Shown here: piece after piece, positions 1 to 64,000 of the stretch | Layout of the letters: each line of letters opens with the position of its first letter | Numbering within the stretch: the stretch's first letter is position 1 | NCBI GenBank assembly: GCA_046757405.1 | Contig: JBHHYE010000010.1 | Span: forward strand, 19,386-83,385 | Source of the DNA: Acidobacteriota bacterium | GTDB lineage: Bacteria > Acidobacteriota > Polarisedimenticolia > SMYD01 | Direction: 5' to 3' | DNA length: 64,000 nucleotides | Notes under the pieces: model-generated | Seen by the model: the letters and a program-made list of their open reading frames with translations, nothing else | Told to the model about the DNA's origin: nothing | Database searches by the model: none | Position numbers and translations under genes: made by a program

Positions 1-424
1 TGGCGAGGAGCAGGAGGAGACGGCTCTGGACGCGGTGCGGGAGGCCAGGTCCCAAGGAGCCGTGGTCTATACTGTGGGCGTGGGAACGCCCGGGGGCGGG
101 CCCATTCCGCTGGGTCGCAAGGCAGGCAAGGTCCAGGGGTACAAGAAAGACGAAAAAGGACGGGTGGTCACGACGCGTCTTCGTCCCGATTTCCTTGCCA
201 CCTTGGCGGAAGAGGGCGGAGGGCGTTTTTATATGGCGAATGCTTCCCTGAGCGCGGTCGGCCGCCTGGCCGACAGGATTGACGCCATGGAGAAGGCGGA
301 TCTCTCCAGCCGGATCGTCACCAGCCACCGGGAGCGGTTTCAGATTCCGCTGGCCCTCTGCCTGGTGCTCCTGATCCTCGAAGCCGGTCTCTCTGGAACT
401 CGGCGGCGGGCGGAGGATTCATGA
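1..424 (+). CDS. VWA-domain protein, BatA/BatB-like (5'-truncated at window edge; open frame continues upstream of nt 35)
   Basis: Frame open from nt 2. C-terminal VWA-like segment 'VVYTVGVGTPGGGPIPL' then a hydrophobic TM helix 'LALCLVLLILEAGL'. Precedes TPR/BatD genes. Confidence 0.55.
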   Translation, partial: GEEQEETALDAVREARSQGAVVYTVGVGTPGGGPIPLGRKAGKVQGYKKDEKGRVVTTRLRPDFLATLAEEGGGRFYMANASLSAVGRLADRIDAMEKADLSSRIVTSHRERFQIPLALCLVLLILEAGLSGTRRRAEDS

Positions 425-1278
425 GAGCCGGAGTGGGAGTCTTCTGGTTGAGCCTGCTGCTCCAGGGCATCGCGCTCGCGGCGGGCGCGGCTGGGACGGA
501 GCGCGGCGGCGCCGGGGACCGGGCCGCGGCGGCACGGTTGAACCAGGAAGGGAACACTCTCTATGCCGCCGGGGAGAACGAGAAGGCCCTGGAACGGTAT
601 ACGCGCGCCATGGAGAAAGCGGCCCGCCTCCCGGAGGTGCGGTACAACAGGGGGAACGCCCTCTACCGTCTGGGCCGTCTCCAGGAGGCCGGGCGCGAGT
701 ACCAGGCCGCGGAATCCGGAGAGGGCCGCCTGCAGAGGGACGCGCGCTTCAATGAGGGGAACGCGCTGCTTGCGGCCGGTGATTACGAGGGAGCCGCCCG
801 CCGTTTCCGCCAGGTTTTGCTGGAGGCGCCGCAGGACGACGATGCGCGGCGGAACCTGGAAATTTCCCTGAGCCGGGCGGAAGCGGAGCAGAAACAACAG
901 AACCGGATGCAGGAGACGCAGAGTCCTTCCCAGGAGGACGGCAAGGATCAGGACGCGCAGAGCAGCCGCCAGGGAGAGTCCTCCGAGAAGCCTCCGTCCC
1001 ACGATCCCCAGGAACAACAGCAGGAAGGCCAGAAGCAGAGATCTCCCCGGAAAGATAGCCAGGGCCCGCCGCCCCCGGGTCAAGCGGACCGCCCCGATGC
1101 GGCCGCAGAGGCCGACGCGCCGGAGCAGGCGGAGCCCCGAGCCATGAGCCAGGAAGAGCTGGGTGAAGAGGAGGCCCGCCGGCTGCTCCAGGCGCTTTCC
1201 CAGGATGAACGGTCCGATCTCAAGGAGATGATGCAGCGGCCACCGGCAAAGCGCCACCCATCCGGTCATGACTGGTAA
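421..1278 (+). CDS. TPR-repeat protein (BatC-like) with highly charged Q/E/D-rich C-terminal tail
   Basis: Signal-like N-terminus; TPR repeats (NQEGNTLYAAGENEKALERYTRAMEKA.., YNRGNALYRLGRLQEA..); 4-nt overlap with the upstream gene. Confidence 0.6.
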   Translation: MRAGVGVFWLSLLLQGIALAAGAAGTERGGAGDRAAAARLNQEGNTLYAAGENEKALERYTRAMEKAARLPEVRYNRGNALYRLGRLQEAGREYQAAESGEGRLQRDARFNEGNALLAAGDYEGAARRFRQVLLEAPQDDDARRNLEISLSRAEAEQKQQNRMQETQSPSQEDGKDQDAQSSRQGESSEKPPSHDPQEQQQEGQKQRSPRKDSQGPPPPGQADRPDAAAEADAPEQAEPRAMSQEELGEEEARRLLQALSQDERSDLKEMMQRPPAKRHPSGHDW

Positions 1279-3091
1279 CGGCGTGCGGGCGGCGGCGGCG
1301 GCGCTGCTGGTCCTGGCAGCCCCGGCCGCCGCAGCCGACCTCCGGACCTTTGCCGAGGTGAGACCCTCCCAGGTCGCCGTGGATGCCACGCTGGTGCTGC
1401 GCGTGGTGGTGGAAGGCGACGCGGTCGGGGATGTGGAGCCGCCCTCGCTGTCCCGGCTCCAGGGCTGGACGGTCGTGGACGGACCGTCCGTCTCGAGCCA
1501 GTTCCGCTTCATCAACGGCGTCTCCAGCGCAGCCACCACCTTCTCGTGGATCCTGGCTCCATCGGCTCCCGGGACGCTGACGATCCCCGCCCTGGAAGTG
1601 CAGGTGGGTGGACAGATTCACCGGACGCAGCCGATCCAGGTCAAGGTGACCGCCGCTGCTGCCCCGGGGGTGGGGAAGAAGAGGCCGCCGCCGCCGGTCG
1701 CCCGCCGCCCCGGCCGGCCGGCGGAGACCTCGCAGGAAGATGTCTTTGTCCGCGCCCTGGTAGATTCGCTGGATCCGTTCGTGGGCCAGCAGGTGATCCT
1801 GCGCTACACGCTCTACACCCGCGCCGAGGTGACGGCGGTTCCACAGCTTCAGGAACTGCCCACCTATCCGAACTTCTGGGCCGAGGAGATCAAGGGCCCC
1901 AAGCGCATCGGCAGCCGGCGCGAGCTCGTGAATGGACTCCCGTATCGCGTCTATACCGTGCGCAGCATGGCCCTGTTCCCCACCGCATCCGGAGACACCA
2001 CCCTCGATTCCGTCACGTTCTCGGTTCCCATCCGGGCGTCGAACTCCTCTCCCTTCGGCCGTTCCTTTTTCTTCAACACGGTGCAGCCGGTCTACCGCCG
2101 GACCCTTCCCGTCACTCTTCATGTCCGGCCGCTTCCCGCCGCGGGGCGTCCGGAAGGGTTCACGGGAGCGGTTGGCCGCTTTCGTCTCGCGGTGAAGAGC
2201 GACCGGTCCCGGGCGCGCTTGGGAGAAGCCATCGGCATGACGGTGAAGGTGAGCGGGACGGGGAACCTGGGCTCCATGTCCCTTCCCGCGCTGGTGCCGG
2301 GAGATGCGTTCACGGTCTTTCCGCCCCAGGTGCATGAATCCATTTCCACGGATGACCAGGGCCGGTTGAGCGGCAGCAAAGAGTGGGAATACATCGTGGT
2401 GCCCCATGTGCCGGGCCCGCAGAGCCTGCCGCCGATCCGGTTCTCTTTCTTCAACCCGGAAGATGAGGCCTACCAGGTGCTCACCAGCCCGGCCCTGGAG
2501 CTGGAGGTGACCGGCACGCCGGTGGCCGAAAGCGAGGGCGGGACCGGACCGGAGCATCAGGAAATCCGGCGCCTTGGGCGGGACATTCACTTCATCAAGA
2601 CGCCCCCCTGGTCGCCCCACCCCCCACGGCCTCCCCTTTACCGGACGGCTCTCTTCTGGATCGGCCTGGCCGCCCCGCCGCTCCTCAATCTCGTCGGGTT
2701 GCTGGGCCGCTGGCAGAGTCGCCGGGCGCGGAGCCGGTTCGCCGTCTCCAGGCGCCGGCGGGCGCGCCGCGTGGCCCTCAGAACCCTGAAGCGTGCCGAA
2801 TCCGCGGTCTCCGAGCCGCACGGAGAGGGGTTCTACCGCCATGTCGCCCGGGCGTTGACCGAGTTCGTGGCCGACAAGTCCGGCCACCAGGCCACGGGGC
2901 TGACCTACGACCGGATCGCGAGCTATTTGGCCTCCCGGCAGGTGCCCGATGCGAAGAACCAGGGGTTCTTGCGGGTCCTGGAGGAATGCGATTGCGCCCG
3001 CTTCTCACCCGGTCCGGAGACGGCCGGCGCGCGGCGTGCCATGCTCCAGCGAGCCCGCCAGGCGGTCAACGACCTGGAGAGGCATTTATGA
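1268..3091 (+). CDS. BatD-like oxygen-tolerance protein
   Basis: 607 aa; N-terminal signal peptide, C-terminal TM segment and Arg-rich tail. Position in batA-E-like operon and BatD-like size and topology. Confidence 0.65.
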   Translation: MTGNGVRAAAAALLVLAAPAAAADLRTFAEVRPSQVAVDATLVLRVVVEGDAVGDVEPPSLSRLQGWTVVDGPSVSSQFRFINGVSSAATTFSWILAPSAPGTLTIPALEVQVGGQIHRTQPIQVKVTAAAAPGVGKKRPPPPVARRPGRPAETSQEDVFVRALVDSLDPFVGQQVILRYTLYTRAEVTAVPQLQELPTYPNFWAEEIKGPKRIGSRRELVNGLPYRVYTVRSMALFPTASGDTTLDSVTFSVPIRASNSSPFGRSFFFNTVQPVYRRTLPVTLHVRPLPAAGRPEGFTGAVGRFRLAVKSDRSRARLGEAIGMTVKVSGTGNLGSMSLPALVPGDAFTVFPPQVHESISTDDQGRLSGSKEWEYIVVPHVPGPQSLPPIRFSFFNPEDEAYQVLTSPALELEVTGTPVAESEGGTGPEHQEIRRLGRDIHFIKTPPWSPHPPRPPLYRTALFWIGLAAPPLLNLVGLLGRWQSRRARSRFAVSRRRRARRVALRTLKRAESAVSEPHGEGFYRHVARALTEFVADKSGHQATGLTYDRIASYLASRQVPDAKNQGFLRVLEECDCARFSPGPETAGARRAMLQRARQAVNDLERHL

Positions 3092-3960
3092 GCCGGGCCG
3101 GGCTGCTGGGCCGGAGCCTCGCCCGCGGGCTTCTCCTGGGAATCTTCCTGGGGCTCGCGGGTCTGGCGCCGGCGGGAGATCTCGTCGCCGGTCCGGGAAG
3201 GGGCAACGGCCCGGATCTCCCGCCGGACGAGCTCTCGGGACCGACCCTGGCCCTGGACCCGGAGCCGGCGAGCCGCCTCTTCGATGAAGCCGGCGATCTC
3301 TACGAGCAGGGAGATTTCGCCGGTGCCGCCGGGCGGTACCGCCGGCTCGTCGAGGCGGGTGTGGCGGACGCCGTCGTGCTCTACAACCTGGGCAACTGCC
3401 TCTATCGGCTGGGCCGGACAGGCCCGGCGATTCTGGCCTACGAGAAGGCCGCGGTCCTGGATCCCGGGGATTCCGATCTCCAGGAGAACCTGGAATTTGT
3501 TTCCTCGCAGATCGTGGATCATGTCAAGGAAAGCGAGGCCGGGGAAGGACCTCTGGCCGCCCTCTGGGCGTGGCATGGCCGCTGGTCGCCGGCGGTGATC
3601 ACCTCTCTCTTCCTGGCGGCCTGGTTGTTCTTCAACGCCTGCCTGGCTGTCATCATCATCACGCACTGGCCCTGGTGGCGCCATCTGGCGGGGTATGCTC
3701 TCACCATGGCCCTGGTGATGGTTTTCTTGACCGGAACGGCGCTCGGCCTCCTGGTGTACCGCCGCGATACGGTGGTCCACGGAATCGTCCTGTCGGCGCC
3801 GGTGAACCTGCAATCGGGCCCGGGCCGCGGGAAGACCCTGACCACGGTTCACGAGGGCCTGAAGGTGCGGGTCCAGGATGCCCATGGCGACTGGCTGAAA
3901 GTGCTTCTCCCCAACGGCCTCCAGGGCTGGGTACCGGGTCGGGTCGTCGGCATCGTATGA
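3088..3960 (+). CDS. TPR + SH3b domain membrane protein (BatE-like)
   Basis: ATG at 3088 overlaps the BatD stop (ATGA). Signal peptide, TPR repeats, two TM helices, C-terminal SH3-like 'GDWLKVLLPNGLQGWVPGRVV'. Confidence 0.6.
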   Translation: MSRAGLLGRSLARGLLLGIFLGLAGLAPAGDLVAGPGRGNGPDLPPDELSGPTLALDPEPASRLFDEAGDLYEQGDFAGAAGRYRRLVEAGVADAVVLYNLGNCLYRLGRTGPAILAYEKAAVLDPGDSDLQENLEFVSSQIVDHVKESEAGEGPLAALWAWHGRWSPAVITSLFLAAWLFFNACLAVIIITHWPWWRHLAGYALTMALVMVFLTGTALGLLVYRRDTVVHGIVLSAPVNLQSGPGRGKTLTTVHEGLKVRVQDAHGDWLKVLLPNGLQGWVPGRVVGIV

Positions 3961-5147
3961 GGGCGAAGAAGACCACCCTCGGCCTGTATCTGCACGTGCC
4001 TTTCTGCCGGTGTCGGTGCACTTACTGTGCCTTCTTCACCCGGCCCGCCGGTGAGCCGCAGCATCGCCGGGCCTACGTGGATGCCCTGGCCCGGGAAATC
4101 CGCCATGTGGCTGAAACGGGCCGCGACCTGGGACACGCCCGGCTTCCCCCCCAGGAGGGGAGGGTCGTGGACACCATCTACATCGGGGGCGGCACTCCTT
4201 CGCTCCTGGCTCCCGAACAGCTCCGCTTCTTGCTCCTTGGCATTCAGGACCGGTTCAGCGTGGCGCCGGGAGCCGAGGTGACACTGGAGGCGAATCCGGA
4301 GACGGTGACAGCAGCCGCTGCCGACGGGTGGATCGCCGCTGGCTTCAATCGGGTCAGTCTCGGGGCCCAGACGTTCGATTCCTCCACTCTCCAGGCGCTG
4401 GGCCGGCGGCACGGGCCGGACACCATCGTGGGAGCCGCCCGCTCCTTGCGCCGGGCGGGTCTCGGGAACCTCAGCCTGGATCTGATAGCAGGTGTCAATC
4501 CAGGGTCCTGGCGGGAGGATCTGGAGCGCGCCTGCGCGCTGGAGCCTGAACACCTGTCTCTCTATCTCCTGGAGGTGGACCAGGAGGAGACCGGCTCGCG
4601 CACCCTGCTGGCCCGCCAGATCGAGCGCGGCCAGGCCCGCGTCCCCGAGGCGGACTGGTACGCGGACGCCTATCCGGAAGCGGTGGAGATTCTCCGGTCC
4701 CGGGGCCTGGAGCGCTACGAGATCTGTAACTTCTCGCGGCCGGGGCATGAAAGCCGCCACAATCTCAAGTACTGGCAGAACCAAGACGTGCTCGGTTTCG
4801 GCCCGGCCGCTTCCTCCCTGTGTGACGGGGTGCGCTTCATGGTGGCGGCCGATCTCGGCGCCTACATGAAGGCGCTGGAAGCGGACGCCGAGCCCGCGGT
4901 CCGTGTCGACGCCGTCGACGCGCCGACGCGCGCGGCTGAGCTCTTCATTCTCGGGCTGCGTCTGGAGAGAGGGATCAATCTGGAGGAGATGGAGGCGCGC
5001 GCCGGGAGCCGGCTGCGGACCGGGCAGCGCCGGGCTCTCCAGCGCCTGGCCCGGGCCGGTCTCCTGGACCGGGAGGGGGACCGGCTGCGCCTGACGACGC
5101 GGGGAATGCTACTGTCCAACGAGGTTTTCCAGGCCTTTCTCCCCTGA
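3957..5147 (+). CDS. hemW: Radical SAM heme chaperone HemW (HemN-like coproporphyrinogen oxidase family)
   Basis: Start ATG overlaps the previous stop. 'LGLYLHVPFCRCRCTYCAFF' CxxxCxxC radical-SAM motif, 'YIGGGTPSLL', HemN C-terminal domain. Confidence 0.85.
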   Translation: MRAKKTTLGLYLHVPFCRCRCTYCAFFTRPAGEPQHRRAYVDALAREIRHVAETGRDLGHARLPPQEGRVVDTIYIGGGTPSLLAPEQLRFLLLGIQDRFSVAPGAEVTLEANPETVTAAAADGWIAAGFNRVSLGAQTFDSSTLQALGRRHGPDTIVGAARSLRRAGLGNLSLDLIAGVNPGSWREDLERACALEPEHLSLYLLEVDQEETGSRTLLARQIERGQARVPEADWYADAYPEAVEILRSRGLERYEICNFSRPGHESRHNLKYWQNQDVLGFGPAASSLCDGVRFMVAADLGAYMKALEADAEPAVRVDAVDAPTRAAELFILGLRLERGINLEEMEARAGSRLRTGQRRALQRLARAGLLDREGDRLRLTTRGMLLSNEVFQAFLP

Positions 5148-5169
5148 CTCCGGTTCAGAGCATCCGGCC

Positions 5170-5841
5170 ATGGGGCGAGGAGCCGAGGCGACGAGGAGAA
5201 TGAGGATGTTCCAGATGCGGCAAGGGACATGGTTTTCGATGGCCGTGGGCGCAGGCGCCATCGCGCTCCTGCTGGCGGGATCGGCGTGCTCCCAGGCACC
5301 GGCGCCAGACACCCCGGTGGCCCAGGCCGTCGCGACCGCGCCTGGCCGGCCGGCGGCCGCGCGGGAGGCGGCCGGCGGCGTGAGCTGGCTCGCGCCTTCC
5401 GCCTGGAGCCGGGAGGCGAGGCGCCGTCCCATGCGGGTGACGACCTACACGATTCCTGACCCGGAGCCGGACATGCAGGGCGAGCTGGCGGTTTTTTATT
5501 TCGGGCCAGGGCAGGGGGGAGGAACCAACGCCAATATCAGCCGCTGGATTGGGCAGTTCTCGGGAGCGGATGGCGGCCCGCCCAGGGAGGTCAGCCGCAA
5601 GACGCGCCAGGTGGGCGGGCTGACGGTGACCATCCTGGAGGTGGTGGGGACCTACCAGGGCGGCGGCGCTCCCATGCTCGGCTCGGGTCAGGCCAAGGAG
5701 GGGTATGCTCTTCTGGGCGCCATCGTGGCGGGTCCACAGGCCCCCATCTTCTTCAAGCTCACCGGTCCACTCGACACGGTGGACCGGTCCCGCCCTCAGT
5801 TCGAGGCGCTGGTCAACTCGTTGCGCTTAGAGGCCTCCTGA
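5170..5841 (+). CDS. Secreted/lipoprotein-like hypothetical protein
   Basis: N-terminal signal peptide 'AVGAGAIALLLAGSAC'; no recognisable domain. Confidence 0.45.
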   Translation: MGRGAEATRRMRMFQMRQGTWFSMAVGAGAIALLLAGSACSQAPAPDTPVAQAVATAPGRPAAAREAAGGVSWLAPSAWSREARRRPMRVTTYTIPDPEPDMQGELAVFYFGPGQGGGTNANISRWIGQFSGADGGPPREVSRKTRQVGGLTVTILEVVGTYQGGGAPMLGSGQAKEGYALLGAIVAGPQAPIFFKLTGPLDTVDRSRPQFEALVNSLRLEAS

Positions 5842-6572
5842 TCCAGAATGTCCCCTCCGGAAGGCGCGGGAAGGGGACACCGGGCCGCTTGCCGCCATCC
5901 GGCGCGGGCGGCCAGTGGCAGTCCGGCCAGGAGACACAGGATCAGCAGGAGATCCGCCGCTCCGAGCCACCGGGCGGAGTGGGCGTTGAATCCGGACGCT
6001 CCTCCGCCCCAGCGCCAGAGCAGTCTCCAGGCATGGTCACGGCCGCTGGGCCGGAACCAGCGGGGCCGGCCCAGCGCATCGCGGAAGAGCACGGCATGGC
6101 TGCTCAGCAGGTAAGCCCTGCGTGCCGCGGCTTCCCGACGGTCCGCCTCGGGATGGGACATGGCCGCCTGCCGGAGAAGGGCGACAGGGCGCCTCATGGG
6201 GCCGGTCAAGGTGGTGGAGGAAAGAGATCCGGTGAGATGAGCCTGAAGCAGCGACGGCGCGGCCAGGAGCAGCGCCATGATCAGGAAAAGACTGCCGGTG
6301 GCCGCCAGGACGAGCTGCGGGCGGTGGAGCCCAGCGCAGCGGTGCGCGCCGCGGCTGACGAAGTAGGTCGTGGACAGCACCCACGCGCTGGTGAGCAGCG
6401 GAAGGAGGAGCACGGCCGTCCCGTGAAGAACAGGACCCAGCGAGGGCGGAAAGCGCCCCGCCAGGGCCGCGGCCCAGATCGGAAGCCCGCCCAGATGGAG
6501 AGCGGCCAGCAGGCGGTTCGTCCGCCGGAAAAGATGGCCGGCATGAAGATGCGAAGGGACGGTCCCGCTCAT
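5796..6572 (-). CDS. Hypothetical integral membrane protein (about 4 TM helices)
   Basis: Four clear hydrophobic helices. The competing plus-strand ORFs 5848/5889 are low-complexity antisense products. Confidence 0.4.
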
Positions 6573-6643
6573 GCGAGTTTTCTCTGTCTTGATTCTACGG
6601 GATCTGCCGTCGGATCAGCAGTCCGCCGGCGCGGCTTTTCGTC

Positions 6644-6672
6644 TTGCTCCGATGGCGAGCGGCCATTATAAT
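6644..6672 (+). promoter_or_regulatory. Sigma70-like promoter for the ACAD-meaB-mce operon: TTGCTC-17-TATAAT
   Basis: Perfect TATAAT at 6667-6672 with 17-nt spacer in an otherwise GC-rich region; ~60 nt upstream of ATG 6739. Confidence 0.4.
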
Positions 6673-6738
6673 CCGCTGGCAAACCGTCTCCAGACAGGGA
6701 TTTGCGCCGTTGGTTCTCTCCGTCATGGGGGAAATGCC

Positions 6739-7881
6739 ATGGATTTCGAGCTGACTGAAGAGCAACGTTCCCTCCAGAAAATGGTCCGCGAGTTTGCCGA
6801 GAAGGAGATCGCGCCCCGAGTCCGGGAGATGGACGAAAGCCAGGAGTTCCCCCGCGATCTCCTGGAGCAAGCAGGAAGCCTGGGACTGCTCGGCTGCCTC
6901 TTCCCGGAGAGTTACGGCGGCTCCGGGCTGGGCTATATCGATTACGTCACGGTCATCGAGGAGCTTTCGGCCGTGGACGGCGCCATCGGTCTGTCGGTGG
7001 CCGCGCACAATTCGCTGTGCAGCAATCACATCTTCCAGTTCGGGAGCGAGGCTCAGAAGCAGACCTTCCTGGTTCCGCTGGCGCGGGGCGAGAAGATCGG
7101 GGCCTGGTCGCTCACCGAGCCGACCGCGGGCTCGGATGCGGGTGGCACGCGCAGCACGGCGCGCCAGGAGAACGGGCACTGGGTCCTCAATGGCTCCAAG
7201 ACCTTCGCGACCCACGGCGCCAGTGGCGACATCGCCGTCGTGTTTGCGGTCACCGACCCCGAGAAGGGGAAACGGGGTATCTCGGCCTTCATCCTCGAGA
7301 AAGGCATGGCCGGTTTCCGCACCGGAAAGAAGGAAGACAAGCTGGGTTGCCGCGCTTCGGATACGGCGGAACTGGTCATGGAGAACTGCCGGGTCCCCCG
7401 GGAGCAGATGCTCGGCCAGCGCGGAGATGGTTTTGTCAACGCCTTGCAGATCCTGGATGGCGGAAGAATTTCCATCGCCGCACTCGCCGTGGGTATCGCG
7501 CGGGGTGCGTACGAGGCGGCCCTGAGGTACAGCAAGGAGCGCGTGCAGTTCGGGAAGACCATCTCGTCCTTTCAGGCGATCCAGTGGAAGCTGGCCGACA
7601 TGGCCACGGAGATCGACGCCGCCCGGCTCCTGGTCCAGCAGGCCGCCGACCTGAAAGACCGGGGAGAGGATGTGAACAAGGCCGCCTCCATGGCCAAGCT
7701 GTTCGCCTCGGAGGTTGCCGTTCGCGTCACCAACGAGGCCGTGCAGGTGCACGGGGGCTACGGATATACCAAGGACTATCCTGTGGAAAAGTTCTACCGG
7801 GATGCGAAGATCTGCACCATCGGGGAGGGGACTTCCGAAATCCAGCGCCTGGTCATCGCCCGCCGCATGCTGGGTTCGTGA
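6739..7881 (+). CDS. Acyl-CoA dehydrogenase (short/branched-chain type)
   Basis: Start at 'MDFELTEEQ' (ATG 6739), not the ORF-track start at 6571. Motifs '[16 protein letters not shown]', '[29 protein letters not shown]'. Confidence 0.9.
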
Positions 7882-7884
7882 CCC

Positions 7885-8835
7885 ATGTCGCCGGACCTCG
7901 TGGATCGTCTCCTGGAAGGGGACGCCAGGGCGCTGGCCCGGTGCATCACCCGGGTGGAGAGCGGCGGTCCCGGGGTCGCGGGCCTGCTGCGCCGGGTGTA
8001 CCCGCACACCGGACAGGCGTACGTTGTCGGCGTGACGGGCGCCCCGGGAGCGGGGAAATCGAGCCTGGTGGATGGCCTGGTCTCGGCCTACCGGACCCAG
8101 GGGGAGCGAGTCGGCGTCATTGCCGTCGATCCCTCTTCTGCCTTCTCGGGAGGAGCGATTCTCGGCGACCGGATCCGGATGAGCCGCCACGACTGTGACC
8201 CGGGAGTATTCATTCGTTCCATGGCCAACAGGGGCCATCCAGGGGGGCTTGCCGAGGCAACCCACGACGCCGTGGATCTGCTGGACGCCGCCGGTTATTC
8301 GCACATCTTGCTGGAGACGGTGGGAGTGGGGCAGGACGAGGTCGAGGTGGTCGAAGGCGCGGACACCGTGTGCGTGACCCTGGTGCCGGGAATGGGCGAT
8401 GATATCCAGTCCATGAAGGCGGGCATCATGGAGATCGCCCATGTTTTCATCATCAACAAGTGTGATCAGAAGGGAGCGGAGCGACTGGAAGCCGAAATCG
8501 ACCAGACCCTCTCCCTCCAAGAGTGGGACGGGCGCTGGCGTCCGCCGGTGGTGCGCACGGTGGCCACCCGGCAGGAGGGCATTGACAGCCTGGTGGAACA
8601 GATTGCCCTGCACCGGCAGGCCAGCGCGGCAAGCGCGGCCGGCGGCGGCCGGCGCCGGGACCTCTCGCGCACGCGGTTCCTGGCTCTCCTCAGGGAAAGG
8701 CTCCTGGCGGCCGTGACCCGGCGCGTGGGGCACGATCGGATCGATGCGGCCATCGATGCCATCGCCGCCCGCAAGGTGGATCCCTACACGGCCACCCAGG
8801 AGGTCCTGGCGGCTGCGGGGCTGGCGGGAGAGTGA
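7885..8835 (+). CDS. meaB: Methylmalonyl-CoA mutase-associated GTPase MeaB/ArgK
   Basis: P-loop 'GVTGAPGAGKSSL', MeaB-like 'GDRIRM' and 'ETVGVGQ' motifs. Confidence 0.85.
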   Translation: MSPDLVDRLLEGDARALARCITRVESGGPGVAGLLRRVYPHTGQAYVVGVTGAPGAGKSSLVDGLVSAYRTQGERVGVIAVDPSSAFSGGAILGDRIRMSRHDCDPGVFIRSMANRGHPGGLAEATHDAVDLLDAAGYSHILLETVGVGQDEVEVVEGADTVCVTLVPGMGDDIQSMKAGIMEIAHVFIINKCDQKGAERLEAEIDQTLSLQEWDGRWRPPVVRTVATRQEGIDSLVEQIALHRQASAASAAGGGRRRDLSRTRFLALLRERLLAAVTRRVGHDRIDAAIDAIAARKVDPYTATQEVLAAAGLAGE

Positions 8836-9260
8836 TGCCGCCCTCCCGCTCCGGCCAGAGCCGCCTCGATCACGTCGGTATCGCCGTGCGCCGCATCATG
8901 GAGCGCTTGCCCCTCTACGCCGCCACCCTGGGAGTGGAGCCCGGCCCGGTCGAGGAGGTTCCCGGCGAGAAGGTGCGTGTCGTCTTTCTGTCCCTGGGCG
9001 AGACGCGCCTGGAGCTGCTGGAGCCCAGCAGCCCTGATTCCCCCCTGGCCCGCTTCCTCGACCGGCGCGGCGAGGGGATCCACCATCTGTGCTTCCAGGT
9101 CGGTGACCTGGAGGCCGTCTTGAAACAGTTGCGGGGAGAGGGCGTCCGCCTCGTGGATCCCTCGCCGCGGGCGGGAGCCGGAGGCAGCAAGGTGGCGTTC
9201 GTGCATCCCCGGGGCACGGGGGGCGTCCTCATCGAGCTCAAGGAGGAGCCGACCCGGTGA
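8832..9260 (+). CDS. mce: Methylmalonyl-CoA epimerase (glyoxalase/VOC family)
   Basis: 'LDHVGIAV', 'GEGIHHLCFQVGDLEA', 'VAFVHPRGTGGVLIELKE'. Confidence 0.8.
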   Translation: MMPPSRSGQSRLDHVGIAVRRIMERLPLYAATLGVEPGPVEEVPGEKVRVVFLSLGETRLELLEPSSPDSPLARFLDRRGEGIHHLCFQVGDLEAVLKQLRGEGVRLVDPSPRAGAGGSKVAFVHPRGTGGVLIELKEEPTR

Positions 9261-9577
9261 TGGGAGCGGGCAGTGTGGTGGTGGTCTACCTGCGGGATCC
9301 CCGTGAGCGGATCTGGGGCATGCTGCATGCTCTCGTGCCGGCGGGCGTCACGGTGGAGGGGATCGGCGTCGACTCCTTCGATTCCTGGCTGCAAGCCATC
9401 GGGAAGGAGGCCGATGCGCGACGGGACCTCTCGGTGCTGTTCTTTCCGGCGGGCCGGATCGAGCGCATCCTTCTCGATCGGGGAACGTCCCAGGCGCCAT
9501 CCCTCGCCGATCGATTTGCCGCCCGGATGGGGCGGCCGGTGCCGGAAGTCCTGGGCTGGACCGCGAGCGAGGCATGA
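9257..9577 (+). CDS. Hypothetical small protein (106 aa)
   Basis: GTG start overlaps the epimerase stop (GTGA); fills the gap before the next gene exactly; no recognisable motif. Confidence 0.35.
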   Translation: MMGAGSVVVVYLRDPRERIWGMLHALVPAGVTVEGIGVDSFDSWLQAIGKEADARRDLSVLFFPAGRIERILLDRGTSQAPSLADRFAARMGRPVPEVLGWTASEA

Positions 9578-11547
9578 TCGCGCGCCGTGCCATGGCCCGG
9601 ATTCTTCCGCTGCTGGCGGCCGTCATCCTGATGCCGGTGTCCCTGTACGGGGAGAACCAGACTCGCCCCTCCCAGCCCAACGGGGAGGTGTCCCCGGACG
9701 CGGCGCCGCGGCGGCAAACGATCCGCTGGCTTGGCTGGTCCCGTGAGTCTTTCGAGGCGGCGGCCCAGCTCAGGCGCCCCGTGCTCCTCTACCTGCGCTC
9801 CACCGACTGCGGGCTTTGCATCCAGATCGAACACGAGGTTCTCGCGGATCAAGAGGTCGTCGACACAGTGGCCGCGAAGACGGTTCCCATTCTCGTGGAT
9901 GTGAACCTTCGCCCGGATCTGGCTTCACGCTACGTCATGTCGGTGATCCCCACCATGGTCTTTCTCCTTCCCAACGGCGAGCCGATCTACAACGTGGTGG
10001 ATATGTCCTCCCTCGAGCGGATGGGAGGGTACTTTCCCGACAGGGAGGAATTCCGCCGGTACCTGGGCGAGGTGTTCGACTACATGCGGGCGCGGGGGCC
10101 GGAACTGGCCCGGAAGGCGAAAGAAGTCGCGGATCTGGAGAGCAGAATGAGAAACTTCACCGCCGGGCCGCCGCCGTTCGATCAAGTGGAAGCCATCACG
10201 GCGCGGATCCGTGAAGGGTTCGATTTCAAATACGGAGGGTACGGGCGGCGGATGAAGATCCTGGACGATGGGCCGTACCGGGTTTTCCGCATCGTGTCGG
10301 CCGAATCCGGCCAGGATGTGCTGGGACAGGCTGTGGTCCACGCCGCGGAGCAGATCCTGAACAGCCCGATCTATGACGCGGTGGAGGGAGGGTTCCATCA
10401 CTATGCCCTGCACCGTGACTGGACGGTTCCCGCCTGGGAGAAACGCCTGGAGGTCAACGCCCGGGGCATCCGTCTCCTGGTGAGCGCCGCCGCTCAGGCG
10501 CCGGAGAAGGCGGAGCTCCGGGAGGCGGTGGAAGCGTCGGTGAATTTCTTGCTCTCCCACCTCTCCCTTCCCGCCGGCGGGCTGGCTTTTTCCCAGATGG
10601 GCTCCCTGGGGCCGGTCGATCCGGGTGCGTACTTTGCGGCTCCGGCGGCGGAGCGCAGGACTCTCAAGCCTCCGGGACTCGATCCGATGGAGGTGGCCTC
10701 GGCCCATGGCGAGGCGGTGGTGGCGCTGCTGGAGGCTGGCGCCCTGCTGGGGCGCGATGACCTGGAAGCCAGAGCCTTGAGGCTCGTGGATTTCATGGTC
10801 GAGAAATTTTACCGGCGGGGGAGAGGCGTGTCGCACGTGGTGAATCCGCGGACAGGCCAGGGGCAGCAGCAAGGGCTTCTCATCGATCAGGTCGCGGCCC
10901 TCGAAGCGTTCCTGGCGGCCAGTCAGGTGCGCGCCGGCGGTGCGGACCTGAAGCGGTCTGAAGATCTCTTCGGCTTCTGCACCCGGAATTTGCGCCGCCC
11001 GGCGGGGTATTTCGTGGACCGGCTGCAGAACCGGCTCGCCGTGGGCTCCATGCGGCGCCCCATCGTCTCCTATGGGATGAACGGCCGCATGGCCCTCGTT
11101 GCCTACCGTCTGTTCGGCCTGACCGGGGAGCCTTCCTACCGGCAGGCGGGCGACGCGGTGCTGGGGGCACTTTCCAGCGCCATTCCCAAGATGAGAGGCC
11201 GCGACGCCCCCTACCTGGAGGCGGTGCTGGCCGGGCGGATGCCGTCTCTTCGGCTGGTCCTGGTCCCGGGAGGGGGCAGAGATCCGGTCCCTTTCCGGCG
11301 CTCTTTCTCCCTCCTGCCGCTCGCGGGCGGCGTGTCCATCCTCGGGCCGCCGGACCAGCGGCCCGTCCTGGCCGGGCAGGTGTCGCTGCCGGCGACCGAG
11401 CCCGGCGCCTATGTTTGCCGGGGAGAGCGCTGCGTGGGACCGGTGAGCCGGCCGGCCGGCCTGCTGGAAGCCGCAAGAGCTGCCAGCCGGCAGCAGGTCC
11501 GGAATGCGGGCCGGGTGATGCCCGGCCCGGAAGGCGCCGGGCGATGA
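9574..11547 (+). CDS. Thioredoxin-domain protein, YyaL/DUF255 family (N-terminal thioredoxin-like domain + C-terminal six-hairpin glycosidase-like domain)
   Basis: Signal peptide; 'WLGWSRESFEAAAQLRRPVLLYLRSTDCGLCIQIEHEV' thioredoxin-like CxxC region; long alpha-helical C-terminal domain typical of YyaL. Confidence 0.75.
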   Translation: MIARRAMARILPLLAAVILMPVSLYGENQTRPSQPNGEVSPDAAPRRQTIRWLGWSRESFEAAAQLRRPVLLYLRSTDCGLCIQIEHEVLADQEVVDTVAAKTVPILVDVNLRPDLASRYVMSVIPTMVFLLPNGEPIYNVVDMSSLERMGGYFPDREEFRRYLGEVFDYMRARGPELARKAKEVADLESRMRNFTAGPPPFDQVEAITARIREGFDFKYGGYGRRMKILDDGPYRVFRIVSAESGQDVLGQAVVHAAEQILNSPIYDAVEGGFHHYALHRDWTVPAWEKRLEVNARGIRLLVSAAAQAPEKAELREAVEASVNFLLSHLSLPAGGLAFSQMGSLGPVDPGAYFAAPAAERRTLKPPGLDPMEVASAHGEAVVALLEAGALLGRDDLEARALRLVDFMVEKFYRRGRGVSHVVNPRTGQGQQQGLLIDQVAALEAFLAASQVRAGGADLKRSEDLFGFCTRNLRRPAGYFVDRLQNRLAVGSMRRPIVSYGMNGRMALVAYRLFGLTGEPSYRQAGDAVLGALSSAIPKMRGRDAPYLEAVLAGRMPSLRLVLVPGGGRDPVPFRRSFSLLPLAGGVSILGPPDQRPVLAGQVSLPATEPGAYVCRGERCVGPVSRPAGLLEAARAASRQQVRNAGRVMPGPEGAGR

Positions 11548-11560
11548 GGGAGCCATCCGG

Positions 11561-12427
11561 ATGACGGAAGCGGAGATCGGCATCATCGGCGGCAGCGGGC
11601 TGTATGATCTCACCGGGATCTCGGATGCCCGCGAGGTGGCCCTGAAGACCCCCTTCGGGGCGCCTTCCGCCCCCTATCGGGTGGGGAGCCTCAGGGGCCG
11701 GGCCGTGGCCTTTCTTCCCCGCCATGGGGCCGGGCATCGTTTTTCGCCGTCGTCGATCAACTACCGGGCCAACCTGTTCGGTTTCAAGCTGCTGGGCGTG
11801 ACCCGGATTCTCTCCGCCTCGGCGGTGGGCTCCATGCGGGAGAAGATTGCGCCGCGGGACCTGGTCCTTCCGGATCAGTTCCTGGACCGGACCCGGCACC
11901 GGGCGGACACCTTCTTCGATGAGGAGATTGTCGCGCACGTCTCGCTGGCGGAGCCGGTCTGTCCGGAGCTGTTCCGGACCTGCATCGCTGCCGCGCGCAA
12001 CACGACAGCACGGCTGCACACGGGTGGAACCTACCTGTGCATGGAAGGCCCGCAGTTCTCCACCCGGGCGGAGTCCAGGCTCTACCGCTCCTGGAACGTG
12101 GCGGTGATCGGCATGACCAATTTGCAGGAGGCAAGGTTGGCACGGGAGGCGGAGATCTGTTACCTGACCCTGGCCTTGGTCACGGACTACGACTGCTGGA
12201 GAGAGGGAGCGACGGTGGCGGTGGACGCCATCCTGGAGAATCTGGAGCAGAACGCGCGCACGGCGGCGGTCGTGCTGGAGGAGACGATCTCCCGACTTCC
12301 GGCGGAGCGGGGGTGTCGGTGCCAGGAGGCGCTGATGCAGGCGATTCTGACCCGCCCGGAGGTGATCCCGGCGGAAACCCGGAAGAAGCTGGCCCCTCTC
12401 ATCGGCCATCGTCTTCCACCTGAATGA
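11561..12427 (+). CDS. mtnP: S-methyl-5'-thioadenosine phosphorylase
   Basis: 'IGIIGGSGLYDL', 'RHGAGHRFSPSSINYRANL', 'VIGMTNLQEARLAREAEICY'. Confidence 0.85.
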   Translation: MTEAEIGIIGGSGLYDLTGISDAREVALKTPFGAPSAPYRVGSLRGRAVAFLPRHGAGHRFSPSSINYRANLFGFKLLGVTRILSASAVGSMREKIAPRDLVLPDQFLDRTRHRADTFFDEEIVAHVSLAEPVCPELFRTCIAAARNTTARLHTGGTYLCMEGPQFSTRAESRLYRSWNVAVIGMTNLQEARLAREAEICYLTLALVTDYDCWREGATVAVDAILENLEQNARTAAVVLEETISRLPAERGCRCQEALMQAILTRPEVIPAETRKKLAPLIGHRLPPE

Positions 12428-12434
12428 GGGTGCC

Positions 12435-13355
12435 ATGTCGCTTGTGGTCATCGGAACCGTTGCCCTGGATTCAGTCAGGACCCCTTCCGGCATCCGCGAG
12501 GAAGCTCTGGGCGGGTCCGCGATCTATTTCTCGGTAGCGGCCTCCTGTTTTACGCCGGTGAAGATATCCGGGGTCGTGGGAGAGGATTTCCCCGCCGGGA
12601 TCGTGACCGATCTCGCCGCGCGGGGGATTGACACGGCCGGTCTGGTCAGGATCCCGGGCCGGACCTTCCGCTGGAAGGGCGAGTACGGGCAGGATCTCAA
12701 CGAAGCGAGAACCCTGGAGACGCAGCTGAATGTGCTCGAGCGTTTCGATCCGGTCTTGCCCGCCGGGTACCGGGAGAGCCCGTATCTGTTCCTGGCGAAT
12801 ATCGATCCGGTGCTGCAAGCCAAGGTGAAGGCGCAGATGTCCGGCACGACTCTGGTCGCCGCCGATACCATGAACTTCTGGATCGAGGGGAAACGCCAGG
12901 AGCTGAACGCCGTCCTCAAGGATATCGACCTGCTGGTCATCAACGACGCGGAAGCCAGGATGCTCGCCCGCGAACCTTCCTTGCCGCGGGCGGCGCGGGA
13001 CATCCGGCGCCTGGGCCCCAAGGCCGTCATTGTCAAGCGAGGGGAGTATGGAGTGGCCTTGTTCGGCGAGGAGGAGACGTTCGCCGCGCCGGCCTTTCCC
13101 CTCGAGGATGTGCTGGATCCCACCGGGGCCGGCGATAGTTTCGCGGGAGGCATGATGGGATTCCTGGCGGCAGGCGGCGGACTCGCGGAGGGGAGGTTGC
13201 GCCAGGCCATGATCTACGGGTCGGTGATGGCCTCCTTTTGCGTCGAACAGTTCAGTGTGGAGAGGCTACTGACCCTCTCACGGCGAGAGGTGGATCAACG
13301 TTTCCGGGAGTTCGAGGCGCTGACGCGATTCGAGCCCATCGGAGAGGTCCGATGA
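12435..13355 (+). CDS. PfkB-family carbohydrate/nucleoside kinase
   Basis: 'DPTGAGDSFAGG' anion-hole motif, 'LLVINDAEA' ribokinase-family signature. Confidence 0.8.
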   Translation: MSLVVIGTVALDSVRTPSGIREEALGGSAIYFSVAASCFTPVKISGVVGEDFPAGIVTDLAARGIDTAGLVRIPGRTFRWKGEYGQDLNEARTLETQLNVLERFDPVLPAGYRESPYLFLANIDPVLQAKVKAQMSGTTLVAADTMNFWIEGKRQELNAVLKDIDLLVINDAEARMLAREPSLPRAARDIRRLGPKAVIVKRGEYGVALFGEEETFAAPAFPLEDVLDPTGAGDSFAGGMMGFLAAGGGLAEGRLRQAMIYGSVMASFCVEQFSVERLLTLSRREVDQRFREFEALTRFEPIGEVR

Positions 13356-13429
13356 CCCCGGAGGCGGTCTGAAGACAGCCGCCTGGAACGGTGGAAGGTC
13401 GTTTCCGGCGCGGGATGGGGAGGGCGGCT

Positions 13430-13912
13430 ATGGTGAAGACCCTGCAGGGGCAGTTGGATGGGCGAGGCTTGCGTTTCGGCCTGGTCTTGCCGCGTTTCAA
13501 CGAGGTTTTCGGGGCGCGGTTGTTGAGCGGGGCCGTGGACTGCCTGGTCCGCCACGGCGCCGCCGAGACAGACCTGACGGTGATCCGGGTTCCCGGGACG
13601 TTCGAGATTCCAGCCGCGGTGCACGCCTTGGTGGCGGCCCAGCAGGTGGATGCGGTGATCGCCCTGGGTGTCTTGATCCGCGGCGCGACCAGCCACTATG
13701 ACCATCTCGCCCTGGCCGTCAGCCGCCGCCTGGCCGAGGAGGCCTGCGGCGGCGGACCAGCCGTGGTCTATGGCATTGTGACCGCCGAGAATCAGGAGCA
13801 AGCCATGGAGCGCTGCGGCGGAAAGGTCGGCAACCGGGGCTGGGAAGCCGCCCTGGCCGCCATCGAGATGGGCCGGCTCCTGAACGAGCTGAACCAGGCC
13901 CGGGGGCGGTAA
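13430..13912 (+). CDS. ribH: 6,7-dimethyl-8-ribityllumazine synthase
   Basis: Start ATG 13430 (MVKTLQG). 'RFGLVLPRFNE', 'IRVPGTFEIP', 'DAVIALGVLIRGATSHYD'. Confidence 0.9.
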   Translation: MVKTLQGQLDGRGLRFGLVLPRFNEVFGARLLSGAVDCLVRHGAAETDLTVIRVPGTFEIPAAVHALVAAQQVDAVIALGVLIRGATSHYDHLALAVSRRLAEEACGGGPAVVYGIVTAENQEQAMERCGGKVGNRGWEAALAAIEMGRLLNELNQARGR

Positions 13913-13923
13913 GAGAGGGCTCG

Positions 13924-14346
13924 ATGGGAAACAGGCGCCGAGGACGGGAGATGGCGCTGCAGATCTTGTTCCAGGTGGACATCACCCGCGATCGCCCCGA
14001 GGAGGTTCTCAAGCGGTTCTGGCAGGATCGGGTGGCTCCGCCGCGGGTGCGGCGGTTCGTGGAAACCTTGACGCTGGGTTCCCTGCGGCACCAGGAAGAG
14101 ATCGACGCCATTATCTCCACGGCCGCAGAGCACTGGCGCCTGGAGCGCATGGCCACGGTCGACCGGAACCTGTTGCGGTTGGCCATCTACGAGATGCGCT
14201 ACCAGACGGAGACCCCGCCGGCGGTGGTCATTGACGAGGCCATCGAGGTGGCCCGCAAGTATGGGTCGGAGGATTCCGCTCCCTTCATCAACGGGATTCT
14301 GGATGCGGCCCGCCGCCTCGTTGAAATGCCCCGGGAAGAGACCTAG
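13924..14346 (+). CDS. nusB: Transcription antitermination factor NusB
   Basis: 'REMALQILFQVD', 'WRLERMATVDRNLLRLAIYEM'; conserved ribH-nusB pair. Confidence 0.9.
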   Translation: MGNRRRGREMALQILFQVDITRDRPEEVLKRFWQDRVAPPRVRRFVETLTLGSLRHQEEIDAIISTAAEHWRLERMATVDRNLLRLAIYEMRYQTETPPAVVIDEAIEVARKYGSEDSAPFINGILDAARRLVEMPREET

Positions 14347-14385
14347 ATTCGCCTGGCCCGTGGGTGAGGGCGTCTGGAGGGCGGT

Positions 14386-15339
14386 GTGAGCGCAGCGGGA
14401 ACCTCCTTCCATCGATCGGTGCTCGTCGTGGAGGACGAGGAGCTGTATCTGCGGGCGCTGGTCATGGATTTCGAGGGACGGGGTTACCGGGTCACGGCCT
14501 GCCGGGATCTGGAGAGCGGCGAATCGGCTTATCGCGAGATGATATCCCGGGGGAGCGGGCTGCTCCTGGTGATCGATCTGATCCAGCCGGGAGAGAATGG
14601 CGGATACCTGGGCGGACTGGATCTCCTCCGCAGGTTGCGGCCCGGGCCGGGCGTGGAAGTGGTCGTGCTGGCCGACAACGAGGCGGCGTGGCTCCAGCGG
14701 GCGGTCTCCAGCCTGGGGGCCGCTCGCCTGGTTCGCAAGCCGGACCTGAGGCGAACAGCGCCGGAGCATCTGGATCGCGCGGTTCAGGCTTTTCTGGCTG
14801 ATCTGTCCCAGCAGCCGCGAGAGGAGGACCGGCCGCTCCCGGCGCCGGTGAGCGACATCGGCGAGGCCGGCCTCCTGCTGGGCGCCCTGGAGGACCTTCG
14901 CCGGGCCCCTGACCGCGCCAGTGTCCTCCTGGTGGCGATGCGGCGCGCGGCGGATATGGCCTCCCGGGGCATTCTCTTCGATGTGGAGGGTGACCATTTG
15001 CGCAGTCTTGGAGGTTTTGGACTGGGCGACGGGATGGATGCGGCCACCCGCGACCGGATTCTCGAGCTCGACCAGGACACCCTCCCCGGACGCGCCTTCT
15101 GGTCTGCCCGGCTCCAGCGCGCCCGGCGCGGCGACCTGGCCGCGCTCATGCCCGATCCGCCCATGCCCCTGCCCGAGGAAGCCGTGGCGCTCCCCATCAT
15201 CGGGCCGGAAGGAGTGGCCGCTGTCCTCTACGCCGACACGGGCGGCGGAGAGGCTCCGTTCAAGGGGCTTCCCGTTCTCTCCGCCATGGCCGATGCGGTC
15301 AGCCTGGCCCTGGAGGGTGTGCAGGGGCGGTCCGGCTGA
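14386..15339 (+). CDS. Response-regulator receiver domain fused to a C-terminal GAF-like domain
   Basis: N-terminal REC fold ('VLVVEDEE..', phospho-acceptor-like D in 'LLLVIDLIQ', K in 'LVRKP'); C-terminal ~170 aa alpha/beta region with GAF-like pattern; first gene of the Che-like cluster. Confidence 0.55.
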   Translation: MSAAGTSFHRSVLVVEDEELYLRALVMDFEGRGYRVTACRDLESGESAYREMISRGSGLLLVIDLIQPGENGGYLGGLDLLRRLRPGPGVEVVVLADNEAAWLQRAVSSLGAARLVRKPDLRRTAPEHLDRAVQAFLADLSQQPREEDRPLPAPVSDIGEAGLLLGALEDLRRAPDRASVLLVAMRRAADMASRGILFDVEGDHLRSLGGFGLGDGMDAATRDRILELDQDTLPGRAFWSARLQRARRGDLAALMPDPPMPLPEEAVALPIIGPEGVAAVLYADTGGGEAPFKGLPVLSAMADAVSLALEGVQGRSG

Positions 15340-15450
15340 TCCTTGCGTCCCCCGGCAGGTTCCTCCCCATTTGAAGCGCGTGCCCCGGGGACTTATATAT
15401 TGCGGCATGCGGCGCATGCTGAGGACCATTCCCCGGGGCGGGAGGAACTG

Positions 15451-15825
15451 ATGCAGGTTCTGGTGGTCGATGACTCGCCGTCGATGCGGGCCTTCATCGC
15501 GGGCACTCTCGAGGCCGCGTTCGCGGCCCATGTGACGGAGTCCAGCAATGGCTTCGAGGCGCTCAAGGTTCTCCCCGGCAAGAGCTTCGACGTGATCATT
15601 GCCGACATCAACATGCCCGACATCAACGGGTTGGAGCTCCTCGGTTATTTGAAACAGCACCCCGCGTATTCCTCCATCCCGGTCGTGGTGGTCTCCACAG
15701 CGGTGAGCGATGGTGACCGCCAGCGCGGACTTGCGGCCGGGGCCGCGGCTTACATGAGCAAGCCACTCCAGCCCCAGGAGCTGGAGGACACGCTGCGCTC
15801 CCTCCTGGTCGTGCGGGACGACTGA
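15451..15825 (+). CDS. cheY: CheY-like single-domain response regulator
   Basis: GGAGG RBS before ATG 15451. 'VLVVDDSPSMR', 'DVIIADINMPDINGLEL', 'PVVVVST', 'YMSKP'. Confidence 0.85.
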   Translation: MQVLVVDDSPSMRAFIAGTLEAAFAAHVTESSNGFEALKVLPGKSFDVIIADINMPDINGLELLGYLKQHPAYSSIPVVVVSTAVSDGDRQRGLAAGAAAYMSKPLQPQELEDTLRSLLVVRDD

Positions 15826-15831
15826 GGCGCC

Positions 15832-17859
15832 ATGGAAGATCGGCGATCGAGTCGAGAGCAGGCCGAGTTTCTCGCCGAGGCGCAAGAACTCTTGGAGCGC
15901 CTGGGTGATGATTTGCAGAAGGCCGAGGCCGAGGCGGGCCGCGGCCCGGTCTCGATCCAGAGGCTGAACGGGATGTTCCGGGCCATCCATTCCCTCAAGG
16001 GCCTTGCGGGGATGATGGGCCGCTCGCGGCTGGTGGAGTTCACCCATCACCTCGAGGATTACATGGATCGCCTCCGCATGGGACAGGTAGAAATGAATCC
16101 GCAAGTGGTGAATCTCCTGTTCGAGGCCCACGAGCACCTGGAGCGACTGGTCGAGGGAAGGCCGGTTGATGAGCCCGCGCTGGGCGTCCTGGAGGGCCGG
16201 ATAGGCGGCCCGAAAGAGAGCGCCCAGGTTCCGGCCGCGGCCGCGGATCCTGATGCTCTCGCGGGTCTGGACCCACGGATACGGAACGCGCTGACTCGCT
16301 TCGAGGAACATCGCCTGCGGGAGAATCTTCAGGAAGGGCGGGAGATTTTCTTGGTTCATGTGAGTTTCTCCCTGGACACCTTCGATACCGAACTGCGGGA
16401 GCTGATCGAAAAGCTGAATTCCGGGGGCGAGGTCCTGAGCACGCTTCCCTCCATGAGCGCCGAAGAGGTTGCGGACAGACTGGCATTCGTTCTGCTCCTG
16501 GCCACGGCGTGGAGCGAGGAGCAAGTGAAGAAGGAAGCCGGCCGACCGGTGGTGCTGGAACGCTGGGTCGGGACCCGGGCGGAGCCGCCGGTGAACCCTG
16601 CCGCTCCCGCTCCTGCCGCCGCAGGGAGCCAGGAAGAGGATGGGGCGGTCGACGGACCGGCCTGGCTCGCCATGGGCAGCGTCCGGGTGGATCTGAAACG
16701 CCTAGACCGGATCATGAACTCGGTTGGCGAGCTGGTCTTGTTCAGAAAAGCGATCGGTTCCGTGGCGCGGAAACTGCTGGATCGCGAAGGAACCCATGCT
16801 CTGGGCCGGGACCTGGATCGTTCGACTCGGGATCTGGACAAGAGAATCCACGAGCTGCAGAAATCGGTGATCGGTGCGCGCATGGTGCCCATGAGCCAGA
16901 TCGTGGGGCGGCTCTCCCGGCTCGTCCGCAAGGTGTCCGCGCAGGCGGGAAAAAAGGTGGTCCTGGTGGCGCGGGGGGAGAGAACCGAGCTGGACAAGGT
17001 CATGATCGACCGCCTTTTCAGCCCTCTCATTCATCTGGTGCGGAATGCCATTGACCACGGTATTGAACCGCCCGCTGTCCGCCGCGCGGCAGGAAAGAAT
17101 GAAACGGGAACTCTGGAGCTGTCGGCCATCCAGGGCGGCAACTCGGTGCTTGTGACCCTGGCCGACGATGGCAGAGGCCTGGATGTGGAGGCGGTGCGCC
17201 AAGTCGCGGTGAGACAAGGGATCCTTGCCGCGGACACGGAGGTCGATCTGGAGGTGGCGCGGGAGCTGATCTTCCAGCCGGGATTTTCCTCCGCTGTTTC
17301 GGTCGATGAGGTGTCGGGGCGCGGTTTCGGTCTCGATGTGGTGCGCCGGGACATTGCGAGTTTGAGTGGGAGCGTGCGCTTGACGAGTCAGCCGGGCCAG
17401 GGCACCTGCGTCGAGCTCGAACTGCCCATCACGCTCGCCATCATCCAGTGCACACTGATCGGAGCGGGGCCATCGATGTTTGCGGTGCCTGTGACGTCCC
17501 TCGTGGAAACCTTGCGGTTCCGTCCCGGGCGGTTGGAAACCATCGCCGGAAGTCCGGTGATCCGCCTGCGTGGTGAGATCTTGCCGCTCGTCGATTTGCG
17601 CACTTACTCTCGGCTGGGACACCAGGCCTCTGGCGGTCTGGAGTTTGTCGTGGTCGCCCGCTGCGGAGAAAAAAAGCTCGCACTCGGGGTCGAGACCCTC
17701 AGCGGCCAGCAGGAGGTTGTCATCAAACCGGTCGACTCCCGGCTGGAGAATATCCCCGGCCTGGCCGGAGCCACGGAGATCGGCGAGAACCAGACCGCGC
17801 TGGTTCTCGATGTGACCTCACTCGGTGCGGATGTGCGGACCCTGAGCGGCGCGGCTTGA
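15832..17859 (+). CDS. cheA: Chemotaxis histidine kinase CheA
   Basis: HPt 'FRAIHSLKG', dimerisation domain, HATPase 'HLVRNAIDHGIE', 'DDGRGLD', 'GRGFGLDVV', C-terminal CheW-like domain. Confidence 0.9.
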   Translation: MEDRRSSREQAEFLAEAQELLERLGDDLQKAEAEAGRGPVSIQRLNGMFRAIHSLKGLAGMMGRSRLVEFTHHLEDYMDRLRMGQVEMNPQVVNLLFEAHEHLERLVEGRPVDEPALGVLEGRIGGPKESAQVPAAAADPDALAGLDPRIRNALTRFEEHRLRENLQEGREIFLVHVSFSLDTFDTELRELIEKLNSGGEVLSTLPSMSAEEVADRLAFVLLLATAWSEEQVKKEAGRPVVLERWVGTRAEPPVNPAAPAPAAAGSQEEDGAVDGPAWLAMGSVRVDLKRLDRIMNSVGELVLFRKAIGSVARKLLDREGTHALGRDLDRSTRDLDKRIHELQKSVIGARMVPMSQIVGRLSRLVRKVSAQAGKKVVLVARGERTELDKVMIDRLFSPLIHLVRNAIDHGIEPPAVRRAAGKNETGTLELSAIQGGNSVLVTLADDGRGLDVEAVRQVAVRQGILAADTEVDLEVARELIFQPGFSSAVSVDEVSGRGFGLDVVRRDIASLSGSVRLTSQPGQGTCVELELPITLAIIQCTLIGAGPSMFAVPVTSLVETLRFRPGRLETIAGSPVIRLRGEILPLVDLRTYSRLGHQASGGLEFVVVARCGEKKLALGVETLSGQQEVVIKPVDSRLENIPGLAGATEIGENQTALVLDVTSLGADVRTLSGAA

Positions 17860-17884
17860 GGCGCGCGGCCGTCGGAGGCCTGGC

Positions 17885-18406
17885 ATGAGCGGTATGGGAA
17901 AGGCAGCAGAGACACCGTCACCGGGGCTGGACCCGCTGACGGCGGGCACGGGCGGTGGCGGGCCGAACCGGGCCGCGGAAGCCGGTCCCCGCCAGTTTCT
18001 CACCTTTTGCCTCGCAGGCGAGCGCTACGGGATCATCATCGACAGCATCGTCGAGATACTCAAGTACAGGCAATCGACTCCCATCCCCAGGGCACCGGAG
18101 GTGGTGCATGGCATTGTCTCGCTGCGGGGCCATATCGTGACGGTGATCGATGGACGCTTGCGGCTCGGGCATTCCAAGGCCCAGGTTGGCCCGGCTTCAC
18201 GCATCATCGTTGTCCGTGACGGTGCGGAGACGGTTGGAATCCTGGTGGATGAGGTCCTGCAGGTCATGAAGCTCCCGGCGGATGCCATCGGCCCGCCGCC
18301 AGAAACCGTGGCCCAGGCGGGTGAGTGTGGGATTCTCGGCGTCTGCGATACAAGGCAGGAATCGATTCTCATTCTCCTGGACGTGCATGAGTTCTTGAAG
18401 GTTTAG
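17885..18406 (+). CDS. cheW: Chemotaxis coupling protein CheW
   Basis: 'FLTFCLAGERYGI', 'VHGIVSLRGHIVTVIDGR', 'GILVDEV'. Confidence 0.9.
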   Translation: MSGMGKAAETPSPGLDPLTAGTGGGGPNRAAEAGPRQFLTFCLAGERYGIIIDSIVEILKYRQSTPIPRAPEVVHGIVSLRGHIVTVIDGRLRLGHSKAQVGPASRIIVVRDGAETVGILVDEVLQVMKLPADAIGPPPETVAQAGECGILGVCDTRQESILILLDVHEFLKV

Positions 18407-18415
18407 GAGGGAACG

Positions 18416-19312
18416 GTGGACAGAACATTGCTCATCGGGTGCCCGGCGTGCGGCCGGCGGTATCGATTCGACGCCCAGCGCTTCGGAACTACCGGAATCA
18501 GAATCCGTTGTCGTTTCTGCCAGGAGATCATGCGAGTGGAGATCAGCCAGGAGGAGACGACCGGCTCGGGCCCGGACTCTCCCGCTCCGGAACCAGGGCA
18601 GCCGGGACCCTTCTCCGCCGCGCCGGACCCGGTGGAGGCGGAGCCTGGCGCCCTGGTGGCTGACAGCGAAGGATCTGTCCGGTCGACGGTGAGCGAGACG
18701 CTGCGCGCGTCGGGCTATCTGGTTGATGAAGTCGAGAACGGGGTGGAAGTCCGGCGCTTCGTGGCGGTTCACCGGCCGCAGGTCGTTTTTCTGAATGTCT
18801 TTCTTCCCCACGTGCTGGGTGTCACTCTCTGCTCCGAGATCAAACGACATCCGGAGCTGTCGAAAACCCGGGTCATCCTGGTGGGGTCCCTCTACCGCCG
18901 CGATCGGTTCATGCGGGACCCCAGGGATCTCTACGGGGCGGACGGTTTTCTGGATGCCAACGGCTCGCCGGAAGAAGTGCGCCAGCGGGTTCGCGATCTG
19001 GCTGAAACGCTGAAGCCTGTCACGGGGCCGGGCGAAATGGATGGATCCGGCGATGCCCTTGAAGAGCTCAGGCGGCTGGCGCGGATCGTGGCCGGTGACA
19101 TCATCCTTTACAATCCCGAACGGGCGGAGGAGGAGATTGCGAGCGGCCGGTTCTTTGACACTTTCGCGGAGGAAATCCGCGAGGGGGAAGCGCTGGTGAA
19201 CCGCCGCTTTCCGGATATCGCGGATGGAGGGTCTCTTTATCATGAAACCCTCCGGGAAGCGGTCGTGCAGCATTCGGCGGCGGCCGGCATCCCGAGCCCT
19301 GTGGGTCGCTAG
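18416..19312 (+). CDS. MJ0042-type zinc-ribbon + receiver (REC)-like domain protein
   Basis: GTG start after a GGAGG RBS. N-terminal 'CPACGRRYRF..IRCRFCQEIM' double-CxxC zinc ribbon; disordered linker; REC-like fold ('GALVADSEGSVR', 'VVFLNVFLP', 'ILVGS'). Confidence 0.55.
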   Translation: MDRTLLIGCPACGRRYRFDAQRFGTTGIRIRCRFCQEIMRVEISQEETTGSGPDSPAPEPGQPGPFSAAPDPVEAEPGALVADSEGSVRSTVSETLRASGYLVDEVENGVEVRRFVAVHRPQVVFLNVFLPHVLGVTLCSEIKRHPELSKTRVILVGSLYRRDRFMRDPRDLYGADGFLDANGSPEEVRQRVRDLAETLKPVTGPGEMDGSGDALEELRRLARIVAGDIILYNPERAEEEIASGRFFDTFAEEIREGEALVNRRFPDIADGGSLYHETLREAVVQHSAAAGIPSPVGR

Positions 19313-19318
19313 CCGGCC

Positions 19319-21526
19319 ATGGGAACGCCCGGCGATCATGGCATGATCCTGGATGGGCGGGAGAGCATCGGGGAGCTCATCTCGCTTCTGGGACACTCGA
19401 ACCTCCGGGTCCGCCGCTCCGCGATTGCAGCCCTGGTGGAGAGGGAGCCCTCTGAAACCCTTCCGGGCGTGCTGGCGGCCCTGGGGGATCAGGAGAACGC
19501 CGCCGCCCGCAGCGCAGCGGGCGATGTCTTGCTGCGGTACGGGCAGCGTATCCTGGAACCTTTGACCCGCACCCTGGATCCGGATGGCCACCGGGACCGG
19601 ACCATCCAGCTCCTGGATATTCTGGCGTGTATCCCGGCCCGGGCCACCGTCAAGGCCGTGATTCCTCTGGCTTCCCATCCCGACCCGTCGGTGGCCGCCA
19701 GTGCCATCAGCTGCCTCGGGACCCTGCGCGATCCTTCATCGGTTCCGACCCTGCTGGAAGTCTTGGACAGCCAGAAGCGCTGGCAAACGTTCTATGCCAT
19801 CGATGCGCTTGGAGAAGTGGGGCATGCGGCTGCGGTGAACCGCCTGGTGCCGCTGATCAAGGATCCCTATTACCGCAAGGCGGTGCTCCGGGCACTGGGA
19901 AAGATTGGCGATGAGTCAGCGGTTGGTCCCCTGGTGGAGGCCCTGGCGGCGGGGACGCCGCCTCCTGACCGGACAGCGCTGGCGTCTCTCGACGAAATGG
20001 TGGAGCGCTCCCGGAGTTCGCTGGGGCGGGAGAGCTTGATCGCCCGGATCCGTGGAGAGCTGCGGATCCGGCAGGATGCGGCCCTCATCGACGGTCTGGC
20101 CCAGCTATTGCGGGAGGGCGCCATCGAGACGCGATGCCAGGCGGCGCGCGTCCTCGGCTGGATGGGCGGCAAGGAGGTGGCGGCGCCACTGGTCCATGCG
20201 TGTGGCGAGCCTTTTCTCGCGGACACGGCGGCCCAGGCTCTCCAGAGTCTCGAAGGCGGGCATGTGGAGGAGATCCTGGATGCGATGCGCTCGGTGGCTC
20301 TTTCGGGACTTGCGCTGTGCCGGCTCATCAAGATCCTGGCGGGTACGCTGACCGAGCGGACGGAACAGTTCTTCATCATGGCGCTTGAACACGAGGAGGA
20401 AGACGTCCGGCAGGCCGCGGCGGCGGCGCTGGCCCGGGCTGCTGAAGGTCGGTACCTGGAGATCCTCGTGCGCGTCCTGGGCGACCCGGCGCCCTTGGTG
20501 TCCAGCGAGGCGGTGAAAGGACTGACGGCGATTGCCGAGCGGTCGGAAGCCCTGCGCGAGCACGTGGCCGGCCGGGTCGAGGGGTTGACGGCCTCGCCTT
20601 CCCCCGAGATGCGGGGAGCCGCCCTCCAGGTCATCGCTAGACTGCATGGAGATGGAGCCGGGGAGATCCTCGACCTGGCCCTGCATGACCCCGTGGCCGT
20701 CGTCCGGCGGACCGCTGTGGCCTTGCTGGGGGAGGATCCCGATCCCGATCGCCTGTGGCGGCTCAGCGTGGCGCTGGCCGATGAGGATTCGCGGGTGCGG
20801 GAAGAAGCGGTTCACGCGGTGGGCCGTCTGCAAGACCAGAGAGCCCGCGGCGTTCTCCTCTCTTCCTTGCACGATCGGAGCCCCTGGGTCAGGTGCCGCG
20901 CGGCGCGGGCCCTGTCCGACCATCCCGCGGCGGAAGTCCGGGTGGCCTTGGAGCAGGTGGTCCGGAACGATATCTTGCCGGTCAAGGTTGCCGCCATCGA
21001 AGCTCTTGCATCACTCTGGCCCGCGACCCGGGACTTCTTGGTCGAAGGGACCCGGAGCCAGGAAGCGGAAATCCGGCGGGCCTGTCTGGTCGCCCTGGCG
21101 CGCCGGGAAGGGGACGCGCCCATGGAGGTCCTCGCGGGCGCTCTCGAGGACCCGGCCTGGCCAGTGCGTTGCGCGGCGGCGGAAGCCCTGGGAGCAAGCG
21201 GAGACGCGGCGGCCTTCGAGCCGGTCTCCCGAGCTCTGGATCGGGAGAGGGATGGCTCCGTGCGCCGGGCCCTGATCGGCGCTCTTTACCACTTGGATGC
21301 CGAATCGGCGTTGCCTTTTCTCATCGCCGGCCTGTCCGAGAAGGATATTGCCGATACGGCCGGAGAACTGCTGGTCCGCGGGCGAACTCTGTTTGCAGAC
21401 GAGCTCCGGGCCGAGTGGGCTTCGGAAATGGACCCGGCGATCCGGGAAGGGCTGGCGGTGGTCCTCGAGGAGGTCGGGAGGCGGGAAGCCCAGGGAACGG
21501 CGGCAGAAGAAGGCGGCCCGTCGTGA
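19319..21526 (+). CDS. HEAT/PBS-lyase-like repeat protein (735 aa)
   Basis: More than 12 tandem ~30-aa HEAT-like repeats ('VRRSAIAALV', 'VRCRAARALSDH', 'VRCAAAEALGASGD' etc.) embedded between cheW and cheR. Confidence 0.7.
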   Translation: MGTPGDHGMILDGRESIGELISLLGHSNLRVRRSAIAALVEREPSETLPGVLAALGDQENAAARSAAGDVLLRYGQRILEPLTRTLDPDGHRDRTIQLLDILACIPARATVKAVIPLASHPDPSVAASAISCLGTLRDPSSVPTLLEVLDSQKRWQTFYAIDALGEVGHAAAVNRLVPLIKDPYYRKAVLRALGKIGDESAVGPLVEALAAGTPPPDRTALASLDEMVERSRSSLGRESLIARIRGELRIRQDAALIDGLAQLLREGAIETRCQAARVLGWMGGKEVAAPLVHACGEPFLADTAAQALQSLEGGHVEEILDAMRSVALSGLALCRLIKILAGTLTERTEQFFIMALEHEEEDVRQAAAAALARAAEGRYLEILVRVLGDPAPLVSSEAVKGLTAIAERSEALREHVAGRVEGLTASPSPEMRGAALQVIARLHGDGAGEILDLALHDPVAVVRRTAVALLGEDPDPDRLWRLSVALADEDSRVREEAVHAVGRLQDQRARGVLLSSLHDRSPWVRCRAARALSDHPAAEVRVALEQVVRNDILPVKVAAIEALASLWPATRDFLVEGTRSQEAEIRRACLVALARREGDAPMEVLAGALEDPAWPVRCAAAEALGASGDAAAFEPVSRALDRERDGSVRRALIGALYHLDAESALPFLIAGLSEKDIADTAGELLVRGRTLFADELRAEWASEMDPAIREGLAVVLEEVGRREAQGTAAEEGGPS

Positions 21527-22395
21527 ACGAGTCCGCGAACCTCTCCTTTTCGGCCGACCTGGCACCGCCGAAGCTTTCCGAGGACAGCCTCAGGCTGGTC
21601 CTGGAGCTGCTCAACCGGCGCTTCGGCTTCCAGTTCCATCGCTCATCCCAGGAGATGGCCCGGACCCGGATTGCGCGTCACATGGAGGAACTGGGCCTCG
21701 CCGATCTTCGTGATTATTACTACCGGTTGTTGTATGACCCGGAAGGGGACGCCGAACTGGACAATCTCTTCGAGCTCTTGGTCAACAACGAGACCTATTT
21801 CTTTCGCGAGGAGAGCCAGATCTGGACCTTTGCGGATGAAATTCTCTCCCAGCGTCTCACGGCCCGGCCAGAGAGCCGGATTCGGGTCTGGTGTGCAGGA
21901 TGTTCCACGGGCGAGGAACCTTATTCTCTGGCCATCGCAACTCTCGAACGCCAGGGGCCCAGGGCGAACCGGGTGGAGATCTTCGGCTCGGACCAGTCCA
22001 GAAAGGCCCTCGATCGCGGCCGCATGGGCAACTTCAGCTCGTTTGCTTTCAGGAGCACCCCCCCTGAACTGCGAAAAAAATACTTCGAGGCGGAGAGCAA
22101 GAACCGCTGGCGAATCGTTCCCGCGGTCCGGCGGATGGTGCAGTTCGGGAGATGCAATCTTCTGGGGTCGGCGGGAGATTTGCCTCTGGTCAAGTTTGAC
22201 GCCATCTTTTGCCGCAACGTGCTGATCTACTTTGATCGAGAGGCCAGGCGCCAGGTGATCAATCTCTTCTATGAGCGGCTGGCGGAGGGCGGATACCTCT
22301 TCCTGGGCCACTCGGAGTCGCTCCTGGATCTTTCGGACCGCTTCGAGTTCGCCCAACTGAGCCAGGACGTTGCCTACCGGCGGGACGCGCCATGA
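21523..22395 (+). CDS. cheR: Chemotaxis protein methyltransferase CheR
   Basis: GTG start overlaps the HEAT-protein stop (GTGA). 'ETYFFRE', 'RVWCAGCSTGEEPYSLAI', 'FDAIFCRNVLIYFD'. Confidence 0.9.
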   Translation: MNESANLSFSADLAPPKLSEDSLRLVLELLNRRFGFQFHRSSQEMARTRIARHMEELGLADLRDYYYRLLYDPEGDAELDNLFELLVNNETYFFREESQIWTFADEILSQRLTARPESRIRVWCAGCSTGEEPYSLAIATLERQGPRANRVEIFGSDQSRKALDRGRMGNFSSFAFRSTPPELRKKYFEAESKNRWRIVPAVRRMVQFGRCNLLGSAGDLPLVKFDAIFCRNVLIYFDREARRQVINLFYERLAEGGYLFLGHSESLLDLSDRFEFAQLSQDVAYRRDAP

Positions 22396-23528
22396 GACGC
22401 GTTCTCATCGTCGATGACTCGGCTTTCAACCGGGTGACCCTGGAGCGCGCCCTCCGGGATGTTCCCGGGATTCAGGTCGTGGGCACCGCAGTGGACGGTT
22501 ATGATGCCATTCGCCAGATCCGGCGGTGGCAACCGCACGTCATGACCCTCGACCTGGAAATGCCGCGGATGGATGGTCTGAGCCTGATTCGCTGGGTCAT
22601 GCAGCGCCACCCGCTGCCCATCCTGGTGGTGACGTCACGGGAATCAAATTACTCCCTTTTCGAGGCGCTGGAGCTCGGAGCGCTTGATTTTGTCCTCAAG
22701 CCGGGAAGGGTCAGCCCGGATCTGGCTTCCATTCGCCAGGATCTGATCACCAAGATCCATCAGGTCGTGGATATTCCCATGCACGCGCGCCGGTACCGGC
22801 CGGGGGATCACCGGACAGCCGCGGACACGCCGCCAGCGCCGGCGGTTTGCCTGGAACCACTGGCCGCGGGCCATGTGCCCCGGGTGATTGCCATGGTGGC
22901 ATCCACCGGCGGGCCGGCTGCTCTGCAAGTCATTCTCAGAGCGCTGCCCGGGACGTTCCCGATTCCCATCATCGTGGTCCAGCACATGCCGTCCCATTTC
23001 ACGCAGGCCTTTGCCAGACGTCTGGACGAGACCGCTTCCTTGAAGGTGGTGGAGGCCAGGAAAGGCGAGCAGGTCCTTCCGGGCATGGTCTTGATCGCGC
23101 CGGGCGGCTCCCACATGATGCTGGTCGAGGGGAGCCAGCGAAGCTTGTGGATTGCGCTCCGCCCGGGCCTCGAGACGGATCCGTACATTCCCTCCGGCGA
23201 CCGACTCCTGGCATCGGTGGCGGCGGTTTGCGGGGACGCTGGAGCGGGGGTGATCCTCACCGGCATGGGACAGGACGGATGCCAGGGCCTGAAACGGTTG
23301 CGCGAAGCGGGCGGGCTCACCATGGCCGAATCCGAGGAGTCGGCCGTGGTCTACGGCATGCCGCGGCATGCCCTCGCGGCCGGAGCGGTGCAGGAGATCA
23401 TGCCTCTGGAGCAGATCGTGGCCCAGATCAAACTGATGGGCCAGGCGGCGGCATCCGCCGCTCTTGGCGGACCGGCGACCCAGGCTACGGATCGATTCGC
23501 CGCCCAGGAGAGAAGGGAGAACGCATGA
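22392..23528 (+). CDS. cheB: Chemotaxis response regulator protein-glutamate methylesterase CheB
   Basis: N-terminal REC ('VLIVDDSAFNR', 'MTLDLEMPRMDG'); C-terminal methylesterase ('ASTGGPAAL', 'VVQHMP', 'GMGQDG'). Confidence 0.9.
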   Translation: MRRVLIVDDSAFNRVTLERALRDVPGIQVVGTAVDGYDAIRQIRRWQPHVMTLDLEMPRMDGLSLIRWVMQRHPLPILVVTSRESNYSLFEALELGALDFVLKPGRVSPDLASIRQDLITKIHQVVDIPMHARRYRPGDHRTAADTPPAPAVCLEPLAAGHVPRVIAMVASTGGPAALQVILRALPGTFPIPIIVVQHMPSHFTQAFARRLDETASLKVVEARKGEQVLPGMVLIAPGGSHMMLVEGSQRSLWIALRPGLETDPYIPSGDRLLASVAAVCGDAGAGVILTGMGQDGCQGLKRLREAGGLTMAESEESAVVYGMPRHALAAGAVQEIMPLEQIVAQIKLMGQAAASAALGGPATQATDRFAAQERRENA

Positions 23529-24394
23529 CGAGAGAGTACTGGAGAGGGAGCCTGGCCCCTACGGCTTACCTCGATGCCGCTCTGCAGAGCGTGCGGGACG
23601 CCTGCGAAAAACTGGTTGAGGAAAACCGTGTTCTCCGAGCCGATCCCAAGCGGCCGGTTGGCATTCAGCCGGAGCAGATGAAGGTCCTGGAGGAACGGAT
23701 CGCGCAGCTGGAAGCCGAAAACCGCGGGCTCCACCAAGCCGTTGTGTCTGCGGTGGATCAGCAGGCGTCCCGTCAGGAGGACCTCCTCGCCAGTCTCTAC
23801 GTGGCCGGCTTCCAGTTGCATCGCTCCCTGGACATGGATGCGGTGGTGTCGTCGATGAAGGAAATTCTCATCAACCTGGTCGGCGCAGCGAGCTTTCTCA
23901 TTTATCTCCATGATGCCCGGGATCGCAGCCTCATCCGGATCGCTGATGAAAGTAACGCTGCGCCGCGACTCCGGCGCATGGCCGTGGGCGAAGGAATCCT
24001 GGGGGTGGTGGTCAAGACGGGGATTGCGTACTTTGACCAGGAATCGCCCCAGGGCGACTACCACAACCCGATCGCCTGCATCCCGCTCAGAGTCAAGACG
24101 GAGGTCGTGGGGCTCATCCAGATCTGCACCCTGCTGGTCCAGAAGGGCCAGCTCAATGCGCAGGATCACGAGTTGCTCTCCATGCTGGCGGAGCATGGCG
24201 GTATCGCCCTCCTGGCCGCGAGTCTTCACCGCCGGTACCGGAAGGAGGCGGAAGCGGAATCCCTGTGCTGGAGCGATGTGCTCCTCCCGTCCCTGGAATG
24301 CCCGGATGTGGACCCTGTCTTGAGAATCAGCGATGGCCAGGGGAACGGCGCGTCCAGCGCGGCCGGGACCACGGCTGGGGAGGAGAGGGGATGA
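23525..24394 (+). CDS. Coiled-coil + GAF-domain protein
   Basis: ATG overlaps the cheB stop (ATGA). N-terminal heptad coiled coil ('MKVLEERIAQLEAENRGL'); GAF-like core ('GILGVVVKTGIAYF', 'IPLRVKTEVVGLIQI'). Confidence 0.55.
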   Translation: MTREYWRGSLAPTAYLDAALQSVRDACEKLVEENRVLRADPKRPVGIQPEQMKVLEERIAQLEAENRGLHQAVVSAVDQQASRQEDLLASLYVAGFQLHRSLDMDAVVSSMKEILINLVGAASFLIYLHDARDRSLIRIADESNAAPRLRRMAVGEGILGVVVKTGIAYFDQESPQGDYHNPIACIPLRVKTEVVGLIQICTLLVQKGQLNAQDHELLSMLAEHGGIALLAASLHRRYRKEAEAESLCWSDVLLPSLECPDVDPVLRISDGQGNGASSAAGTTAGEERG

Positions 24395-24795
24395 TGGAGA
24401 CCCTGAATTTCCTGGTGGTGGAGGATTCACCGACCATGAGGCAACTCATCAGCTTTCCCCTGCGGCGGTTCTCCGATTGCCGCATCATCGAGGCGGTGGA
24501 CGGGGCGGACGCGCTGCGGAAACTGGCCTTCGAGCCGGTTGATATCGTCATCACCGACATCAACATGCCGATCATGGACGGCTTGAAGCTCGTGAGTGTG
24601 GTGCGCAGCAACCCGGGGACGGAGACTCTTCCCATCATCATCGTCACCACCGAGGGAGCCGAGGAGGACCGCCGGCGCGGGATGGCTCTGGGGGCGGATG
24701 CTTACGTGGCGAAGCCTATCGAGGGGGATGAGCTGATCCGAACGGTGACGGATGTCCTCCGGAAGCGCGGCCTGACCAGTCCGGCTGTGACTTGA
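24391..24795 (+). CDS. cheY: CheY-like single-domain response regulator (second copy)
   Basis: ATG overlaps the GAF stop (ATGA). 'FLVVEDSPTMR', 'DIVITDINMPIMDG', 'PIIIVTT', 'YVAKP'. Confidence 0.85.
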   Translation: MMETLNFLVVEDSPTMRQLISFPLRRFSDCRIIEAVDGADALRKLAFEPVDIVITDINMPIMDGLKLVSVVRSNPGTETLPIIIVTTEGAEEDRRRGMALGADAYVAKPIEGDELIRTVTDVLRKRGLTSPAVT

Positions 24796-24827
24796 CCGTT
24801 GCCAGGAGCCGCGCCTAACATCGGCGG

Positions 24828-25355
24828 GTGCCTCACCCCCGGAGAGTGGCTGCCTGTCTGGTCTCGATGATTCTCTTGGGGTGGACTGCGTGTGGTTACC
24901 GCCTGGTGGGCCGGGGCGGATTTCTCCCTCCGGGCATCCAGTCGATCGGCGTGCCCACCTTCGCGAACCTCACCGACCGGCCGGAGCTGGAACAGCGAAT
25001 TTCCGAGGAGATCCTGACCCAGCTGCAGACCCGAACCCGGCGTCGCACGTCGGCGGTGGGAACGGGAGTGGATGCCGTCCTCAGGGGAGAAGTCACGAGT
25101 TTTCGTTCGGTGCCTGTCGAGTTCAATCCGGACGGCCGGGCGCGCACGATCGAGGTGACCATCACGGTGCGGGCCAGCCTGACCTCCACCGCGGACCACC
25201 AGGTGATCTGGGCCGCCGATCATTTTGTCTTTCGCGAGAGTTACCCGGTCGGGGAACAGGCCATCCAGTTCGTGGACCAGGAAACCTTGGCGCTGGAAAG
25301 CGTGGCCGGAGACTTTGCCGAGGCGGTGGTCACGTCGATCCTGGAAGGATTCTAG
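24828..25355 (+). CDS. lptE: LPS-assembly lipoprotein LptE-like
   Basis: Signal + 'LLGWTACGYRLVGRG' (LptE-like 'CGFHLRG' N-terminus); conserved position immediately upstream of holA. Confidence 0.65.
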   Translation: MPHPRRVAACLVSMILLGWTACGYRLVGRGGFLPPGIQSIGVPTFANLTDRPELEQRISEEILTQLQTRTRRRTSAVGTGVDAVLRGEVTSFRSVPVEFNPDGRARTIEVTITVRASLTSTADHQVIWAADHFVFRESYPVGEQAIQFVDQETLALESVAGDFAEAVVTSILEGF

Positions 25356-25361
25356 CCGGCG

Positions 25362-26417
25362 GTGAATGAGTCCGGTTTCACGGTGCTGGACGCGGCCCTG
25401 GGACAGGCTCCTCCGGAGTCTCTCTACCTCCTGGTCGGAGCCAACCTGTGGGAGCGAGAGCGCTGTCTTGAAAGACTCCAGCGCGCGGTTCTGGGTGATG
25501 GCGGTCTTCTGGGTTTCACCCAGAGCCGAGCCGGGGACGGCCGGGTCGCGGACCTGCTGGACGCGGCCCGGACGCTGCCCATGGGCGGGGGACGCCGCCT
25601 CATCGTCCTCAAGGATTGTGAGGCGCTGGAGCGGGAGGATCTGGAACAGCTCGCCGCCTACGCCGTTCATCCGCAGGAAACCACCTGTCTTGTCCTCGTG
25701 GCGGATGCGCTCCCTTCGACCCGGAAGACCACGAAGATCCTGTACCGGCAAGGTGTGACGGTGAAGTGCCCCCTCCTCCGTGCCCACGAGATTCCCAGGT
25801 GGATGGCCTCCGTGATCCGGCGCCGCGGGTTCAGCCATGACCCGGGGGTTCCCGAGATCCTGGTCGAGACGCTGGGCCACGACCAGGCAACCCTGGTGGC
25901 CGGCCTGGAGACGATCGCCCTCTATCTGGGCGGGAAATCGGCGCAGAGGATCACCCCTTCCATCGTGAATGCCGTTCTCGTGCCCATGGCCCATGGCACG
26001 GTCTGGGAATTCATCGAGGCCCTGGAGGAAAAAAATGCTCCGCTGGCGCTGGCGAGGCTGGGCTCGATGCTGGACCTGGGCGAGTCTGTCGAGTCTCTCC
26101 TCCGCCTGGTGACGCGCAGCCGGAAGCAGCTCCTGGCGGGAGTCGCAGCCCGGCAGGAGGGGGGCGGGGAGGAGGCCGTTCTCGAGGCGATGGGAGTCCA
26201 TCCCCGGGCGCGAGCCGTGCCAAGGGTGCGCCGGGCGATTCTGAGCCGCCTGGCGCGGCACACCCAGGACGAGCTGGTCCACGGGCTGGACCGGGTGCTG
26301 GACGCCGACTCCCAGATGAAAGGGGGCGGCCCGGGGAATCCGGACGTGGTCCTCACCCGCCTGGTTCTGGACCTGTGCCGGGCCGGGTCATTTCCGGGGG
26401 CCCGGACGGGCGCTTGA
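25362..26417 (+). CDS. holA: DNA polymerase III delta subunit
   Basis: GTG start; 'LYLLVGANLWERERCLE', delta-subunit clamp-loader fold pattern; lptE-holA synteny. Confidence 0.8.
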   Translation: MNESGFTVLDAALGQAPPESLYLLVGANLWERERCLERLQRAVLGDGGLLGFTQSRAGDGRVADLLDAARTLPMGGGRRLIVLKDCEALEREDLEQLAAYAVHPQETTCLVLVADALPSTRKTTKILYRQGVTVKCPLLRAHEIPRWMASVIRRRGFSHDPGVPEILVETLGHDQATLVAGLETIALYLGGKSAQRITPSIVNAVLVPMAHGTVWEFIEALEEKNAPLALARLGSMLDLGESVESLLRLVTRSRKQLLAGVAARQEGGGEEAVLEAMGVHPRARAVPRVRRAILSRLARHTQDELVHGLDRVLDADSQMKGGGPGNPDVVLTRLVLDLCRAGSFPGARTGA

Positions 26418-26463
26418 GCTTCCGACCGTGGGTCACTAGACTCGGTTCATCCTGCCGGTCATC

Positions 26464-26483
26464 CACCCGAGGGCCCGGGTGGA
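26464..26483 (+). terminator. GC-rich hairpin (7-bp stem CCACCCG/CGGGTGG, 6-nt loop) downstream of holA
   Basis: Perfect inverted repeat 47 nt after the holA stop, followed by a U-containing 'AGUCUGUUCGUGG'; weak T tract, so attenuator or terminator is uncertain. Confidence 0.3.
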
Positions 26484-26517
26484 GTCTGTTCGTGGCGCAG
26501 GCTGAAGGGGGATAGGG

Positions 26518-26829
26518 ATGTCTCAGGAGATGGCCGGAGAGAAACCCAAGAAGCCTCGAGCCAGCCGGGTGGAGATCAAGCTCCCGGATCACCTGGCAGG
26601 AGGGGTCTATGCCAACAACATGGTTGTCTCTCACACCCGCGAGGAGTTCGTCCTCGATTTCCTGGCTGTTTTTCATCCGCGCGCCGGGGTGGTGAGCGCC
26701 CGCGTGGTCTTGAGTCCGGGACACCTGAAGCGCGTAGTCCGCGCCCTCACGGAGAATCTGTCCCGCTATGAAGCCCGTTTCGGAGAGTTGATCGAGGCGG
26801 CGTCGCCGGAAGACGGCAAGGTGCAGTAG
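26518..26829 (+). CDS. DUF3467-family small protein
   Basis: 'KLPDHLAGGVYANNMVVSHTREEFVLDF' matches the DUF3467 signature as I recall it. Confidence 0.6.
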   Translation: MSQEMAGEKPKKPRASRVEIKLPDHLAGGVYANNMVVSHTREEFVLDFLAVFHPRAGVVSARVVLSPGHLKRVVRALTENLSRYEARFGELIEAASPEDGKVQ

Positions 26830-29800
26830 TGGCCCAGGCTCCCTCCTTTGTCCACCTTCACAACCATTCGGAGTACTCCCTTCTGGACGGCTCATGCCGT
26901 TTGAAGGCGCTGGTCCGCCGGGCGCGAGAGTTCGGCCAACCGGCCGTGGCCATCACCGATCATGGCAACCTGTTTGGAGCCTTGAAGTTCTATCATCTGG
27001 CCCGGCGGGCCTCCGTGAAGCCGATCATCGGGATGGAGGCCTACTTGGCGGTCGGCTCGCGCCGGGACCGGGGGCAGGCGGGGGGCGCGAAATCGCGCAA
27101 ACCGTATCATCACATGATCCTGCTGGCCCGGGATTATCCGGGCTACAAGAACCTTCTGAAGCTGAGCTCGGTGGGGTACACCGAAGGTTTCTACTACCGC
27201 CCGCGCATCGACCGGGAGGTGCTCGCGAAGCACGCGGAAGGGCTCATCGGCACCTCAGGATGCCTGGGAGGCGAGATCCCGCAGCTGCTGCTGGCGGGAC
27301 GCACCGCGGACGCCGAGAGGGTGTGCCGGGAATTCGCCGAGATCTTCGGAGACGAGAACTTCTACATCGAGCTCCAGGACCAGGGTCTCGAAGAGGAGCG
27401 GGAGATCCTTCCGGGTTTGCTGTCTCTTTCCGCGCGGACCGGAGTTCCGCTGGTGGCCACGAATGATTGCCACTACCTGCAAGCGGAGGATCATTTTTCC
27501 CACGATGTTCTGATCTGCATTCAGACCGGAAAAACCATCGACCAACCGCGCTCCCTGCGCTTCACGGACCAGCACTACTTCAAGAACACCGAGGAGATGC
27601 GCGGCCGGTTTGCCGAGTGGCCCGAGGCGCTGGAAAATACCCTGAGGATTGCGGAAAGGTGCGACCTGATCCTGCCGGACAGCGGGTACCAGCTGCCTCA
27701 TTTCAAGGTCCCGGAGGGCCGCACCCCGGACGACTACTTCCAGGCCAAGGTGGAAGAGGGGTTCGAGAGGCGCCGGGAGACCTGGGAGCGGCTCCGCCGG
27801 GCCGGGGTCTTGCGGCACGATCTTGCCGACTACCGGGACCGTCTGGAAACCGAGATGAAATGCATCATTCAGATGGGGTTCCCGGGATATTTCCTCATCG
27901 TCTGGGATCTGATCCGGCACGCCCGCGAGCGCGGCATCCCGGTGGGACCCGGGCGGGGCTCGGCGGCCGGCTCCCTGGTGGCCTACTGTCTTCATATCAC
28001 CGACATCGATCCTCTGCAGTACGACCTGCTTTTCGAGCGGTTCCTGAATCCCGAGCGCATCACCATGCCGGATATCGATATTGATTTCTGCATGAAGGGG
28101 CGCAGCGAGGTGATCGATTATGTCACCGAGAAGTACGGCCGGGATAATGTGGCCCAGATCATCACATTCGGGACCATGGCGGCGCGGGCGTCCATCCGGG
28201 ACGCGGGACGGGGTCTGAACATTCCCTACGCCCGGGTCGATCGCATCGCCAAGCTGGTGCCGGCGGCCCTGGATGCGACCATCGACAAGAGCCTCGAATC
28301 GGTGCCCGAGCTCCGGGAGTTACACAGCTCCGAGCCGGAGATCAAACGGCTCCTGGAGGTGGCGCGGCGCCTGGAGGGCCTGCCGCGCCATGCTTCCACC
28401 CATGCCGCGGGGGTCGTCATCGCGCCGGCGCCCATCACCGATTTCGCGCCGCTCTACCAGGTCAAGGAGGGCGAGCGCACCACTCAGTTCTCCATGGGCG
28501 ACCTCGAGTCCATCGGGCTCCTGAAGATGGATTTCCTGGGGCTCAAGACCTTGACGCTGATCGCCGCCGTCCTGGCCAGCATCGAGGCCGGGCGGGGCGA
28601 ACAGCTCGACTTCAGCCAGCTGGGGCTGGAGGATCCGGCGACCTACGACCTCTTCAGCCGGGGCGCCACCAGCGGAGTCTTCCAGTTCGAATCGGACGGC
28701 ATGAAAGATATCCTTCGCAAGCTTCGCCCGGATCGCTTCGAGGATCTTGTGGCCTTGAATGCGCTGTATCGGCCCGGCCCGCTCCAGGGCGGGCTGGTCG
28801 ACGATTTCATCAAGCGCCGCCACGGGAAGGTTCAGGTGGAATATGTGGTGCCGGAATTACGGGAGATCCTGGAGGAGACCTACGGCGTCATCGTCTACCA
28901 AGAACAGGTCATGAAGATCGCCTCCCGGATCGGCGGCTTCTCCCTGGGGGAAGCGGATCTCCTCCGGCGGGCCATGGGGAAGAAAAAGAGGCAGCTCCTG
29001 GCCGCCCAGCGCAAGCGCTTCCTGGACGGGGCCGCGAAGAGAGGCCTTCATCGTCGCCAGGCGGAAACGATTTTCGAGCAGATGGAATTCTTCGCCGGTT
29101 ATGGTTTCAACAAATCCCATTCGGCCGCCTATGCGCTCATTGCGTACCGGACCGCCTACCTCAAGGCCCACTACCCGGTGGATTTCATGGCCGGCTTGCT
29201 GACCTCGGAATGCAACCATTCGGACAAGCTCGTGGCTTATCTCAACGAATGCCGCGACATGGGGATTGCGGTCCGGCCGCCGGACATCAATCAGTCCGGG
29301 AAGAATTTTCTCGCCGAGGAGGGCGCCATCCGGTTCGGTCTTTCGGCGGTGAAAAACGTCGGCGAGGCGGCGGTGGACGCTATTCTGGCGGCAAGGCAGA
29401 AACGGGGACCGTTTCGTTCGCTCGAGGCGCTGGCGCGGGAAGTTGACCTGAGGCAGGTCAACAGGAGGGTTTTCGAGGCCCTGGTGAAGAGCGGGTGCAC
29501 CGATTCCATCTTTGCAGTCCGGGCCCGGCTGATGGCGGGTCTTGATGGCGTGCTGGAGGCCGCCCAGAAGGCTCAAAAGGATCAGGCGACCGGCCAGGCG
29601 TCCCTGTTCGGAGCGGTGGGCGAGACTCCGGCTCCGCAGGAGGCGTCCCTGCCCGCATGCGAACCCTGGACAGACCACGAGACGCTGGGCTTCGAGAAGG
29701 AAGCGCTGGGGTTCTACCTCAGCGGGCACCCGCTGGAGGATTATGCCCGGGAGGTGAAGGATTTCGGCACCCACACCACCGCCGATTTGCGGCGCGGTGC

Positions 29801-30320
29801 CGGAGGCGCCTCGGTGGCCGTGGCGGGAATCATCACGGCCATTCGCAAGAGGAAGACGCGCAAGGGTGACTGGATGGCCCTGGTCACCCTGGAAGATCTG
29901 GAGGGAATCTGTGATGTGGTGGTCTTTCCCGATCTCCTGGAGAGAGCCAGGGCCCTGCTGCAGGAAGATGCCGCGGTTCTGGTGAGCGGACGGGCGGAAC
30001 ACCAGAATGGCGAGGAGCGTGGCCGGGTTGTGGCAGAAAGCTTCACCACCCTGGATCGAGTGCGTGACCGCAAGGCGGGGGCGGTGGCGATTTCCCTGCA
30101 AGCTCCGGGGCTCGACGAGGAAGTGCTCTTGAAACTTCGGGAGGCGCTCCAGGCCCATACGGGCCAGGTTCCGGTGGTCTTCCTGCTCACCAACCCGCCC
30201 ACTTTCAAGGCGGAGATGCGCCCTGTCCCGGAGATGAAAGTGGAACCGGGATCGGATCTGACGCGGGCTGTGGAGGCCGTTCTCGGCGCGGGCTGCCTGA
30301 AGCTGCGTCCGTCTCCCTGA
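26829..30320 (+). CDS. dnaE: DNA polymerase III alpha subunit
   Basis: PHP 'FVHLHNHSEYSLLDG', 'AITDHGNLFG', polymerase core 'GPGRGSAAGSLVAYCL', 'HAAGVVIA', OB and C-terminal domains; 1163 aa. Confidence 0.95.
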   Translation: MAQAPSFVHLHNHSEYSLLDGSCRLKALVRRAREFGQPAVAITDHGNLFGALKFYHLARRASVKPIIGMEAYLAVGSRRDRGQAGGAKSRKPYHHMILLARDYPGYKNLLKLSSVGYTEGFYYRPRIDREVLAKHAEGLIGTSGCLGGEIPQLLLAGRTADAERVCREFAEIFGDENFYIELQDQGLEEEREILPGLLSLSARTGVPLVATNDCHYLQAEDHFSHDVLICIQTGKTIDQPRSLRFTDQHYFKNTEEMRGRFAEWPEALENTLRIAERCDLILPDSGYQLPHFKVPEGRTPDDYFQAKVEEGFERRRETWERLRRAGVLRHDLADYRDRLETEMKCIIQMGFPGYFLIVWDLIRHARERGIPVGPGRGSAAGSLVAYCLHITDIDPLQYDLLFERFLNPERITMPDIDIDFCMKGRSEVIDYVTEKYGRDNVAQIITFGTMAARASIRDAGRGLNIPYARVDRIAKLVPAALDATIDKSLESVPELRELHSSEPEIKRLLEVARRLEGLPRHASTHAAGVVIAPAPITDFAPLYQVKEGERTTQFSMGDLESIGLLKMDFLGLKTLTLIAAVLASIEAGRGEQLDFSQLGLEDPATYDLFSRGATSGVFQFESDGMKDILRKLRPDRFEDLVALNALYRPGPLQGGLVDDFIKRRHGKVQVEYVVPELREILEETYGVIVYQEQVMKIASRIGGFSLGEADLLRRAMGKKKRQLLAAQRKRFLDGAAKRGLHRRQAETIFEQMEFFAGYGFNKSHSAAYALIAYRTAYLKAHYPVDFMAGLLTSECNHSDKLVAYLNECRDMGIAVRPPDINQSGKNFLAEEGAIRFGLSAVKNVGEAAVDAILAARQKRGPFRSLEALAREVDLRQVNRRVFEALVKSGCTDSIFAVRARLMAGLDGVLEAAQKAQKDQATGQASLFGAVGETPAPQEASLPACEPWTDHETLGFEKEALGFYLSGHPLEDYAREVKDFGTHTTADLRRGAGGASVAVAGIITAIRKRKTRKGDWMALVTLEDLEGICDVVVFPDLLERARALLQEDAAVLVSGRAEHQNGEERGRVVAESFTTLDRVRDRKAGAVAISLQAPGLDEEVLLKLREALQAHTGQVPVVFLLTNPPTFKAEMRPVPEMKVEPGSDLTRAVEAVLGAGCLKLRPSP

Positions 30321-30351
30321 AGAGGTGGAATGAGGCGCTGGCGCGCGCGCG

Positions 30352-30380
30352 TTGACACCCCCCTGCTCCGATGCTACTCT
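30352..30380 (+). promoter_or_regulatory. Sigma70-like promoter upstream of metK: TTGACA-17-TACTCT
   Basis: Consensus -35 at 30352-30357, 17-nt spacer; leaves a ~57-nt leader. Confidence 0.4.
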
Positions 30381-30443
30381 GCAGGACTCGGCCGGGGTTC
30401 CATCACACTCCAACGCTCTTAAACCGTCAGGGGATTCTCCAGC

Positions 30444-31592
30444 ATGCGCACGAAGGGTCGTTATCTTTTCACCTCCGAATCGGTCACCGAGGGGCATCCT
30501 GACAAGATCGCAGACCAGATTTCCGATGCGGTCCTGGATGCTGTTCTGACGGGGGACCCCTCCGGGCGGGTGGCGTGTGAAACCTTGGTGACCACGGGAC
30601 TGGCCGTGGTCTCCGGAGAGATCACCAGCAAGAACCCCATCGATATCCCGCGGATTGTCCGCGAGACCATTTGTGATGTCGGCTATACACGGGCCAAGTT
30701 CGGCTTCGATCACGAGACCTGTTCGGTGGTGGCCTGTCTGGACAGGCAGTCAGAAGATATTGCCCTCGGTGTGAATACCGGCGGGGCCGGCGATCAGGGG
30801 CTCATGTTCGGCTACGCCTGTGATGAGACGGAAGAGCTCATGCCGATGCCGATTCAGCTGGCGCATCGGCTGGTTCGCTCTCTGTCGGAGAATCGCCGGT
30901 CCAAGCGAATGCCCTACCTGCGTCCGGATGGCAAGTCCCAGGTGACGGTCGAATACGAGGGCCTGAAACCGGTGAGAGTGCATACCATTGTGGTTTCCAG
31001 CCAGCACGCGCCCGACGTCTCCAGGGAGCAGATACGCGAGGAGGTTCTCGCGCATGTGGTCCGCCCGTCCATTCCCGAGGGAATGCTGGACGGGAAGACC
31101 AGGGTCCTGGTCAACCCCACCGGGCGCTTCGTGCGCGGTGGCCCCCAGGGTGATTGCGGTTTGACTGGACGGAAGATCATCGTTGATACTTACGGGGGCG
31201 TGGCGCGCCATGGCGGTGGGGCCTTTTCCGGCAAGGATCCCACAAAGGTGGATCGGTCCGCTTCGTACATGGCGCGGCACATCGCCAAGACCATCGTCGC
31301 CGCCCGGCTCGCCGCCCGCGTCGAGGTGCAGCTCGCCTACGCCATTGGTGTTGCGGAGCCCGTATCGGTGATGGCGGATACTTTCGGGACCGGCCGGGTG
31401 GCGGAAGAGGCCATCGAGAGGGCTGTGATGGAGACCTTTGACCTGACGCCGGACGGTATCATTCGGTCCCTCGATCTGCGCCGGCCTATTTATCGAAAAA
31501 CAGCTGCTTTTGGCCATTTCGGCCGGACAGAACCGGAATTCACCTGGGAACGGACCGATCGCGCCGCATCGCTCACCAAGGACGTGCGGTAG
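30444..31592 (+). CDS. metK: S-adenosylmethionine synthetase
   Basis: '[21 protein letters not shown]', '[12 protein letters not shown]', '[16 protein letters not shown]'. Confidence 0.95.
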
Positions 31593-32870
<1,278 letters not shown>

Positions 32871-32930
32871 TCGGCTGGCCAAGAGGGTCCCCGAGGGAGT
32901 GAGCCAGCAAGCCCCACCCGGACGGCTCCC

Positions 32931-35900
32931 ATGAAGAACGTCTCCTCGCCGCGGCCGGGCGGGCGGCGACTCGTTCTAGGCGGCCTGGCCGTGGCGGCCA
33001 CGCTGGTCTGGTTCCTGGCGGGCTGGCGGCATGCCCCGCTGGACCGCTACCTGGTGAAGGATTCCTCCTGGCTGGCGGTCACGCCGCGGCGCTTGTCCCC
33101 GGGGTGGCACTGGTGCCCCCCGCCTTTCTTCACCGTGCGCACCTTCCCCGCCGAGGCCAGGATGACATCGTTCGCCACCGGGCTCACGGAGCCGTTTCTC
33201 CGGACGCCGGACGGGACATCGGTGGCCCTCATGGGGAACTTGACCTGGAGGGTGGACGAGTCTGGCCTGTCCCGGCTGGCGACCCAGGTGAGGGGGAACA
33301 TCGAAAAGGATCTTCTGGCACCGGCTCTCCGGGACGCGGTCCGGCAGCTCCTCCAGAGCTCCCGGCTACCGCACGCCGACCGGGAAGGAGAGGAGGCGGT
33401 TTTCCAGGAACTTGCCCCCCGCCTGGCCGCGGCAGGCCTGGCGCTGGTGAGCCTGAATCTGGACCGGGTGGGGACCGTGGCGGCGATTGCGGCCGCGGTC
33501 CAATCCGGTGGGGGAAAGCCGATCCCGGGTGCCCGGGTTCTCCTGGTGGGTTGGGATGGCGCCGACTGGAATATTCTCGACCCGCTGCTCGAAAAAGGCG
33601 AGCTTCCCCACCTGGCGCATCTCATCGAAGCAGGAGCCAGGGCCCGGCTCAAGACGGTCGCCCCTGTCCTGTCGCCGGTGATCTGGACCTCCATCGCCAC
33701 GGGCGTCCGCCCGGAAAAGCACGGGATTGTCGACTTCGTGGCGGTGGACCCGAAAACCGGCCGGCAGGTCCCGGTGACCAGCAATCTACGGCGAGTCCCG
33801 GCCCTGTGGAATCTGGTCAGCGAGCGGGGACTTCAGGTCGGCATGATCGCCTGGTGGGCCACCTGGCCCGCCGAGCAGGTCCGCGGCTATCTGGTCAGCG
33901 ACCGCATTGCCTATCAGCTCTTCGGTCTTGGCGAACGGCTGCCGGATAGCCCGGAGGGAAAGACCTGGCCCCCCGGCCTGATCGATGAGATCCGTCCGTT
34001 GATCGAACGGCCGGAGGAGGTGAATGACGACGAGGTGCGAAGGTTCGCGAACCTCCCCGCCGATCAGAAGGATCTTTCACCAGCAGACCTGGAGTTGCTC
34101 TCGCAGTTCAAGGTGGTTCTGGCGGCGACCGACACGTATGAGAAGATCGCGTTGCGGCTGGCGAACCGTGATCACCCGGCGCTGCGCAGCGTGTACTTCG
34201 AGGCCAGCGATACCGCGGCGCACCTCTTCATGCCCTTTCGTTCCCCCCGGCGCGCCGGGGTCGATCCGGACCGATTCGCCATCTGGCGAGAGAGCGTGGA
34301 TGCGGTGTACCGGCATTTGGACGAGATCCTGGGGCGCCTCCTGCGCACCGTGGATGAGAAAACCACGGTCCTGGTCGTCAGCGATCACGGTTTCCGCTCG
34401 GGAGACAACCGGCTGACAGGGGACGCGCGGATCGGCGCGGGTCGGGCCGCCGAATGGCATCGAAAATACGGTGTCCTGGTGGTTTCCGGGCCGGGCGCCC
34501 GGGCGGGCGCTCGGCTCACGGAGGCATCGGTGGTGGACATCGCGCCCACCATCCTGGCTCTTCTGGGCCTGCCGATCCCGCAGGCCATGGACGGGACGAT
34601 CCTGGAAGGCGCCCTGAGCCAGGACTTTCTCGAGGCCCATCCGCCGTTCCATCAAGGAGGCGCCTTCCTCGAGGTCGATGCCTCACAGCCGATTCCCTCA
34701 GCCTCGGACCGGGAGCGGCTCCGTCGCCTGGAATCACTGGGCTACATCACACCGGCCACGGTGGGAAGTCTCCAACAGGAGGAGAGCACCGCTTACAACA
34801 ACCGGGGAACCATCTTGCTCTCGGAAGGCAAGACGCAGGAGGCCATTGCCGAGCTGCGGAAAGGGCTCCAGCGAGCTCCTGCCGCGATCGGCCTGCGGCT
34901 CAACCTCGCCCGCGCCCTGCGGGGCGCCGGACGCGATGAGGAGGCACTGGAGGTGCTGCAGCCCGCGCTGTCGGGAGCAACAACCGAATCTTGGATGGCG
35001 GAGAATTTTGCGGGCAATATTTACATGGACCGCGGTCAGCTGGATCAAGCCGAGAGACATTTTCAAGCTGCCCTGAAGCTGGAACCGAACTCCGCTCCCG
35101 TTTTTCTCAGCCTCGGACTCTTGTGGGAAAAACGCGGCCAGCCGGGGAAGGCCCTGGAGGAGTACCGCAAGGTGAGCCGGATGGATCCCGATTCCGCGGA
35201 GGCTTTCAACAACATCGGGAACATCTATCGGGCCCAGGCGCTGCAGGCCCGGGGGCGTGGTAAAGAGTCGGAAGCCGCCACCCTGTTCCAGGATGCGGAG
35301 AACGCCTACCGGGCCGGGCTCCAGGCGGATCCCGACTTCATCGGGACCTATAATAATCTGGCCCTGGTATACCAGGACACAGGACGCAACGATGAGGCGA
35401 TGGACCTCTACCGCCGCGCCCTGGATCGGTCGCCCGATCAGGCGGTGGTCCACAATAACCTGGGGAGTCTGTATTTTCAGGCTGGGCGCCTGAAGCTGGC
35501 CCGCATCGAATTTGAAAAAGCCATCCAGACCCGGCCGGACTACGAGTCAGCCTACAATAACCTGGGCGCGGTTCTCGGCCGCCTTGGAGAAACCGAACAG
35601 GAGCTGGCTGCCTACCAGAAGGCGGTGGAACTCGACCCTGGGTATGCCGACGCTTACCACAACCTGGGGCTGGTCTACCTGCGCGGCGGCGAGGATGAGG
35701 CCGCTGAGAAAAACCTCAAGCGTGCCACCCAACTCAACCCCGAAGATCTCTCCGCCTTCGCGGCTCTGGGGAGTTTCTACCTCGATCACGGTCAGTCCAT
35801 GAAGGCGGTGGCGATGTTCAACGCCGCACTGGCCATCAACCCCGACCTCTACGTCCTGCGCAACCAGCTGGCGGAGGCCTATCTCGCCGCGGGCAAGCGC

Positions 35901-35990
35901 AAGGAAGGGATCGCGGAATTCCAGCGTTCCCTCGCGACGCAGCCGGACCAGCCGACCGTGCGGGAGCGGCTTGATTCCCTCGGGGCTTGA
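32931..35990 (+). CDS. Multidomain protein: N-terminal TM + SPFH/band-7-like region, central type-I phosphodiesterase/nucleotide pyrophosphatase (alkaline-phosphatase superfamily) domain, C-terminal TPR array
   Basis: 'LLVGWDGADWNILDP..SPVIWTSIATGVRPEKHGI', 'VLVVSDHGF' (AlkP-superfamily metal ligands); 10 or more TPR repeats from ~aa 640 ('YNNRGTILLSEGKTQEAIAELRKGL'..). Confidence 0.65.
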   Translation: MKNVSSPRPGGRRLVLGGLAVAATLVWFLAGWRHAPLDRYLVKDSSWLAVTPRRLSPGWHWCPPPFFTVRTFPAEARMTSFATGLTEPFLRTPDGTSVALMGNLTWRVDESGLSRLATQVRGNIEKDLLAPALRDAVRQLLQSSRLPHADREGEEAVFQELAPRLAAAGLALVSLNLDRVGTVAAIAAAVQSGGGKPIPGARVLLVGWDGADWNILDPLLEKGELPHLAHLIEAGARARLKTVAPVLSPVIWTSIATGVRPEKHGIVDFVAVDPKTGRQVPVTSNLRRVPALWNLVSERGLQVGMIAWWATWPAEQVRGYLVSDRIAYQLFGLGERLPDSPEGKTWPPGLIDEIRPLIERPEEVNDDEVRRFANLPADQKDLSPADLELLSQFKVVLAATDTYEKIALRLANRDHPALRSVYFEASDTAAHLFMPFRSPRRAGVDPDRFAIWRESVDAVYRHLDEILGRLLRTVDEKTTVLVVSDHGFRSGDNRLTGDARIGAGRAAEWHRKYGVLVVSGPGARAGARLTEASVVDIAPTILALLGLPIPQAMDGTILEGALSQDFLEAHPPFHQGGAFLEVDASQPIPSASDRERLRRLESLGYITPATVGSLQQEESTAYNNRGTILLSEGKTQEAIAELRKGLQRAPAAIGLRLNLARALRGAGRDEEALEVLQPALSGATTESWMAENFAGNIYMDRGQLDQAERHFQAALKLEPNSAPVFLSLGLLWEKRGQPGKALEEYRKVSRMDPDSAEAFNNIGNIYRAQALQARGRGKESEAATLFQDAENAYRAGLQADPDFIGTYNNLALVYQDTGRNDEAMDLYRRALDRSPDQAVVHNNLGSLYFQAGRLKLARIEFEKAIQTRPDYESAYNNLGAVLGRLGETEQELAAYQKAVELDPGYADAYHNLGLVYLRGGEDEAAEKNLKRATQLNPEDLSAFAALGSFYLDHGQSMKAVAMFNAALAINPDLYVLRNQLAEAYLAAGKRKEGIAEFQRSLATQPDQPTVRERLDSLGA

Positions 35991-35999
35991 CCTTGGTTT

Positions 36000-38384
36000 T
36001 CAGGTCCGGACATGCAGAATCAGGTAGATGCCCAGCCCGCCAAAGAAGATGTTCGGCGCCCAGGCGGCCAGCAGGGGAGGGAGAATCTCCGCTGTTCCGA
36101 GCGCGTTGAAGACGGCGAGCGCCGCCCAGTAGACAACCGTCAGGCCGATGGAAAGGCCGATGCCGAACAGGGAGCCCCGGGAGCCGACCATGAACGAGAA
36201 CGGAAACCCCAGCAACACCATGAAGAATGGGATGATGGGGAAGGAAACCTTTCTCGCCAGGGCCACTCGGAGGCTGGTGGTCTCGTAGCCGCGCCGTGCA
36301 AGATCACGGATGTAGTTCCGTTGATCGTGGTAAGACATCTGGTCTGGTTCCCTCTGGATGCCCCAGAGGAGAACGGTATCTTCATTCTGAAAGAAAGCGG
36401 GTGTCACACCGAGGTTGACCTCCCGCCGCTGGAAAACGTTCACATCCGAGCCGTCCGGCGTGAAGACCCGTTCCCATCCGTCCTGGAAGATCCAGGAGTG
36501 GCCGTCGTACCGGGCGCGCGCGGCCTCGATCCGGGTTCGAAGAGCGAACGTCACCGGGTCCAGCTGGTGAATGCTGAGGCCCTGGAGAACTCCTATCTTG
36601 GGTGACCCTCCTTCGAAGTGGTAAAGACGGTCGCCGTCACCCATGACCCAACGGTGCCGGGGGTTCTGATTGCGGGGCGACCGTCCGGCAATGCGGTCGC
36701 GCAGCGACTCAGCCACCCGGTTGCTGGTTGGAAGAACCTTGTCTTGCAGAAAGTAGCCAAAGGCGCAGATGAGAAGGGTCACCGTCAGAAGGGGAAGGAG
36801 AAGGCGGTAGATGCTCACACCCGCGGCCTTGACGGCGGTGTCCTCGCGGCCCCTGGCCATGAGTCCCAGGGCCACCAGAGTGCCGACCAGACAGGCCACG
36901 GGAAGAATGGTGGTGGTCATCCGGGGGACGAGGAAAACGAGATACTTGATGATCAGATGCAGCGGGACAGTGCGATACATCATGTCCTGAACGAGGGAAC
37001 GGAATTCCACCAGGAGAAAGACCATATAGACGGTCAGAAGAACGAAGAGAAAGACGCGAAAGAAGATCGAAATCAGATGGAGATCGATCAAGAGGGGGAA
37101 GCGAGGCGCGGCATCGAGCCGGCGGGACGGGGGACTGTCGCGCAGGGGACGAGGGGGGGGCACGCGACGCCGTGCCGGCTGCCACTCGCGGATCTTTTGC
37201 CAGAGCCGGGCTGTCAGCCCGAGCGCTGCCGTATGGAAGAGCCACTGTCTGCCGCCGCGGTAAAACATGAGAAGAAGGGCGAGCGCCAGAAAGACCATAT
37301 TCGGGAGCCAGAGGGCGAGAACGGCGTCCATGCGGCCGTTTTGCGCCAGATCATGGAGCACGGAATAGGAGACCCAGTAAACCAGGACGATGGCCAGGCT
37401 CAGCGCAAAGCCGGAGGCCTTGCTACCGCGGCGGTTGACGACTCCCAGGGGAAGACCGAGGAGGGCGAAGATGATGGCCGCCGCGGGGAGCGCGAAGCGC
37501 TCGTGAAGGTGCGTTCGCGCCAGGGCCACGCGGATTCTCCGGGCCACCGGGTTGGGATCTTGGCGTGACAGCTGAATCTCGCGCATCAGCTGGGTCGTGG
37601 ACATCTCGCGGTGGTTCCGCTGGAGGTTGCGCGAGAATGCCCGGATATAGGCCGGCGGTTCTCGGCTTTCCTGATAGGTGTTGAAGGTGATCACCGAGTA
37701 ATCTTTCGGGCCGGCATCAAAGCGCCGGGTGTGAGTGCTGCCGTCCTCGAGAAAGAGATTCACGCGGCCTGTTTTCTGGTCAAAACTCATCTCGCCGCGG
37801 CGGGCCACGGTGATGCGCTCGCTTTCACCCGTGGGATCTTTCTCGTAGATGAAAACCCGCTGGAGACCGCCCGTCTCCGGCTCGCGGGCATCGTAGTAAA
37901 GGAGAAGGCCTGGGATGGATTCGTGAAAGATGCGCGGGCCGATTCGATCGGTATTGACATAGCGCGAGAGGTAGACCTCGCGTTTCATGAGATGATGCAG
38001 ATAGGTGCCCTGGGGCGCCACCACGGCGATGAAATAGAAGGAAATGGCCGTGCCCAGGAGACCCAGGAGGAAAGGCGCCAGGAAAAGGCGGCGAAAGCGG
38101 ACCCCGGCGGCCTGCATGGCCAGGAGCTCTGAATCGGACGAGAGGCGGCCGACGCCGATGAGAGTGCCCAGGAGGATGGACATGGGCAGGCTCACCACCA
38201 GGAGCTGCGGCAGCTGGTAATAAAGGAGACGCAGGATGACTCCCAGGGCCAGCTGGTTCTCGACGGCCTCCCGGGCCACCTCGAAGAGGACCGTCATGAA
38301 GAGAAGAAAGATGTAGAGGGCGAGACTGAGGATGGACGGACCGAGAATTTCCCGGAAAATGTAGGAATCGAGTCGTTTGAGCAT
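36000..38384 (-). CDS. lptFG: Fused LptF-LptG lipopolysaccharide export permease (YjgP/YjgQ family), single ORF
   Basis: Start ATG 38384 ('MLKRLDSYIFREILGP', LptF-like N-terminus). Two complete 6-TM YjgP/YjgQ modules joined by a Pro/Arg-rich linker; second module begins 'RFPLLIDLHLISIFFRVF' with no internal start or stop. Confidence 0.7.
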   Translation of the reverse strand: MLKRLDSYIFREILGPSILSLALYIFLLFMTVLFEVAREAVENQLALGVILRLLYYQLPQLLVVSLPMSILLGTLIGVGRLSSDSELLAMQAAGVRFRRLFLAPFLLGLLGTAISFYFIAVVAPQGTYLHHLMKREVYLSRYVNTDRIGPRIFHESIPGLLLYYDAREPETGGLQRVFIYEKDPTGESERITVARRGEMSFDQKTGRVNLFLEDGSTHTRRFDAGPKDYSVITFNTYQESREPPAYIRAFSRNLQRNHREMSTTQLMREIQLSRQDPNPVARRIRVALARTHLHERFALPAAAIIFALLGLPLGVVNRRGSKASGFALSLAIVLVYWVSYSVLHDLAQNGRMDAVLALWLPNMVFLALALLLMFYRGGRQWLFHTAALGLTARLWQKIREWQPARRRVPPPRPLRDSPPSRRLDAAPRFPLLIDLHLISIFFRVFLFVLLTVYMVFLLVEFRSLVQDMMYRTVPLHLIIKYLVFLVPRMTTTILPVACLVGTLVALGLMARGREDTAVKAAGVSIYRLLLPLLTVTLLICAFGYFLQDKVLPTSNRVAESLRDRIAGRSPRNQNPRHRWVMGDGDRLYHFEGGSPKIGVLQGLSIHQLDPVTFALRTRIEAARARYDGHSWIFQDGWERVFTPDGSDVNVFQRREVNLGVTPAFFQNEDTVLLWGIQREPDQMSYHDQRNYIRDLARRGYETTSLRVALARKVSFPIIPFFMVLLGFPFSFMVGSRGSLFGIGLSIGLTVVYWAALAVFNALGTAEILPPLLAAWAPNIFFGGLGIYLILHVRT

Positions 38385-38479
38385 GGAAACTGATGATATC
38401 CGGCAGGTGCGGCCGGAACAAACCACCAGGGTTGTTTGTCCGCCGACCGGTTATTCCCAATGTCCGATAACGTATATTA

Positions 38480-38485
38480 TGTCAA
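38480..38485 (-). promoter_or_regulatory. AT-rich patch with consensus TTGACA -35 hexamer upstream of lptFG
   Basis: Only AT-rich island in the parB-lptFG spacer ('aagTTGACAtaatatacg'); no clean -10 found at 16-18 nt. Confidence 0.25.
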
Positions 38486-38713
38486 CTTATGTTCAGGAGA
38501 AGAGGCCCGGCAACCCCCGATTCCCGGTCGATCCATTCCACGACTTCGTCCGAGATCGGTTCCCGGCCCAGGTCCCCGCGGGCCGGAGCCGGCTCCTCCT
38601 ACCGGCGCGCACCAATTCCCGTCTCCCGGTGCCTGCCTCTTCCCGCCGGAGAGAAAACCATCAGAAGAGGACAGTTCAAGCATTTCCTCAGGTGTCGGCC
38701 TGCCGACATCAGC

Positions 38714-39595
38714 TCAGGAACCGCTTTCGATCTCCGAGCGGAGCTCATCGAGAATGTCCTGGAGCGCCTGGATGAGCTCCTTGCGGTCGACGGTTTCACG
38801 TTCCGCGAATCTGAGGGTCAAGGAGTAGGGGCGATCCGCCGTTTTGAAGCGGAAGGTATAGCCGGATGTAGAGGCGCCTCCCCCGGCGGGCCGGCTGGAC
38901 GCTCCCCTTCCAGAGGGCTTTCTCTCACCTGGCCGGAGGAGTTTCCGGAGATCGTCGCGGCTCAACTGCTCCTTGACGATGGTCTCCACCATCTGTTCCA
39001 TGGCGGTTTCATCAGGAAGCCGGCTGATCTCGAGCAGAATGGAACGACTCAAGATATTGGCGCGGCGGGCCAGCCTGCGAATGCTGGCGGGGACCGTGGA
39101 CAGGGAGAGGCTCTCCGTGATGGACGTTCGGGATCGCCCGAGCTTTCTGGCAATTTCCTCGTGGGTGAAGTGGAATCTTTGCTGCAGCTGGAGGAGCGCA
39201 TCGGCCTCCTCGAAGGCGGTCAAGTCCCGCCGCTGGATATTCTCGACCAGGGAGATTTCCAGACAGCCCCGCTCATCGGCCTCCACCTCGATACAGGGGA
39301 TCCGTGTCAGGCCGGCCTTGCAGGCCGCCCGGTAACGGCGTTCTCCGGCGATGATCTCGAAACGGTCTCCCTTGGGGCGCACGAGAATCGGCTCGAGGAT
39401 CCCCTTCTCTTGAATAGAGGCGACCAGCTCCTGGATGCCGGAGAATTCCCGCCGGGGCTGATTGGGGCCGGGATCGACCAGGTCCAGGGGGATCTGCCGC
39501 CCGATGGTTCTTTCGGGACGAGAGGTGAGATGGTCCACGTAATGCTCGTCATGTCGCATTCTCTTGGTATCGGGCAGTCCTCTGAGCTTAGCCAC
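38714..39595 (-). CDS. parB: Chromosome partitioning protein ParB/Spo0J
   Basis: GTG start; 'ILEPILVRP..FEIIAGERRYRAA', HTH 'THEEIARKLGRSRTSI'. Confidence 0.9.
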   Translation of the reverse strand: MAKLRGLPDTKRMRHDEHYVDHLTSRPERTIGRQIPLDLVDPGPNQPRREFSGIQELVASIQEKGILEPILVRPKGDRFEIIAGERRYRAACKAGLTRIPCIEVEADERGCLEISLVENIQRRDLTAFEEADALLQLQQRFHFTHEEIARKLGRSRTSITESLSLSTVPASIRRLARRANILSRSILLEISRLPDETAMEQMVETIVKEQLSRDDLRKLLRPGERKPSGRGASSRPAGGGASTSGYTFRFKTADRPYSLTLRFAERETVDRKELIQALQDILDELRSEIESGS

Positions 39596-40343
39596 GGGTG
39601 ATGACCTCCTCGGAGAGCTTGTAGTACTCCATGGCGCCGGTGGAGTTGGGAGCGAATGTGAAGATCGATTGCTTGTACGCGGGGCTCTCCTCGAGCCGCA
39701 CGTTCTTGGAAATCACCGTCTGGAAGACCTTCTCCTTGAACACTTCCTGAATGCGCTTGCGGATGTCCCGTCCCAGCACGGTCCGGCGGTCATGCAGAGT
39801 GATGACCACGCCGAGGATCTCCAGGGCAGGGTTCGGCCGCTGGCGGATCTTGTCGATAGTCTCCAGAAGGTCGTCGGTTCCCTCCAGGGCGTAATAGGAC
39901 GACTGAATCGGAATGATCGTATGGGTGGAGGCCACCAGGGCATTCACCGTCAGGAGCCCTAGGGTCGGAGGGGTGTCGATGACGATGTGATCGTAGTCGG
40001 GAACGACCGACTCCAGGCGATCCTTGAGCCGGAAGTGGCCGTCGAATTCCGCCACCATGCGGCTCTCGAACTTGGCCAGGGAAATGCGAGCGGGAGCCAG
40101 ATCCAGGTAGAGGATCGGCGTTTTCCGGATCACCTGGCGCAGGTTCTTCTCGGGTTCGGTCAGCGCTTCGTAAACTGAGGTCTCGATTTCCTCCAGATCC
40201 AGGTAAGAAAGCGTGCAGTTCGCCTGGGGATCGAGATCAACGAGCAACGTCTTGAGGCCGCGCTGTGCGATGGCGGCGGCAAGGTTAATCGCTGTTGTCG
40301 TCTTACCGACACCACCCTTCTGATTGGCAATCGTGAGGATCAT
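39588..40343 (-). CDS. parA: Chromosome partitioning ATPase ParA/Soj
   Basis: Start at 'MILTIANQKGGVGKTTT' (deviant Walker A). My direct line count put the start 1 nt higher than the ORF-track coordinates (the two disagree by 1 nt in this region); the ORF-track value is reported. Confidence 0.85.
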   Translation of the reverse strand: MILTIANQKGGVGKTTTAINLAAAIAQRGLKTLLVDLDPQANCTLSYLDLEEIETSVYEALTEPEKNLRQVIRKTPILYLDLAPARISLAKFESRMVAEFDGHFRLKDRLESVVPDYDHIVIDTPPTLGLLTVNALVASTHTIIPIQSSYYALEGTDDLLETIDKIRQRPNPALEILGVVITLHDRRTVLGRDIRKRIQEVFKEKVFQTVISKNVRLEESPAYKQSIFTFAPNSTGAMEYYKLSEEVITRG

Positions 40344-40413
40344 GCGAGGGAACGGCCCCGGCGGTCGAAGTGGGAGACGCACATCAACGACGCCTCTTTT
40401 TCCGGAACGGGTA

Positions 40414-40442
40414 TCTTACGGGGGGTTCAGACCAGTGTCAAG
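40414..40442 (-). promoter_or_regulatory. Sigma70-like promoter for parAB: TTGACA-17-TAAGAT
   Basis: Minus-strand consensus -35 (plus 40437-40442) and TAAGAT (plus 40414-40419); 17-nt spacer. Confidence 0.4.
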
Positions 40443-40479
40443 CTCGGGATACCAGCAGGATACGGACCACTCCCCCGCG

Positions 40480-40965
40480 CTAGTTCTCGTACTTGCCCAG
40501 GTCCCCCGGTTCGAGCTTTTCCAGCCAGTGCCGCAGCCGCTCCGATTCAGCCGGGTCCTCGCTGATGTCTTTCTTGCTGGCCTTGTCGATGACCCCGCTG
40601 TTCACGAAAATGGGTGATTCCGTGCGCAGTGCCAGGGCGATGGCGTCGGAGGGGCGGCTATCCACGGTCAGGGCCCGCCCGTGATAGCGGAGGTGGACGG
40701 TGGCGTAGAAAGTGTTTTCTCTCAGATCGGTGATCACGATGCGCTCGACCTGAGCCTCCATCGTGGTCAGCACCTGGCGCAGCAAGTCATGGGTCATGGG
40801 GCGCGGTGTGGAGATTTTCTCCAGTTGCAAGGCAATGGCATTTGCCTCGAACAGCCCCACCCAGATCGGCAGGATCGAATCTCCAGCGGGATTCCTGAGG
40901 ATGACGATGGGCATCTGGGTGACCGGATCCATCATCAAGCTCTTGACCTTCATTTCAACATCCAT
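40480..40965 (-). CDS. Bifunctional nuclease (BFN/DUF151) family protein
   Basis: 'PIVILRNPAGDSILPIWVGLFEANAIA', 'ITDLRENTFYATV'. Confidence 0.7.
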   Translation of the reverse strand: MDVEMKVKSLMMDPVTQMPIVILRNPAGDSILPIWVGLFEANAIALQLEKISTPRPMTHDLLRQVLTTMEAQVERIVITDLRENTFYATVHLRYHGRALTVDSRPSDAIALALRTESPIFVNSGVIDKASKKDISEDPAESERLRHWLEKLEPGDLGKYEN

Positions 40966-41055
40966 TGCGCTTCCCTCCCGGGAACCCGGAACCCTGCATG
41001 CCGGCTGGTGACCCGATCCGCTCCCTCAAGCACCCTCATGGGCTCAGGCCAGAGT

Positions 41056-41084
41056 TTATAAGATCAACGGTGCGGAAAGTCAAG
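41056..41084 (-). promoter_or_regulatory. Sigma70-like promoter for the BFN nuclease gene: TTGACT-17-TATAAA; the -35 overlaps the miaB stop codon
   Basis: Minus-strand TTGACT (plus 41079-41084) contains the miaB TGA stop; TATAAA at plus 41056-41061. Confidence 0.4.
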
Positions 41085-42456
41085 ACAGGCCTTTTATGGC
41101 GCGCCTTTCGCCAGCTTTGCTCTCTTTCTGGAGCTGGCCGGCGGGGCGCCCGGAGAGCGAGTGCCGGTGTCCTGCCAGGATCTCGATGTCGAAGATCCGC
41201 CCGCTCGCCCGCGAGGGATCCAGGCCATGGATGTTCACCGTACGGTGGCAGGCGGTGCGGCCGGCGGCCATGGCGCCATCTCTCCGGGAAGAACCGTGGA
41301 TGAGCACGGGCATGATTTTCCCGACCAGCGCCTGATTCTCCTCGAGGGAGATCCGGTCCTGGAGCTCGAAGAGCTCGGAAAGGCGCCGTCTCTTGACCGT
41401 ATCCGGTATGTCGTCCTTCTCTCTGGCGGCCGCCGTCCCCGGACGCGGGGAGTACTTGAAAGCGAAGACCTGCGAGTAGCGCACCTCTTTTATTAACCGG
41501 AGAGTGGCCTGGAAGTCTGCCTCGGTCTCGGCCGGGTAGCCCACGATGATGTCGGTGGACAGCGCGATCCCCGGTTTTCTCCGGCGCAGATCATCCAGGC
41601 GCCGGAGGTAGTCCCCTATCCGGTAGCCGCGGCGCATGGCCCTGAGGACACGATCCGATCCGGATTGCACCGCCAGGTGAAGGTGAGGGCAGATGGTTGG
41701 GTGGTCGGCCATGACGGCCGCCGTGTTGGAAGTCAGGAAGGCAGGATGACTGCTGGTGAAGCGCAGGCGGGCCAGGCCGGGCAGGCGGGCCACGGCCGCC
41801 AGGAGGTGGTGAAAAAGTTTCCGGCCGTCGCGGTAGGCGTTCACGGTCTGTCCCAGCAGCTCGACCTCGAGCACACCCGTGTCGGCGAGGTGCGCCGCCT
41901 CGTCGACAATTTGCTTGAACGGACGGTGAATCTCTCGGCCCCGTGTGCGAGGCACGATGCAGAAGGTGCATCCCATGTTGCAACCTTCCATGATGGTGAC
42001 GTAGGCTTTCCCCGCCGGGGGGAGCGCTTTCCCTCCGGCCCAGGAGATGGCCGTGAGGTCCTCCAGCGCTGTGTCGGAGGCATGGGAGCGCTGTCGCGCC
42101 TTTTCCACGAGGGTCGGCAAGCGGCCGATACGCCGGGGCCCCAGGACCAGATCGGCATGCGGGGCCCGCTGGAAAATGGCGTGCCCTTCCTGCTGAGCCA
42201 CACATCCCGTGACGCCAATAAGCGTTTCCGGAGAACGTTTTTTGATTCCCTTGAGGCGTCCCAGGAATGTGAATAATTTTTCAGAAGCTTTTTCCCTCAC
42301 GGAGCACGTATTCAACAGGATGAGATCAGCGTCGGAGGCGGAGGATGCCGGAGCATACCCGTGCTCTTGCAGAAGAGAGGACATCTTCTGTTCGTCCTGC
42401 TCGTTCATCTGGCAGCCCCACGTCTTGATGTAGAAGCGGCGTGAGCGGCGGTTCAT
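41080..42456 (-). CDS. miaB: tRNA-2-methylthio-N6-dimethylallyladenosine synthase
   Basis: 'FYIKTWGCQMNEQD', radical-SAM 'GCNMGCTFCIVP', TRAM domain. Confidence 0.9.
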   Translation of the reverse strand: MNRRSRRFYIKTWGCQMNEQDEQKMSSLLQEHGYAPASSASDADLILLNTCSVREKASEKLFTFLGRLKGIKKRSPETLIGVTGCVAQQEGHAIFQRAPHADLVLGPRRIGRLPTLVEKARQRSHASDTALEDLTAISWAGGKALPPAGKAYVTIMEGCNMGCTFCIVPRTRGREIHRPFKQIVDEAAHLADTGVLEVELLGQTVNAYRDGRKLFHHLLAAVARLPGLARLRFTSSHPAFLTSNTAAVMADHPTICPHLHLAVQSGSDRVLRAMRRGYRIGDYLRRLDDLRRRKPGIALSTDIIVGYPAETEADFQATLRLIKEVRYSQVFAFKYSPRPGTAAAREKDDIPDTVKRRRLSELFELQDRISLEENQALVGKIMPVLIHGSSRRDGAMAAGRTACHRTVNIHGLDPSRASGRIFDIEILAGHRHSLSGRPAGQLQKESKAGERRAIKGLS

Positions 42457-42956
42457 GACTGGGAGGCTGCACCGTTCGGGGCGAAAAACGGCAGAAGGCG
42501 CTCATAGGTCTGCGACGGGGTTTCCGGAATGATCCGGGTTTCACCGATGACCGTGGCGAAGTTTGTATCGCCGCTCCAGCGGGGAACCAGGTGAATGTGA
42601 AGATGACCGATGATGCCCGCGCCCGCCGCCTTGCCCATGTTCAGGCCGAGATTCATTCCATCCGGCTGATACGCCGCGCGGAGAACTTTTTCACATCGTG
42701 TCACGGTTTCCATCATCTGCTGCCGTTCTTCCTTGGTGAGGTCGGAGAGCCGTCCCACGTGCCGGTTGGCCACCACCAGGAGATGGCCGTTGGCATAAGG
42801 AAAAAGATTCAGAATGACGAAGCTGCCCTCTCCCCGGGCCAGGAGATAGGCGTCGGCATCTTTTCGCGTCTGGAAGACCCCGCAAAACACGCAGGTCTCC
42901 TCGCTTCGAGTCGAGGTGAGGTAATCGAGTCGCCAGGGGGTGAAGAGCCGGTCCAA
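42453..42956 (-). CDS. HIT-family hydrolase
   Basis: 'CVFCGV', histidine triad 'GHLHIHLVPR'. Confidence 0.8.
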   Translation of the reverse strand: MDRLFTPWRLDYLTSTRSEETCVFCGVFQTRKDADAYLLARGEGSFVILNLFPYANGHLLVVANRHVGRLSDLTKEERQQMMETVTRCEKVLRAAYQPDGMNLGLNMGKAAGAGIIGHLHIHLVPRWSGDTNFATVIGETRIIPETPSQTYERLLPFFAPNGAASQS

Positions 42957-42985
42957 GAGCGCCTCGTGGGGATTCAGCGAGTCAG

Positions 42986-43327
42986 CTAGAAAGATGAAAG
43001 CCCGCTCTCGGCGATGCTGCCCGGCGGCGCTTCGTGTACGCCGGGAGTGTCTGGAGAGTTGATGAGCTCTTTCAGCTCCTTGCCCGGCTTGAAATAGGGA
43101 ATCTTCTTGGCGGGTACCTCCACGCGGGCACCGGTCTTGGGATTGCGGCCCAGCCGGGAATGGCGATTGCGAATCCGGAAGCTGCCGAAGCCTCGCAACT
43201 CGATCTTTTCATCATTTTTCAGGGCTTCGACGATGGAATCAAAGACCGTATTCACGATGATCTCGGCGTGCTTCTTGGACAGCTCGGAAACCTTGGTTAC
43301 GTACTCCACTAGCTCCGCCCGCGTCAT
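42986..43327 (-). CDS. HU/IHF-family DNA-binding protein
   Basis: 'IELRGFGSFRIRNRHSRLGRNPKTGARVEV'. Confidence 0.8.
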   Translation of the reverse strand: MTRAELVEYVTKVSELSKKHAEIIVNTVFDSIVEALKNDEKIELRGFGSFRIRNRHSRLGRNPKTGARVEVPAKKIPYFKPGKELKELINSPDTPGVHEAPPGSIAESGLSSF

Positions 43328-43405
43328 GGTCCGATGCCCTCCTGCCTTCTGAATGCCACGGCGGACCGTATCGATTCCGCCGTGCCTTTGCCATGCACCG
43401 CCCCG

Positions 43406-45301
43406 TTATCGCTCGTCCACCTCGTCGGAGTCTTGCCGCTCGCGGCGGCGTTTCCGTCCCCCACTCCGTCGCAGATCCAGCTCGGGGCCCACCACGTCTG
43501 CCAGACGCATCGCGCCGCCCTCCATGGCATACGTTTCCAGGTCGTGTTGCTGGGACTGCTGAAGAACGGCCTTGACGGAAAGGCCGATCTTGTTCTCGGC
43601 GGGGTCCAGCTTGATGAGCTTCACCTCGATCTCATCGCCGATGTTGAAGTACGACTCGGGATTCTCGACCCGTTCCATGGAGAATTCGGAGACATGCACC
43701 AGCCCTTCGATTCCCTCCTCGAGTTCCACGAAGGCGCCGAATTCGGTGAGCCGGACGACCTTTCCCCGCAAGACGTCACCGACCTGGTGTATCCGAAAGA
43801 ATTCATCCCAGATGTTCGGGAGTAATTGCTTGATGCCCAGGGAAAGACGCTGGTTTTCCGTGTCAATCTTGAGGATCACGGCTTCCACATCGTCACCCTT
43901 CTGGAGAATCTCGGAGGGGTGCCTGATGCGCTTGGACCAGGACAGGTCGGAAATATGAACCAACCCATCGACCCCCTCTTCGACCTCGATGAAAGCGCCG
44001 AAATTCGTCAGGTTCCGGACCTTGCCGGTGATGCGGGAGCCGACCTCGTACTTCTGGTCGATGAGGGCCCACGGATTGGGCTCGGTCTGCTTCAACCCCA
44101 GGCTCAACCGCCGGTTTTCCTTGTCCAGATCCAGAACCATGGCTTCGACGGTCTCATCCACCGCCAGGATCTTGGACGGATGTTTCACCCGCTTGGTCCA
44201 TGACATGGCCGAGACGTGAATGAGCCCCTCGACGCCTTCTTCAAGCTCGATGAAGGCGCCGTAATCGGTCAGGCTGACGACCCTGCCCTGGACCCGGGTG
44301 CCGATGGGATAACGGTCATCCACGGCGGCCCATGGGTCAGGCGTTTGCTGCTTGTAACCGAGCGAGACGCGCTCCCGGTCGGCATCGAACTTGAGCACCA
44401 TGACGTTGACTTCGTCGCCGATGGAGAACAACTCCGACGGATGATTGATGCGCCCCCATGACATGTCGGTGATATGGAGCAGACCATCCAGGCCTCCGAG
44501 ATCGATGAAGGCACCGTACTCGGTGATGTTCTTGACCACTCCCTTGATGATCTTGCCCTCCTCGAGGTTCTGGAGCGTCTGCTGCTTTCTTTCTCTATTC
44601 TCCTCGTCGAGAATCACCTTGCGGGAAAGCACGATGTTTCCGCGGCGGCGATTCACCTTGATCACACGCATGCGGAGCTCCTGGCCGCGGTACGACTCCA
44701 GGTTGCGCACAGGGCGAATGTCCACCAGCGAGCCGGGAAGGAAGGCCCGGATCCCGATATCCACGGCCAGGCCGCCCTTGATGCGGTCCACGACCCGTCC
44801 GACGAGGGGGGTTCCCTCACGGAAGGCCTTTTCGACCCGCTCCCAGACCTTCATCTTCTCGGCCTTCTCTTTGGACAGAACCAGGTACCCTTCCTTGTTC
44901 TCCGCTTTTTCGAGAAGAACCTCGATCTCATCTCCTTCTTGGACACTGAGGCGGCCTTCATGGTCCGTGAATTCATCTCGATCGATGATTCCTTCGGACT
45001 TGTAGCCCACATCGACGATCACTTCGTTGGGGAGAATCTTGAGGACGCGGCCCTTGACGACCTGCCCCTCGGACAGGTCCCGCAGGGTATCGTCGTACAT
45101 GGCCAGGAGCTGGGCGTGTTGCTCATGGGAGAGCTCGGCGGGATCGCGGCCCAGGAGATCGATCTCGCAGGCAAGGTCGGTGCCCGGACCAGCCGGCTCG
45201 GCCGGGAGTCGGCCTTCCTGGCGGCCGGCGTGCTCCGGGTGGTTTGCCTCGTCTTGGGGTTCCATCACATCTGCTCCTCGCAGCGGGTCGGCAGTCCCCA
45301 C
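43406..45301 (-). CDS. rpsA: 30S ribosomal protein S1 (six S1 domains) with ~55-aa N-terminal extension
   Basis: Six repeated S1 motifs ('GQVVKGRVLKI', 'GTPLVGRVVDRIKGGLAVDI', 'GKIIKGVVKNITEYGAFIDL', 'GTRVQGRVVSLTDYGAFIEL', 'GSRITGKVRNLTNFGAFIEV', 'GDVLRGKVVRLTEFGAFVEL'). Start could alternatively be Met at 45265. Confidence 0.9.
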   Translation of the reverse strand: MGTADPLRGADVMEPQDEANHPEHAGRQEGRLPAEPAGPGTDLACEIDLLGRDPAELSHEQHAQLLAMYDDTLRDLSEGQVVKGRVLKILPNEVIVDVGYKSEGIIDRDEFTDHEGRLSVQEGDEIEVLLEKAENKEGYLVLSKEKAEKMKVWERVEKAFREGTPLVGRVVDRIKGGLAVDIGIRAFLPGSLVDIRPVRNLESYRGQELRMRVIKVNRRRGNIVLSRKVILDEENRERKQQTLQNLEEGKIIKGVVKNITEYGAFIDLGGLDGLLHITDMSWGRINHPSELFSIGDEVNVMVLKFDADRERVSLGYKQQTPDPWAAVDDRYPIGTRVQGRVVSLTDYGAFIELEEGVEGLIHVSAMSWTKRVKHPSKILAVDETVEAMVLDLDKENRRLSLGLKQTEPNPWALIDQKYEVGSRITGKVRNLTNFGAFIEVEEGVDGLVHISDLSWSKRIRHPSEILQKGDDVEAVILKIDTENQRLSLGIKQLLPNIWDEFFRIHQVGDVLRGKVVRLTEFGAFVELEEGIEGLVHVSEFSMERVENPESYFNIGDEIEVKLIKLDPAENKIGLSVKAVLQQSQQHDLETYAMEGGAMRLADVVGPELDLRRSGGRKRRRERQDSDEVDER

Positions 45302-45370
45302 CGCCGAGGCCCTTGCATCCTGGTCAGGCCAGCTGGGAAAGCGATTGCCATAACCGCTTGAAAACGCACT

Positions 45371-45399
45371 ATCTTAAACAGAAGTCTCGGCCCTGTCAA
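45371..45399 (-). promoter_or_regulatory. Sigma70-like promoter for rpsA: TTGACA-17-TAAGAT; the -35 overlaps the hisC stop codon
   Basis: Minus-strand TTGACA (plus 45394-45399) embeds the hisC TGA; TAAGAT at plus 45371-45376; same -10 as the parA promoter. Confidence 0.4.
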
Positions 45400-46520
45400 G
45401 CACGTGCGAACCCCCATTCCGCCCGTATCCGGTCGATGCTGGCGAGCAGGCGGTCGTTCTCTGTCGCGGTGCCCACGGTGATCCGGACATGGGCGTGAAA
45501 TCCGTAGACATCCAGCGGGCGGACAATGATCCCCCGCGGGAGAAGGGCCTGAAAGGTCTCCTTCCCGGACCGGCCCAGGGAAGCGAACAGGAAGTTGGTG
45601 CTGGAAGGAGTGAAAGGGATGCCCCGCTCGCGGAAGGCGCTCTCCAGGCGTGAGCGCTGTTCCTGGTTGATTCGCCGGGAGTTTCGGACATGCTCGACGT
45701 CATCCAGGGCCGCCAGGGCTCCCGCTTGGGCGATGCTGTTGGTGTTGAACGGGGATCGGACCTTCTCCAGGGCCGCCACGACCTCCGGGACGGCCATCCC
45801 ATATCCGATCCGGGCCCCTGCCAGGCCGTGGATCTTGGAGAAGGTCCTCAAGACCATGACCCGGCCGCCGCGACGCAGGATCTCGCTGGCATCCGGGTAC
45901 TCGGGATCGTCGAGATACTCGCGGTAAGCCTCGTCCACCACCGTCAGCACCGTCCCCGGGACCCGCCGGAAGTACTCATCCATCTCGGTACGGCTGATGC
46001 GCGTCCCTGTGGGGTTGTTCGGATTGGCGATGAAGACGAGATGGGTGGAGGGAGCCACCGCCGCAGCCATGGCCGCAACATCGTGCTTCAGGTCGTGCGT
46101 CATGGGGACCGAGCGCACGGCCGCGGAGGCCGCCAGCGAGGCGATCCGGTACATGATGAAAGCTCCTTCGGAGACGAGCGATTCTCCCTCGGGCGGCAGG
46201 AAGGCCTTGGCGAGCATCTCCACGATCTCCGTGGAGCCGTTCCCCACGATGATGCATTCCGGAGGAAAGCCCGCCTCTCGGGCCAGGCGTTCCTTGAGGT
46301 AATAGGCTCCGCCGTCGGGATACCGGTGGGCACCCTCCAGAGTGGCCTGCATGGCGCGCACGGCAAGAGGAGAGGGTCCGAGCGGATTCTCATTGCTGGC
46401 GAGCTTCACGGAATCCCGGATTCCCAGCTCCCGTTCCAGTTCCCCGACCGGTTTGCCGGGCTTGTAAGGCACGATGGCGTCCAGGCGGCGGTTGAGCGGA
46501 AACGGCAGCGCTCTGGTCAT
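45396..46520 (-). CDS. hisC: Histidinol-phosphate aminotransferase
   Basis: Start 'MTRALPF' (ATG 46520). 'KLASNENPLGPSP', PLP lysine 'RTFSKIHGLAGARIGY'. Confidence 0.85.
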   Translation of the reverse strand: MTRALPFPLNRRLDAIVPYKPGKPVGELERELGIRDSVKLASNENPLGPSPLAVRAMQATLEGAHRYPDGGAYYLKERLAREAGFPPECIIVGNGSTEIVEMLAKAFLPPEGESLVSEGAFIMYRIASLAASAAVRSVPMTHDLKHDVAAMAAAVAPSTHLVFIANPNNPTGTRISRTEMDEYFRRVPGTVLTVVDEAYREYLDDPEYPDASEILRRGGRVMVLRTFSKIHGLAGARIGYGMAVPEVVAALEKVRSPFNTNSIAQAGALAALDDVEHVRNSRRINQEQRSRLESAFRERGIPFTPSSTNFLFASLGRSGKETFQALLPRGIIVRPLDVYGFHAHVRITVGTATENDRLLASIDRIRAEWGFARA

Positions 46521-47275
46521 GATGACGCACTCCCGTTCCCGGCGAGCAGATGGTGTTCCTGCCGCCCCACAGCATCGCGAAGGGCCTGCACCTCGGCGAG
46601 CGTGAGGTGTCTGGTCTCTCCCGCGCGCAGGGACGGCGCACACAGCGGGCCGTATGCGATGCGGCGCAGTCGCATGACGGGATGGTTCACCCGGTGGAAC
46701 ATCTCCCGGATCTGGTTGCATCGTCCCTCGGACAACTCCACGGTGAGCACGGCGTTGCGGTGCTGGCTCCGGATCTGCACGCGGGCGGGGCGGGTCCTCC
46801 GGCCGCCCAGCCGGAACGGTTGGCGCAGGCGCTGCAGTGAGCCCGGCGTGGGAAGGCCGCGCACCTTGATCAGGTACAGCTTCGGGACTTTTCCCGCCGG
46901 GTGCATCAGGGCTTGAGCCATCTCGCCGTCGTTGGTGAAGAGAAGAAGGCCCTCGCTGTTGTAGTCCAGGCGGCCAACGGGGAAGATCCGCGGTCCCTGG
47001 GCAGGAAGGAAAGACACCACCGTTTGGCGGCCTTTCGGGTCCGACATGGTGGTGACGCAGCCTCGCGGCTTGTACATGAGCAGGTAGATCGGCGGCGAGG
47101 ACGGGTTGACCAGCCGTCCATCCACCTCGACGGTCTCATCCGGGAAGACCTTCGTCCCCGGCTCGCGAACCACCCGGCCGTTCACCCGGATGCGGCCGGC
47201 CGCCAGCAGGCGTTCACTTTCCCTCCGGGAAGCGACTCCCGCGTGGGAGAGGAACTTCTGAATCCGGAGGCTCAT
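46517..47275 (-). CDS. rluB: Pseudouridine synthase, RsuA/RluB family
   Basis: S4 domain 'RIQKFLSHAGVASRRESERLL'; catalytic 'PVGRLDYNSEGLLLFTNDG'; 4-nt overlap with hisC. Confidence 0.85.
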   Translation of the reverse strand: MSLRIQKFLSHAGVASRRESERLLAAGRIRVNGRVVREPGTKVFPDETVEVDGRLVNPSSPPIYLLMYKPRGCVTTMSDPKGRQTVVSFLPAQGPRIFPVGRLDYNSEGLLLFTNDGEMAQALMHPAGKVPKLYLIKVRGLPTPGSLQRLRQPFRLGGRRTRPARVQIRSQHRNAVLTVELSEGRCNQIREMFHRVNHPVMRLRRIAYGPLCAPSLRAGETRHLTLAEVQALRDAVGRQEHHLLAGNGSASS

Positions 47276-47919
47276 GCGGGCCTGGCATCGGAGGGTTCCC
47301 CCTCCCCCGCCCCGCTCCCTCCCGGCATGGCCGGCGTCTCGTCTGGCGGGCCCGACAGCCTCTCTTCCAGAGCTGGCGCGCCAGCGGAGCCGAGAAGGTG
47401 ATCGAGATCCTCCATGGGAGGGAGATCATCCAGGGAGGCCAGGCCGAAGTGCTCCAGGAAGGTGCGGGTCGTTCCATACAGCAACGGTTTTCCCACCGTA
47501 TCCTTGCGTCCGGCGATGCGCACCAGCCGCCGTTCCAGGAGCGTCCGGAGCACGCCCTCGGCCGAGACCCCGCGGATGGCCTGGATCTCCGGATGGGTGA
47601 CCGGTTGCCTGTAGGCGACGATGGCCACGGTTTCCAGGGCCGCCCGGGAAAGCTTTTGCCGGTTTCGGAGGCGAAAGAATTCCTTCACCATGGTCCCCGA
47701 CTCCGACCAGGTCGCCAGGCGATATCCGCCGGCGATCTCCTCGACCCGCAAGCCGCTGTCCTCCGTCCGGTGGCGCTCGGCGATCCCCGCCAGCAGATCG
47801 CGGACGGTGTCCTCTGTGGCCTCCGGGAGAAAGGCGGCCAGCTCCTTGATGGAAATGGGGCGATCCGCGACGAAGAGGATCGCCTCGACCATCGCCGAGA
47901 GATGATGGGAGTCGTTCAT
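47272..47919 (-). CDS. scpB: Segregation and condensation protein B
   Basis: 'VEAILFVADRPISIKELA', 'GYRLAT'. Confidence 0.85.
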   Translation of the reverse strand: MNDSHHLSAMVEAILFVADRPISIKELAAFLPEATEDTVRDLLAGIAERHRTEDSGLRVEEIAGGYRLATWSESGTMVKEFFRLRNRQKLSRAALETVAIVAYRQPVTHPEIQAIRGVSAEGVLRTLLERRLVRIAGRKDTVGKPLLYGTTRTFLEHFGLASLDDLPPMEDLDHLLGSAGAPALEERLSGPPDETPAMPGGSGAGEGEPSDARPA

Positions 47920-48668
47920 GTGGTTCTCCGGCGGAGCTGGATGGGGCCGAACGGGCGGCCCTGTAAGGCGCGGATCGAGCCCCTGCGCACCAGCTCCAGG
48001 ACCGCCAGGAAGGTGACGATCAGGGCGCGGAGGCCCGGGGAATCGGTGAGCAGGGTCTCGAAGTCAAGAGTTTCTTTTTCCTCGAGCTGATGGAGGATCT
48101 GGTGAAGCCGCTCGGCCAGCGAGATCTCCTCCCGGCGCCGGAAGAGTTGCAGGCGCCGCTGGGAAGTGTCCAGCACCCGCTTGAGAGCGTCCACCAGGTC
48201 GAAGAGGCTGACTTCCAGGTACCCTTCCTCCTCGATCTCTTCACCCGGCCGCCGTGTGAAGACGAGCCCGGCCTGCCGCGCCCGCTTCTCCAGATCCTCC
48301 GCGGCTTCCCGGTATCGCTGGTGTTCGATCAGAGCCTGGACGAGGCCGGTGCGGGGGTCTTCTTCGAGACCCTGGTCGATGCGCTCGCGATCGCTGGGAA
48401 GGAGAAGCTTGGACTTGATATAGACCAGCGTGGCGGCCATGACCAGGAACTCTCCCGCGATGTCGAGATCGAGCTTGCGCATGCGGGCGAGCATGGCGTC
48501 ATACTGCCGGGCAATCTGCACCACGGGGATGTCCTTCAGATCGATCTCGTTGATGCGGATCAGGTGGAGGAGCAGGTCGAGCGGCCCCTCGAACTCCGGC
48601 AGGACGAAATGAAACGGGGATCCCGGGGTGGATGGAGGAGAGACAGTTGGCAGATCGGGAGTCCCCAT
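47916..48668 (-). CDS. scpA: Segregation and condensation protein A
   Basis: 'LPEFEGPLDLLLHLIRINEIDLKDIP', C-terminal 'FLAVLELVRRG'. Confidence 0.85.
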   Translation of the reverse strand: MGTPDLPTVSPPSTPGSPFHFVLPEFEGPLDLLLHLIRINEIDLKDIPVVQIARQYDAMLARMRKLDLDIAGEFLVMAATLVYIKSKLLLPSDRERIDQGLEEDPRTGLVQALIEHQRYREAAEDLEKRARQAGLVFTRRPGEEIEEEGYLEVSLFDLVDALKRVLDTSQRRLQLFRRREEISLAERLHQILHQLEEKETLDFETLLTDSPGLRALIVTFLAVLELVRRGSIRALQGRPFGPIQLRRRTT

Positions 48669-48768
48669 TCAGGCATCTCGGATGTCCCGCATTCGACCGG
48701 GTGGGATGCCAGAAAGCCATGCGGGACAAGGGCTTTCGCTTTCAAGCTAACATGGCTTCGCCGGCGCG

Positions 48769-49629
48769 TCAATCGGAGCTTCGGTCGGAGGTGCCCGGTC
48801 GGGAGGTCCTGTAGACCAGCTCAACGCCTCCGAAGGAGAGGTGGTCGCCGTCCTGAACCGGTATCGGCTGGCCCGGGTGGACGGCCTGGCCATTCACCAG
48901 GGTCCCGTTCAGGGCTCCCACTTCCTCGTCCAGCAGGTGCTTGTCGCTGTCGCAGATGAGGATGGCATGGCGCCTGGATACGGACCGCTTCAGGTCCAGG
49001 AGAGTGAGATCCACTTCCGGCTTGGTGCCGGTGACCGGATCGAAGCGGCCGATGCGGGCGGTCTGCTCCTGCAGAGGAAAGACATCTTTCCCCTCCGGGT
49101 TCACCAGAAAGGCCGGCGCCGCGTCGGTGAGGACGGCTCCGGCAGGAGACGGGGCGGGCTCGCTCTTGATTTTTTTCTTCTTGGGAGAAACCCGGGAGGA
49201 GGGGGTGGCCGGTCGGGGGGATGCGGCGGGTGGGACAGAAGTGGCCTGGCTCCGGGTGCGGGCGGCCAGCCGGCTCTCGGCCTCCCCAAGACGGATGGAA
49301 AGCTTTCTCAGCATGCGGACGGCAAGCTCGATGTTGGAGCGGATCATCCGGTCGAAGAGGGCCGGGCCGATCTCGATGGCCACCACAGGTTCCAGTGTGC
49401 GTGCGGTGAAGGTCCGGGGACTCCCCTCCAGGAGCGACATCTCCCCGAAGAAATCACCTTTCTCCATCACCCCGAGGACCTCATCGGTTTCTCCCTCGGC
49501 GCCCGGAACCGTCAGCTCGAGGGAGCCTGACTGGACCACGAAGAGAGTGCTTCCAGGATCTCCCTTGGCAAAGACAATCTCGTTGGCCTTGTAGCGAGCG
49601 GTGAAATCGGCGAAAACAGAGCGCGCCAT
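48769..49629 (-). CDS. Cyclic-nucleotide-binding (CAP-effector-like) domain + FHA domain protein
   Basis: cNMP-binding 'FFGEMSLLEG..RTFTART'; Lys-rich linker 'PKKKKIKSE'; FHA 'ARIGRFD..RRHAILIC..NGTLVNGQ'. Start taken at the second Met (GGGGAAGA RBS); ORF-track start at 49737 unlikely. Confidence 0.7.
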   Translation of the reverse strand: MARSVFADFTARYKANEIVFAKGDPGSTLFVVQSGSLELTVPGAEGETDEVLGVMEKGDFFGEMSLLEGSPRTFTARTLEPVVAIEIGPALFDRMIRSNIELAVRMLRKLSIRLGEAESRLAARTRSQATSVPPAASPRPATPSSRVSPKKKKIKSEPAPSPAGAVLTDAAPAFLVNPEGKDVFPLQEQTARIGRFDPVTGTKPEVDLTLLDLKRSVSRRHAILICDSDKHLLDEEVGALNGTLVNGQAVHPGQPIPVQDGDHLSFGGVELVYRTSRPGTSDRSSD

Positions 49630-49837
49630 CGGCATTCTTCCCCAGTCATAATAGATAAGAGGCGTTACCTGGAAGTTCAAGTCAACCGGAGACGGGGCGC
49701 ATGGGGGCCTGGAAGCCTCTCCAGTAGCTTGAATCATCTAACGGTCGTGTTTGCAATAGGTTACAGGACGCCTTCGTTCCTGTGCAGGTTGTAGAAACCG
49801 TTTTCAGTTCAGATATTTCGCTGCCTGGAACACAACT

Positions 49838-51067
49838 TTGTCACAGGGTTTTCCACATTCTCTGCGGATCGCTGGACGGTGCACCGGTTCGAGTGGCGGA
49901 CGGCGGGATCGATGGTGGGCCGTGAAGGGAGGCAGCGGACCGTGTATCCTGTCGGTCGAACGGTTTGCTTCCCTGTCGACAAGGAGATCGGCGCTGCGCC
50001 GCAGTTGGCTCCTATCCCGTCCCCTGGCCGGGTTCGTCGCCGGCCTGATCTTGGTGCCCGTCGGCGCTCGGAGCGCCCCGGCTGGAGTGCGGTCCCGCAC
50101 CGTGCATCTGGTCTACGAGGCCCGCGTACCCGGCGTCCCGGCGACGGCCGGGGAGGCGTTCCTGTGGATCCCATACCCGCCTGGCACCGCTTACCAGACG
50201 GTCAGCCACGTGACCATCAGCCCGGGACTGGCCCACGAGCTGGTCACCGAGGCACGTTTTGGCAACCGTGCCCTGCGGTTTGACCTGCCGCCAGGCACAG
50301 GGACGGCCACCGTCCGTCTCGGCTTCGATGTGACCCGGCGCGAGCACCGGCACCGTTTCGGAAAGGGCGGCGGCGAAGCGGAGGGATCGGTGACGGCCCT
50401 CCTGGGAGGAACCGGACCGGAGGAGACGGCGGTCTGGTTGCAGCCGGATCGGAGAGTGCCCCTGGATGCAACCATTCGCGGCTGGGCGGCTGCGGCTGTC
50501 GCCGGCCGCACCACTCCACTCGGCCAGGCACGGGCGATCTACGACTATGTGGTCGACAACCTCCGCTACGACAAGACCGGCACCGGCTGGGGGAACGGAG
50601 ACATCTACTGGGCCTGCGACACCAAGCAGGGCAACTGCAGCGATTTTCATGCGGTGTTCATCGGCTATGCGCGCGCCGTCGGGATCCCGGCGCGTTTCGA
50701 GATCGGCCTCCCCCTGCCGCCCGGCCGCGCCTCGGGGGAGATCAGCGGCTACCACTGCTGGGCGGAGTTCAACCTCCCCGGAGAGGGATGGATCCCTGTG
50801 GATGCCTCGGAAGCGAACCAGCACCCCCGCCTGCGAGATTATTTTTTCGGGGCGCATGACGAGAACCGGGTGCTGTTCACCGTTGGCCGGGACCTGATGC
50901 TGCCCGGGATGCGGGATGCGCCGTTGAACTTCTTTATCGCCCCGTACGCCGAAGTGGACGGGAAAGCGTTCCCCGGAGTGACGGGTCGCTTTTTCTACCA
51001 GGAGATCGGCCCTTCCGTTTCCCAGGACCGCCCCGGAGGGGGCCGGCGCTCAGGGGGAGGCGGCTGA
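49838..51067 (+). CDS. Transglutaminase-like (TGc) cysteine protease-fold protein, secreted (possible Tat signal)
   Basis: Cys-His-Asp core 'GNCSDFHAVFIGYARAVGIPAR..GYHCWAEF..WIPVDAS'. N-terminal 'TRRSALRRSWLLSRPLAGFVAGLIL'. Start uncertain (TTG 49838 or GTG 49922). Confidence 0.65.
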   Translation: MSQGFPHSLRIAGRCTGSSGGRRDRWWAVKGGSGPCILSVERFASLSTRRSALRRSWLLSRPLAGFVAGLILVPVGARSAPAGVRSRTVHLVYEARVPGVPATAGEAFLWIPYPPGTAYQTVSHVTISPGLAHELVTEARFGNRALRFDLPPGTGTATVRLGFDVTRREHRHRFGKGGGEAEGSVTALLGGTGPEETAVWLQPDRRVPLDATIRGWAAAAVAGRTTPLGQARAIYDYVVDNLRYDKTGTGWGNGDIYWACDTKQGNCSDFHAVFIGYARAVGIPARFEIGLPLPPGRASGEISGYHCWAEFNLPGEGWIPVDASEANQHPRLRDYFFGAHDENRVLFTVGRDLMLPGMRDAPLNFFIAPYAEVDGKAFPGVTGRFFYQEIGPSVSQDRPGGGRRSGGGG

Positions 51068-52966
51068 GAGGCGCTGCAGGGCCGTCCGGGCCGCCGTGGA
51101 GCCCGGTGCGAGCTCCAGGGCGCGGCGGTAGGCGGAGATCGCCAGGTCGCGGTCCCCGCGGGCCTCGGCCCACCGCCCGCGGAGGAGCCAGGCTCGCCCG
51201 TCCGCCGGGCTTCTCTGCACGGCCCAGTCGAGCTCGGTCTTGGCTTGCGCCAGGCGGCCTTCCTGGATGAGAACCTCCGCCAGGTTCAGCCGGATGACGG
51301 CCTCCCCTCGCTGTCCTTTCCGGAGAGCCGTCTGGAACGCCTTGATAGCCGCCTCCGGTCGGCCGGACCGGGAATAGGCCAGGCCCAGGTTGCTCCAGGT
51401 GGCGGCGCTGTGGGGGTCCAGACGCGCGGCTTCCTCGAGCTCGCGGATCCCCTCATCGACCTGGCCCCCCTGCACCAGGAGACGGCCCAACCCCTCATGC
51501 GCCATGGCCAGGGCCGGATCCAGGGCGAGAGCGCGAATGTAGAACGGGCGGGCCTCGGTCCACCGGCCCTGCCGCACCATCATCTGGCCGATCCAGGCGG
51601 AACCGAACGCCGAGTCGGGTTCGTCGTTCTCTCCACGGTCCACACCCGGGGAATCCAGCGCCACCGGGTGGATCCCTTCCCTCCCCCAAAAGGCTTTCTG
51701 GACCGCTGGCAGCAACAGCTCCACGATCCGCCGGTTCCCAGCCGCCGTCGGGTGGCAGTAGTCGAGAATCATCTCGTCGCCGACGATTCCCCCGGGCGAG
51801 GCGGCGGCCAGTGTGGCGGCCGCGTCCAGCGGCTCCAGGGCCGCTTCGCGCCACTCCCGGCGGATGGCGTCGGAGAGGAAGCCGGGCATGCGGATGGGCA
51901 CTCCGTCTCGGTCACGGGCCTCGGCGTAGGCGGCGCGCGCCGCGGAAAACCGGCCCATGGCATCCAGGATCTGTCCGCGGAGATAGTGGGCCGTAGCCGG
52001 CAGCGGATCGAGGCGCAAGGCCTCGTTGACCGCCCGCAGGGCGCCGGGCCACTGTCCCCGGGAGAACAGGGACCGGGCGGCGCTCATCGCCTTGTTCCGC
52101 CGTTGCTGGGCGAGGCGAGCCAGCGTCTCCGACCAGTCGGAGCCTTCCGGCGCCCAGCCGCGCAGGTTGGAAGCCGGGTTGACCAGGAAGAGGGAGATCC
52201 CGGCATGGCGTGCCAGCTCGGCGATCTCGCGCAGGACGAAGAGGAATTGATCCTTGATCAGGCGATCCTCCTGCGGATCGCGGTGTTGGCGCAGGCTGTC
52301 ATCTCGTTCCACGCCAAAGAGCCCGCCCGGTGCTTGATGGCCCCGGGCGGCCAGCGGCTGCAAGGCTCTCCTCAGGGCCGCGTACAGCCGCAGCCGGTTC
52401 AAGGCGCCGCGGAGATGGCGTTTCCAATCGGGCTCGTTCAGGAACGGGGCGAAGAAGCGGCGCTCGACGTACTCGTTATGGCCCATGTAGACCACGAGTC
52501 CATCCGGCTGGTACCGGATGACCTCCCGGGCCAGATTCAGAATTCTTCGTGAGCCATACGACATTCCGCCGCAGTTGATGACCTCGACCGGTGCTTCGGG
52601 ATGGGCCTTCTGGAGGGCCCGTTCCAGGAGACGGCAGAAAGAATGCGCGTCATCGTAAGGAAAGCCGAACGTCGCGGAGCCTCCCAGGCAGAAGAGACGC
52701 CGGGTCCGGGCCGCCTTGCGGGCGTGGAACGATTGCGGGTTGAAGGCACCGATCCGATCGTCGCGGGTTCGCAGGATCTCTTCCCCCCCTGCGCCGGTGG
52801 TATGAACAAACAGGGGCTCGGCGGCGGAAAAGCCGGCGAACGGATCGGGTCGATGGCCGGGACCGCCGTACCCCGCGAGCCGCAGGGCCACTTCGGCCGC
52901 CAGCAGAAGGCTCGATCCCAGGGCCAGAGCCAAGAGCCGCCGCGACGATCTGGACCCGATGCGCAA
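51050..52966 (-). CDS. SGNH/GDSL-like hydrolase domain + C-terminal TPR-repeat protein
   Basis: Probable TTG start 8 nt after the serS stop (the ORF-track ATG at 53185 would overlap serS by 210 nt); N-terminal TM anchor; 'FCLGGSATFG' GDS-like motif; 6 or more TPR repeats at the C-terminus. Confidence 0.55.
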   Translation of the reverse strand: MRIGSRSSRRLLALALGSSLLLAAEVALRLAGYGGPGHRPDPFAGFSAAEPLFVHTTGAGGEEILRTRDDRIGAFNPQSFHARKAARTRRLFCLGGSATFGFPYDDAHSFCRLLERALQKAHPEAPVEVINCGGMSYGSRRILNLAREVIRYQPDGLVVYMGHNEYVERRFFAPFLNEPDWKRHLRGALNRLRLYAALRRALQPLAARGHQAPGGLFGVERDDSLRQHRDPQEDRLIKDQFLFVLREIAELARHAGISLFLVNPASNLRGWAPEGSDWSETLARLAQQRRNKAMSAARSLFSRGQWPGALRAVNEALRLDPLPATAHYLRGQILDAMGRFSAARAAYAEARDRDGVPIRMPGFLSDAIRREWREAALEPLDAAATLAAASPGGIVGDEMILDYCHPTAAGNRRIVELLLPAVQKAFWGREGIHPVALDSPGVDRGENDEPDSAFGSAWIGQMMVRQGRWTEARPFYIRALALDPALAMAHEGLGRLLVQGGQVDEGIRELEEAARLDPHSAATWSNLGLAYSRSGRPEAAIKAFQTALRKGQRGEAVIRLNLAEVLIQEGRLAQAKTELDWAVQRSPADGRAWLLRGRWAEARGDRDLAISAYRRALELAPGSTAARTALQRLSAASP

Positions 52967-52974
52967 GGTGGAAT

Positions 52975-54231
52975 CTAGAGCTCCCGGCGCCCGCCCAGGT
53001 AGGGCTGGAGAGCGGGCGGGATCCCGATCCCGCGGCTCTCTTGCTGGTGGTTCTCCAGCAACGCGATCATCATGCGGCCTGCGGCAACCGCCGTGCCATT
53101 CAGCGTGTGCACCAGGCGGGTTCCCGACTCCCCTCGCAAGCGGACGGCCAGGCGGCGCGCCTGGTAGTCCGTGCAGTTGGAGCACGAGGTGACCTCCCGG
53201 TAGGCACTCTGGCCGGGCATCCAGGCTTCCAGATCAAATTTCTTGGCGGCCGGGGCGCCCAGGTCGCCGGTGGCAATGTTCACCACCCGGTAGGGAATGT
53301 TCAGAGCTTGCAGGATCTGTTCCTGGAGGGCCAGCATGACTTCATGCTCGCCGGGGGAGGTCTCCGGAGCACAGAATGAAAACATTTCGACCTTGTCGAA
53401 CTGATGGACGCGGAAAATACCCCGGGTGTCCTTGCCATAGGAGCCGGCTTCCCGCCTGAAGCAGGTGGAGAATCCGGCGTAGCGACGCGGCAGCTCGTCC
53501 GCGGCCAGGATCTCATCCATGTGCAGAGCCGCAAGGGAGACCTCTGATGTGCCCACCAGGTAGGCGTCCTCGTTTTCGATCTTGTAGATCTCGTTGCGGT
53601 CGGCCGGGAAAAAGCCGGTCCCGTACATCGCCTTCTCCCGCACCAGGACGGGAGGGAGCACCGGGCGGAATCCATTTTTCTTGAGGCGGTCCATGACGAA
53701 CGACACCAGGGCAAGCTCAAGGTCCACCAAATCGCCGGACAGATAGGCAAAACGGCTCCCCGAGAGCCGGGCCGCGCGCTTCATGTCGATCCAGCCGCGG
53801 GACTCCCCCAGGGCGAGATGATCGAGTGGCTCGAACCGGAAGGAAGGCGGCTCACCCACGCGGCGGAGCACGATGTTCGCCGTCTCCCCTTCTCCATCGG
53901 GCGCCGAAGGGTCGGGAGGGTTCGGGATTTGGACCAGCGCCGCCTGCAAAGCCTCTTCCAGCGAACGGAGTCGCGGCTCCCCTTCCTTGAGTTGCCCGGC
54001 GACCTCACGCATCCGGGCCATGAGCCCGGCCTTCTCGCTCTCTGCCGCCTGCGGGATGCGCCTGGAGGTTGCGTTCCTCTCGGCTCTCAAGGTCTCGAGC
54101 CGCGACTTGAGCCGGCGGATCTCCCCATCCAGTTGAAGAAGCTCATCCAGCCGTTCCGCTTGGTATCTCTTCCGCCCCAGGGAGACCCGGAAGGTCTCCG
54201 GGTCGTCGCGAAGTTTCTTGAGGTCGATCAT
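52975..54231 (-). CDS. serS: Seryl-tRNA synthetase
   Basis: N-terminal coiled coil, class II motifs 'GTGFFPADRNEIY', 'FRREAGSYGKDTRGIFRVHQF', 'SNCTDYQARR'. Confidence 0.95.
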   Translation of the reverse strand: MIDLKKLRDDPETFRVSLGRKRYQAERLDELLQLDGEIRRLKSRLETLRAERNATSRRIPQAAESEKAGLMARMREVAGQLKEGEPRLRSLEEALQAALVQIPNPPDPSAPDGEGETANIVLRRVGEPPSFRFEPLDHLALGESRGWIDMKRAARLSGSRFAYLSGDLVDLELALVSFVMDRLKKNGFRPVLPPVLVREKAMYGTGFFPADRNEIYKIENEDAYLVGTSEVSLAALHMDEILAADELPRRYAGFSTCFRREAGSYGKDTRGIFRVHQFDKVEMFSFCAPETSPGEHEVMLALQEQILQALNIPYRVVNIATGDLGAPAAKKFDLEAWMPGQSAYREVTSCSNCTDYQARRLAVRLRGESGTRLVHTLNGTAVAAGRMMIALLENHQQESRGIGIPPALQPYLGGRREL

Positions 54232-54734
54232 GTGCGCTTGCCCAGCAACTGCTCCACCTTGAGGAGCAGGTTCTCCTCCACGTGCATCCCCTTGATGAGG
54301 ACATCATCGGCGCCCAGCGCTTTCAGCTCCTTCCACGTTTCACCGTACATCTCCGCCTCGTCGAGGGCGGTGAAGATGAGGATGGGACACTGTTTGGCCC
54401 CCATCTCGCGGAGGACATCCCGGCCGTCATCGTCTCCACGGAGGGAAAGATCCAGCAGGAGCAGTTCGATCGGTTCCCGCTTCAGAACAGCCACGGCTTC
54501 TGCCTTGGAGGAGACCACGATGGTCCGGTAGCGGCTCCCCAGGGTGGCACGGACCAGCTCGCAAAAGTATGCCGTGTCTTCAGCCACCAGGATGGTCGGG
54601 GTGCTGGACGATCGAGTTTCCTGCACGGCCGGAGCGGTCTCCTTGCCGGTCTCCGTCGTCAGCTGGTGGCCGCCGGGTCCACAGACGATCTGGAGGAGGT
54701 GGCCACAGGCGGGGCAGAGGGCGTGTTCTCCCAT
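54228..54734 (-). CDS. Zinc-ribbon + receiver (REC) domain protein (second copy of this architecture)
   Basis: 'CPACGHLL..' N-terminal ribbon; REC 'ILVAEDTAYF', 'LLLLDLSLRGDDDGRDVL', 'ILIFTA', 'LIKGM'; 4-nt overlap with serS. Confidence 0.55.
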   Translation of the reverse strand: MGEHALCPACGHLLQIVCGPGGHQLTTETGKETAPAVQETRSSSTPTILVAEDTAYFCELVRATLGSRYRTIVVSSKAEAVAVLKREPIELLLLDLSLRGDDDGRDVLREMGAKQCPILIFTALDEAEMYGETWKELKALGADDVLIKGMHVEENLLLKVEQLLGKRT

Positions 54735-54777
54735 GGAATCTCCGCAAGGTCTTGCAAGACTTGACCTTAGTGTAGAA

Positions 54778-54807
54778 TTGACAGGTCTCCTCAGGCAACA
54801 TTACCAT
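54778..54807 (+). promoter_or_regulatory. Candidate promoter (TTGACA-17/18-TACCAT) for the membrane/TPR gene
   Basis: Consensus -35 at 54778-54783; weak -10. Lies downstream of a perfect 12-bp palindrome, GTCTTGCAAGAC (54749-54760). Confidence 0.3.
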
Positions 54808-54841
54808 CGCACGTCCGGCGCGTGAAAGGAGCCAGCCTCCT

Positions 54842-57800
54842 GTGAGCCCAGTGGGAAGTGCCACCAGTCGGGGCCGCCTGGCGAGCGTGGCTGGAGGATT
54901 CCTTCTCTCCTCTCAGACCGTGGCCTGGAGCCTGGTGGCTTCACCTCTCGGGGCGGGTGACCTGGGGATGGGCCTCTTGTTCGTGGCCGCGGCGACCTTG
55001 ACGCTGGGAGCCACCCTGTCCGCAAGGCCCGGAGCGGGAAGCTGGCGCCGCGGCCTGTTCCTGCTCCCGGCACTCGCCGGACTCCTGGCTCTGGCGGCGG
55101 CGTCCGCGCTTCTCGCCCTCCCGTCCTTCGGAACCGGCTCTGCCATGGCCCGGTTCTTGGCCTCGGCTGTGGTCGTCGGGCCCGCCGGGTTGTGTGGGGG
55201 AATTCTTCTCAGCCAGAGAGGTGTCCCGCCGGCCGGGTTCTTCCTCGGCCTCCTGTCAGGGGTATCCCTGGTGCTGGGAACCGTTTCCTGGTGGCCGCCG
55301 CCGCTGGCCCTGGCGGGGCTTCCCGTTGTCTGGCTGGGGTTGGCCCCGCGCCCGGCCGTCTCACAGGGCGAGCCCGGGGCCCGGGGACCATCAGGCGGTC
55401 GACCCTCCTTCCCTCTGCTCCAGGCCATGATGATGAGCGCGGCCTTGCTGACTCTTGTGCTGGGCGCCATGGGACGGATCACACGGCTTCTGGCCGGGAC
55501 CTCCTACCAGACTCGTTCGATTCTTTTCTTCCTCACCCTCGGCGGGTTGGTGGTGGGAGGTCTCGTGGGGGGCCGGTTCCGGCCGCGAGGCTCCTCTCGC
55601 CTGCTCGCCGCGGCGGTGGTTTGGAGCGTGCTGGCTGCCCATCTGTTGGCGCTCTTCTGGAGCCTCCCTTCCCTTGCCAGGCTGTATCTCCGGGTGATCG
55701 ATCCGCATGTCTGGCCTTCCATGCCGGGCGCGTGGCTCCTCGGCGGCCTCATGCTCTTTCCGCTGGCCGCCCTGGGTGGGCTGGGGATCAGCTGGATGAC
55801 CCCCGCCCCGGACCCGGAGGGACGTCCCGGGGTGGCGGTGATCCAGGCGGTGGGTTCAGGAGTCGCCGCCGGTGCCGTTCTCCTGGGAGGCCTCCTGGCT
55901 CCCCACCTGGGTCCAGGGCGGCTCTTTCAGCTCTGCGTGGCCACGGTTCCCCTGGGCCTGGTCTTGCCCGCGGTGCTGGATCCAGGCGGGAGGAGCAGGG
56001 CCTGGCTCCGGCTGGGCGCCGCGCCGGTTGTGGTTCTTGTGAGCTTCGGTGTTCTTTTCCTTTCTGGACCGTCGGATCGTCTGTTGACGGCGGGTCTGGC
56101 CTGGCACCCGCAACGATTCCTCGTTTCCGGTGGTGAGGCGCTGGCCAACGGACTCGGACAGCAGCAGGTGGTCGGCTTCGAACCGCGGTCCACCGGGGTG
56201 GTGGCGCGGGTGCGGCGGGCCAGCGGGCCGGTCGAAACCGTCTGGCAGGGCTGGACACTGGCGACCGGCGGGGCTCACCCGCGGAGCTGCGCGGCGGTGG
56301 CGAGCCTGCTGGCCGCGGTGCTTCATCCGCATCCGGATCGTGTGCTGCTGGTCGGCGCGGACGGTGCCGCAGAGGTGGAGGGAGTCCGGGCGGTTCTACC
56401 CGGTGCCCGGGTCGATCGTTTCCGGAGTGTGCCGTTCGGACGCGGGGCCGCCGGCCCGGCGGCGGCCCCGAACAGGCGCCCGGGTCAGGCCTCTCTCTGG
56501 GCGGTGGGCACCGGGTACGACTTCGTGATGGTGCATCCACTTCCTCCCCAGGCCGCCGGCTCCGGGTTGGCCTGGAGCCACGCCGCTCTGGAGCGTGGCC
56601 GGCATGCGCTGGCCGCTGAGGGTGTCCTTTCCCTGCGGCTGGACCCGCAGTCCTTCAGGGCGCCGGCGTTCCAGACCGTCCTGTCCACATTCCTCGGTAT
56701 CTTTCCCGAAAGCAGCTTGTGGTTCGATGGATGTGATCTGCTTCTGGTGGGATCCGGCTCCCCGGTGCGGATTTCCATGACAGCTCTCGAGGAGTTGTTT
56801 GGAGCGGTGGCCCCTGAGGTCGAGGCGGCGGGATTGCTTCACCCTGCGGATCTTCTCGCCCGTTTCATCATGCCGCGCTGGGGATTGGAGGCGCTCTCGG
56901 AGGGCCGGCCCGCCGAACGGCTGTTCCGGCCCCGGCTGGCCCTGGAGCCTGACCCCGGGGTCGGAGAGAGGCGCGGCCTGCTGGCACGGTTCACCGTTTT
57001 CCCGCTGGATCTCAACGCCTGGCTGGCAGACCTGGCCGGACTCGACCCGGAGAGCCTGCGGGAGGACGTGGAAGGGACCTCCCGCGCCATCGGCCATCTT
57101 CTCGCGGCTCTGGGCCAGGAGACGGGCGATCCCGCGGCCGCCCTGGGGCATGCGCAGGCTGCTCTGGAGATGCGTCCAGAGGATCCGCTGATTGCCCGGG
57201 TCACGGCGCGGCTCGCCTATGCCGCTGCCCGGTCGGACCTGGCGGTGGGAAAGGACCAGGCGGCCCTGGAGTGGATGGAGCAGGCGATCCGGCTGGCTCC
57301 GGAGCAGGTCACCTATCACCTGTTGCACGTTCATCTCCTGGAGGGTCTCGGCCACCTAGAAAGTGCCCGGCGCCGGCTGGACGCGCTGGGAAGGCGTTTT
57401 CCCGATTCCTACCCGGTGCTGCTTCTCCAGGGGCTCTGGCGGATGAATCGTGGCAACACCAAGGGGGCCGGCAAGTTCCTGCGCCGGGCGGCCGACCTGG
57501 GGTACGAGACCGCCGACCTGGATGTGGGACTGGCACGGATCGCGTGGGCGCGCCGCCGGCCGGAGGAAGCCCGCCGGCTGGTGCGGCGGGCCGCGAAGCG
57601 AGCCCCCGACCCTCCAGGCCTCATGGCCCACCTGGGAGAACAGTTGCTGCGGGCGGGCTTCCTGGAGGAGGGTGTGGAGTACCTGGAGCGGGCCAAGGAG
57701 AGAGGGCGCGACGCGGCCGATGTCAACGGGCCGCTGGGAGAGGCGGCTCTCGAAGGGCAGGACTACGTCCGGGCTTCCCGGTTGCTGTCCCGCGCCGTGG

Positions 57801-58090
57801 CCCAGGAGCCCGCCTCAGGCCGGTTCCGCCTTTCCCTGGGCAGTGCCCTGCTCCTTTCCGGAAACGCCATGCAGGCCGTGGAGCACCTGCGCAAGGCGGT
57901 TGGCCTCCGGCCGGACGACGCCATGGCGCACCTCAACCTGGCCGCAGCGCTCTTGAAGTCGGGCCAGAAGAACGAGGCGCGCGAGGAGCTCGCGATCATC
58001 GGAACGCGCCTGGAGGGAAATCCGGTCCTCGCCCGTTTGCGGCGGGAGCTCGGGTTGCGCCCTCCCGAAGGGGACGCCGGCCCCCTGTGA
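54842..58090 (+). CDS. Large polytopic membrane protein with spermidine-synthase-like (aminopropyltransferase/MTase fold) domain and C-terminal TPR repeats
   Basis: About 12 TM helices in the first ~480 aa; 'VLLVGADGAAE..GYDFVMVHPLPP' MTase-like region; TPR array from ~aa 780. Confidence 0.55.
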   Translation: MSPVGSATSRGRLASVAGGFLLSSQTVAWSLVASPLGAGDLGMGLLFVAAATLTLGATLSARPGAGSWRRGLFLLPALAGLLALAAASALLALPSFGTGSAMARFLASAVVVGPAGLCGGILLSQRGVPPAGFFLGLLSGVSLVLGTVSWWPPPLALAGLPVVWLGLAPRPAVSQGEPGARGPSGGRPSFPLLQAMMMSAALLTLVLGAMGRITRLLAGTSYQTRSILFFLTLGGLVVGGLVGGRFRPRGSSRLLAAAVVWSVLAAHLLALFWSLPSLARLYLRVIDPHVWPSMPGAWLLGGLMLFPLAALGGLGISWMTPAPDPEGRPGVAVIQAVGSGVAAGAVLLGGLLAPHLGPGRLFQLCVATVPLGLVLPAVLDPGGRSRAWLRLGAAPVVVLVSFGVLFLSGPSDRLLTAGLAWHPQRFLVSGGEALANGLGQQQVVGFEPRSTGVVARVRRASGPVETVWQGWTLATGGAHPRSCAAVASLLAAVLHPHPDRVLLVGADGAAEVEGVRAVLPGARVDRFRSVPFGRGAAGPAAAPNRRPGQASLWAVGTGYDFVMVHPLPPQAAGSGLAWSHAALERGRHALAAEGVLSLRLDPQSFRAPAFQTVLSTFLGIFPESSLWFDGCDLLLVGSGSPVRISMTALEELFGAVAPEVEAAGLLHPADLLARFIMPRWGLEALSEGRPAERLFRPRLALEPDPGVGERRGLLARFTVFPLDLNAWLADLAGLDPESLREDVEGTSRAIGHLLAALGQETGDPAAALGHAQAALEMRPEDPLIARVTARLAYAAARSDLAVGKDQAALEWMEQAIRLAPEQVTYHLLHVHLLEGLGHLESARRRLDALGRRFPDSYPVLLLQGLWRMNRGNTKGAGKFLRRAADLGYETADLDVGLARIAWARRRPEEARRLVRRAAKRAPDPPGLMAHLGEQLLRAGFLEEGVEYLERAKERGRDAADVNGPLGEAALEGQDYVRASRLLSRAVAQEPASGRFRLSLGSALLLSGNAMQAVEHLRKAVGLRPDDAMAHLNLAAALLKSGQKNEAREELAIIGTRLEGNPVLARLRRELGLRPPEGDAGPL

Positions 58091-58174
58091 GGGCGGCGGG
58101 TCAGCGACCGGCCCGGGTCGGGCGGCCAGGCGGGCTGTCCGAGAACGCGGCGCAGACCGGCTGTGGGAGCCGGG

Positions 58175-58573
58175 CTACGGTTGGCTCCTGAACAGGCGGG
58201 AAAACCAGCCGAGGAGGCCGCTCTTGGGGAGGCTCGTGCGGGCCATTTCGGGGCCATCCATGCCGGGCGGCGGGGAATCCGTGGGTGGCGTGGATGCGGG
58301 AGTGGCGGGAGAATCGGACAGGCGCGTCTCGTGGCTCAGTTCGAAGAGGGAGGGCCCGGGGTCGGTGTGGAGGGCGATGGGAGGTATCTGGAAGAGAAGG
58401 TCGCCGCCGGCGGGGATCGCAAGAGGATGCTTTTCCCGGGCCGTGGAAGTCCCACGGGGCGGGATGAACAACATGGTCCCGCATCGGGGGCAGGGTGTCC
58501 GTGCCCCCCGCGCCGGGAGGCGCTCCTCGCGAACGCGAAAGCCAGCCTGGCAGGAAGAACATCGTATGGTCAT
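58175..58573 (-). CDS. MJ0042-type zinc-ribbon protein with disordered middle and C-terminal amphipathic helix
   Basis: 'IRCSSCQAGFRV..TPCPRCGTML'; Pro/Ser/Thr-rich region; terminal 'SGLLGWFSRLFR'; ATGA overlap with the upstream gene. Confidence 0.5.
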   Translation of the reverse strand: MTIRCSSCQAGFRVREERLPARGARTPCPRCGTMLFIPPRGTSTAREKHPLAIPAGGDLLFQIPPIALHTDPGPSLFELSHETRLSDSPATPASTPPTDSPPPGMDGPEMARTSLPKSGLLGWFSRLFRSQP

Positions 58574-59634
58574 CGGTTGGTCCTCCCTTCTTCAGCTCGG
58601 TGTGGCGGGACGCCCTGGGTCAGGCCGCTGATGGCTTCGTCAAGCCCCAGCTTTCCATCCAGGTATGGATTCCAGTAGGCCTCCAGCGCCGGCAGAAAGG
58701 CTTGGAAAGCACGCTGATAAATCTTCCGGGTCTTCCCCACGTGCACATGGGAGAAATCGACCATTCTGCGGACGGCCTCCCCGGCGGTCCAGTAAAGCAC
58801 CGCACGGGGCAACAAGGCCGGGTTCATCGGATGCAGCTCCCTCTGGCGCTGGCGCAAGAGGAGGAGGGCGTTGTTGTGATTTCCCTTGTCGGCAAGCTCG
58901 ATGATGCGTCCGAGCATCATGACGATGGTTTCCGTGAGGCCCGTGGCCGTGAAACGATCGGTCTCGATGACGGTAAAGAACTTCCCGTCGACTTCCTGGG
59001 CGTCGGAGCCGGTCAAGACATAGCGGCCGACCAGGTCGATCTTCACCCGGTGGAGGGGAAGGAGCCGGGCGTTGAGGCTGGTGAAGAGGAACTGGAGGAG
59101 CTCTTCCTGATGCGGATAGAACAGGTTCCGGAGGACCGGTTTCACCGTGGTGGAGTTTCGCAGGGCCAAGGCCGGCCAAATCCTCGTCTCGAAGAATGGA
59201 TAGGCTTGCTCCATGGCCGCGGCAATATCGCTGCCGGTCTTTCCCAGGGCGAGCATCTTGTACTTCAGAGGAAACATGTTCAGCTGACCCTTGACCGAGG
59301 AGATATCCCGGGCGCGTGCGATGAAGCTTTCCATCCTGAACCAGATCCTCGGATCAGGCACGAGTTTTTGGTGATGCCGGTACAGGCGAACCGACTCGGC
59401 GAGTTCAGGGGGCAGATCCTTCTTTCTTGACGCTGCCACCCGCAGATGAGTGTGCAAGCTGAGAATCTTGTTCAAGGAAAGATCGATCTTGAGATCCCTG
59501 GGGCCCACCAGACGGCTGGCCCCCCGGGCAGCTGTCCAGAGGAGGAGCGGAATGGACCCTGACATCGCCAGGCGTGGGAGGGCCAGAAGCCATGATCGGC
59601 GCAGGAATTCCCTGCGGGGGTAGACCAGCCTCAT
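58570..59634 (-). CDS. Hypothetical protein (354 aa), possibly secreted
   Basis: Start at 'MRLVYP'. Strong GC3 bias (18/20 third positions GC in a sampled 60-nt stretch); N-terminal 'RRSWLLALPRLAMSGSIPLLLW'; no recognised domain. Confidence 0.55.
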   Translation of the reverse strand: MRLVYPRREFLRRSWLLALPRLAMSGSIPLLLWTAARGASRLVGPRDLKIDLSLNKILSLHTHLRVAASRKKDLPPELAESVRLYRHHQKLVPDPRIWFRMESFIARARDISSVKGQLNMFPLKYKMLALGKTGSDIAAAMEQAYPFFETRIWPALALRNSTTVKPVLRNLFYPHQEELLQFLFTSLNARLLPLHRVKIDLVGRYVLTGSDAQEVDGKFFTVIETDRFTATGLTETIVMMLGRIIELADKGNHNNALLLLRQRQRELHPMNPALLPRAVLYWTAGEAVRRMVDFSHVHVGKTRKIYQRAFQAFLPALEAYWNPYLDGKLGLDEAISGLTQGVPPHRAEEGRTNR

Positions 59635-60467
59635 GCTGGACCGCGGGCGTCGGGGGAGGCGAACGGCGCGGGAGCGCTCCGGGGTGGGGAGACGCTTTTC
59701 TTCAGGGTGAGTCCGAAATAGCCGGAAAGATCCGGCGGGTGGAGGAGCGAGAGACGGACCCTGCTCTGGCGGCCCACCCGGGAATCCGCCAGGCGAACCG
59801 GGCGGAGAATACGCGCGGATCCGTTGGGCGCCTGCGGCCGCGGAAGCGCACGCCGGCTGTCCTCGATGCAAATGCTCCAGGTCCCCCTGTACGGTTGCCG
59901 CTCCGGGTGGATGGCACCCACGTGCTCGCCCAGCTGCTCATGCGAGCCGCCCGCTTCAAGGAGCGCCGCCTGGATGATTTCAGGCGATAGAAAAGGATGG
60001 CGGTGAATCGGTGGGAGCAGGAACTCCAGGTGAATATCCAGAGACGGCTCATGGCCGCGGACGGTCTCGCCTTCAGCCAGGAGTGCGGCGGCGAACGGTT
60101 GCACCGAACCGGGCGTCAGATAGGACGGGTTATTCCGGGCGGAGCCTCGCGCCATCGCATTCAGGACGTCGGATTCATCCAGCCAGCCGCCGGCGGCGCT
60201 GGAAATGAGGCACCGGCACAGTCCAGATGCTTTCTTGCCGGCGCGGCCCAGGGACCAGCACCATTCCAGGAGCGGCCAGAGCCCCTGCGTGTTTTCCACC
60301 TTGGCCTGGCGAGGGTCCTGGGAGGCACGAAAAAACCGCGCCAGGAATCGTGGGATCTGGTCGACCCTGTCCAGGCGCGCCCCCTCCCCTTCAACCGTTG
60401 GCATCCCGTTTCGCATGAGCGGTTCGTGTGACGCGTTGAGAACAGAGAATTTTATCAGACCCTGCAC
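59631..60467 (-). CDS. Dubious hypothetical ORF (278 aa)
   Basis: Co-oriented with its neighbours and has an ATGA overlap, but sampled GC3 is only ~50-70% versus ~90% in neighbouring genes; an overlapping plus-strand ORF (59997-60431) scores similarly. Confidence 0.25.
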   Translation of the reverse strand: MQGLIKFSVLNASHEPLMRNGMPTVEGEGARLDRVDQIPRFLARFFRASQDPRQAKVENTQGLWPLLEWCWSLGRAGKKASGLCRCLISSAAGGWLDESDVLNAMARGSARNNPSYLTPGSVQPFAAALLAEGETVRGHEPSLDIHLEFLLPPIHRHPFLSPEIIQAALLEAGGSHEQLGEHVGAIHPERQPYRGTWSICIEDSRRALPRPQAPNGSARILRPVRLADSRVGRQSRVRLSLLHPPDLSGYFGLTLKKSVSPPRSAPAPFASPDARGPA

Positions 60468-60509
60468 CGGCGTGAGAAAAAAAACCGGTGAACGAACCGT
60501 GACAGCGGC

Positions 60510-62126
60510 TCATTCCCGGGCATCGGGATGGTCAGGAGGCGAGGGGTCCAGGCGCATGGTCAGGGTGCATCTTATGGATTTCCCGTCGGTTTCGATGCAG
60601 AGAGGGACCTGAATCTGTTTCCCGGCCCGGAGGGTTGCCACGTGCCCTTCCCCGGAGGATGGGCGGGACTCCAGCAGTGTGGGTCCGGCCAGCCCCGTGG
60701 CGGGACCCTGATGGGCGGGGAGGGCCTCGAGATCCGTCTCTGCCGCCAGGGCCCGGGTGACCCCCTGCCGGCTTTGCTGGTCCGCCAGGAAAGATTCCAG
60801 CGAGAAAGCTTCGGTCTTCTCCTGGTGTCCCACCGCGGCGCCGGCCGCATCAGGATTGAAGAAGGGCGACTCGAGCGTGGAGGGGAGATCAGAGCTGGCG
60901 GTAGACGGGGTTCCATCCGGGCCGGCGCCCGCTCTGCCTGCATCCTCCGGACCCTCGCCGGTGCCGGCGGCGGTGAGTGGGCTTTCCTGGACAGCACCCG
61001 GTGAATCGTCCGGCGCATCCACCATCTCCTCGAAGGCGCCGGACACGTCATCCGGATCGAGGTCGGTGGAGGGTAAGTCGGGAAAAAAGGTGGGCTCGGG
61101 TTGTGGGGTGCGGATGGAGGGCTCGACCGACGCGAAGGTTGCCTCCGCCCCCCGGCCGGTGGACGGATCGGTCCGCGGCGTGTCGAGAAGAACGTCTTCC
61201 CTTTTTTCCGGAGGGGGGTCCATGGCGGCCGCCACCGGGACCCGTACGGAGTCATCTCCATCGAAGCCGTCGACTTCTTCCAGAAGTCCTTGGATTTCCT
61301 CCGCATCCATTCTATCGAGTTCCTCTTCCAGGTCTCCTTCGTTCCAGCCGATTGGAGCGGCGGTGGCCGCCGAGGGCTGGGAACTCGCCGCCCGTGGCGA
61401 GAGATCCGCGGCGGGGAACGGTTCTCCGGAGTCCGAGCTCACCGGGAGGGACACCGCCCGGGCGGGCGGTGTTTCCGGGGCCGGGACCTGGGGTGACCGG
61501 GGTCGCCGGGCGGCTTCCTTGTTTCCCCCCTTCTGTTGGCCGTATTGCCCGGACAGGGAGAGCAGGACGAGCTTGCTGATGGCCTTGAGAGTGTCCTGGA
61601 CGCCGATTCCGGTGGTCGCGATCACCTCGTAAAATGGAGAGTTGTACCGGTTCAGGGCGGCGTTCATTTCCTCGATGGTCTGAATGGAAGGAAGGTCTCT
61701 CTTGTTGAACTGGAGCACCAGCGGGATCCTAGCGAGATCCGCGCCATGTTCCTTGATGTTTTCTTCCAGATTGCGATACGACTCGAGATTGGCGTCGGCC
61801 ATCTGGATCTGCGAATCGGCTACGAAGACGATCCCGTCGACTCCCTTCAGGACCATCTTACGGGTCTCGTTGTAAAACACCTGGCCGGGCACGGTGTAGA
61901 GCTGGACCCTGGTCTTCATTCCCCTGATGTCACCCAGTTCCACAGGCAGGAAATCGAAGTACAAGGTTCGGTCGGTCTGGGTCGAGAGAGACAGCATCCG
62001 GCCCCGCTTGTCGGCCGCCAGGTTGTCATAGATGAACTGCAGGTTGGTGGTTTTTCCGCACAGTCCTGGGCCGTAATAAACGATCTTTGCTGTCAACTCC
62101 TTGGTGGAGTAATTAAACAGGACCAT
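60510..62126 (-). CDS. mglA: MglA-family Ras-like small GTPase with ~340-aa acidic, disordered C-terminal extension
   Basis: 'KIVYYGPGLCGKTTNLQFIY' (P-loop), 'TDRTLYFDF', 'YTVPGQ' (MglA-type G3), 'NKRDL'; then a D/E/P/S/T-rich low-complexity region to aa 538; GGAAGGTG RBS. Confidence 0.8.
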   Translation of the reverse strand: MVLFNYSTKELTAKIVYYGPGLCGKTTNLQFIYDNLAADKRGRMLSLSTQTDRTLYFDFLPVELGDIRGMKTRVQLYTVPGQVFYNETRKMVLKGVDGIVFVADSQIQMADANLESYRNLEENIKEHGADLARIPLVLQFNKRDLPSIQTIEEMNAALNRYNSPFYEVIATTGIGVQDTLKAISKLVLLSLSGQYGQQKGGNKEAARRPRSPQVPAPETPPARAVSLPVSSDSGEPFPAADLSPRAASSQPSAATAAPIGWNEGDLEEELDRMDAEEIQGLLEEVDGFDGDDSVRVPVAAAMDPPPEKREDVLLDTPRTDPSTGRGAEATFASVEPSIRTPQPEPTFFPDLPSTDLDPDDVSGAFEEMVDAPDDSPGAVQESPLTAAGTGEGPEDAGRAGAGPDGTPSTASSDLPSTLESPFFNPDAAGAAVGHQEKTEAFSLESFLADQQSRQGVTRALAAETDLEALPAHQGPATGLAGPTLLESRPSSGEGHVATLRAGKQIQVPLCIETDGKSIRCTLTMRLDPSPPDHPDARE

Positions 62127-62170
62127 AAGACACCTTCCGCTGGGTCAATTTATGCCCGGAACGACAAAGA

Positions 62171-63517
62171 TCAAGCGCGAACCTTGCCGGTTCGTGGCCG
62201 GCGTGGTCTCCGGCGGTCGCGCAGGGAGAGGCGGATGGGTGTTCGCAGAAGCTCCATGTGGCGCCGCAGACGGTTTTCCATGTAACGGCGGTAAGGCTCG
62301 GGAAAGCGGCTCCCGTGGCTGGCGAAAATGGCGAGATGCGGGGGGGAGGAGTCGATCTGGACGGCGTAGTGCAGCTGCATGGGGTGGCCGTCCACCATGG
62401 GAGGGCGGCGGTGCTGGACCACGTGGCGCAAGGCTTTGTTCCAGCTGGAGGTGGACCGGCGTGCCGTGAAGTCCTGGTAGCTTCGGCGGGCCTCGGCGAG
62501 GATCCTGGAAACACCGAGGCCCGTCCGGGCGGAGGTGGCCAGCAGCGTCTTGTACGGCGCGAACGACAGCTTTTCGGATGCGGAGCGGCGGCGGAGGTCG
62601 CCGGCTCCGGCGGGAACCAGGTCCCACTTGTTGAGGACGGGCACGATGGCCCTTCCGGCAGCGAGAACTTCGCTGCCGACAGCCAGATCGCCGCGGGTCA
62701 CACCGGTGCTGGCGTCCATGACCAGCACCGCGATCTGGCCGCGCGCAAGAGCGCGGCGTGTTTGCTCCATGGCCAGGCTTTCCGGCATCTCGGCTCCCGG
62801 GTGATGCCGCAGGCCGGCCGTGTCCACCAGACGGAAGCGGGCACCGTCCGCTTCGAGCCGGCTGTCGACCGGATCGCGTGTGGTGCCCGGAGAGGTGGAG
62901 ACCAGGGACCGCTCCGTCGAGAGGAGACGGTTCAAGAGCGAGGACTTGCCCACGTTGGGCCGGCCGACCAGGGCCAGGGAGATCTCCAGGCGGTCGGGCT
63001 CCTCCCCTTCCCCGGTAGACGCCGGCAGGACGAAGGCGATGGCCTCTTCCAGTTCGTCAATGCCCAGAGCGTGGGCGGCCGAGATGGGAAGAACATGTTC
63101 CTGGCCCAGGGAGAAGAATTCCGCGGCCGCCGCTTGCGCGGCGAGGGTGTCCAGTTTGTTGACCACGATGATCGTGGGGCGATGGCAACGGCGCGCCAGG
63201 TCGGAAAGATGCTGATCCGTGGGCGTGAGCCCCACTCGTCCGTCGACCACCAGGAGGACGAGATGGGCTGTCTCCAGGGCCAAGCGTGCCTGGCCGCCCA
63301 CCAGGCGGGACATCTCTTCCCGGCTGTCCGGCAGGATGCCACCGGTGTCGACCAGCTCGACCTGGCGCCGGCCCAGGGAGGTGATCTGGGCGATCCGATC
63401 ACGGGTCATTCCCGGTTGGCGATGCACCAGGGCCCGGCGGCTGCCCGTCAGGCGGTTGAAGAGGGTCGACTTCCCGACATTCGGAGCTCCCACGATGGCA
63501 ACGGAACACAGGCTCAT
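62171..63517 (-). CDS. der: Ribosome-biogenesis GTPase Der (EngA), tandem GTPase domains + KH-like domain
   Basis: Start 'MSLCSVAIVGAPNVGKSTLFN'; second G domain 'LALVGRPNVGKSSLLN'. Confidence 0.9.
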   Translation of the reverse strand: MSLCSVAIVGAPNVGKSTLFNRLTGSRRALVHRQPGMTRDRIAQITSLGRRQVELVDTGGILPDSREEMSRLVGGQARLALETAHLVLLVVDGRVGLTPTDQHLSDLARRCHRPTIIVVNKLDTLAAQAAAAEFFSLGQEHVLPISAAHALGIDELEEAIAFVLPASTGEGEEPDRLEISLALVGRPNVGKSSLLNRLLSTERSLVSTSPGTTRDPVDSRLEADGARFRLVDTAGLRHHPGAEMPESLAMEQTRRALARGQIAVLVMDASTGVTRGDLAVGSEVLAAGRAIVPVLNKWDLVPAGAGDLRRRSASEKLSFAPYKTLLATSARTGLGVSRILAEARRSYQDFTARRSTSSWNKALRHVVQHRRPPMVDGHPMQLHYAVQIDSSPPHLAIFASHGSRFPEPYRRYMENRLRRHMELLRTPIRLSLRDRRRPRRPRTGKVRA

Positions 63518-63576
63518 AGGCCAGACCTGGATGGAGGCCGATCGGCCTGCAGGTGCGGCCATCCGGGAGAAAGCGC

Positions 63577-63606
63577 TTGACACCAGCAGGCGGCGTCTCG
63601 TAGAAT
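63577..63606 (+). promoter_or_regulatory. Sigma70-like promoter for the ihf/hu gene: TTGACA-18-TAGAAT (a second candidate, TTTGTC-17-TATAGT, at 63620-63648)
   Basis: Divergent der/ihf spacer; two in-phase candidate promoters; GGAGGGG RBS at 63653. Confidence 0.35.
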
Positions 63607-63667
63607 TGACCGTAACCCTTTTGTCATTAGTCAGTTAGATACTATAGTCCAAGCGGAGGGGTTGGCC

Positions 63668-63934
63668 ATGATCAAGGCAGACATCATCGACAAAGTGGCT
63701 CGGAACGCTGATATCACCAAGGTCAAGGCCGTTCAGGCTGTTGAGGCGGTCCTCGACGCCATGAAGGGCTCCATGAAGCGCGGTGAGCGGATTGAGCTGC
63801 GAGGGTTTGGGGTTTTCCAGGTCAAGCCGCGGAAGAAGGGAATCGGGCGTAACCCGCGCACCGGCCTGGAAGTTCTCATCCCTCCGGGGAAAACGATTCG
63901 TTTCAAGCCGGGAAAGAATCTGCGCAAGCTCTGA
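63668..63934 (+). CDS. Integration host factor / HU-family protein
   Basis: ATG 63668 after a GGAGGGG RBS (the track's TTG at 63662 is less likely). 'IELRGFGVFQVKPRKKGIGRNPRTGLEV'. Confidence 0.85.
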   Translation: MIKADIIDKVARNADITKVKAVQAVEAVLDAMKGSMKRGERIELRGFGVFQVKPRKKGIGRNPRTGLEVLIPPGKTIRFKPGKNLRKL

Positions 63935-64000
63935 AGCGCTTCTCTGCCCGGTGCGTCTCGGGGCGCCCGCCTTCCACTTCCCTGGCGAGCACCGTTTCTA

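Follow-up and report, generated by a model that had tools for sequence, protein, structure and literature searches.

Che-type gene clusters in which no methyl-accepting chemotaxis protein (MCP) is encoded have been described in Geobacter and in myxobacteria. The beta-group che cluster of Tran et al. 2008 (PMC2577667) has no MCP, is conserved in Geobacter, Myxococcus, Anaeromyxobacter and others, and was termed unique to the delta-Proteobacteria. In the EsnB/EsnC locus of Geobacter, described by Chan et al. 2017 (PMC5585712), EsnB and EsnC are bound by an unlinked class-40H MCP, EsnA, whose deletion phenotype is the same as theirs, and electrode colonisation is affected in esn mutants. Che8 of M. 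xanthus and C. coralloides likewise has no MCP, and contains two CheW and two CheY proteins (PMC3945109, PMC6194562); its function is stated as unknown (PMC9040617).

Here, a 64 kb stretch of DNA (64,000 nt; the window) from an Acidobacteriota bacterium was found to carry ten co-directional genes at 14386-24795, on the plus strand, in the order REC-GAF, CheY, CheA, CheW, Zn-ribbon-REC (ZnREC), HEAT, CheR, CheB, GAF, CheY (Table 1). This order and the domain calls had been proposed in an earlier note, and Pfam backs nine of the ten calls, the exception being the GAF domain of gene 1. Translational coupling is less extensive than had been claimed there: instead of nearly every junction overlapping, 4-nt overlaps occur at four of the nine junctions, all inside genes 6 to 10, while four others have gaps of 6-25 nt and genes 1 and 2 are separated by 111 nt. 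This last gap holds a promoter-like element, which in the orthologous Acidobacteriota loci L004 and L005 has an invariant -35, the same 17-nt spacing and a -10 differing in its last base (TATATT). Judged by its sequence, the element probably drives transcription of genes 2 to 10; it was missed by a generic promoter scan because the scan rule demands T at position 6 of the -10. The cluster lies among housekeeping genes (ribH and nusB upstream; lptE, holA and dnaE downstream). Two other Acidobacteriota metagenome-assembled genomes (MAGs) have it at the same locus, with nusB on one side and lptE-holA on the other, suggesting that a core function has been inherited vertically.

Table 1 Features of the Che-like cluster and its upstream gap in the 64 kb window
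Feature	Description	Coordinates	Strand	Evidence
Gene 1	REC-GAF protein, 317 aa	14386..15339	+	Pfam REC 26 bits; residue check; BLASTP; AlphaFold2 (AF2); Foldseek
Promoter-like element	TTGAAG-17 nt-TATATA, gene 1/gene 2 gap	15371..15399	+	Sequence; conservation in L004, L005
Gene 2	CheY, 124 aa from ATG	15451..15825	+	Pfam 93.5 bits; E. coli CheY alignment; GGAGG Shine-Dalgarno
Gene 3	CheA, 675 aa	15832..17859	+	Pfam Hpt, H-kinase_dim, HATPase_c, CheW; NCBIfam CheA 353 bits
Gene 4	CheW, 173 aa	17885..18406	+	Pfam 108 bits
Gene 5	Zn-ribbon + pseudo-receiver + C-terminal domain, 298 aa	18416..19312	+	Pfam Zn_ribbon_4, Response_reg; residue check
Gene 6	HEAT-repeat protein, 735 aa	19319..21526	+	Pfam HEAT_2, 213 bits; homologues; conservation profile
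Gene 7	CheR methyltransferase, 290 aa, GTG start	21523..22395	+	Pfam CheR 191 bits + CheR_N; translation
Gene 8	CheB methylesterase, 378 aa	22392..23528	+	Pfam 201 bits + REC; NCBIfam CheB 352 bits, above cut-off
Gene 9	GAF protein, 289 aa, helical N-terminal extension	23525..24394	+	Pfam GAF_2, 37 bits; alignment
Gene 10	CheY, 134 aa	24391..24795	+	Pfam 91 bits

All ten genes pair with the genes at the same positions in the Geobacteraceae locus L002 (BLASTP best match in both directions, computed between these two clusters only), at 24-56% identity, and the same order, including ZnREC-HEAT-CheR-CheB-GAF-CheY, is seen in L009, L026, L030, L053 and L061. The CheA proteins of the window and L002 share 38% identity over their full length and the CheR proteins 40%, and gene 2 and the equivalently placed L002 CheY are best reciprocal matches. 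An AAA_22 ATPase gene stands between cheA and cheW in L002 and in further Desulfuromonadales loci, an arrangement that matches GSU2222 (EsnC), GSU2221 (ATPase) and GSU2220 (EsnB) (PMC5585712). Gene 3 corresponds to the Geobacteraceae CheA adjoining this ATPase (EsnC-like), and gene 4 is best matched by the L002 CheW beside it (EsnB-like). On published descriptions and gene order, L002-type clusters fit GSU2212-2224. The window, L004 and L005 lack the ATPase itself, which Desulfuromonadales, Nitrospirota and further Acidobacteriota loci (e.g. L051, L058, L065) possess; since it is an accessory gene, its absence does not disqualify a cluster from Esn-type membership.

The combination had previously been taken for an undescribed system, which these data contradict: its order recurs in Geobacteraceae/Desulfuromonadales, and fits both the beta-group cluster (PMC2577667) and the EsnB/EsnC locus (PMC5585712). 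We consider it likely, with a probability of about 70%, that the window holds the Acidobacteriota orthologue of this MCP-less Desulfuromonadales cluster (Geobacter beta-group, EsnB/EsnC), a non-flagellar Che-like pathway with Che8 as its probable Myxococcus counterpart.

The absence of a receptor gene, reported from the cluster in the earlier note, was confirmed across the 64 kb window, both by tblastn with the Tsr signalling domain (best E = 1.3) and by blastp with two real MCPs of related clusters (no match at E<=1e-6). The window thus has cheA, cheW, cheR and cheB clustered without an mcp (Pfam, tblastn, blastp), one of the features expected of the beta-group/Esn type. As had also been stated, no CheC, CheD, CheX, CheZ or flagellar gene lies near the cluster among the Pfam-scanned window ORFs, and the same scans gave no CheV gene; they covered the larger ORFs as far as ~58 kb, a few of which had no match, and not every short one.

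The core proteins themselves would suit an ordinary flagellar chemotaxis system with its receptors and motor genes elsewhere in the genome. MCP genes are often dispersed around bacterial genomes, and the core of CheA, CheW, CheY, CheR and CheB is complete. Conserved motifs are intact in CheA (phospho-His motif IHSLKG; P1, P3, P4 and P5 present, with no P2 domain or receiver detected by Pfam), CheR (CSTGEEPYS, FCRNVLIYFD) and CheB (ASTGG, QHMP, GMGQDG), and the receiver residues of genes 2 (aligned to E. coli CheY), 8 and 10 are canonical. Gene 10 is the most conserved component, at 56-65% identity across phyla. However, this explanation is very unlikely given the lack of flagellar, CheC, CheD, CheX, CheZ and CheV genes in the scanned parts of the window and the conserved HEAT, GAF and ZnREC accessory proteins, which to our knowledge are part of no flagellar class. 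The cluster type is, moreover, reported from M. xanthus, an organism without flagella, and in Geobacter the che clusters lie away from flagellar genes (PMC2577667) and the phenotype of esn mutants concerns electrode colonisation (PMC5585712). The proposal that the cluster does not look like a motor system is supported.

A related arrangement in Nitrospirota bears on the question of input. There the module reads CheA-AAA_22-CheW ... CheW-HEAT-CheR-CheB-GAF-CheY (e.g. L016, L036, L041), with a GAF protein of 35-40% identity to that of the window, and one or two MCP genes lie immediately upstream of CheW-HEAT, whereas in Acidobacteriota and Desulfuromonadales the ZnREC gene lies directly upstream of the HEAT gene. 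The large Nitrospirota MCP carries a Phosphonate-bd (PBP) domain at its C terminus. Class 40H was assigned, by indel pattern, to the single Nitrospirota MCP that was tested, the second MCP of L036: it aligned essentially without gaps to PcaY (6s18; 227 versus 226 residues), and compared with Tsr it had two symmetric insertions of 14 residues. The retention of CheR and CheB, presented earlier as a puzzle, is not paradoxical, because Geobacter uses an unlinked MCP and Nitrospirota clusters contain MCPs. By analogy, the window cluster would most likely receive its input from orphan MCPs, receptors whose genes lie in other parts of the genome.

The position directly upstream of the HEAT gene is occupied by ZnREC at 23 loci, by an MCP at 25 and by both at none. 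This mutual exclusion, the overlap of the HEAT stop codon with the cheR start and the conserved, uncharacterised C-terminal domain of ZnREC could be read as signs of a receptor-independent Che module, in which ZnREC replaces the receptor as CheA-CheW input or scaffold, or the substrate of CheR and CheB is something other than an MCP, such as HEAT or GAF. We regard such a module as decidedly unlikely. In Geobacter, whose cluster is of the ZnREC type, EsnA is unlinked, binds EsnB/EsnC and has their deletion phenotype (PMC5585712). Furthermore, the MCP methylation-site consensus is absent from the HEAT, GAF and ZnREC proteins, while the in-cluster Nitrospirota MCPs have 1-3 such sites; among 57 HEAT homologues no methylation motif was found at a conserved position, with a single chance occurrence. 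The ZnREC/MCP split also follows phylum boundaries, and so may reflect lineage history only. The narrower proposal that ZnREC, in place of the Nitrospirota MCPs, serves CheA-CheW in Acidobacteriota and Desulfuromonadales as an input or scaffold other than an MCP, with CheR/CheB acting on a different target, is very improbable; if true, a Che core would signal without a canonical transmembrane receptor.

In gene 5, the receiver has Asn instead of the acceptor Asp and lacks the conserved Lys. Across the family alignment (28 sequences, 27 of them ZnREC proteins), Acidobacteriota members have Asn at the phospho-acceptor site, while those of Desulfuromonadales keep Asp and Lys; from these residues, the Acidobacteriota protein is predicted to be unable to accept phosphate, and it is probably a scaffold or adaptor. 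Its conserved C-terminal domain (~80 aa, helical, capable of tandem occurrence; 307 representative clusters) has no match in Pfam, and the PDB matches of the AF2 model (pLDDT 86) are to REC only. The best conserved part of the HEAT protein is its N-terminal ~190 aa (57 family members). Gene 9 is the marker of the HEAT-CheR-CheB-GAF-CheY module, and its relatives are encoded in at least 593 species genomes.

For the first gene, NCBI annotation gives an identical 317-aa product (P0168). Its receiver is atypical: it keeps the acceptor Asp and the Lys but has Ala in place of Thr/Ser and a 5-residue insertion after the Asp. Its GAF domain went undetected by Pfam in the window protein, although weak but full-length GAF_2 matches were obtained in two orthologues (E 7e-5, 1e-4). 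The top Foldseek matches of its AlphaFold2 model (pLDDT 83) were the REC-GAF sensor kinase 6oaq and the isolated GAF domains 3ci6 (target TM-score 0.72), 5w10, 3eea and 3oov. Its homology is with the last 350 aa of the Geobacteraceae DUF4388(PATAN)-REC-GAF protein (24% identity over 345 aa with L002 2001-3698), but the window protein lacks the PATAN domain.

PATAN/DUF4388 domains are linked to gliding and surface-motility regulators, and Che-like systems often control pili. The same upstream pathway could thus have type IV pili or surface motility as its output, in place of matrix, biofilm or development, as the PATAN domain in relatives of gene 1 might suggest. This output seems improbable: the domain has been lost from the window protein, no pil genes were found among the scanned window ORFs, and CheA, with one Hpt domain and lacking a receiver, differs from the ChpA/PilL-type kinases found in type IV pilus (Tfp) systems. 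On the same CheA architecture and lack of pil genes among scanned ORFs, assignment to the Tfp class (Pil-Chp type) was rejected.

For the likely orthologue of the Geobacter beta-group cluster, context and orthologues lead us to infer an "alternative cellular function" (ACF), and we also infer its phosphotransfer targets and output, as follows. CheW (gene 4) and CheA (gene 3) would form complexes with at least one class-40H MCP whose gene lies elsewhere in the genome, and CheR and CheB would provide adaptation by methylating and demethylating such receptors. Phosphorylated CheA would then serve as phosphodonor for both canonical CheYs (genes 2 and 10) and for CheB, and perhaps also for REC-GAF (gene 1). 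Phosphorylated CheY, with the highly conserved gene 10 product as the main candidate, would bind protein partners instead of a motor. The likeliest of these would be the GAF protein and the co-inherited HEAT protein, the latter by comparison with the HEAT-repeat protein associated with Che7 in M. xanthus. Unlinked response regulators may be further targets, compare the diguanylate cyclase EsnD in Geobacter. ZnREC, which would take no phosphate in the Acidobacteriota lineage, would probably act here as the scaffold or adaptor.

Among known systems, Che7 of Myxococcus had been named as an example of a similar architecture. A relationship does exist: Che7 also has a HEAT-repeat protein inside a non-motility Che cluster, beside cheR and cheB, and the gene 6 product is ~29% identical to the HEAT protein of the Che7-like locus L006 (CheY-CheA-CheW-cytoplasmic MCP-HEAT-CheR-CheB), which lies between MCP and CheR. 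However, Che7 encodes a cytoplasmic MCP of its own (~800 aa) beside CheW (PMC3945109; L006), and membership judged by such an Mcp7-type receptor was rejected, the window having no MCP by tblastn and blastp. L006 also lacks ZnREC, GAF, terminal CheY and REC-GAF genes, and the window CheA is 31% identical to the L006 CheA versus 38% to the beta-type. The nearer Myxococcus counterpart is probably Che8 (MXAN_4751-4759), which like the window cluster has no in-cluster MCP, a CheA without receiver, a short CheR (290 aa, no TPR) and a CheY at each cluster end (PMC3945109), and comes from an organism listed as having the beta group by Tran et al. 2008 (PMC2577667). It differs in its two CheW proteins and longer CheA (862 aa); judging by gene order and the published accounts, Che8 is probably the form that the window cluster takes in myxobacteria. 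The Geobacter beta-group cluster (G. sulfurreducens cluster 5) shares with the window both the absence of an in-cluster mcp and the order CheY-CheA-...-CheW-ZnREC-HEAT-CheR-CheB-GAF-CheY. By contrast, the window has no AAA_22 ATPase, no extra CheY-CheW pair and no PATAN domain in its first gene, the acceptor position of its ZnREC is Asn where Desulfuromonadales have Asp together with the Lys, and its host belongs to the Acidobacteriota. The cluster type is thus already known from the Esn electrode-sensing network of Geobacter, and what is new here is its Acidobacteriota member.

The cluster comprises ten co-directional genes (14386-24795) in a window of ~65% G+C, and the domain calls for nine of the ten are directly backed by Pfam. 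The lengths used here for genes 1, 5 and 6 agree with those annotated by NCBI (P0168, P0121 and P0001). The CheA sequence carries the phospho-His motif IHSLKG, and Pfam found neither a P2 domain nor a receiver in it; CheB has the motifs ASTGG, QHMP and GMGQDG, and CheR has CSTGEEPYS and FCRNVLIYFD. When aligned to E. coli CheY, the receivers of genes 2, 10 and CheB have canonical phosphorylation residues. The CheY encoded by gene 10 is the best-conserved component across phyla (56-65% identity), and this unusual conservation marks it as the likely output. In the HEAT family (57 homologues) conservation is highest in the N-terminal ~190 residues, which are a candidate docking surface.

Features of the cluster, its surroundings and the comparison loci. 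Positions are those of the window unless a locus is named; identity is to the same-position gene of L002, a locus in a Geobacteraceae MAG.
Feature	Position	Strand	Domain evidence	Identity to L002 (%)
Gene 1, REC-GAF	14386-15339	+	Pfam: weak receiver only	24
Promoter-like element	15371-15399
Gene 2, CheY	15451-15825	+	Pfam	39
Gene 3, CheA	15832-17859	+	Pfam: Hpt, H-kinase_dim, HATPase_c, CheW	38
Methylation-consensus match in CheA	16618-16647
Gene 4, CheW	17885-18406	+	Pfam	39
Gene 5, ZnREC	18416-19312	+	Pfam: Zn_ribbon_4, Response_reg	25
ZnREC C-terminal domain	19028-19312	+
Gene 6, HEAT protein, 735 aa	19319-21526	+	Pfam: HEAT_2	25
Gene 7, CheR	21523-22395	+	Pfam	40
Gene 8, CheB	22392-23528	+	Pfam	42
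Gene 9, GAF protein	23525-24394	+	Pfam: GAF_2	38
Gene 10, CheY, second copy	24391-24795	+	Pfam	56
1019-aa protein	32931-35990	+	Band_7/SPFH, type I phosphodiesterase/sulfatase-like, TPR
808-aa ORF	36000-38426	-	LptF_LptG, two matches
parB and parA	38714-40382	-
In-cluster MCP, L016 (Nitrospirota)	2474-5347
In-cluster MCP, L036 (Nitrospirota)	484-3339
In-cluster MCP, L041 (Nitrospirota)	2486-5413

The earlier note had described nearly every junction as an overlap, whereas only four of the nine overlap (by 4 nt, all inside genes 6-10); four others have gaps of 6-25 nt, and genes 1 and 2 are separated by 111 nt. Within this last gap lies the element TTGAAG-17 nt-TATATA. It recurs in two orthologous Acidobacteriota loci (L004 and L005), whose proteins are only 42-57% identical and in which the flanks of the element have diverged, with an invariant -35, a -10 of TATATT and a spacing that is again 17 nt. 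Judged from its sequence, the element is probably the promoter of genes 2-10. Since it is conserved in the 111-nt gap, genes 2-10 are probably transcribed as a single unit, from a promoter that gene 1 precedes. A generic promoter/terminator scan returned no convincing terminators within the cluster.

The absence of a chemoreceptor (MCP) near the cluster was borne out for the entire 64 kb, in which tblastn with the Tsr signalling domain gave a best E of 1.3 and no blastp match was obtained with two bona fide MCPs taken from related clusters. The cluster is immediately preceded by ribH and nusB and followed by lptE, holA, dnaE, metK and ahcY, all of them housekeeping genes, and parAB, an rpsA-like gene, serS and others are found farther from the cluster. 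The presence of parB and parA suggests that the region may be close to the chromosomal origin. Also in the window, an 808-aa ORF with two LptF_LptG matches (495 bits) appears to encode a fused LptF-LptG permease, and a 1019-aa protein combines Band_7/SPFH and type I phosphodiesterase/sulfatase-like domains with a long TPR array. An Acidobacteriota MAG encodes a protein 100% identical to the HEAT protein. In L004 and L005, which come from two other Acidobacteriota MAGs, the HEAT proteins are 55-60% identical to that of gene 6, the order of the ten genes is identical, and the clusters again lie between ribH-nusB and lptE-holA-dnaE. These shared genes, order and flanks indicate that the cluster is a vertically inherited part of the core chromosome rather than an island, and its conserved position in a housekeeping locus of this lineage argues for a core function.

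Neither Pfam nor NCBIfam matched a GAF domain in gene 1 itself. Nevertheless, its assignment as REC-GAF was correct: its orthologues give weak GAF_2 matches over their full length, and an AlphaFold2 model built with 19 homologues (pLDDT 83) gave Foldseek matches to many isolated GAF domains and to a sensor kinase of REC-GAF type. Profile-profile comparison of the GAF families of genes 1 and 9 was not significant (hhalign probability 0.9%), so the two domains are not close paralogues. Gene 1 matches the C-terminal 350 aa of a Geobacteraceae PATAN-REC-GAF protein and is devoid of the PATAN domain. In the alignment to E. coli CheY, both the acceptor Asp and the Lys of its receiver are retained, the Thr/Ser position is occupied by Ala, and five extra residues are inserted after the Asp.

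In ZnREC (gene 5), the receiver carries Asn where E. coli CheY has its acceptor residue (VFLNVFLP), and the conserved Lys is missing. In a 28-sequence family alignment that includes 27 ZnREC proteins, Asn was present in all Acidobacteriota members, whereas those of Desulfuromonadales keep both Asp and Lys; because all aligned members of the phylum share the Asn, this is a pseudo-receiver in Acidobacteriota. The receiver is followed by a conserved, helical C-terminal domain of ~80 aa (motif RLARxIxxDIxLYN...EIxEG) for which there is no Pfam model. A Foldseek search of PDB with the AF2 model of gene 5 (pLDDT 86) returned receiver domains only and nothing for this domain. Exhaustive phmmer placed it in 307 representative clusters: at the C-terminus of Zn-ribbon-REC proteins, as stand-alone proteins of ~90-130 aa, and as 2-5 tandem copies in Zn-ribbon-REC proteins of 600-990 aa (examples are P0192-P0196 and P0205).

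An alignment scan of GTDB species representatives found relatives of the GAF protein in at least 593 genomes. The best 80 of these comprised Nitrospirota, including Thermodesulfovibrionales (37), Acidobacteriota (30, with Thermoanaerobaculia and Aminicenantes among the record titles), Desulfuromonadales (7), one Fischerbacteria MAG and a few unclassified genomes. The cluster type therefore extends far beyond the delta-Proteobacteria, to which it was published as unique (PMC2577667). Annotation of loci L007-L086 with the window proteins and real MCPs as queries revealed two variants. The first, in Acidobacteriota and Desulfuromonadales, ends in CheW-ZnREC-HEAT-CheR-CheB-GAF-CheY and is MCP-free; the second, in Nitrospirota, reads CheA-AAA_22-CheW-MCP(-MCP)-CheW-HEAT-CheR-CheB-GAF-CheY and is ZnREC-free. 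Among the loci with enough upstream sequence, the stretch directly upstream of HEAT held ZnREC in 23 (Acidobacteriota, Desulfuromonadales and a few others), MCPs in 25 (Nitrospirota) and both in none, so that ZnREC and an in-cluster MCP are mutually exclusive among the examined loci. The HEAT protein was rejected as the MCP replacement, since it is kept in MCP-containing clusters.

The large Nitrospirota MCPs (~950 aa in L016, L036 and L041) have a periplasmic sensor (Mcp40H-20_sensor or sCache), HAMP and MCPsignal domains and a C-terminal Phosphonate-bd domain; a receptor in which this periplasmic-binding-protein-like domain is fused behind the cytoplasmic signalling domain is unusual. A second, smaller MCP in L036 aligns essentially without gaps to PcaY (6s18; 227 versus 226 residues) and has two symmetric 14-residue insertions relative to Tsr. 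By sequence, this is the class 40H indel pattern relative to 36H, in agreement with the Geobacter annotation, and 40H is the receptor class predicted for the cluster.

The exclusivity of ZnREC and MCP, together with the overlap between the HEAT and cheR genes, suggests that the module might be receptor-independent, or that CheR and CheB might act on a non-MCP substrate. Against this, the MCP methylation consensus is absent from the HEAT, GAF and ZnREC proteins, whereas in-cluster MCPs have 1-3 sites each. The one match in the ten proteins (AAGSQEEDGA, residues 263-272 in the CheA P1-P3 linker) is probably meaningless, as ~0.09 matches are expected in CheA by chance. In Geobacter, moreover, EsnA (GSU1704), an unlinked GAF-containing 40H MCP, is bound by EsnB and EsnC (PMC5585712).

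We therefore favour a pathway in which unlinked 40H MCPs would form arrays with CheW and CheA, as shown for Geobacter, and would be adapted by CheR and CheB, which would account for the retention of both enzymes. Phosphorylated CheA would then pass its phosphate to the two CheYs, CheB and perhaps gene 1, and phosphorylated CheY may signal through protein-protein contacts to the co-inherited HEAT and GAF proteins as output. The Acidobacteriota ZnREC would be refractory to phosphorylation and is probably a scaffold. Unlinked regulators are further possible targets, comparable to EsnD, a diguanylate-cyclase response regulator that also belongs to the Esn network (PMC5585712). The cellular output is probably not flagellar rotation but behaviour related to the matrix, the surface or development, and control of type IV pili is possible. 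A flagellar system of the ordinary kind is unlikely: M. xanthus, in which the cluster type is found, is non-flagellated, and, as the earlier note had stated, no flagellar or CheC/D/X/Z genes were seen linked to the cluster among the window ORFs scanned. To our knowledge, no role has been assigned in any organism to the conserved HEAT, GAF and Zn-ribbon-REC components.

A counterpart of the cluster is L002, with the order DUF4388/PATAN-REC-GAF, CheY, CheA, AAA_22 ATPase, CheW, CheY, CheW, Zn_ribbon-REC, HEAT, CheR, CheB, GAF, CheY. Each of the ten window genes has its best match in the same-position L002 gene, and a reverse search limited to the two clusters agrees. This order matches the "beta-group" che clusters defined in Geobacter by Tran et al. 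2008, which are conserved in Geobacter, Myxococcus, Stigmatella, Anaeromyxobacter and Plesiocystis, with just unpublished hints of extracellular matrix control as their function (PMC2577667). It also matches the EsnB/EsnC locus, in which GSU2222 (CheA, EsnC), GSU2221 (ATPase) and GSU2220 (CheW, EsnB) are required for electrode colonisation (Chan et al. 2017; PMC5585712); the CheA-ATPase-CheW run of Desulfuromonadales loci is exactly that of GSU2222-GSU2221-GSU2220. The M. xanthus Che8 cluster (MXAN_4751-4759) has CheY, CheB, a 290-aa CheR, two CheW, CheA and CheY, and no MCP (PMC3945109, PMC6194562); CheA8 takes part in phosphorylating an orphan regulator, and Che8's own function is stated to be unknown (PMC9040617). 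We infer the equivalence of the window and L002 clusters with these GSU and MXAN loci from gene order and published descriptions rather than direct alignment. A Geobacter review of 2021 does not mention the cluster, a search on MXAN_4750, 4754, 4755 and 4760 gave no result, and a word-indexed homologue search with gene 5 returned no named Geobacter or Myxococcus proteins among its matches. A more distant locus, L006 (CheY-CheA-CheW-cytoplasmic MCP (795 aa)-HEAT-CheR-CheB), is similar to M. xanthus Che7, which makes HEAT-CheR-CheB a common core.

Taken together, the earlier note was essentially right in what it observed and judged the cluster's general character correctly; its claim of an undescribed combination did not hold. 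What is new here is the spread past delta-Proteobacteria, the ZnREC/MCP exclusivity, the Acidobacteriota pseudo-receiver, the internal promoter-like element and the unannotated ZnREC C-terminal domain, all of them comparative points. The predicted 40H receptor class, the conserved gene 10 CheY, the N-terminal part of the HEAT protein and the ZnREC/MCP exclusivity offer handles for experiments in Geobacter and Myxococcus, both of which are tractable. Rather than a new kind of system, the cluster is a reduced Acidobacteriota version of a type that has been described but is functionally obscure.

Follow-up and report, generated by a model that had tools for sequence, protein, structure and literature searches.

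A zinc-ribbon, pseudo-receiver and RomX-like protein of an acidobacterial chemosensory cluster and its possible link to MglA

Gene A, located in a chemosensory cluster of an Acidobacteriota bacterium, encodes a three-module cytoplasmic protein in which an N-terminal MJ0042-type zinc ribbon is followed by a flexible linker, a receiver fold and, at the C-terminus, a RomX-homologous three-helix bundle. It is a fixed part of a defined cluster type, with the order (PATAN/REC)-CheY-CheA-CheW-A-HEAT-CheR-CheB-GAF-CheY. We infer that A is an adaptor linking the chemosensory system to MglA, a reading to which we give a probability of about 0.5. The DNA analyzed, called here the window, is a stretch of 64,000 nt from contig JBHHYE010000010.1 (assembly GCA_046757405.1), positions 19,386-83,385 of the forward strand. 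An ORF check of the window confirmed the coordinates that the initial annotation had given for A and for two other genes, B and C. Gene A and its parts are the following:

18416-19312, plus strand: gene A, zinc ribbon, pseudo-receiver and RomX-like domain (298 aa ORF; exact match to MFQ5669760.1)
18428-18538, plus strand: MJ0042-type ribbon of A, residues 5-41, with C9, C12, C32 and C35 (TIGR02098)
18539-18646, plus strand: Pro/Ala-rich, disordered linker of A, residues 42-77 (pLDDT 52-54 at residues 51-70)
18647-19012, plus strand: receiver fold of A without phosphorylation chemistry, residues 78-199 (Response_reg, 44.5 bits)
19049-19285, plus strand: RomX-like three-helix bundle of A, residues 212-290 (8zna match; AF2 model and Foldseek)

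A connection of the ribbon proteins with MglA had been proposed in the initial annotation. We find it plausible, but its basis is not the ribbon: for A it is the RomX-like C-terminal domain, which had been overlooked, and for C it is the conserved place directly downstream of mglA. The NCBI label of A (MFQ5669760.1) is 'response regulator' and nothing more. Compared with the PDB by phmmer, full-length A matched RomX (8zna) with E=4.3e-4, and a profile built from 19 sequences of the C-terminal domain reached E=3.4e-17 (65.4 bits), covering residues 3-77 of the 95 of RomX. Since the whole model of A retrieved receiver domains only in Foldseek, a separate AF2 model of the C-terminal domain was built and searched. 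This model (pLDDT 89.9) has three main helices, and the top Foldseek match in the PDB was again 8zna, with a probability of 1.00, TM 0.62/0.63 and an rmsd of 2.7 Å; the Foldseek E-value of this match was only 0.022, and the next matches had probabilities of at most 0.33. By sequence and predicted structure, the last ~80 residues of A are a RomX homologue.

Residues R11, R14 and D19 of RomX correspond to R220, R223 and D228 of A, and the three are invariant in the family (86/86 sequences). Mutation of these residues in RomX abolishes its exchange activity, and R11A/R14A also abolishes the binding of MglA-GTP (10.1101/2024.02.20.581209), for which a KD of ~1.7 μM has been determined (PMC13408092). 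RomX also contacts the receiver domain of RomR, via a Leu-Arg pair in helix 3. This pair is changed to Val-Gln in A (Ala-Glu in the family consensus), so that a receiver/RomX interface of the RomR-RomX type is not obviously kept.

The RomX-like domain is found far beyond the A family: at E<=1e-3 we collected 3155 cluster representatives, among which a receiver followed by one to five RomX-like domains is a recurrent architecture and tandem arrays occur. For this domain of ~3,000 cluster representatives neither Pfam nor NCBIfam offers a model, a point of relevance for annotation, and its carriers go only by the names 'response regulator' or 'zinc-ribbon domain-containing protein'.

Regarding the receiver, A scored 44.5 bits against Response_reg (Pfam PF00072; gathering threshold 30.2), and its AF2 model matched REC structures in Foldseek with a target TM of ~0.8. 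The canonical residues, in E. coli CheY numbering, are the acceptor D57, the pair D12/D13, T87 (Thr/Ser) and K109. Alignment to 3t6k places D83, S84, N127 (acceptor), S158 and A181 (Lys position) at these sites in A, which with its Asn acceptor and its Ala at the Lys site falls outside the canonical phosphorylatable receivers. The family has in this domain a motif of its own, R-x-P-x2-LYGAD (residues 167-176). The acceptor Asp is present in 75/86 family sequences and the Lys in 56/86; among the Acidobacteriota members the acceptor is Asn in 8/8, with Ala or Gly at the Lys position. In most family members the metal-binding acidic pair has degenerated (H/N/D, then E/S/P). On these residues, the receiver of A in this Acidobacteriota lineage is a pseudo-receiver.

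The initial annotation had viewed A as a conventional CheY-like regulator with a ribbon tag, that is, a localisation adaptor phosphorylated by CheA. The receiver fold and its Response_reg score, the position of the gene between cheW and cheR/cheB, and the Asp and Lys retained by 75 and 56 of the 86 family members are consistent with such a regulator. We nevertheless consider it improbable: A, devoid of acceptor Asp and switch Lys, does not qualify as a conventional response regulator, the same substitutions are found in all 8 Acidobacteriota sequences, most of the family has a degenerate acidic pair, and the strongly conserved RomX-like domain would be left unaccounted for.

The ribbon of A has its cysteines arranged as C9-x2-C12 ... 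C32-x2-C35. It passes NCBIfam TIGR02098 (MJ0042_CXXC) narrowly, with 21.7 bits for a cutoff of 20.9, and narrowly misses Pfam Zn_ribbon_4, with 29.8 bits for a cutoff of 30.3. Within the family, C32 and C35 are present in 86/86 sequences and C9 and C12 in 85/86; the N-terminus of the remaining sequence was not recovered, and all complete sequences have the four cysteines. The ribbon adopts four strands in the AF2 model, and its profile matched in the PDB the ribbon of GltJ (7zok, E=1.2e-11) and 2nb9 (E=8.3e-9), the ZitP ribbon of Caulobacter. The linker that follows is variable in length and sequence within the family; the full-length AF2 model has a pTM of 0.53, and the relative packing of the domains is not readable from it. 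The two other genes of the window for which a ribbon had been described, both on the minus strand, are:

54228-54734, minus strand: gene B, canonical receiver with a short N-terminal CPAC..C..H remnant (168 aa, directly upstream of serS)
58175-58573, minus strand: gene C, MJ0042 ribbon, disordered middle and conserved C-terminal amphipathic helix (132 aa; MFQ5669791.1)
58472-58573, minus strand: zinc ribbon of C, C5-x2-C8 ... C28-x2-C31
58184-58219, minus strand: amphipathic C-terminal helix of C, conserved in the positional orthologue

The initial annotation had these three genes opening with a double-CxxC ribbon, and A and B as ribbon-receiver fusions. The former is correct for A and C and the latter for A, while B has a single CPAC knuckle. 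A six-frame scan of the window gave exactly two CxxC-x14-24-CxxC motifs, those of A and C (mean of 0.44 in shuffled sequences), and a motif scan and the family HMMs found no further zinc ribbon and no second RomX-like domain elsewhere in the window. The ribbon of C passes both models (Zn_ribbon_4, 39.0 bits; TIGR02098, 32.0-35.2 bits) and matches the GltJ ribbon 7zok with E=6.6e-4 (phmmer). Taken with the matches of A, this supports the assignment of both ribbons to the MJ0042 type, to which the ribbon of GltJ belongs as well.

In B, we found no zinc-ribbon match in Pfam or NCBIfam, and the family ribbon HMM gave E=6.9; its knuckle consists of a single CxxC (C7-x2-C10) plus C18 and H23. The B orthologues (200-243 aa) combine their receiver with a complete ribbon and, as a second element, a single CPxCG knuckle. 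The start of B falls just before that knuckle, and the missing ribbon is not encoded upstream in any frame. The receiver region of B, like that of A, exceeds the Response_reg threshold, as had been expected (43.2 and 44.5 bits, respectively, vs 30.2). The acceptor Asp and the switch Lys, whose retention the initial annotation had proposed to check, are kept in B (D95, K148) and not in A (N127, A181). B is next to serS also at locus L086, and its surroundings offer no che or mgl context. With the full canonical set (E52, D53, D95, T122 and K148), B reads as an ordinary phosphorylatable receiver that has lost its ribbon and stands outside the system of A. The proposal that A, B and C form one adaptor family did not survive the comparison, since A and an orthologue of B are alike within the ribbon only. 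We rejected A, B and C as paralogues, the ribbon being their sole common part. The suspicion that the ribbon is a generic N-terminal tag is partly justified, as at least three unrelated architectures begin with it here.

Zinc ribbons can, as a general statement, bind nucleic acids (PMC11135422), and A, B and C might on this ground be small transcription or RNA regulators; moreover, the A homologue of Geobacter sp. OR-1 is labelled 'putative transcriptional regulator ycf27' in one source. We hold this to be very improbable: the ycf27 name stems from receiver similarity only, Pfam and NCBIfam detected no DNA-binding output domain in A, B or C, and the closest solved ribbon, that of GltJ (7zok), is a protein-interaction module of the polarity machinery which binds MglB and its own linker (PMC11135422). 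In the literature on MJ0042 we found nothing relevant.

Another aspect to consider is the genetic context of A, whose cluster consists of the following genes:

14386-24795, plus strand: chemosensory cluster containing A (Pfam, NCBIfam, ORFs)
14386-15339, plus strand: REC-like gene, first of the cluster
15451-15825, plus strand: CheY, first
15832-17859, plus strand: CheA
17885-18406, plus strand: CheW, directly before A
19319-21526, plus strand: HEAT-repeat protein, directly after A
21523-22395, plus strand: CheR
22392-23528, plus strand: CheB
23525-24394, plus strand: GAF protein
24391-24795, plus strand: CheY, second

The Pfam and NCBIfam domain scan of the neighboring ORFs bears out the earlier statement that A is inside a che cluster. 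The cluster has no mcp gene, and an MCPsignal match was absent from all the window ORFs scanned. Full-length relatives of A are encoded by the genomes of 236 species. The A gene lies between cheW and the HEAT-repeat gene in ~70 of 80 examined loci, and the order CheA..CheW..A..HEAT..CheR..CheB was likewise found in ~70/80, in Acidobacteriota, Geobacterales, Desulfuromonadales and Myxococcota; the HEAT gene is immediately downstream of A in nearly all loci. The gene order of the window cluster is repeated in loci L001, L003 and L004, and the CheA-ATPase-CheW order of Geobacter sp. OR-1 matches GSU2222-2220. On gene order and the published descriptions, the cluster is assigned to the 'beta group'/Esn of Geobacter (GSU2212-2224) and to Che8 of M. 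xanthus, the latter reported to be conserved in Anaeromyxobacter and G. sulfurreducens; sequences of M. xanthus and G. sulfurreducens were absent from the retrieved loci. It is a gap in the published gene list that suggests MXAN_4754/4755 as the HEAT and A-type genes. We found no literature report of an A-type protein in a che cluster, and HEAT or zinc-ribbon genes are unmentioned in Tran et al. 2008. Because a fixed member of the cluster carries a RomX-type domain, the cluster is suggested, though not proven, to act on cell polarity.

A simple operon argument linking A with MglA was tried and rejected, given that no MglA homologue was found within ±10 kb of an A homologue in the 85 loci examined (0/85). 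At the level of lineages, RomR is carried by Acidobacteria, Geobacter/Pelobacter and Myxococcales, where it co-occurs with MglA/MglB (PMC3441718), and the A family inhabits these RomR-reported lineages.

The same context allows for a RomX-like bundle that does not bind MglA and works instead as an intramolecular or cluster-internal module, with the receiver of A, the HEAT-repeat protein, the CheA/CheW array or the AAA ATPase of Geobacter as partner and with an output unrelated to MglA, such as matrix or biofilm control. The HEAT gene right after A in nearly all loci would fit such a module, and so would the HEAT-repeat protein that partners M. xanthus Che7 and the observation that mglA never adjoins A in the loci examined. 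The published hints for the Geobacter cluster concern extracellular-matrix expression and electrode colonisation, and cheA8 has been linked to groEL regulation; RomX itself binds a receiver through helix 3, and the RomX-like family is large, with tandem arrays. However, the invariant residues of the A family coincide with the helix-1 residues that RomX uses for MglA-GTP binding, the helix-3 Arg for receiver binding is not conserved, and the host lineages are the reported carriers of RomR, which co-occurs with MglA/MglB (PMC3441718). This possibility, which we find somewhat doubtful, and the MglA reading do not exclude each other, as matrix or surface phenotypes could be downstream of MglA.

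The window also encodes the presumed partner of A, an MglA orthologue, and two conserved genes translationally coupled to C:

60510-62126, minus strand: MglA orthologue, residues 1-195, with a ~340-residue, mostly disordered C-terminal extension (phmmer)
59631-60467, minus strand: coupled gene, 278 aa (ATGA overlap 59634-59631)
58570-59634, minus strand: coupled gene, 354 aa from Met80, RREFLRR near the start (ATGA overlap 58573-58570)

This MglA, already recognised as an MglA-like GTPase in the initial annotation, matches M. xanthus MglA (5ymx) with E=1e-81 over residues 3-192 (phmmer) and contains the TVPGQ motif. Its gene is 41 kb from A, and an orthologue at locus L088, 86% identical, has a similar extension. 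The acidic residues of MglA modelled at the RomX interface are E108, E111 and E115 (10.1101/2024.02.20.581209), and the window MglA has Q108, D111 and E115 at these sites. We saw no MglB gene in the window.

A second MAG has mglA, the 278-aa gene, the 354-aa gene and C in the same order; at L088 the orthologues of the 278-aa and 354-aa genes are 37% and 54% identical, respectively, with the order kept. Neither gene had a match in Pfam, NCBIfam or the PDB, and a promoter/terminator scan from mglA to the next gene gave results no better than shuffles. Gene C, whose product is named 'zinc-ribbon domain-containing protein' at NCBI (MFQ5669791.1), has a GC3 of 0.77, an RBS (GGGAGGA) and the ATGA overlap with the upstream gene. 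A word-indexed homologue search with C had C as its sole match, called as a 99-aa protein that starts past the ribbon. The orthologue was located by synteny (L086/L088), and it has the same ribbon, the DDLFELP motif and the GFLSWLGGLFRGS tail. The terminal amphipathic helix attributed to C is present (LLGWFSRLFRS, hydrophobic moment 0.72), and C probably acts as a membrane-tethered ribbon adaptor together with the mglA-adjacent genes.

Regarding the adaptor role that we propose for A, its RomX-like bundle would bind MglA-GTP, the partner being encoded 41 kb away in the window, and its ribbon and pseudo-receiver would serve as protein-docking surfaces. Candidate docking partners are an MglB-like protein, the adjacent HEAT-repeat protein and the CheA/CheW array. 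A may thus tether MglA-GTP to the chemosensory complex or release it from there, and the Che system would thereby be able to act on cell polarity or surface motility. The Geobacter-type majority has retained Asp, Ser and Lys in the receiver, and there the RomX module could be gated through phosphorylation by CheA; for the Acidobacteriota clade, gating would have to proceed without phosphorylation of A, for example via the two CheY or the HEAT protein. Some counter-points should be mentioned: proteins other than MglA may be the partners of members of the large RomX-like family, a structural role or another ligand could account for the invariant Arg/Arg/Asp, and the Asn acceptor leaves unexplained the route of the Che signal to A in the Acidobacteriota lineage.

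In a wider and more tentative sense, which we regard as possible though rather unlikely, the Che8/beta-group/Esn class as a whole would have a built-in MglA-GTP-binding output in the ribbon-REC-RomX protein, that is, a second, Frz-independent polarity route from array to MglA, kept from Myxococcota and Geobacterales through to Acidobacteriota, with the Acidobacteriota receiver as a phosphorylation-independent scaffold. If true, this would explain the electrode-colonisation failure of the Geobacter esn mutants via surface/pilus polarity and not via c-di-GMP. No function has been assigned to the Che8/beta-group/Esn class since 2007-2008, and the chemosensory literature lacks an output for this widespread cluster; in the M. 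xanthus polarity literature RomX is the holder of MglA-GTP, and the link between both literatures had not been made before. A RomX domain with invariant MglA-contact residues between cheW and the HEAT gene is a concrete and cheap hypothesis for G. sulfurreducens and M. xanthus, and the Asp-to-Asn variant of Acidobacteriota is a natural experiment on the need for receiver phosphorylation.

Among the known systems, the RomR/RomX pair of M. xanthus (8zna) likewise combines a receiver with the RomX three-helix bundle, whose helix-1 residues R11, R14 and D19 are kept in A, and the organism of A encodes an MglA orthologue. However, RomR and RomX are separate proteins, whereas in A both modules are in one chain headed by a zinc ribbon. 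A lacks the RomR-type Pro-rich linker and the Glu-rich C-terminal domain, its receiver is without acceptor Asp, and the helix-3 Arg for RomR binding is lost; its gene is inside a che cluster, and its binding to MglA is only predicted. The combination of ribbon, REC and RomX fold is already known from a 2024 preprint, in which ZnR-REC-RomX-fold proteins, e.g. AFDB A0A2N6E6P0, were seen by Foldseek and called uncharacterised (Chakraborty & Gayathri 2024, 10.1101/2024.02.20.581209). By their description, a 'zinc finger/thioredoxin putative domain' with a receiver and a RomX-like fold, they have the combination of A; the preprint gives no genomic context, residue census or word on the receiver phosphorylation site.

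GltJ (AgmX; 7zok) and ZitP (2nb9) share with A and C the MJ0042-type ribbon family and use the ribbon as an N-terminal docking module in polar or motility complexes; unlike A, both are membrane proteins, and the domains that follow their ribbons are different. The membrane-targeting amphipathic helices at the C-termini of MinD and FtsA resemble C in the ~11-residue terminal amphipathic segment with an xRLF-like core, the hydrophobic moment being 0.72 in C and 0.78 in FtsA. C is otherwise unrelated to MinD and FtsA, and its membrane binding is putative. Structures 2gkg and 2i6f, among the PDB and Foldseek matches of A, belong to FrzS, a pseudo-receiver protein of M. xanthus. FrzS likewise has a receiver fold without canonical phosphorylation chemistry in a motility/polarity protein, but with other substitutions and other partner domains, and common descent is not supported beyond the REC fold. 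In comparison with the Geobacter-type clusters, the cluster of the window has no AAA ATPase and no second CheW/CheY pair, its first gene is without the PATAN domain, and it belongs to a different phylum; with the beta group/Esn of Geobacter (GSU2220-2222) and Che8 (MXAN_4751-4759) it shares the core order and content and the lack of an internal mcp.

The initial annotation had grouped three genes of the window as double-CxxC zinc-ribbon proteins, and open reading frames were present for all of them in this sequence of 65% G+C:

Zinc-ribbon candidates in the window
18416-19312, +, gene A, 298 aa, CxxC pairs at residues 9-12 and 32-35
54228-54734, -, gene B, 168 aa, Response_reg 43.2 bits, without ribbon
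58175-58573, -, gene C, 132 aa, strong ribbon (Zn_ribbon_4 39 bits, TIGR02098 32-35 bits)

The ribbon was borne out for A and C by motif scan and profiles, and not for B. The six-frame scan found exactly two CxxC-x14-24-CxxC motifs in the 64 kb, one in A and one in C (mean in shuffled sequence, 0.44), and a ribbon HMM made from the full-length relatives of A (the A family) matched A and C alone. The ribbon of A lies narrowly above the cutoff of NCBIfam TIGR02098 MJ0042_CXXC (21.7 vs 20.9) and just under that of Pfam Zn_ribbon_4 (29.8 vs 30.3). At the N-terminus of B there is one CPAC followed by a single Cys and a single His, and no ribbon match was obtained there in Pfam or NCBIfam. In the orthologues of B (200-243 aa) a full MJ0042 ribbon is followed by a second knuckle, a single CPxCG, and then by the receiver; B starts just ahead of this second knuckle, and no ribbon-like coding was found in any frame along the ~100 bp up to the divergent upstream gene. 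The ribbon of B is an evolutionary remnant, the first ribbon having been lost in the window copy. Despite this loss, and as judged against the retrieved orthologues P0191-P0226, B is still directly upstream of serS (4-nt overlap); its CPAC..C18..H23 remnant is a candidate zinc site.

A is 100% identical to the NCBI protein 'MAG: response regulator [Acidobacteriota bacterium]', and its closest relatives are titled, e.g., Candidatus Polarisedimenticolia. It had been read as a ribbon fused to a receiver; both are present, but a third, C-terminal domain had been missed, which resembles RomX, the Myxococcus xanthus protein that binds the polarity GTPase MglA. Using phmmer against PDB sequences, RomX (8zna) appeared among the receiver matches of A, at residues 218-285 (E=4.3e-4). 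A profile of the C-terminal domain, built from 19 family segments, matched residues 3-77 of the 95 of RomX with E=3.4e-17 and 65.4 bits, the next-best matches being at E ~0.2. In the AlphaFold model of full-length A (mean pLDDT 85.9), residues 4-41 form the ribbon with four strands, residues 78-199 take a receiver fold behind a disordered linker, and helices cover 214-290. When the C-terminal domain was modelled separately (pLDDT 89.9), its best Foldseek match in the PDB was also RomX (probability 1.00, TM 0.62/0.63, rmsd 2.7 A), with an E-value no lower than 0.022, which is normal for a helical domain of this size; the remaining matches had probabilities of at most 0.33. Models for this domain are absent from Pfam and NCBIfam. 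In the representative library it has ~3155 cluster representatives, and occurs alone (75-160 aa), behind ribbon and REC, or in tandem, with 2-5 copies behind a receiver. The tandem proteins (among the retrieved proteins P0049-P0067) measure 600-990 aa, and their repeats give a weak, probably spurious Pfam match to 'Actin-fragmin kinase'.

RomX binds MglA-GTP through its helix 1: the R11A/R14A variant neither binds MglA-GTP nor shows exchange activity, and D19A, whose binding was not measurable, has likewise lost exchange activity; helix 3 makes its contact with the RomR receiver by way of a Leu-Arg pair and Trp87 (Chakraborty & Gayathri 2024, bioRxiv 10.1101/2024.02.20.581209). The binding was confirmed in 2026, with a KD of ~1.7 uM, in a paper that argues for RomX being an effector and not a GEF (PMC13408092). 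The equivalents of R11, R14 and D19 in A are R220, R223 and D228. Together with Y232 and an EG...R motif, they are invariant across a census of the homologues taken from the window and from each of 85 retrieved loci (82 unique sequences), and the four ribbon cysteines are kept in each complete sequence. Conservation does not extend to the helix-3 Leu-Arg pair, whose counterpart is Val-Gln in A and Ala-Glu in the family consensus.

The receiver regions of A and B both exceed the Response_reg threshold, as had been proposed (A 44.5 vs 30.2; B 43.2 bits). The question raised there, whether the phospho-acceptor Asp and the T/K switch are kept, was answered for A by alignment to the receiver 3t6k: Asn127 occupies the acceptor position, Ser84 the second acidic position and Ala181 the Lys position, although Ser158 stands at the Thr/Ser position. 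Given Asn127, Ala181 and the degenerate acidic position, A is, by its sequence, a pseudo-receiver. This loss of the phosphorylation site characterizes the Acidobacteriota clade, where the acceptor is Asn in all eight sequences and the Lys is missing; across the family, the Asp is found in 75 of 86 sequences and the Lys in 56, the acidic pair being degenerate almost throughout. A family-specific motif, R-x-P-x2-LYGAD, at least 90% conserved, is located in the beta4-alpha4 region, the usual output face of receivers. B retains E52, D53, D95, T122 and K148, and from these residues looks fully phosphorylatable.

MglA is encoded on the same genome fragment as A, in a gene string that leads to C:

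Genes between mglA and C
60510-62126, -, MglA orthologue, 538 aa, residues 3-192 matching 5ymx (E=1e-81), TVPGQ motif included
58570-60467, -, 278-aa and 354-aa ORFs, between mglA and C on the same strand, downstream of mglA

The MglA orthologue carries a mostly disordered C-terminal extension of ~340 residues, acidic and Pro-rich; canonical MglA has ~195 aa. ATGA stop/start overlaps join the 278-aa to the 354-aa ORF and the latter to C, which is preceded by a GGGAGGA ribosome-binding site and is also called as a gene by NCBI. The 278-aa and 354-aa proteins gave no match in Pfam, NCBIfam or PDB; the RREFLRR motif at the N-terminus of the second resembles a twin-arginine signal. In a related MAG the string is composed of Der, MglA with extension, proteins of 240 aa (37% identical) and 339 aa (54% identical) at 1661-3399 of locus L088, and a 105-aa ribbon protein, with a B orthologue and serS farther along. 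This C orthologue is just 28% identical and keeps the ribbon, the DDLFELP/DLLFQIP motif and the terminal helix (GFLSWLGGLFRGS in C vs GLLGWFSRLFRSQP). Because the string and these three elements are kept in the related MAG, C is a real, conserved gene. A link between C and MglA is supported by the place of the gene next to mglA, and the terminal helix (hydrophobic moment 0.72) is plausibly a membrane-targeting one, as the initial annotation had suggested. The general intuition about A, B and C was partly right, on evidence different from that cited and with B excluded. The mglA of the related MAG (L088 152-1579) was left uncalled in the source annotation; its extension is of the same kind as that of the window MglA, with conservation of the short motifs IGW.E..LEE.LD.MDAEEI.GLLEEV and SLESFL and of a terminal ..P..L...G....CTLT.RL. 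The window also encodes a cNMP-binding + FHA protein by scpAB (48769-49737, -) and a ParA/MinD-like ATPase (39588-40382, -).

A itself lies within a chemosensory cluster, between cheW and a HEAT-repeat gene:

Chemosensory genes flanking A
14386-15339, +, REC-like protein, first gene of the cluster
15451-15825, +, CheY
15832-17859, +, CheA
17885-18406, +, CheW, directly before A
19319-21526, +, HEAT-repeat protein, 735 aa, directly after A
21523-22395, +, CheR
22392-23528, +, CheB
23525-24394, +, GAF protein
24391-24795, +, second CheY, cluster end

All these genes run in one direction, with short gaps or overlaps, and the window ORFs scanned included no mcp gene. The same order, framed by ribH-nusB and lptE-holA, is repeated around A homologues of 46-54% identity, and in a 'Deltaproteobacteria' MAG around a 30%-identical homologue, plus two mcp genes. 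As a whole, the cluster sits as an insertion with ribH-nusB on one side and lptE-holA-(dnaE) on the other (window 13391-26417; likewise in loci L001, L003 and L004), a housekeeping frame common to Acidobacteriota and a 'Deltaproteobacteria' MAG. In a scan with one genome per species, 236 genomes encoded a full-length relative of A, the best 80 belonging to Acidobacteriota, Geobacter, Geomonas, Geotalea, Geothermobacter, Desulfuromonadales, Myxococcota MAGs and MAGs labelled Spirochaetaceae. Using the window Che proteins as tblastn queries, about 70 of these 80 loci presented CheA..CheW upstream and, on the downstream side, HEAT at +1.4 kb, CheR at +3 kb and CheB at +4 kb. The few exceptions were mostly Myxococcota or 'Deltaproteobacteria' MAG loci with the gene near nusB and most che genes missing (L032, L061 and L065 among them). 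The first cluster gene (317 aa) has a receiver below threshold (26.4 bits); its counterparts are a 571-aa PATAN(DUF4388)-REC-GAF protein in Geobacter and a 646-aa PatA_N protein in another MAG, and the window copy seems to have lost its PATAN domain. The 735-aa protein, with PBS-lyase/NblB-like HEAT repeats, follows A at nearly every locus; it is a candidate partner of A, since a HEAT-repeat protein is cited as the associated partner in M. xanthus Che7.

We consider the domain and cluster assignments of A to be correct with a probability of about 90%. The RomX-like bundle of A would bind MglA-GTP and its ribbon would dock another protein, and in this way A may connect the polarity GTPase with the chemosensory complex. 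The ribbons of A and C belong to the same family as that of GltJ, whose partners are MglB and GltJ's own linker (PMC11135422). The binding of MglA by the bundle is a tentative proposal, to which we give slightly less than even odds. Under its main rival the target of the bundle lies within the cluster, being the receiver of A itself, the HEAT protein or the array, and the output would be independent of MglA. In favor of this rival, mglA was never next to A in the 85 loci, the RomX-like family has many members (3155 representatives, some with REC and 2-5 tandem copies), and the window MglA has Gln in place of one of the three acidic residues of MglA that were modelled as facing RomX. If A does couple to MglA, CheA could gate the coupling where receivers keep Asp, Ser and Lys (most Geobacterales); in the Acidobacteriota clade the gating would have to come from elsewhere, perhaps from the two CheYs or the HEAT protein.

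Proteins that combine a zinc finger, a receiver and a RomX-like fold had already been noted by Foldseek and called uncharacterised (bioRxiv 10.1101/2024.02.20.581209), in the only work among the literature searched to use the term 'RomX-like'. Databases name the A-type proteins 'response regulator' or 'zinc-ribbon domain-containing protein'. No description was found, in the literature searched, of the conserved location of an A-type gene between cheW and the HEAT-repeat gene of the Che8/beta-group/Esn cluster, of the invariance of MglA-contact residues across phyla, or of an Acidobacteriota clade whose receiver has turned pseudo-receiver.

A is a fixed member of a che cluster type that matches the Geobacter Esn gene order. 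In Geobacter sp. OR-1 the genes encode PATAN-REC-GAF, CheY, CheA, AAA ATPase, CheW, CheY, CheW, the A homologue, HEAT, CheR, CheB, GAF and CheY, where CheA-ATPase-CheW is the arrangement of G. sulfurreducens GSU2222-GSU2221-GSU2220. GSU2220-GSU2222 include esnC and esnB, required for electrode colonisation and acting with a distant class-40H MCP. The mcp-less Geobacter cluster was named 'beta group' and described as conserved in delta-Proteobacteria, M. xanthus among them, with no function assigned and preliminary hints of extracellular-matrix control (Tran et al. 2008). On this literature rests our assignment of the cluster of A to the beta group and to M. xanthus Che8, whose conservation in Anaeromyxobacter and G. 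sulfurreducens has been reported and which has no function assigned so far. Che8 (MXAN_4751-4759) is the sole mcp-less M. xanthus cluster of matching order, and its unlisted genes 4754 and 4755 would be, we infer, the HEAT gene and the A-type gene.

What the first reader, a model, noticed from the sequence alone, without database searches (positions are those of the whole stretch)
19319..21526. 735-aa HEAT/PBS-lyase-like repeat protein inserted between cheW-side genes and cheR
It contains more than 12 tandem HEAT-like repeats and no catalytic motif. Its stop overlaps the cheR GTG start, so it is co-translated with the methylation module. In M. xanthus Che7 a HEAT-repeat protein (Cpc7) is the interaction target of CheY7. 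Here the protein is much larger and sits inside the operon, suggesting a scaffold or output adaptor for a phosphorylated CheY.
Basis: partly seen in the sequence, partly recalled or inferred. Interest (0 to 1): 0.55.

Follow-up and report, generated by a model that had tools for sequence, protein, structure and literature searches.

The report
Cpc7-type HEAT protein in che operon
The 735-residue HEAT-repeat protein is real and is a full-length relative of Cpc7, the known CheY-binding HEAT protein of the Myxococcus Che7 pathway, so it is a new member of a known, widespread but poorly understood family of chemosensory accessory proteins.

Summary
ORF 19319-21526 (+) encodes a 735-aa protein that is HEAT repeats from end to end (Pfam HEAT_2 E 4e-64; AlphaFold pLDDT 91, 44 helices). 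Its TGA stop overlaps the GTG start of cheR. It sits in a ten-gene operon with no MCP gene: REC-like, CheY, CheA, CheW, Zn-ribbon/pseudo-receiver, HEAT, CheR, CheB, GAF, REC.

The only HEAT gene in the M. xanthus che7 cluster encodes 788 aa. It lies between mcp7 and cheR7, the same slot as here. The window's orthologue profile aligns collinearly with that group over 673 columns (hhalign probability 100%, E 1e-45).

The HEAT gene lay directly upstream of cheR-cheB in all 83 measurable loci. Those, plus three further loci from other subfamilies, come from at least five phyla. They include the Geobacter beta/Esn cluster, whose gene order is the closest match. The median gap to cheR is 4 nt.

Best reading: a non-enzymatic solenoid adaptor that binds phosphorylated CheY and passes the signal to lineage-specific effectors. 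The fixed coupling to cheR also allows a role in adaptation. It is a new member of a known kind, of moderate-to-low interest.

The parts
19319..21526 (+). Cpc7-type HEAT-repeat solenoid protein, 735 aa (the finding)
   Evidence: Pfam HEAT_2 E 4e-64. AF2 pLDDT 91 with 44 helices. Collinear full-length homology to the myxobacterial Cpc7 group.
21523..22395 (+). CheR methyltransferase, 290 aa. Its GTG start overlaps the HEAT stop by 4 nt.
   Evidence: Pfam CheR E 1.6e-56 plus CheR_N. Overlap shown.
22392..23528 (+). CheB methylesterase with N-terminal receiver; 4-nt overlap with cheR
   Evidence: Pfam CheB_methylest E 1.5e-59 and Response_reg. Overlap.
23525..24394 (+). GAF-domain protein, 289 aa, with GAF at residues 102-229; 4-nt overlap with cheB
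   Evidence: Pfam GAF_2 E 4e-9. A gene of the same kind sits in this slot in L002, L004, L006, L007, L012 and L095.
24391..24795 (+). Single-domain receiver (second CheY-like protein), 134 aa, with canonical D, T and K residues
   Evidence: Pfam Response_reg E 7e-26. Alignment to E. coli CheY. 36% identity to M. xanthus CheY7.
18416..19312 (+). Zinc-ribbon + degenerate (pseudo-)receiver + conserved C-terminal domain protein, 298 aa, directly upstream of the HEAT gene
   Evidence: Pfam Zn_ribbon_4 and Response_reg. It has Asn at the phospho-acceptor position and no equivalent of Lys109. It is the positional equivalent of Geobacter GSU2217.
17885..18406 (+). CheW, 173 aa
   Evidence: Pfam CheW E 3e-31.
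15832..17859 (+). CheA histidine kinase, 675 aa (Hpt, dimerisation, HATPase and CheW domains; no receiver)
   Evidence: Pfam. The domain layout matches that listed for CheA7 in PMC3945109.
15451..15825 (+). CheY, 124 aa, canonical; positional equivalent of CheY7
   Evidence: Pfam Response_reg E 3e-26. Gene call in L001. 37% identity to CheY7. Active-site residues present.
14386..15339 (+). REC-like 317-aa protein at the head of the cluster (weak receiver plus about 190 aa of unknown C-terminal sequence)
   Evidence: Pfam Response_reg E 8e-6, below the curated cut-off. It occupies the slot held by a PatA_N-REC protein in Geobacter.

Best explanation
The gene encodes a member of the Cpc7 family. 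These are 650-900-aa proteins made only of HEAT repeats and are a fixed component of one class of non-flagellar chemosensory pathways: M. xanthus Che7, probably Che8, and the Geobacter 'beta group' or Esn cluster.

Most likely mechanism: the roughly 22-repeat solenoid has no enzymatic activity and works as a protein-protein adaptor. CheA (15832-17859), activated by a chemoreceptor encoded elsewhere in the genome, phosphorylates a single-domain CheY (15451-15825 and/or 24391-24795). CheY~P then binds the solenoid through its alpha4-beta5-alpha5 face, as reported for CheY7 and Cpc7. That binding changes what the solenoid holds or releases. The candidates are lineage-specific partners: the GAF protein and the Zn-ribbon pseudo-receiver here, and Des7 in Myxococcus.

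Shown here: the HEAT solenoid fold, full-length homology to the Cpc7 group, the invariant position upstream of cheR-cheB, and the absence of catalytic or MCP features. Inferred: CheY~P binding (from the literature on Cpc7), the identity of downstream partners, and the cellular output. The output is probably surface, biofilm or developmental behaviour, as for Esn and Che7.
For: HEAT-only architecture and a confident solenoid model.

Collinear homology to the M. xanthus che7 HEAT protein: BLASTP E 2e-30 over residues 107-613 versus 125-624, and hhalign probability 100%, E 1e-45, columns 15-706 versus 33-713.

L042 is the che7 cluster. Its gene sizes, CheY 125, CheA 687, CheW 148, MCP 850, CheR 273 and CheB 348 aa, followed by a fatty-acid desaturase, match the Che7 table of PMC3945109. 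It holds a single HEAT gene, whose protein clusters with the DK1622 'PBS lyase HEAT-like repeat protein'.

Cpc7 is described as a HEAT protein that binds CheY7 in PMC11514114. [quoted passage not shown]

Every che-type subfamily sampled keeps the order HEAT-CheR-CheB: plus 80 genome loci.

The genes after cheB vary. They are GAF+REC, REC plus a faint (unconfirmed) CheX hit, REC alone, or desaturase+PilZ. This fits a constant adaptor serving variable effectors.

Both cluster CheYs have canonical phospho-acceptor residues and are 36-37% identical to CheY7.
Against: No binding data exist for this protein or for any non-myxobacterial member. Identity to Cpc7 is only 27-30%. I could not read Darnell et al. 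2014, so Cpc7 was equated with the 788-aa gene by elimination, together with my recollection of the che7 gene list. One review describes Cpc7 as having '27 alpha-helices', fewer than a 788-aa solenoid should have.

The most conserved genomic feature is the tight, often overlapping junction with cheR (median gap 4 nt in 83 loci). That points at least as much to the adaptation enzymes as to CheY.

Here and in Geobacter the gene upstream encodes a receiver-like protein that cannot be phosphorylated in the window. That protein could be the real REC-fold partner.
Confidence: 0.55

Rival explanations
1. Adaptation-module scaffold. The solenoid is made in fixed proportion with CheR by translational coupling. 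It docks CheR and/or CheB onto the receptors of this pathway class, much as the NWETF pentapeptide tether or the TPR domain of CheR-TPR fusions do. CheY~P binding, if present, would feed kinase output back onto methylation.
For: HEAT is directly upstream of cheR in every measurable locus across several phyla. The median gap is 4 nt, 81 of 83 gaps are 30 nt or less, and 30 overlap. In the window HEAT, CheR, CheB, GAF and REC are chained by four 4-nt overlaps. The neighbours upstream of HEAT vary (Zn-ribbon REC, MCP or CheW), whereas cheR never does.
Against: Conserved gene order can simply be inherited and is not an interaction test. The published Cpc7 partner is CheY7. No member carries an MCP-type methylation motif, so the protein is not itself a canonical CheR substrate.
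Confidence: 0.22
2. Array-organising or localisation scaffold. The solenoid assembles or positions the CheA-CheW complex in a cluster that has no receptor gene of its own. It would bind the constitutive pseudo-receiver protein encoded upstream rather than a phosphorylated CheY.
For: There is no MCP signalling domain anywhere in the 64-kb window. The Zn-ribbon pseudo-receiver gene ends 6 nt before the HEAT start and co-occurs with HEAT in Acidobacteriota, Geobacter and L012.
Against: The Zn-ribbon protein is absent from the Che7-type, L006, L011 and L093 clusters, which still carry the HEAT gene. Clusters that contain MCP genes also keep the HEAT gene. Geobacter EsnB and EsnC gave positive two-hybrid signals with the MCP EsnA in assays that did not include the HEAT protein (PMC5585712).
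Confidence: 0.12
3. Bilin-lyase-like enzyme (CpcE/F or NblB type) that attaches or removes a tetrapyrrole on the neighbouring GAF protein.
For: The repeats are of the HEAT_PBS type. A GAF protein is encoded two genes downstream here, in Geobacter, and in L006 and L012. The Geobacter partner receptor EsnA is also a GAF protein.
Against: NCBIfam lyase models score far below their cut-offs: NblB 92 versus 300 bits, CpcE 65 versus 330, CpcF 37 versus 220. The protein is about three times longer than CpcE or CpcF. Che7-type clusters have the HEAT gene but no GAF gene.
Confidence: 0.03

Closest known systems
Cpc7 of the Myxococcus xanthus Che7 pathway (788-aa 'PBS lyase HEAT-like repeat protein', ABF92517.1 / Q1CWZ7; taken as MXAN_6961 by position)
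   Same: HEAT-only solenoid of similar length. End-to-end collinear homology. Same slot immediately upstream of cheR-cheB and downstream of cheA-cheW. The CheY and CheA partners have the same size and domain layout.
   Different: Identity is only 27-30%. The Che7 cluster carries a cytoplasmic MCP (Mcp7) just upstream and a desaturase (Des7) downstream. The window has a Zn-ribbon pseudo-receiver upstream, GAF plus a second CheY downstream, and no MCP. The host is Acidobacteriota rather than Myxococcota.
Geobacter 'beta group' che cluster (Tran et al. 2008) = Esn cluster, GSU2212-GSU2224 (Chan et al. 2017)
   Same: This is the closest match in gene order: CheY, CheA, CheW, Zn-ribbon REC, HEAT, CheR, CheB, GAF, REC (L007 and L095). 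There is no mcp gene in the cluster. Even lptE-holA recur downstream. The HEAT proteins are homologous: P0067 scores E 8e-27 at 25% identity over 86% of the query.
   Different: Geobacter adds a PatA_N-REC protein, an AAA ATPase, and an extra CheW and CheY. The partner receptor EsnA and a role in electrode colonisation are known for Geobacter only. The HEAT gene itself (the GSU2216 slot) has not been studied. I inferred its identity from gene order and from the GSU numbering in the supplement.
M. xanthus Che8 cluster (MXAN_4751-4759)
   Same: It has no MCP, a 290-aa CheR, CheY genes at both ends, and two unnamed genes (4754 and 4755) exactly where the HEAT and Zn-ribbon genes lie here. Tran et al. 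list M. xanthus among the genomes with a beta-group cluster.
   Different: I could not fetch the MXAN_4754 and MXAN_4755 sequences, so this equivalence is a prediction. The function of Che8 is unknown.
Haloarchaeal HEAT_PBS protein OE2401F (Halobacterium salinarum che region)
   Same: A HEAT_PBS repeat protein encoded in a che region, needed to pass CheY output to the effector, with pull-down interactions with CheD and the CheF-family protein OE2402F (PMC2666748).
   Different: It is archaeal and works with CheF and the archaellum. No orthology can be established beyond the shared repeat type, and it is not linked to cheR.
CpcE/CpcF/NblB phycobiliprotein lyase family, and eukaryotic HEAT scaffolds (importin-beta, CAND1, SF3B1, PP2A-A)
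   Same: The same repeat type by sequence for the lyases, and the same superhelical fold for the scaffolds.
   Different: Lyase models score well below their family cut-offs and there is no phycobiliprotein context. The eukaryotic proteins are structural analogues only (11-15% identity).

Membership tests
Cpc7-type che-associated HEAT proteins | Protein consists only of HEAT/HEAT_PBS repeats forming one long solenoid (about 650-900 aa) | tested here: met
   Pfam finds HEAT families only. AF2 gives 44 helices at pLDDT 91. Fold matches are HEAT solenoids.
Cpc7-type che-associated HEAT proteins | Full-length, collinear sequence homology to the M. xanthus che7 HEAT protein, not just repeat-level similarity | tested here: met
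   BLASTP gives 30% identity over 515 residues in register, E 2e-30. hhalign gives probability 100%, E 1e-45, over 673 columns, 15-706 versus 33-713.
Cpc7-type che-associated HEAT proteins | Encoded inside a cheA/cheW/cheY cluster, immediately upstream of cheR-cheB | tested here: met
   Window gene order. The same order holds in all 83 measurable loci. A 1028-aa HEAT protein with a similar E-value is not che-linked and serves as a negative control.
Cpc7-type che-associated HEAT proteins | Binds the cognate single-domain CheY in a phosphorylation-dependent way | not testable with these tools
   Reported for Cpc7 and CheY7 only (Darnell 2014, as cited in PMC11514114 and PMC9040617). Testing it needs biochemistry or multimer modelling.
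Geobacter beta-group / Esn-type chemosensory cluster | cheA, cheW, cheR and cheB present with no mcp in the cluster | tested here: met
   Pfam on all operon genes. No MCP signalling domain in the 64-kb window by tblastn. Definition taken from PMC2577667.
Geobacter beta-group / Esn-type chemosensory cluster | Accessory gene set and order: Zn-ribbon REC, HEAT, CheR, CheB, GAF, REC | tested here: met
   The order is identical in L007 and L095 (Geobacteraceae) and in the window.
Geobacter beta-group / Esn-type chemosensory cluster | Signals from a class 40H MCP (EsnA-like) encoded elsewhere | not testable with these tools
   Only 64 kb of the genome is available and it holds no MCP.
CpcE/CpcF/NblB bilin lyases | Score above the NCBIfam equivalog cut-off | tested here: not met
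   NblB 92 versus 300 bits, CpcE 65 versus 330, CpcF 37 versus 220, CpeY 42 versus 600.
Methyl-accepting chemotaxis proteins / CheR substrates | MCP signalling domain, or the methylation consensus [ASTG][ASTG]xx[EQ][EQ]xx[ASTG][ASTG] at a conserved position | tested here: not met
   No MCPsignal hit. The window protein has no motif match, and only 2 non-conserved matches occur among 55 family members.

The most novel reading that the evidence does not exclude
The Cpc7-type solenoid is not a downstream effector. It would be a core subunit, made in fixed proportion with the other components, of this class of chemosensory complex. It would physically bridge CheY~P and the CheR/CheB adaptation enzymes, giving an output-to-adaptation feedback comparable in logic to CheC/CheD/CheY~P in Bacillus but built from a HEAT scaffold. 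It would also offer docking sites for interchangeable effectors (GAF protein, Des7, pseudo-receiver). That would explain why its junction with cheR is as conserved as the cheR-cheB pair itself across at least five phyla.
Probability: 0.15. Interest if true: 0.65.

Novelty: new member of a known kind. Interest (0 to 1): 0.3.

Why it matters
Chemosensory pathways that control functions other than flagellar motility are common, but how they produce an output is mostly unknown. This analysis shows three things:
- The one characterised HEAT-repeat output protein, Cpc7, is not a myxobacterial oddity. It belongs to a family with a fixed position next to cheR.
- The family occurs in Acidobacteriota, Geobacteraceae, Myxococcota, Bdellovibrionota and Gemmatimonadota-type clusters.
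- The Geobacter Esn electrode-sensing cluster contains an unstudied member.

This gives a concrete and testable candidate for the missing output or adaptation link in those systems. For the window itself the result is an annotation upgrade, from 'HEAT repeat protein' to 'Cpc7-family chemosensory adaptor', not a new kind of system.

Tried and rejected
I used the myxobacterial subfamily alignment A3 instead. The systematic 80-locus sample is therefore mostly Myxococcota and Bdellovibrionota. The other phyla are covered only by single look-ups.

2. Darnell et al. 2014 and Sharma et al. 2018 are not held. The identity and size of Cpc7 were reconstructed from L042, the Moine et al. tables and the protein cluster names.

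3. The afdb50 fold library was unavailable.

4. HEAT protein as a receptor substitute or CheR substrate: rejected, because it has no MCP domain and no methylation consensus.

5. Bilin lyase: rejected on family cut-offs.

6. A search for an MCP gene in the window found none.

7. I considered folding an in-frame read-through of the Zn-ribbon gene plus the HEAT gene as a pseudo-complex.

8. G. sulfurreducens itself did not appear among the top 120 hits to the Geobacteraceae protein. 'GSU2216 = HEAT' therefore rests on gene order.
Full report
**Observation.** The ORF at 19319-21526 (+) is intact (ATG to TGA, 735 codons, no internal stop). Pfam finds only HEAT-type repeats: HEAT_2 at E 4.4e-64 in ten stretches, HEAT at 3e-29 and HEAT_PBS at 5e-18. 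An AlphaFold2 model built on a 55-sequence family alignment is confident (mean pLDDT 91, pTM 0.71). It is entirely helical, with 44 helices or about 22 hairpins, and only residues 1-9 and 731-735 are disordered. Foldseek against the PDB returns long HEAT solenoids (SF3B1, CAND1, karyopherin-beta2) and the designed alphaRep proteins. Sequence search of the PDB finds only alphaRep, MTH187 and one unnamed HEAT protein. The TGA stop overlaps the GTG start of cheR (gtcGTGAacg). The one correction is that the gene directly upstream is not cheW.

**The operon.** On the + strand, between ribH-nusB and lptE-holA-dnaE, lie ten tightly spaced genes:
- a weak REC-like protein (14386-15339)
- CheY (15451-15825)
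- CheA (15832-17859)
- CheW (17885-18406)
- a zinc-ribbon plus receiver-like protein (18416-19312)
- the HEAT protein
- CheR (21523-22395)
- CheB (22392-23528)
- a GAF protein (23525-24394)
- a second CheY-like receiver (24391-24795)

The last five genes are chained by four 4-nt overlaps. tblastn with five MCPs from related clusters found no MCP signalling domain anywhere in the 64-kb window. The host is an Acidobacteriota MAG.

**Relatives and their context.** The homologue search gave 18 orthologues of about 735 aa at 54-64% identity, then a sharp drop to 23-30% identity. Orthologue loci L001-L005 show the same flanking genes, and the two long ones (L002, L004) repeat the whole neighbourhood. 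The distant hits fall into length-homogeneous subfamilies. I looked up one member of seven subfamilies. Six sit immediately upstream of cheR-cheB within a cheA/cheW cluster:
- P0021 (L006)
- P0067, Geobacteraceae (L007)
- P0059 (L009, L010)
- P0037 (L011), whose 40%-identity cluster includes Longimicrobium and Gemmatimonadaceae proteins
- P0101 (L012)
- P0098 (L093)

The seventh, a 1028-aa protein with a comparable E-value (P0083), is not che-linked. Membership is therefore defined by length, collinearity and context, not by E-value alone.

A scan of one genome per GTDB species with the roughly 785-aa subfamily found 257 relatives. The 80 loci kept come from Myxococcus, Corallococcus, Sorangium, Polyangium, Labilithrix and Bdellovibrionota. 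In every locus with enough flank the order is CheA, CheW, a gene of about 2.4 kb, HEAT, CheR, CheB. Over 83 loci the gap between the HEAT stop and the nearest cheR start has a median of 4 nt. It is 30 nt or less in 81 loci and negative in 30.

**Identification with Cpc7.** L042 is from M. xanthus. Its genes encode CheY 125 aa, CheA 687, CheW 148, an MCP of 850 aa (MCPsignal E 2e-42), HEAT 788, CheR 273, CheB 348, then a fatty-acid desaturase. These sizes match CheY7, CheA7, CheW7, Mcp7, CheR7 and CheB7 (MXAN_6965 to MXAN_6959) in Moine et al. 2014 (PMC3945109). It is the only HEAT gene within 10 kb. Its 90%-identity cluster includes ABF92517.1, 'PBS lyase HEAT-like repeat protein [M. xanthus DK 1622]', also 788 aa.

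PMC11514114 describes Cpc7 as a HEAT protein that binds the single-domain response regulator CheY7. [quoted passage not shown] I recall that the che7 cluster encodes two accessory proteins, Cpc7 and the desaturase Des7. The HEAT gene between mcp7 and cheR7 is therefore Cpc7. I could not read Darnell et al. 2014 directly, so this step is an inference.

The window protein aligns to this protein collinearly: 30% identity over 515 residues, 107-613 versus 125-624, E 2e-30. The two orthologue-group profiles align end to end: hhalign probability 100%, E 1e-45, 673 columns. Cpc7 is slightly larger and sits in the same slot.

**Closest system.** In gene content the window matches the Geobacter cluster best. 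L007 and L095 (Geobacter sp. AOG1) read PatA_N-REC, CheY, CheA, AAA, CheW, CheY, CheW, Zn-ribbon REC, HEAT, CheR, CheB, GAF, REC. In L095, lptE-holA follow further downstream. This order fits the numbering GSU2224 to GSU2212: cheY40H-1 to -4 are at GSU2223, 2219, 2217 and 2212, cheA is GSU2222, the ATPase is GSU2221 and cheW is GSU2220.

This is the 'beta group' of Tran et al. 2008, defined by cheA, cheW, cheB and cheR without mcp. They reported it only from delta-proteobacteria, including M. xanthus (PMC2577667). It is also the Esn cluster of Chan et al. 2017, which is needed for electrode colonisation and was paired with the distant GAF-containing class 40H receptor EsnA on the basis of shared mutant phenotypes and two-hybrid interactions (PMC5585712). 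M. xanthus Che8 (MXAN_4751-4759) has no MCP and two unnamed genes at the right place, so it is probably the myxobacterial equivalent. That equivalence is untested. The Geobacter-type HEAT subfamily is large and uniform, at about 667 aa.

**Mechanism.** The protein has no catalytic domain and is a continuous solenoid, the standard architecture of protein-binding scaffolds. The only experimental information on the family is that Cpc7 binds CheY7. Both CheY-like proteins of the window keep the phospho-acceptor Asp, the Thr/Ser and the Lys, and are 36-37% identical to CheY7. The genes after cheB differ between lineages (GAF+REC, REC with a faint and unconfirmed CheX-family hit, REC alone, or desaturase+PilZ), while HEAT-CheR-CheB is constant. 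I therefore favour a CheY~P-regulated adaptor that couples a conserved signalling core to variable effectors (confidence about 0.55).

The main rival is that the solenoid serves the adaptation enzymes, because the cheR junction is the most conserved feature. It is not a canonical CheR substrate, since no methylation consensus is present in any of 55 members at a conserved site. A bilin-lyase role is unlikely because all lyase models score far below their cut-offs. An array-organising role tied to the Zn-ribbon pseudo-receiver is possible in this lineage, but it cannot be general because many clusters lack that gene.

**Verdict.** The feature is real, non-random and correctly read as a HEAT scaffold in a che operon. 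It is a new, phylogenetically distant member of the Cpc7 family within a Geobacter-beta/Esn-type (Che8-like) cluster. The modestly new points are the extension of this cluster type to Acidobacteriota and other phyla, and the recognition that the HEAT gene is a fixed, cheR-coupled component. Interest is moderate to low (0.3). It would rise if the solenoid proved to link CheY~P to CheR/CheB.

Noticed in passing
window 18416-19312 (+): The gene just upstream of HEAT encodes an N-terminal zinc ribbon, a Pro-rich linker, a degenerate receiver and a conserved C-terminal domain (RLARI..GDIILYN...GRFF motif). The receiver has Asn at the phospho-acceptor position, A-D instead of D-D in the acidic pocket, and no Lys109 equivalent. 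The same architecture occurs in L002, L004, Geobacter (L007, L095; GSU2217 is annotated cheY40H-3) and L012. The Geobacter copy keeps the Asp.
   Followed up: partly
window 1-64000: No MCP signalling domain is encoded anywhere in the window, although the operon has CheR and CheB. The receptor must be encoded elsewhere, as EsnA (GSU1704) is for the Geobacter cluster.
   Followed up: yes
window 13391-14346 and 24828-30320; L012, L093, L095: The chromosomal setting of the che cluster is itself conserved. ribH-nusB lie upstream here, in L002, L004 and L093. lptE-holA lie downstream here, in L002, L004, L012 and, after an inserted cytochrome gene and leuS, in Geobacter sp. AOG1. This suggests old vertical inheritance, or transfer of a larger block.
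   Followed up: partly
window 14386-15339 (+): The first gene of the cluster encodes a 317-aa protein. It has a sub-threshold receiver domain, with the Asp kept and Ala at the Thr87 position, followed by about 190 residues with no family match. Geobacter has a PatA_N (PATAN)-REC protein in this slot.
   Followed up: partly
window 23525-24394 (+): The GAF protein has no NCBIfam match. About 100 residues, with only weak sub-threshold hits to helical families, precede the GAF domain. GAF domains recur in this pathway type, in both the cluster GAF protein and the Geobacter receptor EsnA.
   Followed up: no
window 30444-32870 (+): metK (SAM synthetase) and ahcY (SAH hydrolase) lie about 6 kb downstream of the CheR-containing operon. 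This is probably coincidental housekeeping synteny. metK is also present in L002.
   Followed up: no
L042 15427-16548 (+) (M. xanthus): A PilZ-domain protein is encoded right after the desaturase (Des7) at the end of the che7 cluster. This hints at a c-di-GMP link for that pathway.
   Followed up: no
L009 7617-10004 and L011 7817-9925: The 700-800-aa genes between cheW and HEAT have no precomputed Pfam hit, but they are cytoplasmic Mcp7-like receptors (MCPsignal E about 1e-41 when scanned directly). A '-' in the precomputed context tables can therefore hide an MCP.
   Followed up: yes
L095 15250-17376 (+) (Geobacter sp. AOG1): A 708-aa multi-haem cytochrome c7-type protein is encoded immediately after the che cluster in Geobacter. 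This is interesting given the cluster's role in electrode sensing.
   Followed up: no
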